Below, piece after piece: positions 1-64,000 of a stretch of DNA of 64,000 nucleotides (positions within the stretch are counted from its first letter, which is position 1; each line of letters starts with the position of its first letter). The notes beneath the pieces were generated by a model. That model was not told the DNA's origin, searched no databases, and saw nothing but the letters and a program-made list of their open reading frames with translations. The position numbers were made by a program, and so were the translations under genes. This DNA comes from Phaeosaccion multiseriatum. Lineage: Eukaryota; Protista; Ochrophyta, other classes. Location of the stretch: assembly GCA_965112735.1 (NCBI GenBank), contig OZ218951.1, positions 4,526,001 to 4,590,000 on the forward strand, read 5' to 3'.

Positions 1-169
1 AACAGAAACGGGGCTGGAGAGGAGGGGAGAGGAGGGGAGGGGAGGGGTAGCATGACAAGGGCACCTCTACCCTACACACCACATCACACCACACCACAAT
101 ACACAAGGTGCCACATGTGTGCGCCCTCTGCCCATATGCCTACAGGTGCCTATCTTTCTCTCGCCTTAC

Positions 170-1827
170 TTGCATGAGTGCCATTATCTCTGCCAACCTG
201 CCCCCTGCCGCACTCTCCCCGTCGTCGTCATTGTCGAAGAGCTGGATGCCCCGCTCGGGGTCGAAGCAGCGATAGGCCATGATGTTGTGAGTGGCTCGTG
301 AGACCTTGTTGTTTGTCAGGAGGGACTCCAGAGCGAGCTCGACCTGCATGGAAGGTGGGTGGGTGGGTGGGGGGGAGGGGGAAGTGGGGGGAGTGAAGGG
401 TGGGAAGGGAAAAGGGAAGGAGAGGGGAGAGGGGAAGGTGAAGTGGGGGGAGGGAGGGAGGGCAAGGGAAAGGGGAAGGAGAGGGGAGAGAGGAAGGTGA
501 AGTGGGGGGAGGGAGGGAGGGGAAGCGAAAGGGGAAGGATAGGGGAGAGGGGAAGGCGAAGTGGGGGGAGGGAGGGAGGGAGGAGTGGTTCAGAGTGCGA
601 GTGCGTAGCTTGTATGTACCGGTGTGTGTGAAATACACACAGAGAGAGAGGTAGATAGACAGATAGAGAGGCAGAGAGAGAGAGAGAGAGGGAAAGGTGG
701 CCGACGCTCACAAAGTCTGCAAGGGCGGAAGAGAGGGAGACCAGATAGAAAAACTCCCACGCACGCACGCACCCACCTGTCTCTCGTTGGTGACCGCAAC
801 GAGGTGGGCTTGAAAGGTGCTCTTGCGATCAGTGAAGGGCTTGCCGTGCTTGAACATTTCAATTGGAATCAAGTCATCGCTGCCATTTGCAAAGACTCCA
901 GTCCCATCAGCAGGCGACTGCTGCGGCTGCTGGTGCCACCCCAACGTTTGGTCCTTCTCGTCTGCCTCTCCCCTCCTGCTCCCCTCATCGCCCTCTCCCT
1001 GCGCTGCTGCATCGCTTCCGTTCTCTAGCTCTTGCTCCTCCTCCTGCTGCTGCTGCTGCTGCTGTTGAGGGTCTCCCTGTTCTTCATCTTCAGGCGGGGT
1101 ACATAAGCCCATCTCCAGCAGCTTTTCCCGCACCATCTCCACAACCACATAGATAACAACACTCCCCTTGTTTTCCTGGACCAGAGCTTCTACAGCTGTG
1201 TGTCGGGCCCGGCGGAGGCAGGGAGGGGGGGGGGGGGAGCGAGGAGCCCAGAGACGCAGAGGTAGACACACTTTTAAGTCAAGACGAAAGAGGAACACAC
1301 TCAACCAGACGACAGAGAGGAGTGGTAGGGGTTCATCATTCCTCCACCCTGCGCTAAGTCTCTCGCCTCTCTATCTCTGCCCCTGCATTTCGGTGGCCCA
1401 TTCTCTTCTTCCTCTGTCTCCATCACCTTGGTTGAGGATTGTGAGATTGCTTCGACTCACGGCTACGGAGCGCACCAGGCACTCTCTTGGACTCGAAGCG
1501 CTGGGGTAGTCCGGGCCCAAGCGTAGGCATATGCGCACGAGGGGAGAGGCAGCGTTAACGATCACCTCCACCTGAGGGTTGGAGTCGGAGAGAGCACAGA
1601 GGCAGGCTGCTTTTAGGGTAGAGGGACAGCTTTAATTTAATCTTCGTGGGTGCTTCCTGTTGGGAGAACGCTTCCACGCTGCACCTTCTCCCTACCTTAC
1701 GCTCTCCAGCCTCCCCTTCCTCCACGCTGGCGTCGTCTCCATAGATGTACTGCAGGGCCTCGATCTCTTCGAGCTGCTCCTCGTTCACCACGACGGCACC
1801 ATCTTCGCGACTTACTTCAGCGGCCAT
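170..1827 (-). CDS. IMPACT: IMPACT family protein (RWD + UPF0029/YigZ domain), multi-exon, 3' end probably left of the window
   Basis: ATG at 1827 (MAAEV..EEQLEEIEALQYIYG, RWD start). Exon ~1427-1570 has LGPDYPS (RWD YPxxxP-like), exon ~777-1190 has PFTDRKSTFQAH, exon 170-343 has ATHNIMAYR..DDDGESAAGGRL, with GT-AG boundaries. The expected VVVSRW..GG exon is not seen in the window. Confidence 0.88.
375..582. repeat. Intronic purine-rich degenerate tandem repeat (~60 bp unit)
   Basis: Recurring GGGGAGAGGGGAAGGTGAAGTGGGGGGAGGGAGGG-like blocks inside the IMPACT intron. Confidence 0.7.
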
Positions 1828-2429
1828 CCCATGCACTGCGGATGAGGGACGTCCAAGGGCTTCTCCAGGCGGCGAGCGAGCTGCTGGTGGCTCCAAGGGC
1901 GGCTTCCAGGATCCTTTATAGGAAAAAGGGGGAGAATGACGGAAATCCCATTGGTGATACAGGACGCCGCCAGTCTTTAGACTCCCTTCAGTCTTCAGGC
2001 CCTTCTTCAAAGAGCTGCTGGAGCAATCCTTACCCCCCGCCCATGCTTTTACATACCCCCCCCCCCCCGCGTTGACGGGACAGCAGTGAGCGGCTTCTGC
2101 ACAAGTCACGCTCCACACTTGCTCCACCGGAGGGAAAGAGACAGAGAGTTAAGGATGGATGCCTGGGTGCTGATGGAGGGGGTTGGAAGGCGGAAGGCCG
2201 GCGTTGGGTCGATGTAACGGGGGGGATTTACTTTGTGACATGTTGCGAGCGCAGGCAGGCCAGCGAAGCCCTCTTGGCCACAGCTGCAACGGTACCACGT
2301 CACTCTCACGAGATGGCAGCGCCGGCTGAAGCCAGTCAGGCAGAGCCGGCCGCCCTGGTGGGATGGAAGGGTAAGTGTCAGAGCCAGCAGCCGTGATATA
2401 CACACCCAGGGCCAGCCATCCCCGGCCTC

Positions 2430-3211
2430 ATGATTAGAACATCAGCCTGTGCCGCAGTCCTGACCCTTTCTTGTTGTGCCGCCGCCTTTCTCTACCCCTC
2501 CGCCTCTCGGCACCAGCGAAGCTCCAACCATGGGAGAATGCCTCGTCCTCCACGCAACCGTGGCAGATGTTGCCTTTTTGGGTCCCCACGACTACAACGC
2601 GCCAGCGGCGCGAAGCATAAGTGAGCAAGAAGATTGGAATTGATGGGCACCGGCTCTTCCATCTTTCGCGAACTACAAAACGCAGTGGATTTTCAACAGG
2701 ATGGCCGTGCAAGAATCACGGGAGCTGGTGAAGTTTAACTCCACGTGCAACGTCAGAACCGGGGACAGCGATGACATTCAATGGGAACGTTGCCGCCATT
2801 GCAATCGTAACGCAGTGCCTGCCTACAAGCGGACAATCATCACAACGGAGCCGGGGGTCCTTATGCTTACACTCAAGCGCTCCTCTTTTCATAAAAATAA
2901 ATGAAAAGAGGAGCGCTTGAGCGTAAGCATGAGGACCCCCGGTGCCGTTTCTATGAGTGTCCGCTTGTAGGCAGGCACTGCGTTACGATTGCATGGCGGC
3001 AACGTTCCCATTGAATGTCATCGCTGTCCTCACGTCAAGCAAGGTGAGGGTGAGCTGACGAAGGAGTGTGTTGCTCGCTTTTTTCTTAATGCGTCCGTCC
3101 CCCCTCTTCCTCTGTCGCCCGCCCACTCACCAGGTGACGAAGCCGGTCACTTTTCCCGAGACCCTTTTCCTTCCTGTGCAGACAGATCCGGCCGATGACT
3201 CCACCGAGGAG
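2430..3211 (+). pseudogene. Spliced fragment of a ubiquitin-specific protease (peptidase C19/USP), truncated by an inverted duplication
   Basis: ORF 2701-2904 RCRHCNRNAVPAYKRTIITTEPGVLMLTLKR fits the USP CxxC..AxK..I..PxVLx(H)LKRF box. After the hairpin, SSK|VTKPVTFPETL (intron ~3044-3133) fits the following K..VxFP.xL motif. Exon 2430-2620 (hydrophobic N-terminus) splices in frame to 2700. No Cys box or His box seen. Confidence 0.65.
2763..3029. repeat. Long inverted repeat / hairpin 1 (arms 2763-2892 and 2901-3029, 8 nt loop)
   Basis: GGACAGCGATGACATTC...CTCTTTTCAT-AAAAATAA-ATGAAAAGAG...GAATGTCATCGCTGTCC; about 130 bp arms with 8 substitutions and one 1-nt indel. Confidence 0.97.
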
Positions 3212-3491
3212 GTACGTGTGTGTGCGTGTGTGGGTGTGGGTGTGGTGGGTGTGGGGGGCGGCGGCCGTGTGTGTGTGCGCCGCTCTGCCTGAAGGCAACG
3301 AAGAACATAACGGCCCCGGACCCTCCCCCGTCTCCCTTTTTTCAAGATCTTTGCCTTCAGATACTGTAGCTCCTATCTGCTCCCTCTTTCTCACTACCGT
3401 CTCTCAGAAGGCTGGCTGGGAGCCTTGTGTCAAACTCCCCGTCCCTTCCTCTCGAACCTTACTCTGCCCACTCTTGCTGCCCTGCCTGCAG

Positions 3492-4187
3492 AGCCAGGGA
3501 GGTGCGACCGGCATGTCACCCGAGTCAAAGAAGCGCGACACTACATCGGGCAATTCCTTGCGCTGACTCTTTGATACGGCGATTCTCGGAGAAGTGGAGC
3601 TCCGCATGGGGTTGGTGTTCTTGCCGCGCTTGATGCGGAGCTCCACCTCTCCGAGAATTGCAGTATCAAAGAGGCAGCGCATGGGGGAGCTGCGGCAGAG
3701 CCTCAAGCAGGTGAGCTGCGAGTAGCTAGCTTCCTTGTCTGGCCTCTGTCTTCCTGTTCTCGTTGCTTGCTCTTGCTTCGCTCCTTCTTGCTTGTCTTGC
3801 TTAACTCCTCAGCTCGGCTCAGGCCAGCCATGCATGATCTCCTCCTGCCTCGCTCCTCCTCCACAAGCAACAACACCAACTGTCTGCCCCTGCCTGGCTG
3901 CTGTACCCAACACCACCCGCCGCCACCACCGCAGGCCAACGACAACGGCTTCGCCTGGGGATAGGCAACCACGCGCCCGACCGTACTTCTGGGGCAAGAC
4001 GAGAGCTACACCACCTCATCATGCTGCGTCCCTGCCTGCTCAGTCATCCTTCGCAACGTCGGCATCGTCAAAATCGTCCACTTGCACCGAGTGCGGCCGC
4101 GACCAGCACCGAGACGCCTCCGCTGCGAGAGCCATTTTAGTCTGCGCCCTGTACGAGCACAAAGAGTTTTTCGTTTTTCGACTGTAA
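3492..4187 (+). pseudogene. Degenerate Fanzor/TnpB-like RNA-guided nuclease, C-terminal half (RuvC-II region, zinc ribbon, RuvC-III), intron-containing
   Basis: Conceptual translation: RVKEARHYIGQFLALT/fs ~3569/FDTAILGE..MGELRQSLKQ | intron 3711-3934 | ANDNGFAWG*ATTRPTVLLGQDESYTTSSCCVPACSVILRNVG/fs 4064/SSKSSTCTECGRDQHRDASAARAIL. Motif order and spacing match H..A.FL..FD.I, ExYTS..C..C and CxxCG...(D/H)RDxNAAxNI. Two frameshifts and a TAG at 3962-3964; no RuvC-I (D-P-G) motif found. Confidence 0.78.
3559..3681. repeat. Inverted repeat / hairpin 2 (arms 3559-3607 and 3633-3681, 25 nt loop)
   Basis: TGCGCTGACTCTTTGATACGGCGATTCTCGGAGAAGTGGAGCTCCGCAT pairs with ATGCGGAGCTCCACCTCTCCGAGAATTGCAGTATCAAAGAGGCAGCGCA; 4 mismatches in 49 bp. 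Confidence 0.95.
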
Positions 4188-4255
4188 CTAACTCTCGAAA
4201 AACTCTTTGTGCTCGTAAAGAGCGCAGGCCAAAATGGTTCTCGCAGCGGAGGCGT
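4114..4255. repeat. Inverted repeat / hairpin 3 (arms 4114-4173 and 4196-4255, 22 nt loop) over the Fanzor-like 3' end
   Basis: ACGCCTCCGCTGCGAGAGCC...AAAGAGTTTTTCG pairs with CGAAAAACTCTTT...CTCGCAGCGGAGGCGT; 5 mismatches in 60 bp. Confidence 0.95.
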
Positions 4256-4359
4256 GAAAACAACACGGAATCCCCTGATTTGCCCCGGAAAACTCGCTCC
4301 AAATTCCACATCCATCCTCCCTCCCTCCCTCTCGCCTGAAGGAGAGAGAGGGTAAAAGA

Positions 4360-4837
4360 TACAAACGGAGGGAGGAAGGCATGCTTGGACGAGCCCCTCG
4401 ATGAGGCAGGAACTATTGCCCTGTACTCAGCTATGGAAAAGCAGAGGGGCGACATCATTACTCTTCTGCTGCAAGAGGGGGGATCGCCGAATACTCGACA
4501 CCCTTGGGGGGGCTGTACTCCGCTTGTGCTTGCATGCGCTCGTGGGAATGCGGCGATCGTACAACAGCTTCTCTCTGCTGGACCTACATCGGGGCGGCGC
4601 TGGAACTACTCGCAGGAGGATCCTCACTGGCGAAGGCTCTGACAGAAGCGCGAGAGCTCAACAATGCAGGAGCTTCAATTCCTTCTGGCCGCGGACAGGC
4701 AGCACTTTGCGTCACAAAGCGCGTTGGACGTGATGCGGGGCACTGACCGTCTCTTTGGCAAGGAAGGGAGGCTGAAGGTGTCGCAGAGAGAGGTCAGCCC
4801 TGAGGTGCTGCAGGACGTGGCGGAGGAGATGGCATGA
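4360..4837 (+). pseudogene. Ankyrin-repeat pseudogene, internally deleted paralogue of the gene at 47616-48940
   Basis: NGGRKACLDEPLDE..RGDIITLLLQEGGSPN..GCTPL, then a jump to SGAALELL..SLAKALT..HFASQSALDVMRGTDRLFGKEGRLKVSQREVSPEVLQDVAEEMA*. Nearly the same N- and C-terminal peptides as ORF 47616-48650; central repeats missing; frameshifts. Confidence 0.88.
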
Positions 4838-5701
4838 CGAGCTCACCTCCCCGCTCTGCAATCCGACGATGCAAGGGAGAGTAGTCAACCCCAAAAGTAG
4901 AGGCCAGATCGATCTCGATGGTATTATAAGGCTAAACTCCTCTCTCCTGATACATACACAGCTATACCTGAACTATCCATAAAAACACGTTTCTTGAGAG
5001 CACTTGGATCGGCGCGGGACCCGGCCCGCTCCGCCCCTCTCGCCAAAGCACCAAAGCAGCAAGGGGAGGAAAGGAGGGCAGTACGGCGCCTCCAAGAAGA
5101 AAAGAGAAAGAAACTGTCCGTCCTCCTTGCTAGAGAGAAAGAAACCGTCTGTCCTCCTTGCTTGCATGCCTGGCCCACGGAGCGCGAGCTCTCCTGTTTT
5201 TCTCTCTAGGCCTTTTCTTCCTTCCCTAATTTCTTTCATTCCTTTTCCCCTTCCTTCCTTCCTTCCTTCCGCTCTTCCCAACCAATAAATAATGCGCCGC
5301 CAGCCCCCCATCGCCGCGACATTATACAGTCAAATTCTTCGTGCGCGCATTCACCTGCCCACTCACCCACCCGCCTGTGCTGGCTGCCGGCAGTCGCATT
5401 CGGGTTGATTGCTGCCTCCGGATCCTGAGTGCTCACAGGTGCCTCTCACTCTCCATACATGCCAACCAGCAAGCCCCCCCCCCCCCAGCACCCTCTTCCG
5501 GGCCTTTTGGGGAACTTCTTGCTGTGTGCTGCCTTCTTTGCTTGACTCTTGTGCTTGACACTTGTGCTTCCCTGAAAGGGTTCATTGGGCCTCTCTGCCG
5601 TCTCCGCTCTGCCTTAAGTCAAAACCCCCACTAAGGACTGGTGGTGGTTCATAACAAGGACGGCAGCTGACTGGCATGTCGTGACGCTGGACTACTGAGA
5701 A

Positions 5702-6033
5702 TGCTGCTGCCCCGCTAGACCCTTATTACCCGCACAGTGCGACGACTGCTGCTCCTGGTACTGCTGGTGCTGGTGCTGCTGCTAGTACTAATACCGCTAC
5801 TCTTAGCGAGTAAAGTCTACCTACCCAGGTGTGTGTGCTTACTGATTTCTGCTTTTGCTGCTGCTGCTGCCCCGCTAGACCCTTATTACCCGCACAGTGC
5901 GACGACTGCTGCTCCTGGTACTGCTGGTGCTGGTGCTGCTACTAGTACTAGTACCGCTACTCTTAGCGAGTAAAGTCTACCTACCCAGGTGTGTGTGTGC
6001 TTACTGATTTCTGCTTTTGCTGCTGCTGCTGCT
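5702..6033. repeat. Direct tandem duplication, 160 bp period, 2 copies
   Basis: CCCGCTAGACCCTTATTACC at 5711 and 5871; the following ~150 bp are nearly identical. Confidence 0.95.
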
Positions 6034-6326
6034 GCTTCCGCCGCTGCTGCATCTTCCGCCCCCGTAGCTAGAGAGCCCGGAGGAGAAAGCAACACACTGG
6101 GGGTCCACGGACACAGATAGTCCTCCTCCCTCCCCCCCCTATGGAAGTGTGCTGCTGCCGCTGCTGCTGTATCACCAACTGCTGCTGCTGCGCTGGCCAT
6201 GCCTTTGCCCCTTCGCCGAGAAGAGAATACAAGTGGCCAGTGGCTGTCCTTCTCTGCCTGTGCGAATCTCGTCGTCCTCCTCCTCCTCGTCGTCCTCCTC
6301 CCCCCACTCCTGCTCTTGCTCTGTAC

Positions 6327-9059
6327 CTAGAAGCGAACCTCTGTGGGGGAAGGGCCGGTATCGACGAGGGGCACATAGCTCACGCCAAGCAGCTTGGTGG
6401 CCTCGAAACTGTCAGAGGCAGGCCCTGTGTCGCGAACACGATCCACCTGAGGCAGTTGGAGGGAAGAAGGGAGGGAGGGGGGGAGGGAGGGTGTGTGAGT
6501 GCGTGTCTGCGTGCCTGCATGCGCGTGCGTGCGTGCGTGCGTGGAGATTTCAAGGGGGGGAACGTCCACAATTTCCCGTCCTCACTACTCATGCTGTCCC
6601 CCTTGGCGCTCTCTCCTCCTCTACCCCCCCTCCTTGTCCTTTCCTCGACAGTCCTCTCCGTTGGGGTGAGGGTACCTTATACAGTGTCTGTGGGCCGCCC
6701 TGAGGCCCAATCGGGATGAAGAGTCTCCCTCCCAATTTCAGCTGCTCCACCAATTTGATGGGCAGCTGAGGATAAAAAAGTCAGTAAAGGCGGAAAGAAA
6801 GAGAAAAAAGGAGAGAGAGATTGAGATTCTTCTAGCGAGGGAAGGACGAGGCAGTACCGCGTCGTTGTTTAGATACACAGGCTTCTCATCCGGGGAGTCC
6901 CTGCCTCCTCCTTGGTACGCATGGGGGGTTGGTGAGCGCATGCTTCACCCCCATTCTCACTCTCTTGTCCACTTACTTCTGCGGCGGCTGCTCCAACGTG
7001 GATGGCGTCGAAGGGACCCTCCTCCTGCACGCCAAAGCGGCGCATTCAAGAGTGCAGTAGCAGCAGCAGTGGGTTGGTGATACAGCCGCAGTAGCAGCAA
7101 CAGCAGCAGCAAGGGCAGCAATAGCAGCAGCGACAGCAGTTAGTCACACAGCAGCCATAGAGGAAAGTACGTCTAATGAGAGAGTCGGAGGCTGCTTCGA
7201 GCACCTCCACCGCGGAGAGACACACGCCCTCCAGCAATGGTACCTTCCCTCCCCCCCTCCCTCTCTCTCTTCCTCCCTCTCTTCCTCGGCCTCGGCCCAC
7301 CGGTCTGGCCCAGTTGTAGTATTTTCAGCTGGCCTCTCTTCGCTCTCTTCCCTCTCTCCCCCCCCACGCACCCACCTACCTTCCAGCCGTCCCACCCGTT
7401 GCCCACGGCGAGCTTGATCCTGCCCGTGGTAAGTAGAGAGGCGTCGTCGTTGCGAATGTTGCGCTCCGTCATGCCCACGAGCGGCCCCAGGTAGTCCACC
7501 CCGAACACTCTGGCAGTGGGGCAGTGGGGCAGTGGGGCGGGCATGTGGGTATGGGTGAGAGAGAGGTACGACAGGCATAGGCATACGGGCAGAGAAGCGC
7601 AGGTTACAGAGGGAGGGAGGGAGGGAGGGAGGGACGTAGGTGGGTAGATAAGTTGGTAGGTAGGTACGTAGACAGGTACGTAGACATGGAGGTATGTAGG
7701 TGGGTAGGTAGGTAGATAGGTGGGTACAGTGGCGTCCGATATTGTTGGCTGAAGTTTGGCGTTTGTGGTGCTGTTCTCTGTGCTGTTTTGTGTGGTGGTG
7801 GTGACTGATGGTGACTGAACAGCCTCGCCCCCAGCATGCCTCCAAATGTCCCTAGCCCCCCCCCCAAACTGCCCCCCCAAGTCGGCTCACCTCCCCCCCG
7901 GTCCCACGAGCCTGGCTAGTACCGCTGTGAGGTACCCGCTGCCGCACCCAACATCGAGCACTTTTGCATCCGTCTTGCCTGAAGGGAGAGGGAGGGAGGG
8001 AGGGGGAGGGAGGTAGGCGGCTCAAAATCTCTCTCTCTTTCATTTTTCCTGATTCCCGCCCCTCCTTCCTTCCCTCCCTCCCTCCCTCCCTCCCTCCCTC
8101 CTTCCCTCCCTCCAACTCCCTGCCTCCCATCCCCTTGCCCCCTTCCCCCTCTCTCTCGTTCCGGTCGAACCTTCGAGTGCGGGCCACATGATCTCGATAG
8201 CGTGAGCGTGCATGTGTGGGGCGCTGTTGGATAAGAGGGAGGGAGGGAGTCGGTGAGGCAAACGACGAAAACAAAGGGGAGGGGGACGGGGACGGGGAGG
8301 GGCAAGCTGCTGTCATGGCGCGTCGCAATGAGCTAAAATCTAGGCTGTGGACGGTTGGAAGGCCACAATCTCCACGGCACACGGGCCATGATTGCTACAC
8401 ATGATACCTACATACAGAGGGCGATCACACCCCCTCCTGCCAAGCACACCCTTCAGCGACTCTGGCTGAAGTCCCACCGCTTTAACGTGGCGGGCTCTAA
8501 TGCTTCTCTCGTCTCTACACTTGCCGCCTCTGTACCACCGAGCACTACACCCAAGAGAGAGGCCGCCTCTGCTACCGAGCCTACTTTGACTTTGCTCATT
8601 CCACCGCACAGAGACGGGGAGGGAGGCCATTCTCCTCTTCCCTGTTCTTCACCTGATGGTCTGACGATGGCCAATGGGCTGCGATGGGAGGATGTGTCAT
8701 GCGAACAACCCAAAGACAGGAACAGGAGAACAGGGCAAGTTGCTTGTTACGACGGAGGATGGCAGCCTACAGGAGGCCTTGATACGCCCCTCCCGTTCCA
8801 CTCCCCCTCCTCCTCCCCTCCTCTTCCTCTCCTCCCTCTCCCCCCTTATCCTCCTCCCCTCCCCTCCCCTCCCTCCTGTTCCTCTCGTCCCTCTCCTCCT
8901 CCCCTCCCCTCCCTGCCCCACCTGAGGGGCGTCGCTGTAGGCGTTGGAGGGTGCGTAGAAGCCCCTGTCCGTGTCCAGCATGGCCTTGCGGCACGCCTCA
9001 TGCTCCAAGAGATTGCTGTCTGCTCCACACCAAGCAGCACCAACACACCAACACACACC

Positions 9060-9122
<63 letters not shown>

Positions 9123-9624
9123 CCACGGAAAGACTTTCTTAAAATCGGATCCGCAAGATCGGATACATCCGGATACATCCCTTTCTTTACAGCCATAGAC
9201 TATTTTTTATTCACTCATTCAGAAGTCGGTACTCACCCCTCAGCTTTCGGACGAGCTCGGCATTGGATGATCCCGAGCAGTGCCACGGTCCTGTGGACAT
9301 GCGCATAGAGGACGACGGAGGCGTTTTGATCATCAGCGGCGAAGGTGGGGGCGTAGAAGAAAGGGCAGTGGTGAAGGCAAGCGGCCTGGCGAAGCGGGGC
9401 GGAAAGAGAAGAGGCACGCGCATCCTTGCTTTCGGCTGCTGCTGCGGTGGTCTCTGCTGCTTCTTCTGCTGCTGCTGTTCTTGCTGTTGCGGCTGTTCTT
9501 GCTGCTGGGAGTGGAGGAGCCGCTCGTGCGATGGGATCGCGTGCACTGCACCTGTTCCGGCTTGAAGCAGGAAGCCCCCCCCGCAGCTCAGGACGGACAC
9601 GAAGGCGAGCAGCCTACCTTGCAT
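6327..9624 (-). CDS. PCMT1: Protein-L-isoaspartate O-methyltransferase with N-terminal targeting extension, about 9 exons
   Basis: Exons read WHCSGSSNAELVRKLR | SNLL..AMLDTDRGFYAPSNAYSDAPQ | PIGHRQTIS (8653-8678) | APHMHAHAIE (8171-8223) | KVLDVGCGSGYLTAVLARLVG | VFGVDY..VGNGWDGW | GPFDAIHVGAAA | LVEQLKLGGRLFIPIG | LLGVSYVPL..*, covering all canonical PIMT motifs. Start taken as the first ATG (9624). Confidence 0.93.
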
Positions 9625-9895
9625 GACGACGAGGATGAAGACGAGGACGAGCACAGTATAACCTTATCAATCCGTTTTCTTGTCCCCTACCACGATGAGC
9701 TGGGATATAAATATATAAATATCCTAGGGGAGCCCGGCCGGCTCTATCAGACTGACCATTTGGTGCCATATTTCTTCTCCCGCCCGAATCGCTCTCCCTC
9801 CCTCTTTTTCTTTCGCTCCTTCGCTCTCTCTCTCCTTCTGTTTCTCTCCGTGTTTGTGTCTCTCCGTCTCTCTCCCTTTCTGAGAGCGAGGCAGA

Positions 9896-12800
9896 ATGGC
9901 TGCTTCGTCAGGGAAGGGAGAAGTTCCGGGCCTCCCAATCCTCCTCATCGGAGCGGCTGCCACTGCGACGGTCTTGCTGACTGCGGCGGCTGGTCTCTCG
10001 GCTCGGAAAGGCTTTACAAAGCTCCAAAAGGGACATGGCACCAGCAGCAGTGAGGAGGATGAGGGAGGAGAGGAGCATGTGTGTCGTACGAAGGGGAGCT
10101 TGAGTTTGGATATGGGTGGGAGGCTGGCGAAGGCTGTCGTGATCGAGCAGCGCGAGGGGGAGGTGGGCGAAGGAGCTGGACCGTCCACCTCCTCCTCAGT
10201 GGAGCGGCTCGGTGGCAGCGGCAGGTGGGTGGGTCACCCTTCTCTCGCGTCCTTTCGGCTTAACGTACCATAGTGAGCTTTGGCGGCCTGAGCTCAGGTT
10301 GCACCCTTTTGCACCACCGTCCAATGTGCCCAACAGATGTGAGCGGTGCGAGGCCTCGGCTGTATCCGTCCTGACCGAGTGGCTCCCTCGGCGCTGGGAG
10401 ACTAGGGGCGGTAGTGGGAGCTCAGGGAAGTGCAGGCGAAGCTACCCAGCAGGAAACCAACCCACCACCACCACCGCCGCCATCGCCACCGACAGTAGCA
10501 GTGGAAGCAGGAGCATCAGGAGCAAGAGGCAGAGAGGGGAGCGAGGAGCTGAATCACGTCCGTCTGTGTTCGCAAGGGTGAGTAGCGTGCACCTGAAATA
10601 AATCGAGGGGCATGGACGAAACAAAGCACAAAGTCTGCCCATGCATGACCCATGCATCAAGCAACACCGCCACAAGCATCCTGATCCGGACGCTTTTGCT
10701 CTTCTAGGTAAATCTGATTGGGGTACAGCTTTGTACGACCACCTTCTTCGCTGCCCAATGAAAGCCCCCCTCGCCTCTCGTGCTCTCTTAACCCAACCAA
10801 CTACGCCCCCCTGACCTCATGCTCCCTTCCGCCCCCTCCCCTCCCCTCCCTCCCCCCCCTTCCTCCGCTTCGTCTCCCTTGTGCCACACAGCTGCACGCC
10901 CTCCTCTTCGCTCCCCACTCCACCCACAGACACCTGCGCGGTCTGTCCGTGTGGGTCCCTTCGCTGCACAGCACGCTCCACTTTGTCGCCTTTGACGCAC
11001 GTCCAGCGCGCATCGACGACTTCGTTGACTTCGTGCAGTCCATGGTGCACAGAGAAGGATTGTAAGTGATGAGGTGTGATGTGCTCGGAGGGCAGCGTAG
11101 GGTAGGGTATGATAGGGTAGGGTAGGGTAGGGTAGGGCAGGACAGGGCAGGGCAGGGCAGGGCAGGGCAGGGAAGTTGGTAATACAGGGAAGTTGGTAAT
11201 ACAGGGAAGTTGGTAATACAGGGCATGGCAGGCTAGGGCAGGGCTCCCCACTCAGTCAACCTCCTGTCCTCCCTCCCCACTTCGCAAACCTTGTCGTTGT
11301 CTCTTCCCCCCTATCCGACTCAGCAACAGTTGCTCCACCTCCGCCGAGAGCTCTTCTCCCCCACCTATACCGCGAAGGATGCCTGCGGCCGCTGCTGCAT
11401 CACCAACTGCTGTATCACCAACTGATCATGATGATGATAATGATGATGCTTTGGGGGGTGTGGGCGTGGCTGCTCCTTCGCGGCATGAGCAAGAGCTGGA
11501 GCAGTTGGTTATACAGCAGGAGAAGCAGGAGGAGGCAGTCGTTTTGCGGGCAACAGGTTGGTAATCATGAGACACACATGAGCATCAAAGCATAGGTGCC
11601 CACCCACACGGCACCATACAAGGACTGCGGCGGTGTATTGAGGGGGAGGGAGGCAACGGAAGGGAGGATAAAGCCCCATGCGACGAGGTGCTGTCTATCT
11701 GTACTTACCCCCTCCCCTCGCCGTCTCTCCCCTCCCTTCCCTTCTGCAGGGGGCGGGTCCTGGAGATACGCCGATAGATTCGTAAGTGTTTTGTGTTTCT
11801 AGCAGTCGTCGCCAGTTGCCGCCGTTGGGCAGGGGAGGCACAGTCGGCACGGCCCCATACACACAAACACAGAGGGAGAGAGAGAGAGAGAGAGCGAGCG
11901 CTACACTTCGGGTATTCGCTCCTTTCCTCCCCTCGGCCTTTTACCCTTTACAACTCATCTGACACCGAAACTGCAACATCGTGTGTCTCGGTGTGTGCGT
12001 TTGTGTGTGTGTGTGTGCACGCGTATGAATGTGTGCGTGCTAATGCGTGTGGTCTTGTTTTTCTTCTGTCCCTCTCTGTGGCAGGCGCAGGAGGGGGTGC
12101 GGCTGGACAGGAGGGACGAGATTGCGTGCCTCGTCAACGGCATCAATTTCCTGCAAAAGTATGTGGATGAGGAGGTGAGTGGGCTGAGGTGGGTTAATAG
12201 TAGTGTAGGAGGAGGAGGAGGAGGAGGAGGAGGAGGAGGAGGAGGAGGAGGTGGAGGAGGAGGAGGAGGAGGAGGAGGAGGAGGAGGAGGAGGAGGAGGA
12301 GGAGGAGGAAGAGGTGAGGTAGGGTTGGTATCTATAGAAAGAGAGACACAAGGGAGGAGAAGGGCGAGTGATGTGGGGTTGGTAGATGGTATGGTAGGGA
12401 GACAGTCGATGAGGAGGTGAATGAGGCGGGGCGTTGGGTGCCTATTTTTTACTACGTAGTATTAAAGGAGATAGCAGTCGATGATGTTGGGTTGCAGTGA
12501 CTATAGGGCGTCTATAGGAAAGGACACACTGCGAATGAGGATGAGGATGTGAAGACGAGGTGCGGTGGACGGAAAGACAGACAGACGCAAGTGCTGAGGT
12601 CTGGGGTGGGCAGGGTAGGCGGGGAGGGGGGATGCGTGAATGATAGACAGATGGTGGAGAGCGTCATCAAGGTTGTAGAACTGGGCTTCTTATTAGGGGC
12701 CCCCTCCATCACACACACACACATCTCTCTCTCTCCCTCACACACACATACTCTCCCTCACACACTCTCTCTCTCATATACGCACACATATTCACACACA

Positions 12801-13881
12801 CACACGCACACACACACTCTCTCGCTCGCTCTCTCTTACACACACAACTCTCTTCTCTTCCTCTCCCTCTCTCTCTCACACACACACTCTCCTGCCTGCG
12901 GCGGTGTGCGATGTGCGGCGGCGGTGTGCAGGTGTTCACGGTGTCTACCAACCTTCGCGGCTTGGCTGACACGCCGAGCAAGGACATGGAGTTTCAAAGG
13001 CACTTCCTGCCCAAGGGAGATGGAGGAGGGGGTGATGGAGAGGGAGGTGAAGGGGGAGGTGAAGAGGGAGAGGGAGAGCACAGTACGTCCGTGTTCCCGT
13101 ACCTCCTCATCAACATCGGTGAGTGTCATTCTTTGCCTGCTTATTGCCATCTATGAATGAGTTGGTTGTACGCCCTGTGTCATCTGTGAAGGAGTTGGTG
13201 GATCCTTGATCCTTACCATCGGTTGTACGTATGCCATCTGTACGTAAGTTGGTTGTATTTAAACCGGTGTCATCTGTGAGGGAGTTGTTGTGTGCCGATG
13301 CCTGGATACGGAGGGTAGACGAGGAAGATGGACGAGAACAGAGAAAGAAGTAGAGCGAAGACAGAGAAAGAGAGTCATGCTCAGCTTGTTGGCGTGTCGT
13401 CGTGTGCTCCTCCTCCTACTCCTCCTCCTGATCATACCCCTCCTCACAAACAGGCAGCGGCGTGAGCGTGGTGCGGGTGGATGGCCCCGGTAGCGCTTCC
13501 TTCAAGCGCATCTCCGGAAGCAGCGTGGGAGGGAGCACCTTTGTCGGCCTTGCTCAGTCCATGATGGCAGTGGACGGCTTTGCTGACGTCATGGATAGGG
13601 CCGCAGAGGGGAATGTGAGGAGGGCTGACATGCTCGTGGGAGACATTTACACGTACGTAACGTTCGCACTACATACGTGTGTACGTGCGTAATTATGTGC
13701 GTGCTATGGATTGAGGTGATGCTTCACGCTTGACACTTGACACTTGGCGCTTGGCGCTTAATGACTTGGGGGGGGGGGGGCGACTTTCGGGTCTTGTGTT
13801 GTGCCCCCAAAGTAAATCCATCGACACAGCCAAACAAACACATAATCACACGCACACAAACCACACATACAAACACACCCG

Positions 13882-13916
<35 letters not shown>

Positions 13917-14314
13917 GAACCCTACTTCCCAATGCCTTTCTGTACAGCGAGGAATACGCGGGCCTTCACTGTGACGTCATCGCGAGCACCTTTGGTAAGA
14001 TATCGCTCGAAACCGCCCGTTCGCGCGAGGGGCGAGGGAGGAGAGGAAGCAGTGCTGCGTCTACCTCTACCTCGGGGGGGAGGGGTGGTGCGGGAGGAGG
14101 ACTGCTCACCCCGCTAGCGAACACCCTCACGGCCGTGCGGAGGGCAGCGTTGGGCTCTGCGTGGTTGTGGCTCAAGGTGAGGGGATGCCAGTGGATGGGA
14201 AGGGAGGGAAGGGGATGGCAGCAGAAGGGGGCTGCCCCTCACAGATGGCAGGAGAAGGAGCTGGCTCACACGCGCAGCAGAGCAGAGGGGGGGGGGGGGT
14301 GTGAGAGCACCTTC

Positions 14315-14351
<37 letters not shown>

Positions 14352-15354
14352 TACACAACACACAACGCGTACTGCCTTTCTCCCTTCCTTTCTCTTCCCC
14401 TCAATGCCCTCCCCTCCCAGGTGGTGGCGGAGCTCCCCCTGTTGGGGCGCTTGCTCTCGCGCTGGGGCTTTAGGCATTGGTTGCATCAGAGCACGCTGAG
14501 TCGCCCCTTCGAACACCTTTGGAGAAGAGGAGGAGGGGGGGACGGGGGAGGTAGTCCTTCCTCTGCAGACCTTGCCCTCTCTCTGCTGCGCATGGTCAGC
14601 AACAACATCTCGCAAATCGCGTACCTCTGCTCGCAGGAAACGGGTATCACCAAGTGAGTTCGTCTCTTTGTCTCTGTCTGTCTCTCTCTCTCTCTTTGTG
14701 TCCGTCTCCCTCACTCTGTTTCTCCGTCTCTCTCCTCCCTGCCTTCTTTCTCTTCTACCCCTCTCTCACGCACCCCCTCACACACCACACGCACCCCGCA
14801 CCCCTTCCTCTCCTCCTCCTCCCCTCCTCCTCCTCCTCCTCCCCTCCTCCTCCTCCTCCTCCTCCTCCCCCTCCTCCTCCTCCTCCTCCTCCCCCTCCTC
14901 CTCCTCCTCCTCCTCCTCCTCCTCCTCCTCCTCCTCCTCCTCCTCCTCCTCCTCCCCCTCCCTTTGTACAGAGTCATATTTGCCGGCAACTTTGTCCACG
15001 GTGGGCACCCTCAGGCGCTGGCCACTCTTGCCGATGGGCTAAGCTTCTGGTCGGCGGGCAAGCTGAACGCACACTTTATGGCTCACGACGGCTTTGCGGG
15101 TGCGTGTGTGTTTGTGTGTGTTTGTGTGTGTGTGTGTGTTTCCGTGCGTGTGTGCGAATGGGTGGGTGGGTGGGTGGGTGGGGGTTTGGCAGTATATGTG
15201 TGTGTGAGAGAGTGTGTGTGTGCCTGCATGTCTGTCTGTGTTTTTATACATGCGTAAGAGAGAGCTCAAGGTTGGGAGAAAGGGGAAAGCGAACAGAGGG
15301 CCTAGACAGACAGAGATATCGATAGAGGACACTCTAAGAAGGGTACATACAATC

Positions 15355-15393
<39 letters not shown>

Positions 15394-15753
15394 TAGACAG
15401 ACATTCGGGGATCCACACGTTGGCTGTGTGTGACGAGTAGCAAAAGCAGCGATGCCCTCGATAAAGCTGATGCATTGTCTTGCCAGGTGCATGTGCCAGC
15501 CTGCCTGCCCTTGATCGTAATTTTTTATCATTCTTTCGCTTCCCCTCCCTCCCTGGCCGGCCCAACACGCACAGGAGCACTGGGGGCGCACCTTTGTGGA
15601 ACGGCTTTCTCGCTCCATATGAGCGGGGACCTCTTTGCACCAATGGATTCTTCTCAACGTCATGGCAGTACTGAAAATAGTCGAAGTAGTGCCGAACACG
15701 AAGAGGAGGACGGGGAAGAACAAAGCAAAAAGGATATGAAGGAGGGCTTATGA
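9896..15753 (+). CDS. PANK: Type II (eukaryotic, fumble-family) pantothenate kinase, multi-exon
   Basis: [18 protein letters not shown]|[27 protein letters not shown]|[79 protein letters not shown], in order with GT-AG introns; stop at 15753. Confidence 0.93.
11171..11221. repeat. Three tandem copies of the 17-mer GGAAGTTGGTAATACAG in a PanK intron
   Basis: Read directly; a one-mismatch variant of the dispersed TTGGTGATACAG motif. Confidence 0.9.
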
Positions 15754-15957
15754 CTGGACCCTGCGCGAGTCAAGAGAACTGCGCAGGATAATACAGTCAA
15801 ACCCATTCAAGTAGAAAAAATATAAAAATATGGAGCTGAAATGAGACGCCAAAAAGAACCCTTTGTCTCAAATCCCCACCCATCCCCCCAAAAAGAAAAA
15901 AGAGGAGCTCAACCTCCATAAAGCACATTGTCTCCGCATCTGGCGATACAAGAGGCC

Positions 15958-18900
15958 ATGGAGGCCGTCGGCGGGCATCGATCTCAACAGGGGGAAGGGG
16001 GGCCGTCTCGCACCAAAAGAAGCGGCAGCAGCGGACGTAGAGCCGATCTTGGGCGCGTTCAACGCTTCTCTGCGGCAGCTGCGGCAACGTTGGCCATCAC
16101 CGCGTGGATGCTCCTGTGGTGGAGAGGTCCCCCTAACCAGGCGTCCTTCTCTCTGTTCACCATACCCGCAGCTTCGGCAGCCAAGCCCCCCCTCCTTGGG
16201 AACGACATAGACTTTCGGGAAGTTACTGACGTGAGGCTGCTTAGGAAGGGAGGTAAGGCACAGAACGCAAACGACTCGGGACGTTTATCGCCGGCAGAAG
16301 CTCCTGTGCTTTCTGTCCCTCGCTCCACCATCCACCCCGCTGCGTCGTCTCTCCCCTTTATATTTCCCTCGATCACTATATTCTGACACGTCGCGGCCTT
16401 TGCCACGGCGGCAGGAATGTGCGCCGTCTACAGCGGAACGCTTGGCGACAGAGCAGTGGTGCTAAAGGTATGGGGTGGTTACTTTGGAAGAGGAAGGGCT
16501 AGCAGAAGAGGCGAGAGGGGCGGCGGGTGGGAGAAGATGGGAGAGAAAGGCGAAGAACACGAGCTCCAAGCGAGCCCTTTTTCTGCCCTAAAATCTCACC
16601 AGCTTGCTCACAAGCCGGTTATGATGCCTCCTCCACCTTCTCCTCCCCCTTACCTCTCTCTCCGTTTCTGCACCTCTCGATTTCTCTCTCCTTCTCTCGC
16701 TCTCTCTCACCTCCTATCTCCATCCCTCCGCGTCTCTCTCTACCACCCATCCCCTTCCACGCCGCACGATCCCGTCCCGACTTGTGCCTTACTGCTGCTT
16801 CATTCAAGGTGGCGCGGGACGGTGAACTTGTACCGCAGTTCTGGGGCGACCGCATCTCTGCTGATGTGTCTTCGGAAATTGACCTCATCACGGAGCTCAA
16901 CCACCCACACATCGTTGAGGTAAGTAAGTGCCTATCCCCCTCCCGCTCCTCCCTCGCCGCTGGAGGATCTTGAGCTATCGACCACCTGGCCCTGCCCTTC
17001 CTTCGTTCGGCGTTTAGCTGTTTTATTGCTTCGATGCCCCGAACGCGCGTTTCCTCTCGCGCGCGCTTGCTTACCTACTTCTACTTCGCTCGTCGACTAC
17101 GCGCCTTTGCAGGGGTATTCTTTCTTTTGTCCAATTTTTAAATCTCTCTCTCTCTGTCTCCCTGTAACTGTCTGTAAGCTTCTCGGCTCTGGGACCATCA
17201 CTCGCCTTGCATGCGAGAGCGAGGCAGACACGCTCGGGCAGGTGAGGTGGATGGCAGTGGATAGGAAGCTACGGGAGATGACGTCAATGGATGGGCAGCT
17301 AAGGGGGGTGGATGGCAGTGGATGGGCAAAGAAGCGCACCTCCAATCAAGCTCCCCACCGGCAAGCCTCCGTAGTGTGAGGGCTCTCCATATGCTTGCGC
17401 ACATAGCACAAGGCAAAACGGCACCGCACAACACAACACCAACTAACTTCACCTCGCTTGGGCAGGTGGACGCCCATGCCAGAGAGGCACTGGCGGAGGG
17501 GCGGAGCGAGTGGAAGTTCAGCGTGTTCGAGTATTTGGAGGGAGGTGAGTGAGTGGAGAGATTTATCCAGCCATCATCAGGCCAACAGCCAATCAGGCCA
17601 GCCAGACAGCAGTAGTGAGACAGTAGCGAGACCGTATACGAGACAGTATACGAGACAGTAGCGAGTTTTTGGTCTGGGCGAGGACCCTTTGTGGCTCTTG
17701 GCTGGCGAAAGAGCCCCTCCCTCGCGTCCTTTTCGTCCCTGTGCGGCAACCCCCTCGCCCCGCCGAGTGCCTTCGTAACCCCCCCCCCCCTCTCCCCTCT
17801 CCGTCTATCATCTCACAACCAGGCACTCTGAAGGATCGCATGGGCCTTCTCAAGCTCCCGTCGGACGACGTGCTTGCCTACGCCACCAACCGCAAGCGCT
17901 TCCCCTACTCGGAGGCCGTCTCCACCGCTCTGGCCATTGCCAAGGCCCTTGCGTACATGCACCATGACGCCATGAAGGGCATCACCGTCATGCACAGGGA
18001 TCTCAAGGTCAGAGTATGACCAAATTTCGCGTGTTGGTGCTCCACTCGCCTCACAGGTTCTGCTCGTCCTGGTGCCCGACATGCCTGATACAAACTAAAG
18101 CCTGCCTTTCTCATCCCTCCTCCGTGGTGTGGATATGGAAGAACAAGCCCTTAACCGTCCCCCTGCTCCCTCCACGCCCACGCCACCCTGCCTGCCCCCT
18201 CAACTGCCATCCATGCGCGGCTCACCTCCCACTCGACACCACCCCATCTACTGCCATCCTTAGCCGGACAACATCCTCTTCACTAAGGACGGGGTGAGAC
18301 GAGAGACGAGAGACAAAAGGGACCAGAGGGCGAAAGGGCGCTTCCACAATGAAGCTGGGGCTCCGTCGACCCCCTATGTCGTCCTCGTTAGTGTGTGCAC
18401 TGCCTCGCTCTACTGTGTGTGTGTGCATTCTCTCAGACCAGACCCACCCATTCCCTTCCTTTACCTTCTCTTCGCTCGTTCGGTTGTGTCTTTATACCTT
18501 GTGTCCACCCCATCCACTGCCATCCACTGCCATCCACTGCCATCCACTGCCATCCACTGCCATCCCATCCCATCCCATCCACCACCATCCGATCCCACCT
18601 AATCCCAACGCCCTACTTGTGTGTGCTGGGCATCCCCTCTCTGATAAAGATACCCAAACTTATCGACTTCTCTCTGGCGAGGGCTGTTCCGCGGTCCTCC
18701 CCCGACTCGGTTGAGGAATTTGAAATGACCGGCAACGTGTGTTACCAGCGCTACATGGCCCCCGAGGTTAGTGTGAGCGCATCACAGCCACACCCGCATC
18801 AATTCCTCCTCATCCACTGCCATCCCATCACCCATCCATTGCCATCCATTCTCCCTCTCTTACATAGGTGGGAATGGACATGCCCTACAACGAGCGGGTG

Positions 18901-20559
18901 GATTCCTACGCCTTTGCAATGATCTTGTATGAAATCCTCGCCCTCAAGACTGCCTTCGATTCCTTCCGCCACTGGGAGGAGGGGGAGGGGGAGGGGGAGG
19001 GCATGGAAGGGGGCAATCAACAAGGCTACGGCTATGGAACCGCCAGGCTGGGCAAAGAAGGGGTGAGTAAGAAGAGAAGCTATACTTTCAAAGCAGGAAG
19101 AATCAGGGCATCCCTGAACACAATTCTTTGCCTGTTACTTGCTGTCTGTCTGGAACCATCTGCCGCCATGTGCTGCCATCTGCTCGAAAAACACTTTGAT
19201 ATTCGACACTTCGACACGCAATCACTCCACTCCACTACTCGGCCTCTCACTCGCTCTGTGCTGTGTGGACTTACCTACCTACGTGGTTGCTTCCTTCCTG
19301 CCTTCCTGCCTTCCTGCCTTCCTTCCTTCCTGCCTTCCCTTTCCTTCCTTCCTTCATTCCTTCCTTCCTTCCTTCCTTCGTTCCTTCCTTCCTTCCTTCC
19401 TTCCTTCCTTCCTTCCTTCCTTCCTTCCTTCCTTCCTTCCTTCCTTCCTTCCTGCCTTCCCTTTCCTTCCTTCCTTCATTCCTTCCTTCCTTCCTTCCTT
19501 CCTCCCTTCCTTCCTTCCTTCCTTCCTTCCTTCCTTCCTTCCTTCGTTCCTTCCTTCCTTCCTTCCTTCCTTCCTTCCTTTCTTTCTTCCTTCCTTCCTT
19601 CCTTCCTCCCTTCCTTCCTTCCTTCCTTCCTTCCTTCCTTCCTTCCTTCCTTCCTTCCTTCCTTCCTTCCTTCCTTCCTTCCTTCCCTCCTTCCTTCCCT
19701 CGTTCCTTCCCTTTCCTTCCTTCCTTCCTTCCTTCCTTCCTCCCTTCCTTCCTTCCTTCCTTCCTTCCTTCGTTCCTTCGTTCCTTCCTTCCTTCCGTAC
19801 TCACGCCACTCCACTTCCGACGCACTACACCACACCACACCACACCACAACGAACCACCACGACACCACGACACCACACGATATCACACCATACCATAAC
19901 ACATCACACCACACCACCACACACCACCACCATCTCACCGCCACACCACCACACCACCACAATGTGCATCGGCAGCCGATCCGGAGACCCACCCCTCGTC
20001 TGGAGTATGCTAAGACCAGCAGCGACTTCGGAAGCTGGCAGGAGGAGTGGATAGATGCCGTGGTGGAGAAGGGGGAGCGCCCTCGTATGCGGCCGGAGTG
20101 GAGCGGACGTTTGAAGCGCATACTCTACCGCTGCTGGCAGGCGGACTGGAGAGCCCGGCCGGACATGAGGGAGGTAGGTGTGAGTGAGTGATACCCTTCT
20201 AGGCCCCCTCGCCCACTCACTCACCCACCCACCCACCCATTCGCTCGCTCACTCACACCCCCATACACGCGCGCGCCCACTCCCACGACACCTACAAGAT
20301 TGTGGCTGAGCTCGAGGAGGTGCAGAAGGAGGGAGTCTTTGTGCACGAGTGGGAGAGCGACGAGTGGTGGGAAGACCTCCCCCCGCCGCCCCAGGACGAT
20401 GAGTACTTCGACGAGGAGGGGGAGGGTGGGGACATGAGCAACGCCACCAGAGGCACCTTTAACCCGTGGAAGCAGTGCCCAGTCCTGACCTTTATGGACG
20501 TGGCGGAGGGCGCGTATATTGTGTCCACGGGGTCCGGTAGGCGCGCCGACTACCGTTAA
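15958..20559 (+). CDS. Protein kinase (TKL-like) with N-terminal hydrophobic anchor, about 11 exons
   Basis: KG|GMCAVY, VVLK, ELNHPHIV, FEYLEG|GTL, LAYMH..MHRDLK|PDNILF, KLIDFSLAR, RYMAPE, DSYAFAMILYEI, GERP..CW..RP; final exon ends at TAA 20559. Start uncertain. Confidence 0.9.
19290..19796. repeat. (CCTT)n microsatellite, about 500 bp, in a kinase intron
   Basis: Read directly. Confidence 0.97.
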
Positions 20560-21247
20560 CGGTTGTTAGTTAGTGGTCGGTCGGTACACTATGGTCATGT
20601 ATGTATTAGGTAGGAGGTGGGCTCTCTGAAGGACTCGAGCAGCTACAGGCATTGCAAGGCCTGGCTGCAGCTAGACTGTGTCAACTTGGCGGAGGGCAGG
20701 AGGAGGAAAAGACGCACGGGAGGGAGTGACGCGCAGAGATTCACACACGTGCACAAGCACGTGTGCACTGTACACGCCACTCTTTCTTTGGGGTTGAGAA
20801 TGCGTGCATAATATTCAGTACTATAAGTGTTATTTAAGGAATACAAAGGAGGAAAGAAGAGGGAGAAAAGGGTTTCTTCATTCCTCTCTCTGCCCCTCTC
20901 CCTCTCTGCACCCCTCCGTCTCTCCCTCCCTTCCTCTTCCTCTCTCTCTCTATCCCTCTCCCCTCATCTCTCTCCTTCTCTCACCCCCTATTCCCACATC
21001 GTGCAAGCCCACCCCCCCCCTTTGACGGAACAAGCACAACAACAGCCCGTTCTCTGTCACTAACTTACTAACCAGAGCCCTCCCAGCACCCTCCTCTATA
21101 CTTTGTACATGGCACGCACAATCCTCTGTGCATAGATAGACACCCCCCCCCCCCCCTAGCCAGCTCCGCTACACCCACACCAACAATACAAACGTTACAA
21201 ACGTTACAACAATGCGGTGCCTTTTGACCCTTTGCTTCACTGTGTTA

Positions 21248-23164
21248 CTACACCGTGATGGCCCCTCCCTCCGACTCCGAAAAGACGACCGACATGGCCT
21301 CTCCGAATACCCAAGCGAGCGACAGCCCAAGCACAGTCAAGAAGCACGCACCCCCCAGTCTCGAGGTCTGCTTCTCCACCTTGAGATGCTCCTGATCCGC
21401 CTGTGTGGCGGGGAGAAGCCCGAGGAGCACCAGCGGCAAGGGTGCGACCACCGAAGTCAGCACTGTAAGCTTCCAAATGCCGGTAAAGTCTCCTGCCTCG
21501 ATGGCCTGGTTGCTCACGTCCCACAGGCTGGCCATCAGCGTGCCGAGAGAGCCCGCACAGACGAGGGCGATGTTGCCAAAGGTGGTGAGCATGGAGTACG
21601 TGGCGCCCTCACTGCCCCCCGGACAAAGGTGCATGTACATGATGCACACAGGGAGGAACTGAATGCCCTGGACGTACTCTGAAATCACGTCGTCGCCAAG
21701 GGCAAACCAAAAGTCCGGCACGTGGAAGAACCACCACGTGTGGTTGAGGCGGAACACAAGCACGAGCTGAAGTAGGGAGAAGAGGGTGGTGATGATGACC
21801 GACCACGCGTAGACGAGGCGCCAGCTCACATGGAACAGGTACCGCTTGTACGCGAGCACGCCTAGCATGGTGGTGATCGCCCCCGCCGTCGCCATAAAGC
21901 CCAATTGGTAGGCCTGGAAGTGTAACCCGAGCTGTAAGAAGGACCCCCAGGCCGCGTTGGGGATTTGAAAAAGATTGAAGAGGTAGATGAAGGTCATGGG
22001 TTTCCACACGGCCTTGAGCTGGATGGTCGTCCACACATCCTGACACTGCTGCTGCACGCTCTTGCGGTCCACGCCTCGCTCCTCGTACAGAAACCAAGCA
22101 GCGGGGGCGAGCAATAGCAAGGGTACCATGGCATTCAGCGCGCAGACTTGATCAAAGTCCAAACCCCAGCCCCAGCTTCGTCGGTTGTAGAGCAAGGCGC
22201 CACCCAGACAGCCCACCACCGAACCCGCGAAGCGAATGGCGTAGCAGGTGCCTTGCAGCTGCCCATCAGATTGGGCGTCGCTGAGGTTGGTGCTCGTCTT
22301 GTTCATGTTGCGGCTGCCGCTGCTGTTCAACGGGGAGGCCTCTCCCCCCCGCAGCGGGTCTGATCGAGTACTCGGAGACGACGGGGAGCATGTTGAAGCC
22401 ACTTCGCTGCTCTCTTCTCCCGTGCCCGTTCCACTCTCCAAGCTGCTGCCGAGCTCGGTTGATGCGGATGTGTTGCTAAGCCGCTCGGCCTCCTCCGCCG
22501 CCGCATACTCGAGCAGCTTCCGGTTCACAGCACTCCTCTCCACCACAAGAGTGTCACTCATCACGTCCCCCATGATCTGCCCCAGTGTAGCTGTAAAGAG
22601 CAGGACGGCGAGGGAGGTGCGAGTGATGAGCCCGAGGTGAGCCAGTCCGCCCAACGCGAGATAGCACACCACATGCAGACCGAACCCCACCACCAGATAG
22701 GGCTTTCGACGCAGCCCCGCGATGGGGAAAATGTCACTGATAAAGCCGTGAACGAGCTTGAAGGACCAGGGGATGCTCATGAGTACGTAGATGGTGTTTT
22801 GCTCCCCTGGTTGCAGGTTCAGTGTGTTGACCATGAAGACATTGAGGGGGGTCCGCACGAAGCTGGCCAGGAACCCCACGCAGAAGTAGGATATGGGGAT
22901 GGCGAGGTGGTCCAGGTGCGTCAGCACGATGGGCCCTCGCTCCAACAGACTCCCCCCCACGTCATCCTCCTCCTGCTCCTTCGGCAAAAGCTGCCCGTTC
23001 TCCACTTCCCATCGCTGGTTCTTGTCTCCTCTGCCATCATCGCCTCCCTCGCTGACCCCTCCATATTTCGCGCTCGAGTACCCGGCGCGGCTCCTACTGC
23101 TTTGCGAGCTACCACGAGTGGAGCTCAGGAGAGTAGACGCCTCGCTCCGTTCACCATTGACCAT
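21248..23164 (-). CDS. Folate-biopterin transporter (BT1/FBT family, MFS), intronless, 638 aa
   Basis: IPWSFKLVHGFISDIFPIAGLRRKPY, DVMSDTLVVE, LCPGGSEGATYSMLTTFGN motifs and about 12 hydrophobic segments. Confidence 0.92.
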   Translation of the reverse strand: MVNGERSEASTLLSSTRGSSQSSRSRAGYSSAKYGGVSEGGDDGRGDKNQRWEVENGQLLPKEQEEDDVGGSLLERGPIVLTHLDHLAIPISYFCVGFLASFVRTPLNVFMVNTLNLQPGEQNTIYVLMSIPWSFKLVHGFISDIFPIAGLRRKPYLVVGFGLHVVCYLALGGLAHLGLITRTSLAVLLFTATLGQIMGDVMSDTLVVERSAVNRKLLEYAAAEEAERLSNTSASTELGSSLESGTGTGEESSEVASTCSPSSPSTRSDPLRGGEASPLNSSGSRNMNKTSTNLSDAQSDGQLQGTCYAIRFAGSVVGCLGGALLYNRRSWGWGLDFDQVCALNAMVPLLLLAPAAWFLYEERGVDRKSVQQQCQDVWTTIQLKAVWKPMTFIYLFNLFQIPNAAWGSFLQLGLHFQAYQLGFMATAGAITTMLGVLAYKRYLFHVSWRLVYAWSVIITTLFSLLQLVLVFRLNHTWWFFHVPDFWFALGDDVISEYVQGIQFLPVCIMYMHLCPGGSEGATYSMLTTFGNIALVCAGSLGTLMASLWDVSNQAIEAGDFTGIWKLTVLTSVVAPLPLVLLGLLPATQADQEHLKVEKQTSRLGGACFLTVLGLSLAWVFGEAMSVVFSESEGGAITV

Positions 23165-23413
23165 CGGCCTCTTTTCCTCCCTCTCCTCCTCCTCTTTCGA
23201 CTGTAACTGAAGAGATGCGAGGCCCTTCCCCTCACCACTGGCCTCACCACCTGGCTCAGTGCAGGCAAAGCTGCACTGGACGTGTAGATCGTCGGTGAGG
23301 GAAGAGGGAGGGAAGAATGTCCAGATGGCAGCAGAGGGAGGAAAATCTTACAAAGATCTTGGTAGGGCGAGAGAGAAGAAAGGGAGAAAGAGAAGAGAGA
23401 GAGTGCGACAAGA

Positions 23414-26400
23414 ATGTGGGTTCTGCCAAGTCGGGGGCAGAAGAGGAAGCTGCCTACGAAGCAGGATGAGAAGCAGGGCGAGCCAAAAGGGAAGAAGAAG
23501 GAGCAGCAGCCGCAGAGGCAGCAGCCGTCGCAGCAACAGCGGCAGAGGAAGAGAAAGGATGGTGTTTCGGGTGAGGCGGGCGAAGGGGACGGCCCGGACC
23601 TCTTCTCGGCACCACGGAGAAAGAAGAAGAAGACGCGGCCGCCAAAGAAGAGAGACGGAGACCACCAGCGACAGCAGGGACAGCAGCAATGGCAGCAGCA
23701 GACGGGGCAGCGGCAGCTGACGGAGGAGGAGACGAAGCGGCGAGTGGCCTTGAACAACGACATTGCCGCGCACGGTAAGCGCAAGGACCTGGCCGCGGCA
23801 ACGAGCTGCTTCGAGGAGGCACTGCAGGCCGGCTTGGCCAACGATTTCACCTACACCATCATGATGAACGCGTACATTCGCTGTGGGAGCGTGAAAGAGG
23901 CGGAGGCGCTTCTACCGCAGATGCGAAACGCGGGCTTCCGCCCTGGAGTCGTAGCGTACACCTCCCTCGTCAATGGCGTGTGTAGGCAGGGCAGGCTTGC
24001 CGAGGCGTGGGCCCTCCTCGATCAGATGGATGGGACGGGGGTGGGGAAAGCGGCTTGCAGCCCCAACATTCGCACGGCCAACACCTTCCTCAGGGGTTGT
24101 CTGCTCAATGGAGACTTGCGGAGAGCGGAGCAGTGCTGGCAGAAAATGAAGGACACGTGGCATGTAAGGTACCTGCGGTGGCGCCTCTACGTTACCCAAT
24201 ACATGTGTATATGTACATACGTGTGTGTGTGTCTGTGTGTGTGTGTGTCTTTTGTCTCACTCCGCCTGTGCGTGTTGTGTTCGTGTGTTTGTGTGTGGGC
24301 GCACTCAAGACGCTCACTCACTCAACTCAAAATACTCACAACATTCACTCACTCCCTCTCCCCTCACTCACTCACTCACTCACTCACGCACTCACACAGG
24401 TGGAAGGCGATGCCTCTTCCTTCGAAATGATGGTGGGGATGCGCAGTCAGGGCCTCCGAGTGAAGGAGGCAGGGCAACTCCTGGCCAAGCTGCAGCAGCA
24501 GTCCTTTGCAGAGGCATCCTCAGTGGCAGCAGGGGCAATCAACATGGCCCGGGCGGCAGCGTTGATGGGCATGTGGACTCGGTGCGAAGACGGTCTGGCG
24601 CTTGCCACTCAGTCCTTGAAAGAGGGAGAGGTCAGGTCACCATCAGGAGCACTCACAAATGGCAACGGGGGTGGTGGTGGTGGTGATGGTGGGGACCACA
24701 GTATCAGCGCTAATAGTAGTAATCGTGGTGGCGGGGTGGGAGGAGGCAAGCGCGGGTGGAAAGAGACGGCAGCAAGGGCGGAGTCAGCGAGCCTGTTCCG
24801 CTCGCATCGCTCGGGGCATCTATTGAGGGAGGTCGAGTTCATTCGTGCCTTTGCACGCCGGAGAAAGGGCAAGGCCCTTGACCTAAGCAAGAGCTTTAGG
24901 AGAGTGCTTTCCTTTACGACAGAGGAGGAGGAGGCGGCGGGGCACTGCAGTGAAGAGAGCGTCGCGACCGGACAGGGCAAAGGCAAGGGCAAGGACAAGG
25001 GCAAGGGCAAGGGTAAGGGTGGAAACGGGGGTGGTGGGGTTGGCGATGCGGCTGTATCACCAACTGCTGCTACGGCTGGGCAAGGGCAAGGGCAAGCGCA
25101 AGGAGGCGTTGTGGAGAAGCTGTATGGGGCTCTGCAGTGTAGCTTCGGTCTATCTGCCACTCCCGCCTCCGTCCAGCTCGCCGTCAGAGACGCCTTGAAG
25201 AGAACATTCAGCAGCCACACCAGTCGGAAGGAGGAAGAGGAGGAGGAGGAGGAGGGCAGGGGCAGCGAAGAGCGTATTTGCTTTTCCAGTCTGTTTGATG
25301 AGGAGCAGCCCGTGGGTGGAAAGAGTAGCAGCAGCAGTGGTGGTGGTGGTTACCGCCAGCCTGTGAAGATGGAGATTTGCTCCGGTGCAGGGGAGTGGGT
25401 AGTGGCCCAGGCCCAAGCTGACATGGGAACGGCGAAGTGGTGCGCTCTGGAGATCCGCCACGATCGCTGCTACCAAGGTACGCACGCACTCACGCGCGCA
25501 CTCACGCTCTCAATGTCACTTTCGCGGTATTACATTCCTTCCTTGTCGCTGCTCCCTCAACGCATTGTTCACATGTGCAGAGAGGGGGGGGTGCTCATAT
25601 CTAACAAGGATCTGGGAAGGATGTTCTTCCCCTAACCCAAACAGCCCCCGCCCGCCCCTCCCTCCCTTGCCCTCCTAGCCCTTCTGTTGTTCCTCCAGCG
25701 CCTTACTCCTCCTCCTCTCTCTCTCTTGCTCCTCTTCTCCTCCTCTCTCTCTCTCTTGCTCCTCTTCTCCTCCTTCTCTCTCTTGCTCCACTCCACAGCT
25801 TGGAGCCGGGCCGTGATGAGTGAGCTTGACAACTTGGCCGTGTTTGCGGGCAACGCCTCCATAGTCCTCGACAAGTACACCGGGGTAGGGTACGGGGTGG
25901 GGGGTAGGGGGAAGGTGGAGGCGTCATCTCACGTCTCACGTCACTTACTCCCTACCTCATCTTCACTGTCACTACTGCTCCTGCTGCTCCTGCTGCTGCT
26001 CGTGCTGCTGCTGCTGCTGCTGCTGCTCTCCCCTCCTGCTGTTTCCAGGCCGGCACAGTGGACTGCGTGTTCATCAACCACCCCGAGCCTCCGCAGCAAG
26101 CCAACGACGCCCTCTCGTTCCAAGGGGACCATCTGCTCACAGGTACGTACGCACACTACTTGCATCACTCACTACTTACAGCATTCACACACAAAGAGAG
26201 AGAGAGGGAGAGGGAGAGAGATACAGTCTCGTGCGCCCTTTTGTCTGTGAAGGCCCCAACCTCCCTTTGCTCTCTCTCTCTGTTGTCCTTCCCGCGTTGT
26301 TGGCTTGTTGAGTAAGAAACTAATTTCGCACACGGATTCCCCACGCAAACACATGCCCCATGCGCACACGCACACACACGTACACACACACGCACGCTTA

Positions 26401-27532
26401 CACGCATACACACACACGCGCACACACGCACATACACGTACACACATACACGCACACACACCCACCCACAGCCTCCTTCTTCCGCACCTTGCACCGCGTG
26501 CTGGTCCCCGGGGGGCTATGCACTGTGGTGACGGACAATCTCTGGTACGCAAGGGTGATGCTTCACGTGCTCGCCACACTGACGGCTCAAGCAGTTGGTG
26601 ATACAGCAGCAGCAGCAGGAGGAGGGGGAGGGGGAGGAGGAGGAGGAGGAGGAGGAGGAGGAGGAGGAGAAGGAGGAGGAGGAGGAGGAGGAGGAGGAGG
26701 AGGAGGAGGAGGAGGAGGAGGCAAAGGTGGTGGACTATTTTCGTCTGCGCGTGCCCTCCTGAAGGCTGGTGGGTTGGAAGAGCAAGACGCGGAGGGGGGG
26801 CTTCGGCTGTACAGGTGAGGGAGGGAGGGAGGGAGGGAGGGAGGGAGGGAGGGAGGGAGGGAGGGGAGGGAGAGAGAGGAAGGGAGGGAGGGAGGGAGGG
26901 AGGGAGGGAGGGAGGGGCGGACTTGTAGGAGGTTTCAGTTTCAGTTTCTATCCATCTGCCCCCACCATTTACTCTCCTTCTGTGTGTTTGGTTCGGACAG
27001 GGGCAACCCCCCTCGGGTTTGCGGGCACGCCAGTGTGGATTCGTCAAGCTACTTTGACCGTCTCAAGAAGGAGGAGAAGGCTAGGAGGGGGCAGAAGCTT
27101 TGTAACTACTTCATCTGCGTAGAGAAGAAGGGGGTAGGACGAGTAGGACAGGTAAAGGTGAAGGGGAATGTGGGGCAAAGGAAGAAGAAGAAGGATGGGA
27201 TGCTAGAGCAGCAGCCTGCTGACCAGCGACAGCGAAGCAAGAACGAGGGCGAGCTCAAGAGTAAGAAGCACAAGAAGCACAAAGAGAAGCCGCCACAATA
27301 CAGGAGGGCAGCAGAGAGTGATAGCCAAGCACCGGAGGAAGAGCGGAGGGAGGAGCAGAACAAGGTGGGCGTACAGCAGCAGCAGCAGCAGCAGCAGGAA
27401 AAAGAGAAGGCGGGCAAGCCAGCGCTTGCCAAAGGAGCAGCAGCAGCAGTAGGAGGTGTCGAGGAGGTGGGGAAGAAGGTGAAGAAGAAGAGGAAGAAGT
27501 TGAGCGAGAAGAAGAGGAAGAAGAAGAACTAG
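23414..27532 (+). CDS. PPR protein with C-terminal TrmB-like tRNA (guanine-N7) methyltransferase domain (PPR-TGM type), multi-exon
   Basis: PPR motifs FTYTIMMNAYIRCG..MRNAGFRPGVVAYTSLVNGVCRQG..PNIRTANTFLRG, then KMEICSGAGEW, ALEIRHDR, NLAVFAGNA, VFINHPEP, HLLT..LHRVLVPGG..VVTDN (TrmB motifs); Lys-rich tail ending at 27532. Confidence 0.85.
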
Positions 27533-27721
27533 GAGAAGGGCGAGAACGAGACGAAGAGCGAGAACCAATAAAATTAGAATTGACAAATTTGGGGGTTAAA
27601 AAATTAAGAGGTGCTGACTGCCCAGTCATGACTTCGCGTGCTGTGGAGGCGAGTGTCCCTCCCCCCTCCCCACACACACCTCTTCCCCTTGAGTCGGAGC
27701 TTTTCCCAACGGTAATAAACT

Positions 27722-27759
<38 letters not shown>

Positions 27760-28142
27760 GTGCGAGAGGGACAGAGAGAGAGAAAGGGAGAGTGTGTGTG
27801 GGAGAGAGAGAAAGAGTGCGTTCTGTCCCCTGTTGCCCATTGTGCATGCCTCTGCTGCAGGGCTGCAACTGCAGCGACTTCAGTATCTCCCAGCACCAGG
27901 CCTCTAGTAATCTGAGGCCAGTAACCGTGTAGTGCCATCCTAGGCAGAGGGGAAGGGATTCCCCTGAAGGAGACGCGGCGGCGGAGCGATGAGAGGCGAC
28001 GCCACTGTCCCCTGCCAGGGCCCTCCTCCGCCCCTCACCAGTGCGACCCCAAAGGCCCACAAAAGCGCTCACTTTGAAGCTATCACGCAAGGCCATAACG
28101 TCTCCCCCCCCCTAGGGGCAAAGTGATGGAAGTTTTTGTTAA

Positions 28143-28259
28143 AGCACCAATGGCTGGACAGAGTCAATTCTACAACTTGGCTATAGCACCAATGGCTTGT
28201 CAGTCAATCCTCTAACTTGGCCATAGCACCAATGGCTTGCCAGTCAATCCTCTAACTTG
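28143..28259. repeat. Three tandem ~40-42 bp units in intergenic DNA
   Basis: AGCACCAATGGCT..AGTCAAT.CT..AACTTG at 28143, 28185 and 28225. Confidence 0.9.
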
Positions 28260-29122
28260 ACTTGCCTTTACGCCGTTGCCGCGTCACTCCTCACCCGGCG
28301 GGCGTGTGCGGGCCGGAAATCCAGACGGGACAGCAAGTGTGTCGATTCACTTCCCCATCTCTCTCGTCTCACTCAGAGCACTCATCAGCTCCTCACCCCA
28401 TGGAGCGAAAAACATCCCCGACATTCGTCCGTCGACAGCACATACGATCCGGCCTCAGCAACCACAAAGAACAGCGAGAGCACCAAGAAGAGGAGTGTTG
28501 GACACGTTGACACCCTCCCAAATCGCCAATTTGATCTCACTATCTGACAATCCGACAGATCTTCCCCACGTCACGCACGCACGCACTGTGCTGTGCTGTG
28601 CTCTTGAGGCTGGGATGGGGGGGGGGTGAAAAGAGAGGGTGCCAGTACCAGCCAGTCCCAGTACCCCTGCCAGTGCTAGTGCCAGAGTCAGGAGGAGGGC
28701 TGCCACTTCGCTCCCCGTACCGACCCACAAAAAGGCAGAGCATAGCACCCGTCCTTCTCGCCGCCACACGAGACAAAGAGGAAGAGAAAAACCCTCGTCC
28801 TGTTCACCATACGGTCCAGCAAAACGCGGCGGAGGGCTGGTGGGGGCAGAGCAGAATACGCTTGAAGGAAGCGCAAAAGTCTTTGCTGCTGTCCTTCCTG
28901 TCTACTGCTGAAGCCAACTGAACAACCAGCCTTCTGGTGGTGGTGGTGCTCCTGCTGCTGCTGCCGTGGCTGCTTGGTGGTGCCGTTGCTGCCGTGGTTG
29001 CTCGCTGGCGGGTGTCCTGCCTTGCCGCTGCTGCTACACACACAGTCAAAGATGAAACGGATAAAACGCCAGCCCCCTTCCTGGCCTTCCGCGCTGCCCC
29101 CTGTTTGCGGTGGGCTGTGCCC

Positions 29123-30264
29123 TTAAATCAGCACCCTTCTGTTGGTCGGGGGTGGTGGTACGATCATGGTCTTGAGCAGCGTCGCTTTGGAAGCGTCCCA
29201 AAAGGGTTGCATTCTCCAAGCCGAAGCGTAGAGCACCAACTGCTGCTGCTTCTCTGAGGAGTCACTCCCGCCGCCGCTACCACCCACCACATCTGCAGAC
29301 ACAGTGGAGACCACCACCAGCTCAGACGTCATCATCCGGGCCACGTCAGCCATCACAATGGATAGATCAAGGGGTCTGTAGCCCGGCGGGAGGGCTACCG
29401 AGAGGCTTTGGAAAAAGCGCCTTCCCACCTCCTCCTCATCCTCCTCCTCCTCCTCCTCCTCCTCCTTCTCCTGCTCCTTCTCTGGCTCCTTCTCCTGCTC
29501 CTTCTCCTGCACGTCCTGCTGCTCGTCCTGCTGCTGCTGCTGCTGCTGCTGAAGCTCGAGGAGGTTAGCGTTGATACTGGCATTGGATTGGAAGCGTGCC
29601 TCGGCGGCCACGGCTTCTGCCACCACCTCAACAGCCCTTCGCACCTCACTCAGCGCGTCACGCAGTAGCTCAAGCACGGCAGACATCTCGGACTGAAGGT
29701 CTGTGATTCGCTGCTCTACCTTGAGAGACGTGGCCGTCATCAAGCCGCGGTGCGCCGATAAGCCTCCCCACCCATCCCCGCCGGAAGCCCCTTTACCCGC
29801 GGACAACCCAGAGAAGGTCGAAGGCGGCGGCGCGGATGCCTCATCCACATGGGTTCGGAGCTGGGCGGATGCAAGACGGGGGGGAGGTGGAATGAAGAGG
29901 TGTGAGGGGAGGGCGTACTTGAGGTGACGATGATGCCGTGTCTTCTTGGCGGGTACCCCTCTTCCATCTCTTCCACCCGCCTGAGCCCCTCCGCTTCAGG
30001 TCTTATATCCAGGCCTAAACCCAAGCTGGTGCTGTCGCGCTGCAATTGTTTCCTCCTTTCTCCAAAATTTGGCCTGCTCTTGTGCAACCAAGCCTCACCC
30101 CTCCCCAATATTGTAAGTCTCCAACCCTACCTGTGCCGTGTTGCTAAGGTCAGCCAGAAGGCTTTCGCCGTGCTTCTTGGTGGCCGCCCATGAAGCCAGC
30201 GCCTCAAGCACCGCCGCGAAGAGGTGGCGGGCAGAAGCTCTCTCCCCCAGCTGGACGGATAGCA
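29123..30264 (-). CDS. Hypothetical helical/coiled-coil protein, two exons (weak resemblance to the C1orf109/CK2-substrate family)
   Basis: Exon 1 MLSVQLGER..LASWAATKKHGESLLADLSNTAQ|GT (~30130-30264) splices in frame to LRTHVDE.. of ORF 29123-29848, with C-terminal LVLYASAWRMQPFW. The family resemblance is from memory only. Confidence 0.55.
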
Positions 30265-30473
30265 TAATTCTATCTCTCCTCCTTTATACAGTACCCCGTT
30301 CCGACCTAACTATCCCGACTCACAGGGCGGTTTTTTTTGGTTTTTTTTCAACAGATTTACCGCGTTTCTCCTATCTTCTGACCACCAACCGATATCACCA
30401 ACCCTTGCCAGTTGCCGACACGTTGTTTTTTGTTTTCCCAAGAAGCCCCCCCCCCCCCCGTGACTGACTACTG

Positions 30474-32816
30474 ATGAGAGCAGTATCGTTGAGGGGGATG
30501 ACCAGAGCCTTCTTCTCCGCTTGCATTGGCAGGAACGGAAGAGGACCCGCAACAAGAAGAGGCGCCGCGGCTGAACGGCGTGCCGACTCTACTCTCCATC
30601 AGAAGAAGCAGCTGCCGCAGCAATGGTCTTGCTACTCTACTGGGGGGAGTGAGAAGTCGAGGCAGATACGGCTCATGAGGGAGATTCAAGATCTGGGGAG
30701 GAGCAGGGATTGGAAGAGGGTGGCACCTACGCTGGAGCGCGCACGGCAAGAGGGCCTCAAGCCCAATGTGTACTGTATGAGTGCTGCTATTACAGCGATT
30801 GGGAAGTGCGGGCGGTGGAAGGGTGCCTTGGCGCTCTTGGCAGAGATGAGGAAGGAAGGCGTCAGGCCAAACGTGTTCAGCTACAGCGCCGCCATTAACG
30901 CATGCGCCAATGCCAGCCAATATGTGGAGGCAATGGGTTTACTGAGGGAGATGAAGGCAGAAGGACTCGCTCCGAATGAAATCAGCTACAGTACCACCAT
31001 TAACGCATGCGCCAGGGCCAGCCAACATGTGGAGGCAATGCGTTTACTGAGGGAGATGAAGGCAGAAGGACTCACTCCGGATAAAAACAGCTACCACGCC
31101 ACCATCAACGCATGCGCCAGGGCCAGGGAACATGCGAAGGCAATGGGTTTACTGAGGGAGATGAAGGCACAAGGACTCGCTCCGGATGTAATCAGCTACA
31201 ATTTGACCATTAATGCATGTGCCAGAGCCAACCAACACGTCGAGGCAATGGGTTTACTGAGGGAGATACAGGAACAAGGACTCGCTCCGGATGTAGTCAG
31301 CTACAACGCCACCATTAACGCATTCGCCAGGTCCAGCGAACATGTGGAGGCAATGAGTTTACTGAGGGAGATGAAAGCGGAAGGACTCACTCCGGATCAA
31401 ATCAGCTACAGCGCCACCATTAATGCATGCGCCAGAGCCAACCAAGACGTGGAGGCACTTGGTTTACTGAGGGAGATGAAGGCACAAGGACTCGCCCCGG
31501 ATGAAATCAGCTACAGCGCCACCATTAATGCATGCGCCAGAGCCAACCAACACGTGGAGGCAATGGGTTTACTGAGGGAGATGAAGGCACAAGGACTCGC
31601 CCCGGATCAAATCAGCTACAATGCCAGCATTAACGCATGCGCCAGAGCCAACCAACATGTGGAGGCAATGGGTTTACTGAGGGAGATGAAGGTGCAGGGA
31701 CTCGCTCCGGATGAAATCAGCTACAATGCCACCATTAACGCATGCGCCAGGGCGAGCGAATGTGTGGAAGCACTGGGTTTACTGAGGGAGATGAAGGCAC
31801 AAGGACTCGCTCCGAATGCAATCAGCTACAATGCCACCATTAACGCATGCGCCAGGGCCAGCGAATATGTGGAGGCAATGAGTTTACTGAGGGAGATGAA
31901 GGCACAAGGACTCGCTCCGGATGAAATCAGCTACAGTGCCACCATTAACGCATGCGCCAGGGGCGGCCAACATGTGCAGGCACTGGGTTTACTGAGGGAG
32001 ATGAAGGCACAAGGACTCGCTCCGGATGAAATCAGCTACAGCGCCAGCATTAACGCATGCGCCAGAGCCAACCAACACGTGGAGGCACTGGATTTACTGA
32101 GGGAGATGAAGGCACAAGGACTCGCTCCGGATGAAATCAGCTACAGTGCCACCATTAATGCATGCGCCAGGGGCGGCCAACACGTGCAGGCACTGGATTT
32201 ACTGAGGGAGATGAAGGCGGAAGGACTCACTCCGGATGGAATCAACTACAATGCCACCATTAATGCATGCGCCAGAGCCAACCAACACGTGCAGGCACTG
32301 GGTTTACTGAGGGAGATGAAGGCGGAAGGACGCGCTCCGGAAGAAATCAGCTACAACACCACCATTAATGCATGCGCCAGGAGCGGCGAACACGTGCAGG
32401 CACTGGGTTTACTGAGGGAGATGAAGGCGGAAGGAGTTGCTCCGAATGAGATCAGCTACAGTTCCACCATTGATGCTCTGCAGGACGGTGGCAATGAGGA
32501 GGCTGCGGACGAGCTGTACGCAGAGGCCCTATCGCAAGGGATCTTCAGACCTTGGAAGAAAGGGGGGCAGGAGGTGGACTTGCACGACTTCAGCAGGGGA
32601 ACGAGCAAGGCAGCGCTTCGTCACGTGCTCTCAGTGGAGAAGGTGAAGGGTGAGATCCATGTCATCACCGGCCGAGGCCGAGGCAGTGAGGACGGCGTCA
32701 GCGTTCTCAAGCCCGCGGTGCTCGCCTACTTGCAGGAGAGGCCGGGCGTCGAAGTATGGGAAGACGAACACAACCCGGGGAGGGTGGTGATGCGGGTCGG
32801 TGGAGGAGGGCAGTAA
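30474..32816 (+). CDS. PPR-SMR protein: 16-17 P-type PPR repeats plus C-terminal Smr domain, intronless, organelle-targeting-like N-terminus
   Basis: 35-aa repeats (EISYSATINACARANQHVEAMGLLREMKAQGLAPD); Smr motifs VDLHDF, VITGRGRGS, LKPAV, NPGRV; Arg/Ala/Ser-rich N-terminus. Confidence 0.95.
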   Translation: MRAVSLRGMTRAFFSACIGRNGRGPATRRGAAAERRADSTLHQKKQLPQQWSCYSTGGSEKSRQIRLMREIQDLGRSRDWKRVAPTLERARQEGLKPNVYCMSAAITAIGKCGRWKGALALLAEMRKEGVRPNVFSYSAAINACANASQYVEAMGLLREMKAEGLAPNEISYSTTINACARASQHVEAMRLLREMKAEGLTPDKNSYHATINACARAREHAKAMGLLREMKAQGLAPDVISYNLTINACARANQHVEAMGLLREIQEQGLAPDVVSYNATINAFARSSEHVEAMSLLREMKAEGLTPDQISYSATINACARANQDVEALGLLREMKAQGLAPDEISYSATINACARANQHVEAMGLLREMKAQGLAPDQISYNASINACARANQHVEAMGLLREMKVQGLAPDEISYNATINACARASECVEALGLLREMKAQGLAPNAISYNATINACARASEYVEAMSLLREMKAQGLAPDEISYSATINACARGGQHVQALGLLREMKAQGLAPDEISYSASINACARANQHVEALDLLREMKAQGLAPDEISYSATINACARGGQHVQALDLLREMKAEGLTPDGINYNATINACARANQHVQALGLLREMKAEGRAPEEISYNTTINACARSGEHVQALGLLREMKAEGVAPNEISYSSTIDALQDGGNEEAADELYAEALSQGIFRPWKKGGQEVDLHDFSRGTSKAALRHVLSVEKVKGEIHVITGRGRGSEDGVSVLKPAVLAYLQERPGVEVWEDEHNPGRVVMRVGGGGQ
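30870..32475 (+). repeat. 105 bp coding tandem repeat array (about 15 near-identical units)
   Basis: TTTACTGAGGGAGATGAAGGC and ATTAA(C/T)GCATGCGCCAG recur every 105 nt. Confidence 0.95.
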
Positions 32817-33616
32817 GGGATGGAATTCTGGATTGCTTTTCCTCGCCTTTCTTTCAATCCTCCTTTTTCTTGTAACTTTTATAACTCAATTTTCTTGGGG
32901 AAAGCACTGCATCATAAACATCCACCTTTTGGCAAGCCTGCCTAGGGGACATTGAGGTCGAGGTAAGGCCGCACCCACGAGTAGCGCTCTTCCCGCCTTC
33001 AGTGCATCGCTTGCCCACCTGTTTTGTCATTGCTTCGCCCCATTGCTTGGCGTGCGAAAGATGGAGGTTTAATGCCCTATTCGTTTGTGAGCAGTGGTTC
33101 GCTCTTAGTCCCCGGGGGGGCTGATTTAGCGTGGCTGATAGGCTCCAAGGTCCAAGGTGCGGATCATGACATCACGACGTGGTTGCGAAAGCGCGCCCCA
33201 GAACATGAATCTAATGTACGATACTCTCACCCATATGGATACCTGTGGAAGGTTCTCTCGGCTCTCTGGAACCTTCTTCGTTCACAGTTGGCCTACTGAC
33301 TGCGCAGGTGATGACTCTCTGATGTTAGAACGGATGCCGGTGCGGAGGAGAAGTCAATGATAGGCTTTAACAACCCATTCGACCATGCTCGCTTCTTCTA
33401 CTCTCTTGGTTCTTGTATCCACAAGTGTAGACGTGCCGGAGGAGAGCCCTGCAATGAGGTCAGTTTAAAAGGCGTGTGGACATATCTTATTCACCCCTCT
33501 CATTGTAGTTTATATACTATTTCTGCATCCTCCACTCCGTCTCGCCACTAGCCCCCGCTTCTCTTCACCCCTGCGTCTCTCTCTCTCTCTCCCTGCACTC
33601 TTGACGGCTTTTACAA

Positions 33617-36600
33617 CTATCCGAAGCCCTTTGAAGGCCTCGCTCCCTTGCCCTTTGGCTCCTTCTTCTTTTTTCGGCGCGCGGAACGGTTACCCGACTC
33701 CATCATGGCTTGCTGCATAGCCCCGTCCATGGGCTGGAGTCACAGAGATACACGCGAGGCATATATACATAGATCGATAGACAGATAGACAGATCGACAG
33801 ATCGACAGATCGACAGATCGACGCATGCCAGCATCCACCGCGATACCCACAAGGGAGCAGCGGGGGATGTATTCAAAGACCACCAACAGCGCATGTGTCC
33901 AGCAGCAGGGAGGGGACGAAGGAAGAGCAGAGCGCGTGTGGATAATTTAGTACAGTGGTAAAAGAGAGCGATATGGCGGGGGGGGGGGAGAGAAAGGCGC
34001 CTACTCCCCTACGTCAGTCACACCCTCCCGACTACCCCTCATCCAGCGCCTGACACACACACTCATATACACACACGTTTCACCCCCATCCGCTTTCCCC
34101 TCCGCTCCAACTCATTGCCTCCTCATGCTTGCGGGTCTGTCCCTCCCTCCCTTCCTCCCTTGCTCCTTACCTTGTTTGGGTCTACCCCACCGCCCATCAT
34201 CTGTTTCGACATGTTGGCCATCATGTTTCGCATCGTTTCGAACTCACTCACGAACTGCGACACCTCCTTTTGGGGTAGACCCGCTCCCTATGAGTGTGTG
34301 TGTGCATGCGTGTGTGTGCGTGCGTGTGCGTGTGTGTGAGAGAGAGAGTATGTGTGCGTATGTGTGCCCCCAGCCAAAGCAAGCGAGGGGGAAGTGATAA
34401 CGTTAGTTATTCGAATATGCAGACGATCAAACGGAGGAGGAGGAGGAGGAGGAGGAGGAGGAGGGGTGGGGGGTGTCGACCGGAGCTAGAGGTGGAACAT
34501 TCAACGACTGACTGACTGACGGACTGACCCACCGACCGACCGACTGACTGACAGACGGACTGACGGTCTGAGGTACCTCCCTGCCTGACTGACCCACCGA
34601 CCGACTGACTGACTGAACGACCAACCGACTGACTGACTGACTGGCTGACTGACTGGCGGATCTCCTGCACGACTGACGGACGGACGGACTGACTGGCTGA
34701 CTGGCTGGCTGACTGACTGGCTGACTATCACTGACTGATTGAATATAACCCACTCACCCTCGCGATACGGCGCTGTCGACTAAAGGCGGTCCTGTCTGAG
34801 GTCAAGAGATCAGGAGTTTTTCGCTCCGTATTGGTCATTGAGCTGCTCAGAAACGATTCATTGGGGTAGGGGTGCAAGAGGGAGAGAGGGACAGCGAGTG
34901 AGGTGGACAAAAGACAAGAGAGAGGGAGAGAGAAAGAGACGGGGAGAGAAATGTGGGCAGGGGAGGGGAAGGGGCTGGAGTATCGATGAGCCCAAAGCCC
35001 ACAGGCCGCTCACACCCCCACACCGCACTCACTTGATGACCACCTCATTCCTGGCGAGTTTGGCCTCTGCCTCGTCGAGCTTCTTGGCGCTGAACTGCCC
35101 CGCCATGCCCGGCATCATTCTCGCCACCCCGGCCATGTTGCCCATATTCTTCATCATGCGGCTCTGCGTGCGGAAGTCGTCAAAGTCGAAGGTGGCGTCC
35201 ATCATTTTCTGTTTCGTTTGGGGGGGTGTAGGCGTGGAGGGAGGGAAGAAATGAATAATGAGTGAGCGAAGTGAGGAATGAATGCCACCGCTTCTCCTCT
35301 GCCGCACGCACTTCAGCAATGCGGCATCTCCTCTCTCTGTTCCTCATGCCTCTCATCCTTTATCTCACTCACCTTGGTAAGTCGCTCTGCCTCCTTATCC
35401 GATAGCTCCTTCTGCGCCTTCTCCACGAGACTCACGACATCTCCCATACCCAGGATGCGAGACGCCTGTCAAGCGGATGTCAAGCAGTTGTTAAACGATC
35501 ACTTAGTGAGCACTTGTCAGAGGTTGTTGAGCAGTTGTAGTAGGCAGTTGTCAGGAGGCTGTCAAGCCTTCGTCAAGCATTTGTAAAGCAGTGGCCAAGC
35601 AAGTTGTCAAGCAGTCGTCAAGCAGTGGTCACGCAGTTTGTTCACAGTAGCCACACACACGCACCATTCTCTCTGGAAAGAAGGGCTCCAACGCGTCCAC
35701 CTTCTCTCCCACACCACAGAACTTGATAGGCTTGCCAGAAACACCCTGTTATACGGGTTCGGAGAGAGGGAGGGAGGCAGGAAGGAGGAAAAGGCGGGGA
35801 GAGGAGGAGGAGGAGGAGGGGGAGGAGGACGAGGAGGAGGATTACATTACCTCACGCCATCATATGTTATTGTGGTGAGTGACCCGTCAGCCAGCAGATG
35901 AGGGTACATACACATACACCAGCCACAAGGAGGTAGAAGAGCAACAGCAGTGGCATAGATGGTCCTTCCTCTAAGCAGATAAAGCTATCACAAATTACTA
36001 CTGGTACGCTCATCCTCCCGCTCTGGCTGACAGGTGACGGTAGTATCAGATACGCCAACCCTCCGTGCCACTATTGCTGGAGAATAGCGCGCACACACAC
36101 ATGCACATACACGCACACGCACACCCACCCGCCAGCCCGCCTTATAAAGTAGCCTATGCCTGTTCCTCTCCCTCCCTCACTCACGCACTCACTCACGCAC
36201 CTGCACAGACAGCGCCGCTCCGCCCCTGTTGTCTCCGTCCATCTTAGTGAGGACCGCTCCCGTGATGCCCACCTAAGAGTACGTAAGTAGCAAGATGGCA
36301 TACCGCAAGCAAGAGGTTAAATATGAGTGACAGTGGGTAATCCGCCTCCAGCTCGCACAGGTTTCAGTTCCAGCTCACGACATACACAACCGTATGTACG
36401 TACGTACGTACCTTGTCGTTGAAGACCTTGGTGAGTGTGGCGGCCTCCTGACCGGTCATGGCATCCACCACCAGCAGGATCTCGTCTGGCTTGCACGCCG
36501 TCTGGGGTCAGGGGGGATTCGGGGTCAGTCAGTAAGTCAATAAGCCGGGAGAGAGAGTGGGTGGGTATCTGGTGACAGTCTGTCTGTCTACTTAACTCTT

Positions 36601-39115
36601 TTCTCTCTCTGTGTATGTGTCTTTCCGTCCCTTCCTTCCTCCCTCCCTCCCTTGCCCCCCCTTCCTCCCTCCCTGCCTCCCTCCCTCCCTTGGCCTCCCC
36701 TCCTACCTCACCTTGACATTCACGAGTTCTTTCATGAGAGTGTCGTCGACAACCTGTCGCCCTGCTGTATCCACAATAACGGTATTAAAGCCATTGTCCT
36801 TGGCGTACTGCACTCCGTTCGTCACGATATCCACGGGGCTCACGTCTCGCCTGAGTGTGAGGAGAGTTAACGTCGGGTGAGGCAGGGACGAGCGAGCCCC
36901 CGTCCGCAAGCATATGGGAGGACCGTCGACACAAGTAGGTAGGTTGGTAGTATGAAGACGCAGAGAGAGAGGAGTTAAGGGGTCTCACTCTTCTCTCTCT
37001 CTCTCGCTCACACATACGCACTCACGTAATCACTCACCCTTCTGTGTAGACTTCGCTCCCAACCTGCAGGGCCAGCGTCTGAAGCTGTTCAATAGCTGCA
37101 GGCCTGTACACGTCCCCAGCCACCATCAACACCTGAGTCACAGGTCAAGTGCCACGTCACATGCGTGTAAGTATACAGGAAGTAAGAAGGGGAGGGGAGG
37201 GGGAGGGAGGGAGGAAGGGAGGGAGGGGAGGAAGGAAGGGTGCGTAACAACAACAGCAGCAACACAACACTAACAGCAACAAACAAGCATGGCAGGCACT
37301 TCGACGAGGGAAATTGGCGCCCTGCCCCTCCCTACCCTTCCCTCTCTCACCTTCCGTGGCTTCTCTCCTCCCTGGCAGAACTTTGTAAGCTTCGCCGCCG
37401 CCGTTGTTTTACCTATTCAGGCATATGGGCAGACACGCAGGCATACGGGTGGGCAGGCAGGAAGGCAGGAAGGCAGCCAGCAGGGAGACACGTCAGTTGC
37501 TGTGGTATTCCTCGCGTTTGAGAGAGAGTGGAAGGCAGGGCGGTGCCAGGACAAGGAAGCGTAGAGAGTAGAGGCAGGAGAGAAGGAAAAGGAAAAGCAA
37601 GGGACAGAGAAGGGCGCTTCTGGGACTCTTCATGTTGTTGTCGAAGTCTCCTCCGTCCCTCTCCCTCTCCCTCTCTCTCCCTCCCTCCCGCTCCCTCTCT
37701 ACAGCCGAAGCAGAGAGTACATGGCAGCTGATGGCAGGTGGAGAATTCAAGGCGGTCCAGGGCCCGCACGGCCACTCCCCACCACCACCACACGCCTAGG
37801 GCTGCCTTCCCCTCCTCCCCTCTATTCCTCACCTGCGCCCTGTAGACCAGCCAGCAGGATGACGGTCGGCTGCTCGTCTTCTCTTCTGGCTAGCGGGCTT
37901 TGCTTCTCACCCATCACTCGGACTAGCTCGTCATTCATCACCTTTGGTAGGAAGGAGGAGGAGGAGGAGGAGGAGGAGGAGGAGGAGGAGGAGGAGGAGG
38001 AGGAGGGAGGATCTCAGACGAAATCCCAGCAAAGAGGAGAACGAGACCCTATGGCAAGAGAAGCGAAAGAAAATACCACCCCCCTCCTCCCCCCCTCCTT
38101 CCCTTACTCACTCACCTTGATGAACTGCTGTGCGGGTGTGACTCCTTCGATGAGGGTCGTGCCTACGGCCTTGTTCTTGACGGCAGCCACGATGTCATTG
38201 GTGACTTTGAGATTCACGTCAGCGTCGAGGAGAGCTCTCTTGACCTCTTTCAGTGCGCCCTCCACACTGGACGGATGAAATAGTGTTGGTGGAAAGGTGG
38301 TTGATTGATATCGAGTAGAGCAAGGCAAAGGGAATGGGAAGGTAAGACGAGGCAAGGCCACGGCAAGGCAAGCCGGTATGCAGAAGCAAGCCGCAGCCAC
38401 AGGGGGTCGAAAAGCTTCGTACATGACACGCGACGTTGATACGTGGCAGCGAGAAGCGGAGGCAGAGCCCCCAATAGAAGAGCGAAACACAAGTGGAGGC
38501 GGCCCAAACCCAGCCTCTCTCCCCCCTATCAAACAACTCCTCTTATTATTTCTCCGTTAACTTACCTGTTGGCCGTGACCTTCTTCTTCCCCTTGAGCAT
38601 ATCACCCACCCCGCTCATGGCTGACGCCAGCTGGTCGAACATCATACTCATGCCTACCCTGCTGCCTCTGCTGGCTCTACTACTCGTGCTCCTTGCGTCC
38701 CAGTCACCCGTGGCCAGCCCCCTCGCCCTCCCATTCTGTGTGCTGCATTGCTGCGTGCTCAGAAATGCATTTCCCTTACATAGCGCAGGCGTGAGGAAAG
38801 CTCCTGAGTCTGTGTGAGGAGGAGAGGCAATAGGGAGGGAGGGGCACATGATGACAAGAATCGGAAGCATGGGAAGGGGGCGGCGAATTACAGCTTGTCT
38901 GCCAGCTCCTTCTCTGCTTCCCAACCCCTCTCCTTCTCGGGAAATCTTGCGGCCCGGCTCTAGACGCAGAGAGCAAGAAGTAGCGATACTCATACGCAAA
39001 CCCCCTCCACCTCAAACCCTCTCATGATCAGCAAAGCTCAGCCGCTTCTGGACCACGCACCTTCTACGCAGAGCACTGCCAAAGCAGCGCCCAGCAGCAC
39101 GCGAGGCCCAGTCAT
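33617..39115 (-). CDS. ffh: Plastid signal recognition particle 54 kDa protein (cpSRP54/Ffh), about 14 exons
   Basis: Signal exon MTGPRVLLGAALAVLCVE|DSGA-FLTP (ASAFAP-like), MFDQL, EVKRALLDADVN, AGLQGAG|KTT, DVYRPAAIEQL, DTAGR, VVDAMTGQ, TKMDGDNRGGAALS, PFFPERM|ASRILGMGD, M-domain FDFDDF..MMPGM, ending SKGFG* at 33617. Confidence 0.95.
35467..35640. repeat. Degenerate ~11 bp minisatellite (GTCAAGCAGTT-like) filling an SRP54 intron
   Basis: Repeated TGTCAAGC/GCAGTT blocks. Confidence 0.7.
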
Positions 39116-39442
39116 GGCTACTCGCAAATCCCACACGGACTCCTTCTCTCTTGTGTTTGAGGGACCGGGTCAGAAGGCTGAGCAAGAGGTGAATTTGAAT
39201 GTAAGTAATTTGCTTGTTCGATCCAACCTACGCTCTTCGCTCTCCCCTCTCTGTAGTAGTAGTTCTCACAAAGCGCTGCAAGAGAGAGGAGAGAATCATC
39301 TGTAGCAGTGGTAGTAGAAGCCGCAGCCACTGCAGAGGCAGCAGCAGGCAGCCGTTTACCGTGCCAAATCCTCTGTTGAAGCCAGTTTCTTGGCTAGAGA
39401 TTTCAGGCGTGCTGAGCGATGAGTAGTGCCAGCAACAATGAC

Positions 39443-42400
39443 ATGGCTGCGGAAGCCGTTCGACCTTCTCTGACTCTAGCGGAGGAAGATGCTGGCGGGG
39501 AAGGTGATGCAAGAGGGCAAGAGGCACAAGGACTGCCGCCACCCCTTCCAGAAGGGCATCAGACACCACATCAGCATCCCGCTCCCGGAATAGCCACACC
39601 GAGGGTTGTCGTGGCGGCACAGCCAAGAGGTAAGTATTGTTTCCCCCCTCCCCCTCCTCTCTCTATTCATCCGCTCCCGTCTCTCCCTCGCCCTCGATCC
39701 ATACCATTGTCCCTCTCCTGAGCCGTAAAATGGATGTGCTGTGCGTCCCTGTTTTCACCCGCCAGACGGAGCGAGTAATATGGTTCAACAGCAGCAGCAG
39801 CAGCAGCAGCAGCCCCCTCCACCTTCTTTACCGCAACAGCTGCAAGAGATTCGTGCAATGCATCACGCCCAACAGAGGGCAAACGTGCAACAACGGCAGC
39901 TTCAGCAAGCACAAGCGCTGCCGTTGTCTTCGGGCCAACAGCGCGAGCTTATTGAGGGGAGGATGAGGCTGCAACAACAGCACGCAGAGCTTCGTCTACG
40001 GGACCTGCGGAGGCAGGAACTGGAGCAGCAGCAGGGAGGTGCAGGCAGAGGTGATGGCAGCGTGTCCTCTGGTGAGACTCCTCAACCAAGCCCTCCAAAT
40101 CCTCCCGTGGCCCAGCCGAATGAGCAGCAGCCACCGGTGCAGCAGGTCCAGCAGAGGCGAGTCAACATCACCCTCCCTCCCGGGCAGAACTTCCATGTGC
40201 GTATCACCCCACGAGGTACGCCCACTGCAGCTCCAGCTGTTGGTGATGCAGCAGCAGCAGGAGGAGAAGGAGGAGGAGGGGGAGGAGGAAGAGTATCGGG
40301 ATCAGGAGCCGTAGAGGGTCAACCAGCGCTGATGCCGACGCCAACAGCAGGAACAGGATCGGCCGCAGCAGCAGGAGAAGGAGGAGGTGGAGACGGGGGA
40401 GGCGGAAGAGGAGGAGTAAGAAGGAGGGGGGAGGGAAGCGGTAGCAGCAGCGGAAGGGGCTGGCGAGCAGGTAGGAATTCAAGTATCTGAGCGTACCAGG
40501 CTGTGTTGCTAGCATGAAGAGAAGGGAGGCAGGGAAGGAAGGAGTGGATGTGTAACTCTGCCTTGTGAGGGAGGAAGGGAAGGCAAGGGAAGGAAGGCAT
40601 GTGCCTGTGTCTTTGCCTCCTTTCAGTGGTTCATTCATCCACTCATTCATCGTTTCATCCATCCATCATTCATCCAGCCATCCACGTGAACAGCAGGTCA
40701 TCCGCCCACTCACCTCATTCACACGCATCCTTGCATCCATCGAACGCACCCACGCACGCACGCACCGCAGGCTTCTTCAACAGTGAGAGGCCCCGGGGCG
40801 GCGCAGCAGCTAATCTCACTACCAGCAGTGGAAGTGGGGCAACTGCATCGGGCGTGGGAGGGGCAGAGGTAGCGTTACCAGCGGGAGCAGCAGTTGGTGA
40901 TACAGCAGCAGAAAGGCGAGAAGCACAACAAGGACGGCAAGGGCAAAGGCATGGGCAGGAGGAGACTAAGAAGGAGGAGGACGTGGAGGATGAAGAGGAA
41001 GACACATACCCGGAGGAGTGGACCTGCCCAGTGTGCTTTAACCTCTTCGACGTCCCCATGCACCCCCCCTGCCAACACGCCGTGTGTAATTCCTGCCTAA
41101 CCGAGATCACCAACGGGGCGCTTCGCCAACCCTCTCGCTACGTGATGGATCCCCCTACAGCCCGCTTGACATTGCAGCCCCCGCCGCCCCCGACTTGCCC
41201 TATCTGCCGGACTCCATTCCGACCCGTCGACGTCCAGCGAGGACCTGCGGCGCTGCTGGCAAGCATGCAGGCGGGGAGGGTACGGTGCCAGAACAGCAAC
41301 AGGTCTAGCCCAAGGGGCTGGGGAAGGGTGGGAGAAGGAGGGAGGGCGTCGTCGTCGAATGTCTCAAGTGCTGTCGCCCCCGCCTCGGGCAGCAGCAGTA
41401 GTAGCAGCAGCAGTAGTAGTAGTAGCAGCAGCAGCAGTGGTGGCGGGAATGGCCAGAATGGCAGCAGCAGCCGACGGCGATCCTTGGGGTGTGGTGCCGA
41501 GTTCAGTCCGTTGCTGTGGAAGCAACATCAGCTTGTGTGTCCTCTTGCCATTACGTCCTGCCCCCGCTCGGATATGGGGTGTACACACACGGGTAGGCGA
41601 GACGGCATGAGCAGGCACTTGTCTGTGTGCCCTTACGAGAGGGTGAAGGGACTGCAACCCAGACTGGTGGGTAAAATGGACAAGCTTGGCGAAACAGTCA
41701 AGGTGAGGATGGATGGATGGTAGGAGGAGGAGGAGGATTTGATGTCGTGTGGTTGATGAATTGAGTGATTTGGATGGATGGTAGGAGGAGGAGGAGGATT
41801 TGATGTCGTGTGGTTGATCTGAGGGGATGGCATGGAGTATTGCGGCATTAAGGAGGAGTGCTCGTGGCAGGTGGCAGTGGTGTTGCCCGTTATTTAAAGC
41901 CCTTGCTCTACGGGCTGCTTTTTCTTCCCACCGCGCCTCCCTCCACACTCTCTCTCTCTCTCTCACCGTGCAGTCATATTTTCTCTCTCTGGCTGCCTCA
42001 TCTCTGTTCCCTCCCTCCCCCCCCACCCTCTCTCTGTGTGTGCCTCAACCGGCAAATTCACCCACTCCTCCCCATTCCTCTCTCTCTCACACACACACAC
42101 CCCGCATCCCCCCCAACACACGCACGCACACACACACCAACTACACTGCACTTGACTGGACCGGTCCCGTATATGCCTTTGTTGTGTGGGGTGTTGCGCA
42201 GGTGCTGGAGAACCACATTGTGCAGCAGAACGCGCAAATCACCTCGCTCTTCCAACATATTGCAAACATGCAATTCCGCTACGACACCGCGAATGCATGG
42301 CACTTTGTGGTCATTGCCGTGCGCATCTTATGGCAGCCCAGCGAGTGGGGCGCGCACTTTAGAGAGAAGCTCTCTCGATACAACCTCGTTGCTGCTATAA

Positions 42401-44261
42401 GCATATGGTACATCCTCCCCTTCGTCCTGGGCGCAGGGGTGTGGTTCGCCCGGGCACTTGTGTCCTCCTGGGCGTTTTGGGAGCATGGGAGCGGGAGCTG
42501 GAGCAGCGGTGGGAGCCGTGGAGGTGGTGGAAGTGGGAGCGTTGTCGAGGTAGGGGGAGGAGGGGGTTGGGGAGAGTGGGAGGCCTTTCTGGCGCAGTTT
42601 CTGCAGCTGGGGGATGGACTGGCGCGGCAGGGCTGGGGGGGAATACTTTGGGGGTCCAGTGACGGTTATGGTGACGCCCAAGGATGGGAGGAGGGGGAGT
42701 GTCGAGTTGTGGGCGGCGGCGACGCTGGAGGAGGAGGGAGGGGGGTGGAGCAGTGCGGTGATGTAGTGGCCGCTCTCGTCTCGTTTTTGGGGCTACGCAG
42801 CGGGATGGTTGCCAATGGTACGTGCACACACACGCATACATACACGCACATACACACACGCACAAATACTCTCACACACGAGCGTGCACACACGCGCACA
42901 CACAACACAAACCAGCACTCACTCGCACCCACACGCACCCACACACGCGCACACACATACGCACACCCCGATGGTACCCAAACGAATGAGTCCCCCCCCC
43001 CCCCAGCCCACATACCCGTCCGTCTTCCTGATTTTTGGTCTCCGTCTCTTCTCTCCTCCTCCTCAATTAACAAACACCTTCCTTTCTCCCCTTTTCCTTC
43101 GGTGTATTCTGCTTGCCTATGCACCTACCTATCTACCCACCTACCTTCCCACCTACCTACTTATCTGCCTACCTTCCTTCCTACCTACCTACCTACCTAC
43201 CTACCTACCTACCTACCTACCTACCTACCTGCCTACCTACCTACGTATCTACCCCCCTTCCCACCTCCCTACTTACCTACCTACCTACCCACCTACCCAC
43301 CTACCCACGTACCCACCTACCTACGTATCTACCCACCTTCCTACCTACCTACGTACCTACCCACCTGCCTACTTACCTACGTACCTACCCACCCTACCTA
43401 CCCACCTACCCACCTACCTATCTACATCCTTCTCTCCCTTGCCTACCTACCTACCTACCCACCTACCTACCTACCTATCTACTTTTCTACCTACCTACCT
43501 ACCTACCTACCTACCTACCTACCTACCTACCTATCTACCTATCTACCTACCTACGCAACTGCCTACCTGGCTACGAAGGGCTGCTGAAGGCGTCGGCGCT
43601 AGCATTGCACAACATCTTCGCCTTCCCGACGTGGCTTGTAAGCTGGGTATTCGACTTGGCGACAGAAGCAGGACCAGGGGCAGGGGCAGGGACAGGGACA
43701 GAGACGATGGTGCTTTTTGCTCCTTATCGCTCACTCCCCCTCATCGGGCTGCTCCTGGTGGGGCTGCTGTCCGCCCTTGTGCTCAACAAGCTGTGGGGCT
43801 GGGAGGCAGGCAATTTGTCAAAGTGGGAGTCACGGCTCGGTTTGGCGGGTGAGTTGATTGGTTCAGGGAAGGAAGGAGGAAGGGAGGGAGGGAGGGAGCG
43901 GGTGGGTTTGGTTTGGTTTGGTTTGGTTTGGTTTGGCTTTTCAAGATGGCACTCTACTCTTTGTCGTTCTTATGGTAGCCATCGGCTGGTTGTTCGACTT
44001 GCGCTCAACCACTTACTCACCACCACACTGCCATACGCTGCTGCGGTCCTCCACCCCTGTACCCTTCTTCGTGTGGCGCATGCAGGGGGGAGGCGCTCGG
44101 TGGTTCCCTTCTCCTTGCCCTTCCCCTTGCCCTCGTTTGGCGACGCCGTGGCGACGTTCTTCATCGCAGCGGTGACCCACACGCTGGATCGAGCGGAGCT
44201 GGGAGGAGTGGCTCCGGTGGCTGTGCAGGTGAGTGAGGTGGAGCTGTCGATCGGAGGGAGC

Positions 44262-44296
<35 letters not shown>

Positions 44297-46120
44297 CCTC
44301 TTTGTTTCTCTCTCTCCCCCTCTCTCTCTTCTTTGGATGTCTATCGCCCCCCCTCTCTCTTCTCTGTCTGTCCCTTCTGCCTCAGAAATCGACCCTTTTA
44401 TCGTATACCTCCATACCGTGCGTGCGTGCTTCTTCTTCGCCCCTTTACACCCTGTCACTGCCCGATGGCACTCTATGGCACTCCCTTTCGTTCCTCTGCT
44501 GCCCGCCGCCGCCCCATCCTTTTCCACCCCCGCAGAGCCTGGCGCTGCTGTGTGCTCTCTCCGTGCCCTTTGCCCTGGAGGCCGTGAGCGAGCATCGCCA
44601 TGTAGAGCGTGTCACACATGTCGTCCAACACCACATGGCGAGAGGGCATGTCATGACGCCGCCACCGACAGTCAAGCGGGCCAAGATTAGGTGAGAGATA
44701 AGAGGGATAGAGAGGGAGGGACAGGACACGAGAGAGAGAGGAGGGTGGGGGTGGGAGGAGAGAGGGTAGGGAGATGGAGAGGGAGGGAGGGAGAGAGGAC
44801 ACGAGAAGGGGGTGGAGGGGGCGGGAAGGCGAGAAGACGGAGGGAGGTAGAAGGATAGAGAGGACAGGAGAGCTGTAGAGAGATGCCTCTCCCGCTGGCA
44901 AGTCACAGTACCTTTATTTCTGCATGTCATTTTCTCTCTTTCGCTGTCTCTCTCTCTCTCTCTCTCTCTCTGGCTCGCTCGCTTTCTCCCAGGGCTCCTG
45001 TGATCCGAGGCTACATGCTGGGCTTGTTGTTATCCAGGCTTGGCGCCAAACACACCTGGGGCGTGGTGCAGATGTTCTACAGCGTCTCTCTGGGCCTGGC
45101 TCTACTTTACGGCGAGAGCATCAAAGCAGGGCTCCAATCCGGAGTGGCGCAGCGAATCAAAACGCGGTTGGGGGCCACTGTCATGTGAGTGAGTGAGTGA
45201 GGGAGTGAGTGAGTGAGTCATAGTCTTGCCCCCCTCTCTTTGAATGCACTTTCGAGCCGCCTCCCGTCCACAATTTCCCTCCCCCACCCCCTCCCCCGCT
45301 GGCTCGCCTCGACTCGCTTTTTATCTATCGTCGTCCTCCGCTCACATTTGGCTGTCCTGTCACCTCCCTCTCCCCCCCACCGACCTGCCTGTCTGTCCCC
45401 TCCCTCTCCCCCTCCACCCCCCCACCACCCGGTCTTGTCTGCCCCGATCAGTTGGGAGCAAATCGCGTCTCTGTCGGGTCACCAAAGATGGGCCAGGCAG
45501 TGGAGTGCCGGCCGCCGCAAGTCTGTGGGCAGATTGCTTCTGAGCTCTCCGTTGGTGGCGCTGCTGAGGGGGTGGGATCGAAAGGTGAGAAGCAGCAAGA
45601 GGGGCACGGGGTCGTCGTCAAGTCGAGTCTAGTCTAGTGTGTGTGTATGTGTTTGCAGCCACCCTAGACTGCAGCAGCTAGGTGTGTCGAGCACCCGCCC
45701 AAGAGTACCCCCCGGGGGCTGAAACCAACGCTTCCCCATCTCGTCCTCTCTTCCTCTCTCCTCTCCACCCCCCGCTCTCTGTCCTATCCCAACTCCCCCC
45801 CCCCCCCAATCCCCCTCCTCCCTGATGCCTCAGGAGGAGCTCCTCCTGGTGTGGTACCTCTCTCTGTCTATGCTCATCGCCGTGGCCCTGTTCGAGAGCG
45901 TGGTGCAGTACCTCGTAAGGACGGGCCTCGTACTCGGCTCAGCTCCCCCACACGTTATCCAAGCGGCCGCTGCCGCCGCCTCTGCTGCTGCTGCGGGTGC
46001 CGCTGCTGCTGAAAGTGGCCTTTACGCTGGGCAGCCTCCTCCCGTCGCCACCACCAATGGTAATGGGAGCGGCGCTGCCTTGGGTGGCACAGAAGCGACA
46101 GGAGCAGCAGCGGCAGCAGG

Positions 46121-46154
<34 letters not shown>

Positions 46155-46556
46155 CCAGGAGGAGGAGGAGGAGGAGGAGGAGGAGGAGGAGGAGGAGGAG
46201 CAGCAGTAGCAGGAGCGGCAGGAGGAGGAGCAGGAGGACCAGCAGTAGCAGTAGCAGCAGCAGCAGCAGCAGCAGCAGGAGGAGGAGGAGGAGGAGCAGC
46301 AGGAGGAGGAGGAGGAGGAGGAGGAGGAGGAGGAGGAGGAGGAGGAGGAGGAGGAGGAGGAGGGCCTGCTGCGGCTGCCCAGGGGCGGAGAGGTCCAGTG
46401 AACGCGCCTGCTGCTGGTACTGCTGCGGCTGCGGCTGTCCACAACCCCCGCTCTCGGGGCAGAAAGGGCTTCGTTCCCGAGTGGATGCTGGGGAAGCCTG
46501 TGTTGTTTGCCGCTGCCGTAGGATATCTCACTTTGAGTGGCTATGGAGGAGCCTGA
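39443..46556 (+). CDS. RING (C3HC4) + TRAF-type zinc finger protein with multi-pass membrane C-terminal region; putative E3 ligase, multi-exon
   Basis: [31 protein letters not shown]; [28 protein letters not shown]; short coiled coil; hydrophobic exons at ~42202-42817, 43590-43850, 44020-44228, 44550-44690, 44993-45184, 45451-45584 and 45834-46556 with GT-AG ends. Could be two genes. Confidence 0.7.
43120..43570. repeat. (ACCT)n degenerate microsatellite, intronic
   Basis: Read directly. Confidence 0.9.
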
Positions 46557-47039
46557 GGGGAGGGGAGGGGAGGGGAGAGAGGATGTGTGGGTCGCAGAGC
46601 GGGGGGGGGGGGGCGGGGCGAAGGTCTCCTCCAGGCGGTCAGGCAGGCCAAGAGGGAGAGAAGGAGGAGAGAGAGAGTCGTGCCCGGACCCACACACACA
46701 CACACACACACACAGAGAGAGAAAAAGAGGGAGGGAGAGTGAGGCTGAGAGAGAGCGAGGGAGAGGTCGAAGGCGACGGGGGCAGCAGGCACACAAATTG
46801 TTTTTTGGCCTTTTGACTCCGCAGCAGGGGCCGCACAAGGAAAGCAGCTTCTCCGACTGAGGGAACTGCGCAGAGCGGAGGAGGAGGAAGGCGCTCCATC
46901 CTCTCCTTCCATCCCTCTCCTTCATTGGTTCTATTGGAAAGACAGCAACAATGAGGAAGGAAATACATCAAAACGGGATCTTTGTGAGTATTTTTTTGAT
47001 CATTTGAGCTGCTCCGCTCCAGCCGACATGCTTCCTTGA

Positions 47040-47190
47040 CCAGGGCTCCTCCAGGGCAGGAAGCAATGCCTCATTGATGGGCTCGTCCAAACATGCCTTC
47101 CTCCCCCCCGTTCATTGCGACGAGCGCCCTCACAGCACCTCGCATCTGCGTCACGCTCTGACCACCTCTGATGGCTTCATCCATCAAGAC
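47040..47190 (-). pseudogene. Short N-terminal remnant of the same ankyrin gene family
   Basis: Minus strand reads LMDEAIRGGQSVTQMRGAVRALVAMNGG/fs/RKACLDEPINEALLPAL, versus LVQAIANGESAQRVQAAVRGVVAKNGGRKACLDEPLDETGLPAL in the intact gene. Confidence 0.75.
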
Positions 47191-47615
47191 TACAATAGCG
47201 GCCTGAAGGAGGAGGAGTTTAATGAGCACTCGCGCATGAATTGAGGCAATTGATGTACGATTTCTTTAGTTTTTTTGCCTTCTCCGCCAAGGCCTGCCTG
47301 AGGACCCTCCTTCGCCTTGGGCCGGTCACCTCTTGGGCCTGCCTCGCCGCTCCCTGGGTCTTTCACGTGTCTTTTACTGCAAGTATTGGGGCCCTCCTCC
47401 TTTCAAGGTAAATTTTAAATTATGCATTTTTCACTTGGTGTCAGGACAGGGGGTGTGGGGGTGGCTGCCTGTGTGGTGTGCATGTGGGTAGGGATGTGTG
47501 TGAGTTACAGTGGGGTACCGCCTCATCTTCATCCGTCATTATTATTGGCTCAGACCCTCGCTACCCCACCTTCCCAACGCCCTGACCACACCACAGGCGA
47601 GAGGTGCCCCTTTCA

Positions 47616-48940
47616 TCATGCCATCTCCTCCGCCACCTCCTGCAGCACCTCAGGGCTAAGCTCTCTCTGCGACACCTTCAGCCTTCCTTCCTTGCCAAAG
47701 AGACGGTCAGTGCCCCGCATCAGGTCCAACGCGCTTTGTGACGCGAAGTGATGCCTGTTCGCGGCCAGAAGGAGCTCTACAATACGGGCTTCATCGATAC
47801 ACCCTCGTGCCTGAGTCAGGGCCTTTGCCAGTGAGGCCCCTCCTGAGAGCAGCTCCAGCGCCGCCCCGCTGTGGCCCTGACTTGCCGCGATAGCCAAAGG
47901 CGTTGCAACAGCGTGTTTGCCCCCATTGTCAGGATCAGCCCCCACAGACAGCAGCACATGGATCACTGCCTCACGGCCCGCCTTAGCAGCCATGAGCAAA
48001 GCTGTGTACCCCTGAGAACACTGAATCTCCACATCGGCACCTCCTGAGACGAGTTCCTCCACGACACGAGCATAACCACAGTGAGATGCCAAGTGTATCG
48101 CTCCAGCCCCGGTACCACTGATCGCATTCACCTCTGCACCAGCCGTGAGCAGCTTTCGCAAAACACTTCGGTGTCCATTGGCAGACGCAAACATCAACGC
48201 AGTACTGCTCCTCTCAGTGCTACGCCTCTCGAGGTCAGCGCCGGCTGTGATGAGCTGATCCACCACAATGCCATGCCCTTTCTGGCTTGCCGCGCAAAGC
48301 GGGGACCATCCGCTGTGGACTCCCAAATTCACATCTGCCCCGGAGGTAAGCAGCAGCTGTGTGACCCTGTGACGTCCGTATCTTGCGGCAATGCACAAGG
48401 GGGTGCAGCCATTTGACGGGTTCAGAATATTCGGCGACGCCCCCTCTTGCAGCAAAAGAGCAATGATATCACCCCTCCCCTCTTCCACGGCTACGTGCAG
48501 GGCAGGAAGCCCTGTCTCATCGAGAGGCTCGTCCAAGCATGCCTTTCTCCCGCCGTTCTTAGCGACGACGCCCCTCACAGCCGCTTGCACCCTTTGGGCG
48601 CTCTCACCATTGGCGATGGCTTGAACCAGGCGGTTAGCCTGCAATAGCAAGAGGAGAGGGAGGGAGGGAGGGAGGGAGGGAGGGAGGGAGGGAGGGAGGG
48701 AGGGAGGGAGGGAGGGAGGGAGGGAGGGAGGGAGGGAGGGAGGGAGGGAGGGAGGGAGGGAGGGAGGGAGGGAGGGAGGGAGGGAGGGAGGGAGGGAGGG
48801 AGGGAGGGAGGGAGGGAAGAGAGGGGGTGAGGGAGGGAGACGTCGAGGAAAGGACAGGCGAAGGACTCCGTGTATGAACCCACCTCGCTACTGAAGGTCC
48901 TCTGCATGCTAAAGAAAGAGGTCGAGGAGGAGGAGCTCAT
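47616..48940 (-). CDS. Ankyrin-repeat protein (about 7 repeats), two exons
   Basis: Repeated G.TPL..AA..GH..V...LL..GAD motifs in ORF 47616-48650; short first exon MSSSSSTSFFSMQRTFSSE|GT upstream of a (GGGA)n intron. Confidence 0.92.
48655..48817. repeat. (GGGA)n microsatellite in the ankyrin gene intron
   Basis: Read directly. Confidence 0.97.
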
Positions 48941-49024
48941 ACAACGATACGTTTGCGCCAGGCTGTGATTTTGGCCGGAGGATCAACGCCAACAATCAAC
49001 ACCATCATTCTCTCTCTCTCTCTC

Positions 49025-52000
49025 ATGATGGTACGCTTTCACCGGAGGAGGGCTACACCAGCTACCAGTTTTCTGTTCACCGTGTGCTGCCTCACAGTAG
49101 CAGGTGAAGATTACGCGCGTGCGTCCGCCTTCTCAGGCATACTGAGCAGAAATGTGCAAAGGAGCAAATGGAGCAGCCGAACCAGGCAAAGAAGCAGTTC
49201 AGGGATGGTCAGCGGGCTGAGATGTGGTGGATGCTTGAGAGAGAGAAGAAGAATGAGAAGCAGCGGGTATGCCACTGCGGTGGGGACCAGAGGAGGGGCA
49301 GCGGCAGCGGCAGCTGCAGGAGAAGCAGCACTACCAGAGACAGAGATGCAAGCGGCGGAACCACAGGAAGCAGCAAGTGAGGCCGAGGAAGAATGTGATG
49401 ATGGCTATTCACCACCACGTAATCGCTCCCCGTATTGGAGCGGGAAAGAAAGCAGTAGCGTTGGTGATGATGAAATAGACGATCCCTTGGTCCCGGCGGG
49501 CGCTGTGGTGGTAGTGGACCCCTTCTGCGCCTACTTGGGTTGCAGGGCGATCGAGTGTATAGAGACCAAGGGCTATGTGGCGATACAGGTGCTCTCCGAC
49601 CATCTCTTTCACAGCATCGACTCCCCAGAGGGTTTGGAGCACATGCGAGCGCCAGAGGATGGGGAGGAGGGGCCGTGGGCAGCGAACCTACCCTTCCCCA
49701 TCGTGGGAGTGCTGTGCGAGTCCGACTCGGGCCTGGAGACAGCTGAGAGGCTTTCCTCTACCCTATTGCAGAGACAGGGCACGGAGTACTCAAACGGCGG
49801 CTGGCGACCGATCGAAGTGGCACAGGATGCAGTCTCTGAACCGCCGCCTGCGCCATCATTACCTTCGGACGGCAGCAGACGGAGGCGGACAGAGGCAGAG
49901 GTAGAGTTACACGACGACGACGACAGGGAGGATGTGCAGACTGGCGCTGCTGGTCCTGATGTGGGCCTGGAAGGAGGTCGGCGGGCTGGGGTGGTGACGC
50001 AGCACGTGAACGAGGCGAGGAGGAACAAGTATCTCATGAATGAGGCGCTGAGAGAGAGCGGCCTCCAGGCAGTCAGACAGGTCAGTCAGTCAGGAAAGAG
50101 TGAGGGAAGGAAGGAAGGAAGGAAGGAAGGAAGGAAGGAGGGAAGGAAGGAAGACAGGTAGGCAGAAGAGGAAGCTGAGGAGGGGGGGGAGAGGGAGGGG
50201 AGGGGGGGGGGGAGGGGAAAGCTCAGTGGGGGTACGACTTCAATACCCAAGGGAAAAGAGGAGTAGCCGAAAGAGAGAGGGGCAGGTACTCATTCATCTA
50301 GGCGACCAATAACACATCGACGCCCCCGCCCCGCCCCCACCCCCTGCCTTGCTGTGGATGGTGCAGATGAAAACCGGTGACTGGGACGCCGCAGAGGCGT
50401 TCCTCAAGACCTTACCTCCCACCGCAGCAGCAACAGATGGTGATACAACAGCAGCAGTAGTTGGCGAAACAACATCAACAGAGACCGTTTCTGCGGTGGT
50501 GAAACCGCTGCGGGGGTGCGGCAGTGTGCAGGTGAGTGAGGATACCTAATTAACATGCGACAGCAGAGGGCAGAGATGGCAGCAGAAGACAGAGCGCTTT
50601 GCAGAAGAGACGGCTGCGTGACTGAGCTTTGCTTGGAGGGTGAAGAGTTCTCCTTCCTCCCTCCCTCACTCACCCACTCCACTCTTGCTGCGACTGTTGT
50701 GCTTGTGCTTACTGTTTGTCCGATGACTCCCTCCCACTCCACTCTGTCGGCTGTCGTCCGTCGTCCCTCGCTTCGCCCACGGCTCCTCGACCCACTCACC
50801 ACCACCAAACACTTGTAACGCTTGTAACGCTTGTAACGCTTGTAACGCTTGTAACGCACCAAGGTGTTCCTGTGCGAGTCGATGGGGGAGGCGAAGGATG
50901 CCTTCGAAGCCGTCCTTCACTCTTCGGTCTACGGCACCGCAGGCGCAAAGGTGTGAGGAGGATCCTTCTCCCTTTCCCTCTCTCTGTCTCTCTCTCTCTC
51001 TCTTTCCCTCTCCCTTCCTCTCTCTCCCTCTCTCTCCTCACTTGTCCATGCCTCTGCTGGGAAAGTGCTCATCCTCTGAATCCCCCCCCCCCCCGCCCGC
51101 CCTCCCCTCTGACAGAGGCACGAGGAGGTGCTGCTGCAAGAGCGTCTCGTGGGGCAAGAGTATGTGGTGGATACGGTCAGCAGGGGAGGCAAACACAAGG
51201 TGCTTAGACTTGGGGGGGGGGGGTGACCCAATGAAGGGAGGCCGGCCCTCGTGGCATGCCTCTTCTCTCTCTTTGGCTATACATGTATGCACAATGGGAA
51301 TAGGCGTCTCGCCATACCCAGAGTCTTTTTCCTACCATATATACCATAGCGATTTCACCCCCGCCCCCCCCATCCACTGCCATCCCCCCCTCTCTCTCTC
51401 AGGTGATGGCTGTGTGGGCCTACGACAAACGTGCTGTGAACGGCGCCCCCTTTGTGTACCACGCAGTGACTCTGCAGCAGGTGGGGAGAGAAGTGGGGGG
51501 CAGCGAGGAGGAGAGCCCAAGCAGCAGCCCAAGCCTAAGCAGCTCAAGCTCAAACACTAGAGTCACAGATGGCCCGGTGCGGAGGGTGGTGGAATACGCT
51601 CGCTCGGCTCTGGACGCTCTCAAGGTCACCTCGGGGCCTGCCCACATTGAGATCATCTTCACTGAGGATAGGTACGTACAAGTTACGTACGTACACACGT
51701 ACGTACGCACTCATTTTGTTTTGTGGTTGCTCGCTTGCCTTACTTAACTGACTTAACTCGCTTGGCTTACTGATCTTACTTAGCTCGCTTTGTTTCTCTC
51801 TCTCCCTCGCTCGCTCATCCCCTGTCCATCCGTTGTCGTGTGAGGGCAGAGGGCCGGTGCTCGTGGAGGTGAACTGCCGATGGCACTTGACGGACTTTGC
51901 TCCCCTGTGTCAAGAGTGTATGGGCTGTGATGCCGTTGAGAGCAGCGTCGATGCCCTGCTTGCCCCACAGCTCTTTGACGCGCTGCCGGACGAGGTGCGT

Positions 52001-52698
52001 GCGTGCGTGCGTGCGTGCGTGCGTGAGTAGGAGGGAGAGGAAGGAGGCTTGCGTGGTGGCTTGCGTTGATTGGCTTGTTGGTCGGGTAGGGAGGGAGGGA
52101 GGGAGGGGGTCAGGAAGAGGACGGCTTCAAGAAGGAATTCCACCCAGCTCACTCACCCTCTTCTCGTTCCGCCGGCCTGCCGGCCTGCCTTTGGTGTGGC
52201 TGCTTCCTCCCCCCCGCCGGCCCCGCGCCGCCTCTCTTCATACTCACACGCACACTCGCACTCACTCCCATCCAATCAATCAACCCGCCCACGCCCACCA
52301 ACGCAACCCACCCAACCACCCTACCCAACCAACCCTACCCACCCCAACCTAACCCACCACAACCCTCTCCTCCCCCCGTCCAGCCTGTAAAGCTGAACAA
52401 GCAAGGCCGCGTCGTGCATCTAGTGTGCCACTCCGAAGGGGTGAGAGAGGGCCCCACGCGTCACATTGCCGAGATTGAGGCAATGGACAGTTACAGAAGC
52501 CACTCCATCTACCCTCGCTTCGATCAAGAGGGGTTAGCCGTTACACCCACGATGGACATTACATCGGACGCCGGTTGGGTGCGGCTGTGTCACGAGAAGG
52601 GTGAGGTGGTGGAGAGGGACTACGACCGCATTGTGACCTTGCAAAAAGACATGTTTCCGGTGCTGGAGGAGGGCACGGACGAGAGTGGACGGGAGTGA
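49025..52698 (+). CDS. ATP-grasp domain protein (L-amino-acid-ligase-like) with bipartite plastid targeting signal, multi-exon
   Basis: Signal ..FLFTVCCLTVAG..ASA-F; VVVVDPF, CESDSGLETAERL, ARRNKYLMNEAL, VVKPLRGCGS|VFLC, LLQERLVGQEYVVD, GPAHIEII, GPVLVEVNCR; stop at 52698. Confidence 0.88.
50813..50857. repeat. (TTGTAACGC)x5 directly upstream of a splice acceptor
   Basis: Read directly; acceptor AAG at 50861-50863. Confidence 0.9.
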
Positions 52699-53186
52699 CT
52701 GACTGACTGACTGACTGGACTGACTGACTGACTGACTGACTGACTGACTGACTAACTAACTGGCTGGCTGACCTTGTGATGGCATGAATGGGATGAATGA
52801 ATGAACGAACGAACAAACGAAACGAAAAAGTAATGAAATGTTTTATTTCGTTGGTTTATTTATTTGTGGAGTTTACACACTTCACACGCACGCTCCCCCC
52901 CTTCATCCATCCACCCACCCATCCGTCCACCCACCCACACGCAAGCGGCGGTGCCCCTCCTATCTGCATGTGCTGTTGCTGCAATATCACCAACTGCTTA
53001 TGCTGCTGTATCACCAACTGCTACCGCTGCTAGATCGCCAACTGCTGCCGCGGCGGCTGCTGCTACTGTGGGCCTCACTTAGACTCCTCCTACGCTCGCC
53101 ATAGGAGGTAGAGTGGGGTGGGGTGGGGTGGGGGGCATGTGTGTGTGTGCGTCCGTATGTACGTGCGTGTACGTGCGTGCGTTGGC

Positions 53187-57402
<4,216 letters not shown>

Positions 57403-57563
57403 GCTTGTGTGTCAAGAGAGAAGTTTTTATGGTGTTGCGAATTGGAATTGGCGTTTCGCAATGTCGACTCGACTTTATTTATCGGTGTCGTACCCCCATT
57501 CCATTTCTTCTTCTCCCCCTTCTTTCCACCTCAACATCTCTCCCTGCCATCCACCCCCCCCCC

Positions 57564-57638
<75 letters not shown>

Positions 57639-58079
57639 TCTCAGTTTGGTGATTCCTATGAAGTCAGTAAGTCAATAAATACATCCCATTGCGCCGCCTT
57701 TCCATGCAGAAGCCGTCAGTAGCGAGGTAATCGGGAGGTAATCGATCTTTGTTAAGGTCTAATAAACTGAACTCTTCAACGGATCTTATCGATAGACACA
57801 TGCCTTTGCGGAAACCCTATCTACCTCACACGAACGCTTCCAAGAAGTTCGTGTGGCTTAGTCCGGAGTCTAGAAGTCTAGTAAGAACGGCAGCACCGAC
57901 AAGCACCAAATCCTTTGCCTTGCGTCTCCCTCCTTTTCCTCTCCCCTCTCTCCTCTCTCTACTCACTACCCTCAACTCACTGAGCCTGTCCCCTCCTCTT
58001 CTGCCCCCCCCCCCTCTCCTCCGCTCCTCTTCTCTTCCCCAAAGCAAGACAAGCAAAGCAAGCCAAGTAAGTAAGTAAG

Positions 58080-61000
58080 TCAACGACTGCCGGTCGATGG
58101 AGCCCCGCTGTCAGCCGACAACATGCTCAGCTGGCAGCGAGGCACTGTGAGCAGGACCCCCCCGGAGAGAGGAGGAGCACGCCTCTGCCTCTGCCGCTGC
58201 CGCTGCTGTGTAACCAACTGCTGCTGCACGCCTTCCCCGGTAGACGGGGCGCGCATCCTCTTCATCCTTGCGCAACCTCCCAAAGGAGCATGGCTGCCTG
58301 TGAAAGTCCCGTCCTTTGCGCATGACAACAAGGACGACGACGACAACAAAGAGGCCGAGAGGGAGGAGGCGGACGAGGAAGAACCCCTCTTGAAAACCTT
58401 CCTACTCGCCTCCGCTGGCTTCCTCTTCTTCCTCTTCCTCTTCTCCTGCGCTTCACCACCACCAGCCTCCATCTCATCCTCGTCCTCGTCTTGCTCTTGC
58501 TTCTCCTCCTCATCATAGGATTCGGCCATTGTGCCACTGCCACTGCTGCTCACCGCTGCGGGTGGGGGGCTGCTGCTGCTCCGGTCCTCAGCCTCGACGA
58601 CTTTGATCAATTCGATCCCTTCGTCATCATCATCATCATCATCAACAACGTCATCTTCTTCCCCTCCGCCCTCCCCTTGCTGTATCACCAACTGCTCCTG
58701 CTCCTCCTGCTGCTGATGTGCCGCCAGTGCTTTGGCGACCTTCGCTTCCTTTTTGGCCTTCCTCCTTGACGCCTTCTCCTCGGGAGTCTCTCGCGCCTTC
58801 ATTTCCTGCTTTGCCTTCCTTCGCGACTCTTTCTCTTTTCTCCGCATTTCCTCCTTATCCTCCTCCTCATTCTCTTGCTCCGTCTCCACCCCATCCTGTT
58901 CCTCCTCCAACACCACTACCACCACCTCACTATCCTCCTCCTTCCTCTTCTCCTCCACCGCCTCCTTCTCCTGCTCCTCCTCCTCCTTCTCCTCTTCCTC
59001 CTTCTCCTCCTCGTCCTCCTCCTCCTCCTCCTCCTTCTCCTCCTCCTTTTCCTCATTCTTTGCCTTCCTTCGTGCCTTACTCCGCCTTCTCTGCTTGAGG
59101 TCCTCCTCCTTCTCCTCCCCTCCCTCCTTCTTCTCCTCTACCTCCTCCTCGTGGACCTCCTCCTCCTTCTCCTCCTCCGTCACCGCATACTCCTCCTCCA
59201 CCATCACCTCGTCCTCTGCTTTCTCCGCCCCTTCCTCCTCCCCTCCTCCCTCCTCCTCCTCGGCCTCGTCTTCCTCCATTTTCTCCTCTTGTTTCTCTCC
59301 CTCCTCCTCCTCCTCCTCCTCCTCCTCCCCACCCCCCCCCCCCTCCTCCGCCTTCGCCCCATCACCGACGTTGCCCTCTCCTAGAGAAGATAGTGCTTTG
59401 GGTGGTGTGAGCGTTGCCTTGGGCCTCCTTCGCTTGGCGCTGTACTCAAGAATGGCCCGTGCATCGTCCTCTTCACCCCCATCCCCGTGCACGACGGGCC
59501 TGCTCAGCCCCAGCGCATCCCTCTTGCGCTTCTCCTTCTGCGCGGCAACGCCATCTGTGACCACGCTGCTGCCCATATGACTGCTGCTGTTGCTACAACT
59601 GCCACTCCTACTACTGCTGCTGCTGCTGCCACTGCTGCTGCTAGTGGTGCTGGTGATGGTGGTGGTGGTGATGGTGGTTCCAGCTCTCTTCTTTCTCTTC
59701 TCCTGAGGCTCCTCCCCAGCAACATCGCTGGCTTGGTGGGCTTCTCCTGCTGTGGCGCCTTTGAGTTGCCTCTTCTTCTTCTTCTTCTTCTTGCTGTCCA
59801 TACTCTGCTCCTCCTCCTCGACCTTCTCATGCTCCTCTCTGGCATCAGTAACAGCAATGGTCGCACCATCACCATCACCATCACCAGCACCGCCAGCAGC
59901 AGCAGCAGTGGCTGCCCTGGCCTTTGCCTTCCCCGCTGCCCTCAGCTTCACTTTCATGGACTCTGGAAGCTGAAAGGGACGGGACAGGCAAATGATAGAC
60001 CACGGAAGCAAATAACATACAAACAAAGCAAAAGCGAGGATTAGTTTTGTTACGAAGAGTCCAAGCGTAAGCTTTGTCTGCCTGCATACGCCAGTAAACG
60101 GCCCCCCAGGATGGCAGCAAACGGGGAATGAATGGATGGATGGATGGATGGATGGATGGATGGATGGATGGATGGATGGATGGATGGATGGATGGATGGA
60201 TGGATGGATGGATGGATGGATGGATGGATGGATGGATGGATGGATGGATGGATGGATGGATAGATGGATGGATGGATGGATGGATGGATGGATGGATGGA
60301 TGGATGGATGGCCGGATGGATGGATGGATGGATGGATGGATGGCCGGATGGATGGATGGATGGATTCTCTTTTCAGGGTGCTGCTCTCTCACTCCGCTTG
60401 AGCTGCTGGAGCGTTTCGACACCGATGTATAGTATATACGTCGAGAATGTGACGACTCGTAGCTGGGTCAATAAACTGACACGGATACTGTACTCTCACT
60501 CACGCACTCACCTCCAGCGTGCTCAACTCCAGCTCTGAAAAGAGCCCCTCCTTGAGACAATTGTCGTATATCCTGGCATGTACACGTTCGATGGTTAGCT
60601 CCTCATGCGTCTTGAACAGGCCGCTCACGCTGCTGGGCTGGGGATGTAGTAGGTGGGGGGTGGGGGGGGGGAGGAGGGAGAGGGGCAGGGGAAGGGGGAA
60701 GGGGAGGAGAAGGAAGCCAGGCTCAGTGAGAGTCACGTGCCAAGTACCATCAAGTACTTTCTCCATCTTTATAGTATGTCTGTCCCGTCTATCTACTTGT
60801 CTATCCACCCACCGATCCGTCTGTCATCTATCTTGATATCTATCCAATCTATCCATCTTTCCATCCATCCATCTATCCATCTCTGTCTACCAATCTGTAG
60901 TGTATCCACGTATCCATCTTTCTATCCACTCACTCACTCATGCCCTCACGTACTCACTCATCCACTCACCCACTCACTCACTCACTACGATAACTGATTC

Positions 61001-62394
61001 ACTCACTCCCTCCCTCCCTCCCTCCCTCCCTCACTCACTCACTCACTCACTCACTCACTCACTCACTCACTCACTCACACACTCACTCATTGACCCACCC
61101 GCCCACCCACCCACCCACTCACTCACTCACTCTCTCATCGACCCACCCGCCCACCCACTCACTCACTCACTCACTCACCTGGAGCACGTAGTGAGTGACT
61201 TGTCGAAAGGCGGCGTCTTCCTCCGACACAGGCTCATCAATGGGCTCTCCGTCCTCGCTGTGGCCCTTGTAGGAGAAGACCTTCTTAACCTGTTGGTGAT
61301 ACAGGGAAGGGAGGGGAGGAAAGGGAAAGTTCAGCCCCTTCTCATCTTGATTGATAGTACTGATAAAGCAAAGTCCAACTGAGCTGTTCACAAGTGAAAC
61401 TGCCACTCCCATCCAATGCCATCCGCACCGTGTGGTCGTCCTTGACACAGATGTTGCGGTCGAGCTTGAGGAAGCTCGTCATGCGCTCGCGGCCCTCCTT
61501 CCCGTACACCTGAAGGGAGGAATAGAAAGGGGCGCAAGGGAGCAGAAGGCAACTGAGAAGGAAGCAAAATGGGAGAACCCTAATTCCTGGTGCTCCTCAG
61601 AGCAGTCGTGATCGCGGTCGTAACCGTCAACCCCGACTATCCTCCCTCCTCCTCCTCCATCCCCCCCCCCCCTCCACGTCCTCCTCCTCCATCGTACCTC
61701 TAGCACTCGTCTCTCTACAATGGCCAGGCTCTTGGCCCCCGTGCTGGCCTCGTACAGCTGAATGGTGTCCCCTGCCCTCAGGGGGACGTTACTCCTCTCC
61801 AGCTCACTCTTCTTGGGCTGAGCACTGAACCACACAGTAGGCGCCTTCGAGGAGGGTGAGGAGGAGGTGTCCGAGGGCTCCTGCGATTGTTGATGGTGGT
61901 GGTCGTGGTGGTGGTTTTCGAGAGAAAAAAAAACAAAAAAAACGAACAAGAGGCAAAGTGGCATGTGTTGTTTAGTGTTGTGTTGTGGGTGGGTGCGTGC
62001 GTGCGTGGGGGAGGAGGAGCAGGAGGCCCAACAACCTTCCCCCTTTCCCTCCATTATCTTCCTCTCTCTCTCTTCTCCCTCTTTCTCCATCTCCCTCTCT
62101 CCCTCCCTCTCTCTCATTCTTCTCTCCCTTTCTCTCCCTCTCTTATCTCTCTCTCCTTTCGTGTTCTCTCACCTTGCCCGAGCCTCCGTTCCCGTCGTTG
62201 TCGACCCCCCCTCTCTCCTCTCTCTCCTCTTTCTCCTCCTCCTCGACCCTACGCTGCTCCTCCTGCTTGGGGCCCAGGCAAGGAAAGCAAGGCAAGCAAG
62301 GCAAGCACGAGCAAAGCCAGTGAAGAAGCAAGCAACAAACAAGCAAGGCAGAGACAAGGCAGCTAGCCAGCGGACGGGACGGACACACAGATAC

Positions 62395-62445
<51 letters not shown>

Positions 62446-64000
62446 CACGCACGCACGCACACACACACGCACGCACGCACCTCTGCCTCCTGCTCTGCCT
62501 TGCGCTCCTCCTCCAGCCGCTGCTGCTCCTTCTTGTCCCTCCTTTCTGTGGCCGCCTTGAGCCACTCAGCAGCCACAGAGAGTGTCTCTTGCACTTGCTT
62601 GGCCGACAGCTTTGAGGGGTTCTTGCCCTTGGCCGAGCACCGCTTCTTGAAGGCCTGGGAGGGTGTGACAGTCGGGGAGGGTAAAAGGTTAGTAGCCGTA
62701 GACAGGTAGGTAAGTGGGGCAGTTGGGAAGGGGGGGAGGTAGGGAGATGGGTAGGGTAGTAGGTTGGCGTGAGGGGACGGCCCTGTGTGGGAGGCAACAC
62801 GCGGTAACTCTCTCTTTCTCTTCCTCTCTCTTTAACTACATTGCCCACAACCCCCCCCCCCCTTCTCACCTTGACACCTGCCTCGGACCAGCAAGAGGGG
62901 TCCTCTCCCTCCTCGGCCTGGTAGTTGAAGGGCTTGACGGAGTCCACCGACACCGATTCGTACAAGTCCCTCACTTTGTCGCCCCTGTGAGTCGACAAGT
63001 GTCCATACGAATGAATCAATTAATGAAGGATTTGAATGAGTATGTGAATGGTGGGGTACCGTTGTCTTCAAAAGGAAGAGCCAGAGCTGGTCTTCATCAC
63101 ACAGTCGGGGGTGGGAGAGAGGGAAGGAGGGGGCTGGACTGACAGGATGCCCGTCGCGCAATGGGTGAGTGCGTGCGTGCGGTCTACACGGAAACTTGGC
63201 AACTTACACTTTGGCTCTGTAGGGGATGTACTTCCAGTAGCCTTTGCCCTCCTCGGGCTCTTCCTCCTGCAGGAAGAGAAGCTCCGTCCCCCATATTCTC
63301 CTGTATAGAGCGGGCACACACACATACACACACACACACACACACAATGTGGTACATCAGGGGGGGGGCAGGGGAGAGATGCTTGGGTGTGATGCATGGA
63401 CACAGAGGGACAAGCAGGGTGGTGTGATAGGATGAGTAACGTCGATTCAAGTCCACAGCGTTCGGGTCGAGATGGGTGAGGAGGCCTCCGCGTCTCCTTG
63501 GTTTCCGCGCCCCTTCCCATGCCCCTTCCTGGCCCTTCCTCCTCCGTCTCTACACCCTTCCTCTCCTCGTCCTTCCTCTTCCGGTCCTTGTTCCCGACGC
63601 CTGTTTCCCTCCCCCAAGCCCCACCCCACCCCTTTCCCGCTTCGTGCAGCCCTTTACAGAGAGACAGGAAGAGATGCCAAGCGAACAAATCCAAGAAAAA
63701 GCTCACAAGGCTCCCTCCCTCTCTCTCTCACCCACTCACTCACCTTGCCGGGTATGCCTCCAGCCACCCAAAGTCTTCTGGCTGCGCCTTGTGCACCCAC
63801 TGATCTCCCTTGCTCAGCCTCTCCCAGTCTTCCCGATACTCTTTGGCGAGCGCTTTCTTGCGCTTCTCCTTGTCAGAGACCTGCTTGCTCGCTCCTGCTC
63901 CTCCCCTTCCTGCTCCTGCTCCTGCTGCCAAGTTGCCTCCATCCCACTCTCCCTCGTCTTCGTCGTCCTTTCCGTCATCTACCCGAGGCCTTTTCTTCTC
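58080..64000 (-). CDS. Large hypothetical protein with acidic/Lys-rich low-complexity C-terminus; 5' end beyond the window
   Basis: Chain of GT-AG-bounded open exons (~63744-64000, 62870-62985, 62480-62655, 61699-61890, 61385-61510, 61180-61290, 60510-60635, 60393-60460) leading into the long Glu/Lys-rich exon 58080-59969. No domain recognised. Confidence 0.55.
60128..60365. repeat. (GGAT)n microsatellite, intronic
   Basis: Read directly; it creates the artefactual HPSI run in ORF 58080-60422. Confidence 0.97.

Follow-up and report, generated by a model that had tools for sequence, protein, structure and literature searches.

Template-switch mutations are among the closest described systems for the locus reported here, as they place an inverted copy beside its template, leave only a short spacer between the two and yield a near-perfect stem at once, just like in the present case (Loytynoja & Goldman 2017, PMC5453318; Monttinen & Loytynoja 2022, PMC8794818; Monttinen et al. 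2023, PMC10710096). According to these reports, new small-RNA genes can draw on hairpins formed in this way (PMC5453318, PMC8794818, PMC10710096). Unlike the miRNA-type stems of ~35 bp discussed for primates (PMC10710096), the stems described here span 52-130 bp, and three of them are clustered within 1.5 kb.

Inverted repeats that derive from genes and are homologous to a selfish or multicopy family are likewise found in the Nmy/Tmy-type hpRNAs of Drosophila simulans (PMC10292708, PMC10317233) and in young MIRNA genes that originate from inverted duplication of a target gene, the latter according to Allen et al. 2004, as cited in PMC4513859. For the Drosophila hpRNAs and the young MIRNA genes, transcription, siRNAs that depend on Dicer and derepression of the targets have been proven, whereas the hairpins in this study are described at the DNA level, and their arms fall well short of the length usual for hpRNAs. 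Within the stramenopiles, inverted repeats in Phytophthora are the most potent sources of 21-nt small RNAs per Mbp (PMC3804510), but Phytophthora is an oomycete, whereas the organism studied here is a photosynthetic ochrophyte.

The host of the hairpins is a broken and shrunken copy of a USP-Fanzor family mobile gene in a stramenopile alga. Snap-back or templated filler insertions arise at repaired double-strand breaks, and abortive gap repair makes internally deleted transposon derivatives. The locus resembles the products of these processes, i.e. a shrunken element copy carrying short inverted copies of neighboring sequence at discrete points, but typical filler is only a few to tens of nt long and the first of our hairpins is not located at a deletion junction.

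Anatomy and coding origin of the hairpins

The window, i.e. the whole stretch of DNA that was analysed, comprises 64,000 nt of the forward strand of Phaeosaccion multiseriatum (Ochrophyta; assembly GCA_965112735.1, contig OZ218951.1, positions 4,526,001-4,590,000). It contains three hairpins (H1, H2, H3), which are located together with their host and its neighbors as follows (positions refer to the window):

1555..2127, minus strand: RWD-domain exon of an IMPACT-like gene, a divergent neighbor (RWD E=4.2e-5)
2700..3210, plus strand: USP/UCH-like pseudogene piece with exon 2700-3043 (split by H1), intron 3044-3133 and exon 3134-~3210
2763..2892, plus strand: H1 left arm, sense, in frame with the USP-like exon from 2700, from C..C to LKRSSF
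2893..2900: H1 loop of 8 nt, AAAAATAA, A+T-rich, with CAT/ATG closing pairs on either side
2901..3029, plus strand: H1 right arm, an antisense inverted copy with 8 substitutions, all opposite 2836-2871
3556..3607, plus strand: H2 left arm, reading LFDTAILGEVELR, with an in-frame TGA at 3564-3566
3608..3632: H2 loop of 25 nt, open in both directions (MGLVFLPRL on plus, IKRGKNTNP on minus)
3633..3684, plus strand: H2 right arm, whose antisense reading has a Cys opposite the stop of the left arm
3935..4187, plus strand: TnpB/Fanzor C-terminal piece with a zinc ribbon and a RuvC-III-like HRD..AA..IL
4114..4173, plus strand: H3 left arm, sense, encoding DASAARAILVCALYEHKEFF
4174..4195: H3 loop of 22 nt, at whose start the arm end (TTTTTCG) is repeated in tandem
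4196..4255, plus strand: H3 right arm, antisense, with 5 substitutions, all opposite 4131-4151
4364..4840, plus strand: ankyrin pseudogene, an internally deleted and frameshifted copy of the intact ORF 47616-48650 (minus strand)

In all three hairpins the left arm reads as a sense coding piece (a putative one in H2), and its own antisense copy follows directly 3' of it after a loop of 8-25 nt. The arms of H1 are 130 nt long and differ by a 1-nt indel, the right arm lacking one nucleotide opposite 2799. The arms of H3 measure 60 nt; its sense piece follows CTECGRDQHRD and runs from DASAARAIL onwards. These sizes and the loop lengths agree with the sequence-only reading that preceded this analysis, but the arms of H2, given there as 49, are 52 nt long (5 substitutions). 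The H2 loop has the peculiarity that the third codon positions of its plus and minus readings coincide, which makes GC3 uninformative as to the native strand.

No sequence is common to the arms of different hairpins, i.e. the three inverted repeats are mutually unrelated, as initially proposed. The proposal that the window holds no comparable hairpin elsewhere was borne out by our own stem scan (stem of at least 18 bp, loop of 3-40 nt, 8 perfect closing pairs), which returned exactly H1, H2 and H3; all of its hits thus fall within 1.5 kb, and the remaining 62.5 kb are free of such hairpins. A repeat search in the rest of the window yielded only low-complexity pairs of the trinucleotide type.

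By their sequence, the hairpins represent USP-like and TnpB/Fanzor-like coding sequence that has been duplicated in inverted orientation. For the profile searches each break in the frames was filled with X so that the translation could continue. Read in this way, the H3 piece matches the Pfam family Cas12f1-like_TNB (PF07282; E=2.3e-6, 28.1 bits, cut-off 26.3), and the H1 piece matches Pfam UCH with E=1e-4 and 22.4 bits, which is just below the cut-off of 23.9 and covers only profile positions 133-181. Without read-through, the uninterrupted USP pieces have no match in Pfam and the TNB match reaches only E=0.011. The TnpB/Fanzor piece additionally matches Cas12m and TranC in PDB and transposase families among the PHROGs, in each case weakly. 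The suggestion that each arm copies a conserved piece of coding sequence holds for H3 (TnpB/Fanzor) and, with a score just short of the cut-off, for H1 (USP-like), whereas the RuvC-II label given to H2 is supported by no tool, the H2 piece being without match in PDB, PHROGs and Pfam.

The host relic is dead. Stops, frameshifts and large deletions interrupt it, and most of the gene is gone: the USP part lacks the catalytic boxes (Cys, His), and no RuvC-I motif was found in the Fanzor part, whose frame contains TAG, TGA and a frameshift and marks it as a pseudogene fragment. Specifically, the frame of the TnpB/Fanzor piece is interrupted by a TAG at 3962-3964 and shifts between 3998 (DESYT) and 4083 (CTECG). 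The relic is situated within a run of pseudogene pieces, between the IMPACT-like gene and the ankyrin pseudogene, and the position of the latter sets its 3' edge between 4255 and 4364. The ankyrin piece itself resembles a patchwork copy of its paralog. The splice signals reported for the plus strand are indeed present, with GTGAG donors and CAG acceptors at 2621/2699, 3044/3133 and 3711/3934, and the locus points away from IMPACT, as had been noted, since the RWD exon lies divergently on the minus strand.

Undamaged members of the family and orthologous loci were sought widely. The 64-kb window contains no other copy of the USP/Fanzor family, protein homologue searches with the USP piece and with the IMPACT exon found none, and a search of 1.84 billion representative sequences gave 0 matches. 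Viral contigs (queried with protein and with a degenerate DNA pattern) and two metagenome scans yielded none either.

Arm differences and RNA folding

The arms of the hairpins have diverged by 6-10%, amounting to 18 substitutions and one indel in total, and the three hairpins are homogeneous in this respect (H1 8/129, H2 5/52, H3 5/60; p=0.70). All but one of the substitutions (17/18) set G/C against A/T, with the A/T allele on the left arm nine times and on the right arm eight times; by this balance both arms look as if they decay alike. The differences do not, however, resemble the outcome of plain neutral decay. Eleven of the 18 are at codon position 3, and 10 of the 17 G/C versus A/T differences are synonymous as compared to 5.6 expected (p=0.02 under a GC-to-AT null; p=0.002-0.01 under simpler nulls), the counts being small and the test post hoc. 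Moreover, the differences are clustered (H1 p=4e-4; combined p=6e-4), being confined to tracts that span 21-36 nt and are bordered by perfect pairing, and the loop-proximal stem is perfect over at least 14 bp in all three hairpins (p=0.019). Decay of CpG sites was rejected as an explanation for the excess at third positions, as inspection by eye shows CpG at no more than 2-3 of the 18 sites. Clustering and synonymous bias call for an extra process, e.g. conversion by paralogs that are still alive or synthesis on another template copy, and the arm differences hint at input from other copies of the family.

Folding as RNA gave -252.5 kcal/mol for H1, -104.3 kcal/mol for H2 and -104.4 kcal/mol for H3 with z-scores against shuffled sequences of -32, -14 and -16, respectively. 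If transcribed, the hairpins would fold into long near-perfect stems. The mismatches carry no strand-specific sign of conserved RNA pairing: five still pair as G:U on the plus transcript, five on the minus transcript and eight on neither, in what is a small sample. No Rfam 15 family reaches its gathering threshold, the best match scoring 47.7 bits against a threshold of 77, and we discarded the miRNA matches in Rfam as evidence because they are generic and sub-threshold and any hairpin draws such matches. Taken together, the even G:U counts, the sub-threshold Rfam matches and the pseudogene state of the sense copy do not favor a selected RNA.

Possible origins of the hairpin cluster

An antisense copy directly 3' of its own template, separated from it by a loop of 8-25 nt, is the product expected of an intra-fork template switch or of snap-back synthesis (PMC5453318, PMC8794818, PMC10710096). 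With moderate confidence, we therefore favor the idea that the three hairpins are scars of template switching or fold-back repair, possibly of one multi-switch event. In such an event, a copy of the USP-Fanzor family gene would have been undergoing replication or repair when the nascent strand came off its template, started anew on the complementary strand only a few bases off, was extended backwards for 52-130 nt and then returned to its template, which would result in a sense piece, a short loop and an antisense copy at each of three places. Self-complementary sites of 2-3 nt, i.e. CAT/ATG in H1 and H2 and CG in H3, may have served for priming. In the case of H1 the flanks are continuous, as the Pfam UCH alignment crosses the insertion site when X stands in for the antisense arm; the event at H1, the only hairpin with such an alignment, would thus have inserted sequence into the exon with hardly any other change to its continuity. 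The presence of three hairpins in 1.5 kb and the equal divergence of their arms fit one event or a burst, and H1-H3 probably go back to a single multi-switch accident of repair or replication or to a short burst of them. The dead state of the host, the balance of A/T alleles between the arms and the even G:U counts speak for scars as well, whereas the clustered and largely synonymous arm differences and the length of the arms, which exceeds the ~35 bp of the miRNA-type stems in PMC10710096, speak against them. Two other routes to inverted pieces were rejected. An L1-type twin-priming or retrocopy origin disagrees with the flanks, which are sense at every hairpin, and with the intron-like segments, which are kept together with their GTGAG and CAG motifs, and a collapsed large palindrome of two head-to-head copies would put the antisense pieces in reverse order, whereas sense and antisense alternate in gene order.

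Alternatively, the antisense arms may not be copies of the sense arms next to them. Either other family members, functional at that time, could have provided the antisense arms by patchwork repair that switched between copies, or ectopic gene conversion could later have replaced short tracts of one arm with the sequence of live paralogs. We regard this as a tentative possibility, which the synonymous excess, the share of third-position differences and their confinement to tracts with perfect flanks speak for, as does the patchwork-like ankyrin piece next door. Yet the counts are small and the test post hoc, disabling changes are found on both arms, and 73 nt of H1 are free of any synonymous difference, which would be odd for two diverged paralogs. 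Moreover, ordinary homology-guided invasion cannot make an inverted copy, so that a strand switch would still be required. Somewhat less likely still, and in our view doubtful, is an hpRNA (endo-siRNA) locus, in which the plus strand of the relic would be transcribed, perhaps from a promoter common with the IMPACT-like gene, and the diced stems would silence live USP-Fanzor elements. Its appeal lies in the length and near-perfection of the stems with their folding z-scores, in their derivation from one selfish-element family, in the remaining splice motifs and in the uninterrupted pairing at the apex of every stem. There are precedents as well: homologues of Dicer, Argonaute and RdRP are described for the relative Ectocarpus (PMC4513859), Phytophthora inverted repeats give rise to 21-nt small RNAs (PMC3804510), and hpRNA suppressors of selfish genes are known from Drosophila (PMC10292708, PMC10317233). 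On the other hand, the Rfam matches are generic and sub-threshold, and the mismatches that allow G:U pairing show no strand bias. For Ectocarpus, moreover, protein-coding genes and transposons were examined as possible sources by comparison with its pre-miRNAs (PMC4513859). The stems would be long enough for dicing if the locus were transcribed, but if the hairpins are template-switch scars this would be incidental, i.e. they would not be a built device and would lack a function of their own.

The two remaining explanations are far less probable. Fold-back chimeras are a known class of artefact, and chimeric reads of this kind, or MDA chimeras, might have entered the consensus during assembly or amplification; in-vitro chimeras would, however, give identical arms, whereas the arms observed here differ by 6-10%, and the three small hairpins are separate and embedded in otherwise collinear sequence, which makes an artefact very improbable. 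Hardly conceivable, finally, is that the hairpins are native structures of the element, such as the scaffold of a guide (omega) RNA or hairpins recognised by the transposase. H3 is located at the 3' end of the Fanzor-like frame, near the 3' edge of the relic, a position that corresponds to the place of omega RNAs in TnpB/Fanzor systems (PMC10432273). Nevertheless, each stem duplicates protein-coding sequence and breaks the reading frame, the three stems have no sequence in common, and H1 lies within the USP part.

Significance for small-RNA evolution and the algal lineage

If the locus were expressed and its stems diced, it would represent the first RNAi locus by which a host targets an RNA-guided element of the Fanzor type. 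Extending this thought, we speculate that a genome-wide process might build hairpin clusters in defunct copies of genes and of mobile elements, with antisense arms written or refreshed by live family members, and that such relics might provide an inherited RNAi memory of RNA-guided selfish elements and act against them in the manner of piRNA clusters or the Drosophila hpRNA suppressors; we consider this scenario quite improbable. The synonymous-biased, tract-like differences between the arms are compatible with it.

A fold-back mutational process supplies ready-made hairpins for the evolution of small-RNA genes. If the hairpins in the USP-Fanzor relic are scars of template switching, as we favor, the locus would clearly exemplify how DNA synthesis can switch strands several times in succession, in an algal lineage that has received little study.

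Three fold-back hairpins in a dead USP-Fanzor gene copy

At 2763-4255 the window holds three closely spaced inverted repeats (H1, H2 and H3), each composed of a sense coding piece (left arm), a short loop and its own antisense copy (right arm), as borne out by arm-versus-arm alignment.

Fold-back hairpins in the + strand coding remnant (arm-versus-arm alignment)
H1: arms 2763-2892 and 2901-3029; 130 nt, 8 substitutions, 8-nt loop
H2: arms 3556-3607 and 3633-3684; 52 nt, 5 substitutions, 25-nt loop
H3: arms 4114-4173 and 4196-4255; 60 nt, 5 substitutions, 22-nt loop

The H1 arms additionally differ by a single 1-nt indel opposite 2799. The sequence-only reading had given the correct arm lengths for H1 and H3, but 49 instead of 52 for H2. 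In a BLAST search of the arms against the window each arm matches its own partner only, i.e. the three repeats are mutually unrelated, as had been stated. The same reading had noted no comparable hairpin elsewhere in the 64 kb, and this holds: the other inverted pairs found in a repeat search of the window are exclusively low-complexity (GCT)n/(GGA)n-type pairs, and our scan of the whole 64 kb (stem of at least 18 bp, loop of 3-40 nt, eight perfect closing pairs) returned zero further hairpins. Folded as RNA, H1, H2 and H3 reach energies of -252.5, -104.3 and -104.4 kcal/mol (z = -32, -14 and -16 against dinucleotide shuffles).

The gene copy hosting the hairpins is a dead relic: ~270 codons remain recognisable, in-frame stops lie at 3564-3566 (TGA) and 3962-3964 (TAG), and the reading frame shifts between 3998 and 4083. 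The splice signals noted earlier at three intron-like gaps are present (GTGAG donors, CAG acceptors), which favours a DNA-level copy over a retrocopy. The relic is flanked by a minus-strand IMPACT-like gene (RWD domain) on one side and an ankyrin piece (4364-4840, +) on the other. The latter is a copy, truncated and frameshifted, of the intact ankyrin ORF (344 aa) at 47616-48650 (-; Pfam Ank_2, E=2e-45). No USP or Fanzor matter adjoins this paralog, which puts the end of the relic near H3, between 4255 and 4364. A third ankyrin fragment of 42 nt lies at 47067-47108 (-); all three copies begin at the same ..GGRKACLDEP.. point and a (CCCT)n-type tract precedes each of the two longer ones (the long tract at 48660-48815), suggesting a repeatedly copied exon.

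Elsewhere, the window encodes a BT1 folate/biopterin transporter (638 aa, 21251-23164, -), whose best public relatives (~60% identical; Ectocarpus, Ascophyllum, Tribonema, Chrysoparadoxa) place the genome among PX-clade-like ochrophyte (stramenopile) algae, a PPR protein of 780 aa that carries an Smr domain at its C-terminus (30474-32813, +; PPR_2 E=7e-145, Smr E=1.3e-4), an ORF with a RING finger and a TRAF/Sina-type zinc finger (40599-41720, +; Pfam E=1e-6 to 1e-7), and large ORFs without Pfam match at 24007-25632, 41827-43584 and 58083-60422.

Coding origin and divergence of the arms

All left arms lie in the sense frame of the + strand coding remnant, and each right arm is the reverse complement of its left arm. 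Uninterrupted, the USP piece has no Pfam match and the piece of the TnpB/Fanzor zinc ribbon (TNB) reaches E=0.011 only, as these pieces are too short. Pfam was repeated on read-through translations in which X stands for each break. The 3' piece (DESYTT..CC..C / X / ..CTECGRDQHRDASAARAIL..) then matches Cas12f1-like_TNB with E=2.3e-6 and 28.1 bits, above the curated cut-off of 26.3; it also gives weak Cas12m/TranC PDB alignments over its C..C..HRD..AA..I motif, and its PHROGs matches are TnpB-type 'transposase' families. The 5' piece, with X for the antisense arm, matches positions 133-181 of the deubiquitinase domain UCH (E=1e-4, 22.4 bits; cut-off 23.9). This alignment continues across the masked site; in essence, H1 thus arose by insertion of 138 nt, the loop and the antisense arm, into an exon that is continuous apart from this. 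For the H2 piece (LFDTAILGEVELR), Pfam, PDB and PHROGs gave no match, and its 'RuvC-II' label derives solely from its lying between the 5' and 3' pieces. Of the suggested USP and Fanzor pieces, that of H3 passes its cut-off, that of H1 falls slightly short and that of H2 lacks a match; overall, the data support an origin of the hairpins by inverted duplication of coding sequence that is USP-like and Fanzor-like.

Arm divergence is homogeneous (8/129, 5/52 and 5/60; p=0.70). Among the 18 substitutions 10 are transitions and 17 set G/C against A/T, with the A/T allele nine times on the left and eight times on the right arm. Codon position 3 holds 11 of the 18, and 10 of the 17 G/C-A/T changes are synonymous where 5.6 are expected (p=0.02 if the null allows GC->AT changes only, p=0.002-0.01 with simpler nulls). 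The differences also cluster: H1 has its eight within 36 of 130 nt (p=4e-4) and H3 its five within 21 of 60 nt (p=0.04), with a combined p of 6e-4. The loop-adjacent stem is perfect over at least 14 bp in all three hairpins (p=0.019). Neither the synonymous excess nor the clustering is what plain neutral decay of a locally made duplicate would give. Six H1 differences fall within 15 nt (2836-2850 vs 2943-2957; sense TIITTE, antisense-read TLIETA), bordered by 73 and 21 nt with almost no differences, a patch suggestive of one multi-nucleotide or conversion event instead of six separate point mutations. Synonymous excess and clustering hint at short tracts imported from protein-coding family members, which could have occurred by ectopic gene conversion or with another copy as template. 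We regard a contribution of other family copies to the arms as unlikely: the two features speak for it, but both arms also carry disabling changes, as the right arm of H1 has lost 1 nt and the left arm of H2 contains a stop. Loop-proximal homogenisation may contribute further, and the pattern could also be a small-sample fluke.

Probable strand switching and the hairpin-RNA alternative

Template, short spacer, reverse-complement copy and return to the original sequence is the anatomy expected if DNA synthesis switched strands, and H1-H3 are probably template-switch scars. They share the copy-beside-template anatomy of template-switch mutations, a documented one-step source of whole hairpins that seeds new miRNA genes (PMC5453318, PMC8794818, PMC10710096). 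The 3' end may have snapped back on itself or jumped ahead onto the opposite template at the fork; either variant fits. Priming on 2-3 nt would be consistent with, though not proven by, two features: the closing pairs are self-complementary (CAT/ATG in H1 and H2, CG in H3), and the arm end (TTTTTCG) is repeated in tandem where the H3 loop starts. As the H2 loop can be read through in either orientation, with coinciding third codon positions, it could be native to either strand.

The sequence-only reading had proposed a hairpin-RNA locus for host defence against a Fanzor-carrying element. This idea is structurally sound, as stems of 52-130 bp could give several siRNA duplexes. Moreover, brown-algal relatives carry Dicer, Argonaute and RdRP homologues (PMC4513859), in Phytophthora inverted repeats surpass all other small-RNA sources per Mbp (PMC3804510), and Drosophila has hairpin-RNA suppressors that target selfish genes (PMC10292708, PMC10317233). 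However, an Rfam search of H1-H3 gave only sub-threshold matches, which are generic to any hairpin: the low-complexity fold-back (GGGAGG)n vs (CCCTCC)n at 7975-8110 collects dozens of such miRNA-model matches on both strands. Nor do the arm differences indicate pairing preserved for one transcript, with five G:U-compatible mismatches in the + transcript, five in the - transcript and eight in neither. On balance, a defence function appears less likely than scars, and we consider a functional hairpin-RNA locus rather improbable; an artefact or native element structure would be a most improbable source of the three fold-backs.

As all three events fall within 1.5 kb, the other 62.5 kb lacks any and their divergence is indistinguishable, we favour a single multi-switch accident or burst as the origin of the probable template-switch scars, and the same repair episode could, as we infer, also have shrunk the element.

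Follow-up and report, generated by a model that had tools for sequence, protein, structure and literature searches.

Probable relic of a Fanzor-type nuclease gene in a spliced patchwork transcript of Phaeosaccion multiseriatum

This analysis indicates that a short segment of the Phaeosaccion multiseriatum genome, positions 3992-4136 of the window, is probably (at roughly four chances in five) a dead fragment of a gene for an RNA-guided nuclease of the TnpB superfamily, of the Fanzor or pro-Fanzor (alternative-glutamate) type. The window is the whole stretch of DNA that was analysed, 64,000 nt of assembly GCA_965112735.1 (contig OZ218951.1, positions 4,526,001-4,590,000, forward strand), and all positions are given within it. 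The recognisable remainder would comprise only the last ~48 codons of the gene, carrying the alternative RuvC-II glutamate, the zinc-ribbon (TNB) domain and the RuvC-III aspartate motif. It appears to lie in a spliced, presumably non-coding transcript of low expression that has at least three phase-0 exons, the last of which contains the fragment. This transcript can be regarded as a patchwork of gene pieces, in which two unassigned exons stand between a USP-like fragment and the Fanzor tail, and a truncated copy of an ankyrin-family gene follows. The name Fanzor, rather than TnpB, is suggested solely by the position of the alternative glutamate and by the eukaryotic setting. As judged from its sequence, the relic is ordinary genomic debris and is incapable of cutting DNA.

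The tail comprises the following features.
3962-3964, plus strand: TAG in frame, after the intron and ahead of the homology, from the translation; CAG in a second copy or allele
3992-4136, plus strand: demonstrable TnpB/Fanzor homology (end of RuvC-II, zinc ribbon/TNB, RuvC-III), ~48 codons in two frames, from profile matches
4001-4003, plus strand: putative alternative RuvC-II glutamate (GAG) of DESYTT, six residues before the first cysteine
4022-4039, plus strand: first cysteine cluster, CCVPAC, which is not CxxC; first zinc ligand pair damaged
4058-4068 (near 4064), plus strand: 1-nt frameshift site between the zinc-ribbon halves, from the translations; the profile score doubles when the frames are joined
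4083-4115, plus strand: second CxxC (CTEC, 4083-4094), a glycine and then the RuvC-III aspartate (GAC, 4113-4115), from sequence, profile, regular expression and BLASTP
4185-4187, plus strand: stop codon closing the relic frame

The piece that follows the intron, ANDNGFAWG-TAG-ATTRP..QDESYTTSSCCVPAC..NVG, is read in the frame of 3494 and reaches 4063. After the shift near 4064, SSKSSTCTECGRDQHRDASAARAIL continues in the frame of 3492 to the stop at 4185-4187. A sequence-only reading had joined these strings, together with others further upstream, into one nuclease; the strings that it quoted are present, and the codons that it gave for the glutamate and the aspartate are exact. Its statement that no single open reading frame shows the motif chain was right in that the chain spans three frames, but the zinc ribbon's second half is encoded within the frame open from 3735 to 4187. 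The glutamate is followed by SYTTSS and then by the first zinc-finger cysteine at 4022-4024, which is the spacing of the alternative glutamate, as had been proposed. A glutamate just ahead of the zinc finger is the rearranged RuvC-II residue of Fanzors and pro-Fanzor TnpBs (PMC10711439, PMC10530073, PMC11832414), which have been defined by the pattern DPG x(120,160) E x6 CxxC x(12,18) CxxC x(4,8) D (PMC10711439). The E-x6-C...CxxC-x6-D spacing of the tail agrees with this expression apart from the first CxxC: 15 residues (including the X at the frameshift) separate CCVPAC from CTEC, within the range of 12-18, and six residues then lead to the aspartate, within that of 4-8. As CCVPAC is CxxxC or CxxxxC, the strict Fanzor expression fails, and the tail passes only with C.{2,4}C. 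Similarly, two 2-residue gaps were needed at CCVPAC when the tail was aligned by BLASTP to the CSCC of a phage TnpB. The RuvC-III motif reads RDASAARAIL, with serine in place of the asparagine of RDxNAA, and the other atypical residues listed beforehand (YTT and the CCVPAC spacing) were also found.

The joined tail, with X at the frameshift, matched Pfam PF07282 as its sole family, at 28.4 bits (E 1.9e-6, profile positions 21-60 of 60). This is above the curated gathering threshold of 26.3 bits, although such significant scores need a frameshift join chosen with the hypothesis in mind. In NCBIfam, guided_TnpB (NF040570) was matched at E 2.7e-6 over positions 340-387 of 389, the extreme C-terminus of the model, and IS607_TnpB at E 0.015; full-length TnpB models were matched by the last ~49 residues only. 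The profile check that had been suggested thus came out positive for the tail, and the identification as a Fanzor/TnpB remnant holds for this C-terminal part, while the upstream motifs gave no TnpB signal.

The exons preceding the tail are as follows.
2516-3043, plus strand: exon b, with a possible USP/UCH-like coding fragment at ~2644-2901; joint 2369>2516 in X5
3134-3211, plus strand: exon c, 26 codons, phase 0/0; joint 3041>3132 (cut +2; 3043|3134) in X5, same transcript as exon d
3492-3710, plus strand: exon d, phase 0/0, with 73 codons read in the frame of 3492 and a TGA at 3564-3566; X5 contig 3490-3706
3711-3934, plus strand: spliceosomal intron of 224 nt, GT..AG, phase 0 on both sides; joint 3706>3931 (cut +4) in an X5 contig

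Run X5 is labelled 'DNA?', but we take it to be RNA because it shows exon-only coverage and three GT..AG joints (2369>2516, 3043|3134 and 3710|3935), all absent from the genomic runs. The GT-AG intron of host type that had been predicted is real: it is spliced out in X5 contigs, X5 has no depth in 3756-3846 inside it, and the exact joint 3710|3935 links the frames of 3492 and 3494 in phase 0. A single continuous frame runs through exons c, d and e, the last of which contains the tail. The transcript is divergent from an IMPACT-like gene (RWD and UPF0029 domains), which, like the ankyrin-family neighbour, is an intron-containing eukaryotic gene. Together with the spliced introns and the host-like G+C of the tail fragment, these neighbours place the relic in a eukaryotic nuclear genome. 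On its other side, the relic is joined to one further piece.
4364-4837, plus strand: ankyrin-family copy (Pfam Ank E 1e-7), 5'-truncated, internally deleted and broken by stops
This copy shows 78-84% DNA identity to an intact member at 47613-48557 on the minus strand, and the family is very high-copy, with depth up to several hundred times baseline and loose ends at 4364.

With regard to the upstream exons, none of the comparisons extended the homology. Exons c and d, as joined or unjoined pieces, added no score against the Pfam and NCBIfam TnpB models. They likewise gave no signal with a family HMM trained on 120 homologues of the best-matching phage TnpB, and no TnpB signal in the ESM Atlas. 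Smith-Waterman alignment of the upstream exons to two alternative-glutamate TnpBs gave p values of 0.32 and 0.98 over 2,000 shuffles. Accordingly, FDTAILG..LRQSLKQ (3570-3710, frame of 3492), which the earlier reading had assigned to the nuclease, resembled neither the TnpB profiles nor these two proteins. HYIGQFLAL (3539-3565, frame of 3494), also assigned to it, is out of frame and is followed by a stop at 3572-3574 in both arms of a hairpin. No DPG or D-hydrophobic-G was present in any plus-strand frame of 1500-4000, and the RuvC-I aspartate in DPG 120-160 residues before the glutamate was not found in this truncated fragment. The glycine of AILGEV (3588-3590) lies 63 residues before the alternative glutamate, or ~37-46 if the inverted insertion is discounted, as compared with ~45-50 residues for the glycine or proline at the canonical glutamate position; the stretch aligns no better than shuffles. 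ITTEPGV (~2850) was rejected as a degenerate RuvC-I DPG strand, being in a stretch that is USP/UCH-like in the ESM Atlas, without TnpB signal and out of frame with exons c-e. The exon b fragment fell in UCH clusters of the ESM Atlas at 0.91-0.93 with low shared-feature counts, and its search against Pfam and the PDB was blank; its USP identity is a possible lead only. Acquisition of introns by Fanzor genes has been described (PMC10530073). The intron found here precedes the demonstrable homology by 19 codons and, since exons c and d lack a TnpB signal, its interruption of a Fanzor-derived coding sequence stays putative. We infer at about even odds that exons d and e once belonged to one coding sequence with a Fanzor ending.

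The locus also contains three fold-back hairpins, the only true inverted repeats in the 64 kb.
2763-3029, unstranded: hairpin 1, within exon b, with an 8-nt loop between arms of ~130 nt; 0 differences in the genomic contigs that span its apex
3556-3684, unstranded: hairpin 2, within exon d, with a 25-nt loop between 52-nt arms; spanned by contigs of X1, X2, X4 and X5
4114-4255, unstranded: hairpin 3, 60-nt arms and a 22-nt loop; crossed by contigs of X1, X2 and X5

Hairpin 2 has the string FDTAILGEVELR on both strands. The TGA at 3564-3566 in its left arm corresponds to TGC (Cys) in the right arm, and this comparison identifies the frame of 3492 as the former coding frame. The left arm of hairpin 3 is formed by the final 20 codons of the tail and the right arm by an inverted copy after the stop, so that the 3' end of the relic is rearranged. 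Differences between arms fall at codon position 3 in 4 of 5 cases in exon d and in 11 of 18 overall (P 0.014), which pure in-situ neutral decay does not predict. Hairpin 3 was considered as part of a guide-RNA scaffold and set aside, as two equivalent hairpins of unrelated sequence occur at the same locus; to our knowledge, a 60-bp near-perfect stem is unlike omega-RNA or fRNA scaffolds. The hairpins would be most simply accounted for as mutational scars of template switching during replication or repair in a dead locus, and we favour scars over functional elements.

A different view is that the locus acts as RNA, the three long hairpins, built from coding sequence (a USP-like gene, exon d and the Fanzor tail), being diced to small RNAs that silence intact paralogues or Fanzor elements, in the manner of maize Mu killer, an inverted duplication that silences MuDR. 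All three hairpins lie in exons of one transcript, two of them crossed end to end by X5 contigs, and they are clustered in 1.5 kb. The stems of hairpins 2 and 3 are predicted to be very stable as RNA (-101.9 kcal/mol, z -12.7, and -104.4 kcal/mol, z -17, respectively). In addition, the arm differences are enriched at synonymous sites (10 of 18, P 0.0045), a pattern that would fit antisense arms derived from other copies under constraint. Nevertheless, transition differences are split evenly between G.U-compatible and A.C-type (5 vs 5), with no sign of selection to keep the stems, and all 11 third-position differences are GC<->AT, which needs no selection, as GC-rich third positions would decay in this way once a gene is dead. 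The Rfam matches are to generic miRNA-hairpin families, all far under the gathering scores, and reflect hairpin shape only. An RNA role is consequently considered unlikely. Slightly less likely again is that the transcript would be a natural hairpin-RNA gene, a tamer of the Mu killer kind that silences Fanzor-carrying elements and the other source genes; if it were, the synonymous excess would imply that the antisense arms had been captured from other, still functional copies. A hairpin-RNA function would be compatible with a relic origin of the tail.

As to the origin of the tail, it could alternatively derive from a prokaryotic or phage alternative-glutamate TnpB (IS200/IS605 or IS607) that was acquired horizontally and then broken, outside any resident Fanzor lineage. 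The sequence relatives retrieved are bacterial and phage TnpBs only. A tblastn search against phages returned 95 records; 10 of the 12 rows listed fall on transposase/TnpB genes, with 42-44% identity for the best among them, and the best listed relative, ISPa83-like in a Ralstonia phage, reaches 42-45% over 56-60 residues. The PDB sequence search gave only weak matches, to Cas12m and LaTranC (E 0.3-0.9), with no solved Fanzor among them. However, the collections searched hold almost no eukaryotic Fanzors, which makes this comparison one-sided, and the G+C of the fragment is that of the host. Moreover, the tail is read in frame with the phase-0 exons that precede it in a spliced transcript of the host. 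We regard such a transfer as improbable and prefer descent from a Fanzor or pro-Fanzor-type gene.

Chance resemblance, in which a cysteine-rich stretch of GC-rich DNA would, on joining of the frames, mimic a zinc ribbon and the RD..AA..IL after it, is more improbable still and has been largely refuted. In its favour, the frame-1 ORF alone scores only 13.7 bits (E 0.071) against PF07282, the join was driven by the hypothesis, and E rises to ~4e-3 when corrected for scanning all six frames of the window (~1,900 peptides of comparable length). Large protein libraries also gave no matches: phmmer with the 40-aa piece found 0 at E<=1e-3 among 1.84 billion representative proteins, and a word-indexed search with the joined 94-aa peptide returned no candidates. 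Viral and metagenome contigs, scanned with back-translated patterns, yielded no confirmed relative. In contrast, each half contributes ~14 bits to the same 40 consecutive PF07282 positions, in the correct order and spacing, and Pfam and NCBIfam, two independent curated libraries, agree. For the unmodified, unjoined 40-aa piece, 30 of 30 ESM Atlas clusters were PF07282 at 0.96 (183-195 shared features), where shuffled proteins reach 0.95 in about 1 in 100 cases. The tail expression has one match in the window and 0 in 200 shuffled windows, and ESYTT is identical to that of an alternative-glutamate TnpB.

The nuclease reads as dead because of two stops, a frameshift in the zinc ribbon and a broken first CxxC. 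An open frame for WED, REC and a full RuvC is absent, being interrupted by the TGA at 3564, the TAG at 3962 and the 1-nt shift near 4064. Both stops and the frameshift are present with 0 differences in contigs of two studies, including transcript-like contigs; for the frameshift site these are contigs of X1, X2 and the independent run X5, and the X4 piece listed, which spans 4003-4162, also shows 0 differences. At 3962, an X4 contig has T>C at about half depth, and the depth ratios are compatible with an allele or a paralogue. The absence of RuvC-I, WED and REC and the loss of the asparagine of RDxNAA would further bar nuclease action. It might be argued that a Fanzor gene with introns still functions here, concealed by the changes of frame and the introns, since the catalytic glutamate and aspartate codons and the second CxxC are intact and the locus is transcribed and spliced. 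Barring a further isoform, this is already refuted by the two in-frame stops and the frameshift in the transcript-like contigs themselves, by the lack of RuvC-I, WED or REC upstream and by the damaged first zinc ligand pair.

The relic, which keeps about a tenth of the protein, may serve as a marker of a past alternative-glutamate TnpB/Fanzor lineage in P. multiseriatum; degraded Fanzor copies are to be expected wherever Fanzor-bearing elements were active. By itself it would carry little weight, and only a silencing-RNA role of the hairpins, if true, would raise its value. It also illustrates that a motif chain assembled across frames may be correct only in part, as its C-terminal half is upheld here and its N-terminal half is not, and it provides a case of fold-back duplication within a dead gene.

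Among known systems, Mu killer resembles this locus in that part of a transposon-type gene has been copied in inverted orientation, is transcribed from a neighbouring promoter and forms a long hairpin. The stems of the present locus measure only 52-130 bp, and it also has hairpins of non-transposon sequence. In the case of PF07282, the Cas12f1-like TNB domain (formerly OrfB_Zn_ribbon), positions 1-20 are unmatched by the relic and the match exists only across the frameshift. Compared with Fanzors, the relic keeps only ~48 of 400-1,000 residues, lacks the DPG of RuvC-I, WED and REC, has a broken frame, and carries CCVPAC for the first CxxC and RDAS for RDxN; transposon ends and a guide-RNA region, which would overlap the 3' end, were not recognised. 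Like the relic, Fanzor1 and Fanzor2 have a TnpB-type zinc ribbon followed by the RuvC-III aspartate, a glutamate six residues ahead of the zinc finger and a location in a eukaryotic nuclear genome with a spliceosomal intron nearby. The alternative-glutamate TnpB ('TnpB2' or pro-Fanzor) of Ralstonia phage Dimitile (L001 1625-2695), which is ISPa83-like, is encoded by an intact, intronless gene (356 aa), unlike the relic, whose upstream exons fail to align to it and whose first cysteine pair needs two small gaps. The Dimitile protein has a glycine at the canonical glutamate position and its alternative glutamate 44 residues later. It shares 27 of 60 residues with the relic tail, and both have the identical ESYTT before the zinc finger and the motif CxECG....RD..AAR.IL.

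The nuclease-like tail at 3992-4136 (+) was found to come from a TnpB-superfamily nuclease of the alternative-glutamate (Fanzor-type) kind: it is a real yet ordinary dead fragment inside a spliced pseudogene patchwork. The sequence-only reading had chained an intron-containing nuclease remnant across frames at 3492-4187. All of its peptide strings are present in the translated window, and both of its catalytic coordinates are correct to the nucleotide (GAG, 4001-4003; GAC, 4113-4115). The translations also showed that its single chain requires several frames rather than one:

3539-3565, +: HYIGQFLAL, frame of 3494
3567-3710, +: LFDTAILGEVELR ... LRQSLKQ, frame of 3492
GT at 3711, AG at 3934, +: GT..AG interval between LRQSLKQ and ANDNGFAWG
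To 4063, +: ANDNGFAWG, TAG (3962-3964), ATTRP..QDESYTTSSCCVPAC..NVG, frame of 3494
To the stop at 4185-4187, +: SSKSSTCTECGRDQHRDASAARAIL onward, after a 1-nt shift, frame of 3492

Without joining, the frame-1 ORF matched PF07282 in Pfam at 13.7 bits (E 0.071, profile positions 39-60), a weak match to exactly the family predicted, the Cas12f1-like TNB, formerly OrfB zinc ribbon. When window 3965-4063 was joined to 4065 onward, with X at the frameshift, the score doubled to 28.4 bits (E 1.9e-6, positions 21-60), above the curated cut-off of 26.3 bits, and no other Pfam family was matched. After a ~1,900-fold correction for a six-frame scan of the whole window, the Pfam E-value is ~4e-3. In NCBIfam, the joined tail matched guided_TnpB (E 2.7e-6, positions 340-387 of 389) and IS607_TnpB (E 0.015). 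An ESM Atlas feature search, which involves no frame joining, was run with the 40-residue piece as it stands (window 4065-4184), and all 30 best matches were PF07282 clusters (0.96, 183-195 shared features). In phage genomes, tblastn returned 95 records; 10 of the 12 matches listed fell on transposase/TnpB genes, the best with 42-44% identity. That best match is to an ISPa83-like TnpB of Ralstonia phage Dimitile; 27 of 60 residues are identical, the string ESYTT among them. The tail regular expression occurs once in the window and in none of 200 shuffles. On these sequence comparisons, the tail is very probably homologous to TnpB/Fanzor (about 0.9).

With regard to the N-terminal half, HYIGQFLAL lies in a frame that stops at 3572-3574 in both arms of the covering hairpin. 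The frame of 3492 is the former coding frame, since four of five arm differences fall on third codon positions and the right arm has TGC (Cys) where the left has TGA. FDTAILG and LRQSLKQ lie in this frame and resemble, by eye, a G-type RuvC-II strand and the following helix. As nuclease motifs they found no support in any test: they brought no gain in Pfam or NCBIfam scores and no ESM Atlas match, an HMM built from 120 homologues of the phage TnpB that matched best left them unaligned, and their Smith-Waterman scores against two alternative-Glu TnpBs (N-terminal parts) were ordinary (p 0.32 and 0.98, 2,000 shuffles). No DPG or D-hydrophobic-G motif is present in any + frame of 1500-4000. The demonstrable relic is limited to about 48 codons because the upstream pieces fail every test for TnpB likeness. 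The earlier observation is confirmed in part and its interpretation supported in part: the C-terminal half is a genuine TnpB/Fanzor tail (PF07282, guided_TnpB), and the N-terminal half is unsupported.

The proposed GT-AG intron is real. A contig of the public sequencing run X5 carries the joint 3706>3931 (cut +4, GT..AG), and splicing at 3710|3935 links both frames in phase 0. X5 was produced in one study and the genomic-like runs X1, X2 and X4 in another. X5 has two more GT..AG joints upstream (2369>2516 and 3043|3134) and no depth inside introns; in X1, X2 and X4 the introns are covered and the joints absent. Given this exon-only coverage and three GT..AG joints missing from the genomic runs, X5 is probably a transcriptome, i.e. 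RNA, though labelled 'DNA?'. At its 5' end, the intron that separates exons c and d has a (GT)n / GTG-rich microsatellite (3215-3270), which was skipped as a repeat in the read comparison, and this hid the joint 3211|3492. Read in succession, exons c (3134-3211), d (3492-3710) and e (3935 onward) stay in a single frame, whose only breaks are TGA 3564-3566, TAG 3962-3964 and the frameshift. As the exons are frame-coherent, the odds that the intron interrupts Fanzor-derived sequence are about even.

The nuclease is dead: it lacks the greater part of the protein, carries two in-frame stops and a frameshift, the latter inside the zinc ribbon, and has a damaged first Cys pair and a lost Asn. BLASTP aligns that Cys pair to CSCC in the phage protein only with two gaps of 2 residues each, and in RDxNAA the Asn is Ser. 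The stops and frameshift recur in contigs of both studies with no differences. The genomic runs also contain, at roughly the same depth, a second version (allele or paralogue) that has CAG for TAG at 3962; it lacks one nucleotide at 3504 and is likewise broken. Its differences are densely grouped within 3435-3504, 3650 and 3941-3982 (five substitutions plus the 1-nt deletion in 70 nt; seven substitutions in 42 nt, TAG>CAG at 3962 among them). X5 has higher depth for the version with the 3504 deletion.

The 64 kb contain only three true inverted repeats, all fold-backs within exons of the patchwork transcript, found by inverted-repeat search:

2763-3029: hairpin 1
3556-3684: hairpin 2
4114-4255: hairpin 3, left arm = last 20 codons of the Fanzor tail

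Short-read contigs crossing the hairpins confirm them. FDTAILGEVELR is readable on both strands because hairpin 2 spans it. Within this hairpin, contigs of X1, X2 and X4 also contain an 'opposite strands' joint, 3608>3677, together with T>C at 3650; either the second copy has a variant form of the hairpin, or the joint is an artefact of the de Bruijn graph arising at an inverted repeat. We regard the hairpins as mutational scars of template switching. The arms could derive from different constrained copies, as their 18 differences are enriched at third codon positions (11, P 0.014) and synonymous sites (10, P 0.0045); however, all eleven third-position differences are GC<->AT, as expected from GC-rich third positions decaying in a dead gene. 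The differences are clustered (in hairpin 1, eight within 36 nt, flanked by 73 and 21 perfect positions), which could reflect short conversion tracts or GC3 decay. As RNA, the hairpins are predicted to be very stable. The arm differences give no sign of selection on the stem, since transitions split 5 to 5 between the G.U-compatible and the A.C-type. A silencing-RNA role is possible but improbable.

The relic belongs to a patchwork of pieces on the + strand. Two genes of the window bear on this context:

140-2127, -: intron-containing IMPACT-like gene (RWD domain E 4e-5, UPF0029 E 4e-8)
47616-48650, -: intact ankyrin member, 344 aa, about 8 ankyrin repeats

The patchwork transcript is divergent from the IMPACT-like gene and may share a bidirectional promoter with it, as the 5' end of that gene faces the transcript start. 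Exon b (2516-3043) may hold a USP/UCH deubiquitinase-like fragment at ~2644-2901 (+), C..C ... PGVLMLTLKRSSF, a likeness seen in ESM Atlas only (0.91-0.93, low shared-feature counts), Pfam and PDB being blank. An inverted copy of this fragment forms hairpin 1. From 4364, where loose ends lie exactly, follows a copy, truncated at the 5' end, internally deleted and broken by stops, of a very high-copy ankyrin family, whose summed contig depth (window 4302-4483, 4666-4847) exceeds the local baseline by factors from tens to several hundred. Its repeat boundaries are sharp at 4364, 4405, 4581, 4677 and 4837, and the most repeated part is the C-terminal exon, which ends in ...SPEVLQxVAEEMA.

Fanzors and the related TnpB2/pro-Fanzor proteins carry Gly or Pro at the site of the canonical RuvC-II glutamate and have an alternative glutamate 45-50 residues downstream of that site, six before the zinc finger (PMC10530073; PMC10711439; PMC11832414). 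This literature bears out the placement that the sequence-only reading had called established. The relic has the order E, six residues, Cys and, ~15 residues on, CTEC, six residues, Asp; the published regular expression fits it save for the first CxxC, which reads CCVPAC. No solved Fanzor was among the weak PDB matches. The phage TnpBs that match best have the alternative Glu too (IFVGDV ... 44 residues ... ESYTT); two phage TnpBs of the canonical type (IVHEDL, DPKYTSQ) gave weaker matches. The label Fanzor-type, given on comparison with phage TnpBs, appears justified by the alternative-Glu layout, by these phage relatives and by the setting, eukaryotic nuclear DNA with spliceosomal introns and a G+C content of ~58%.
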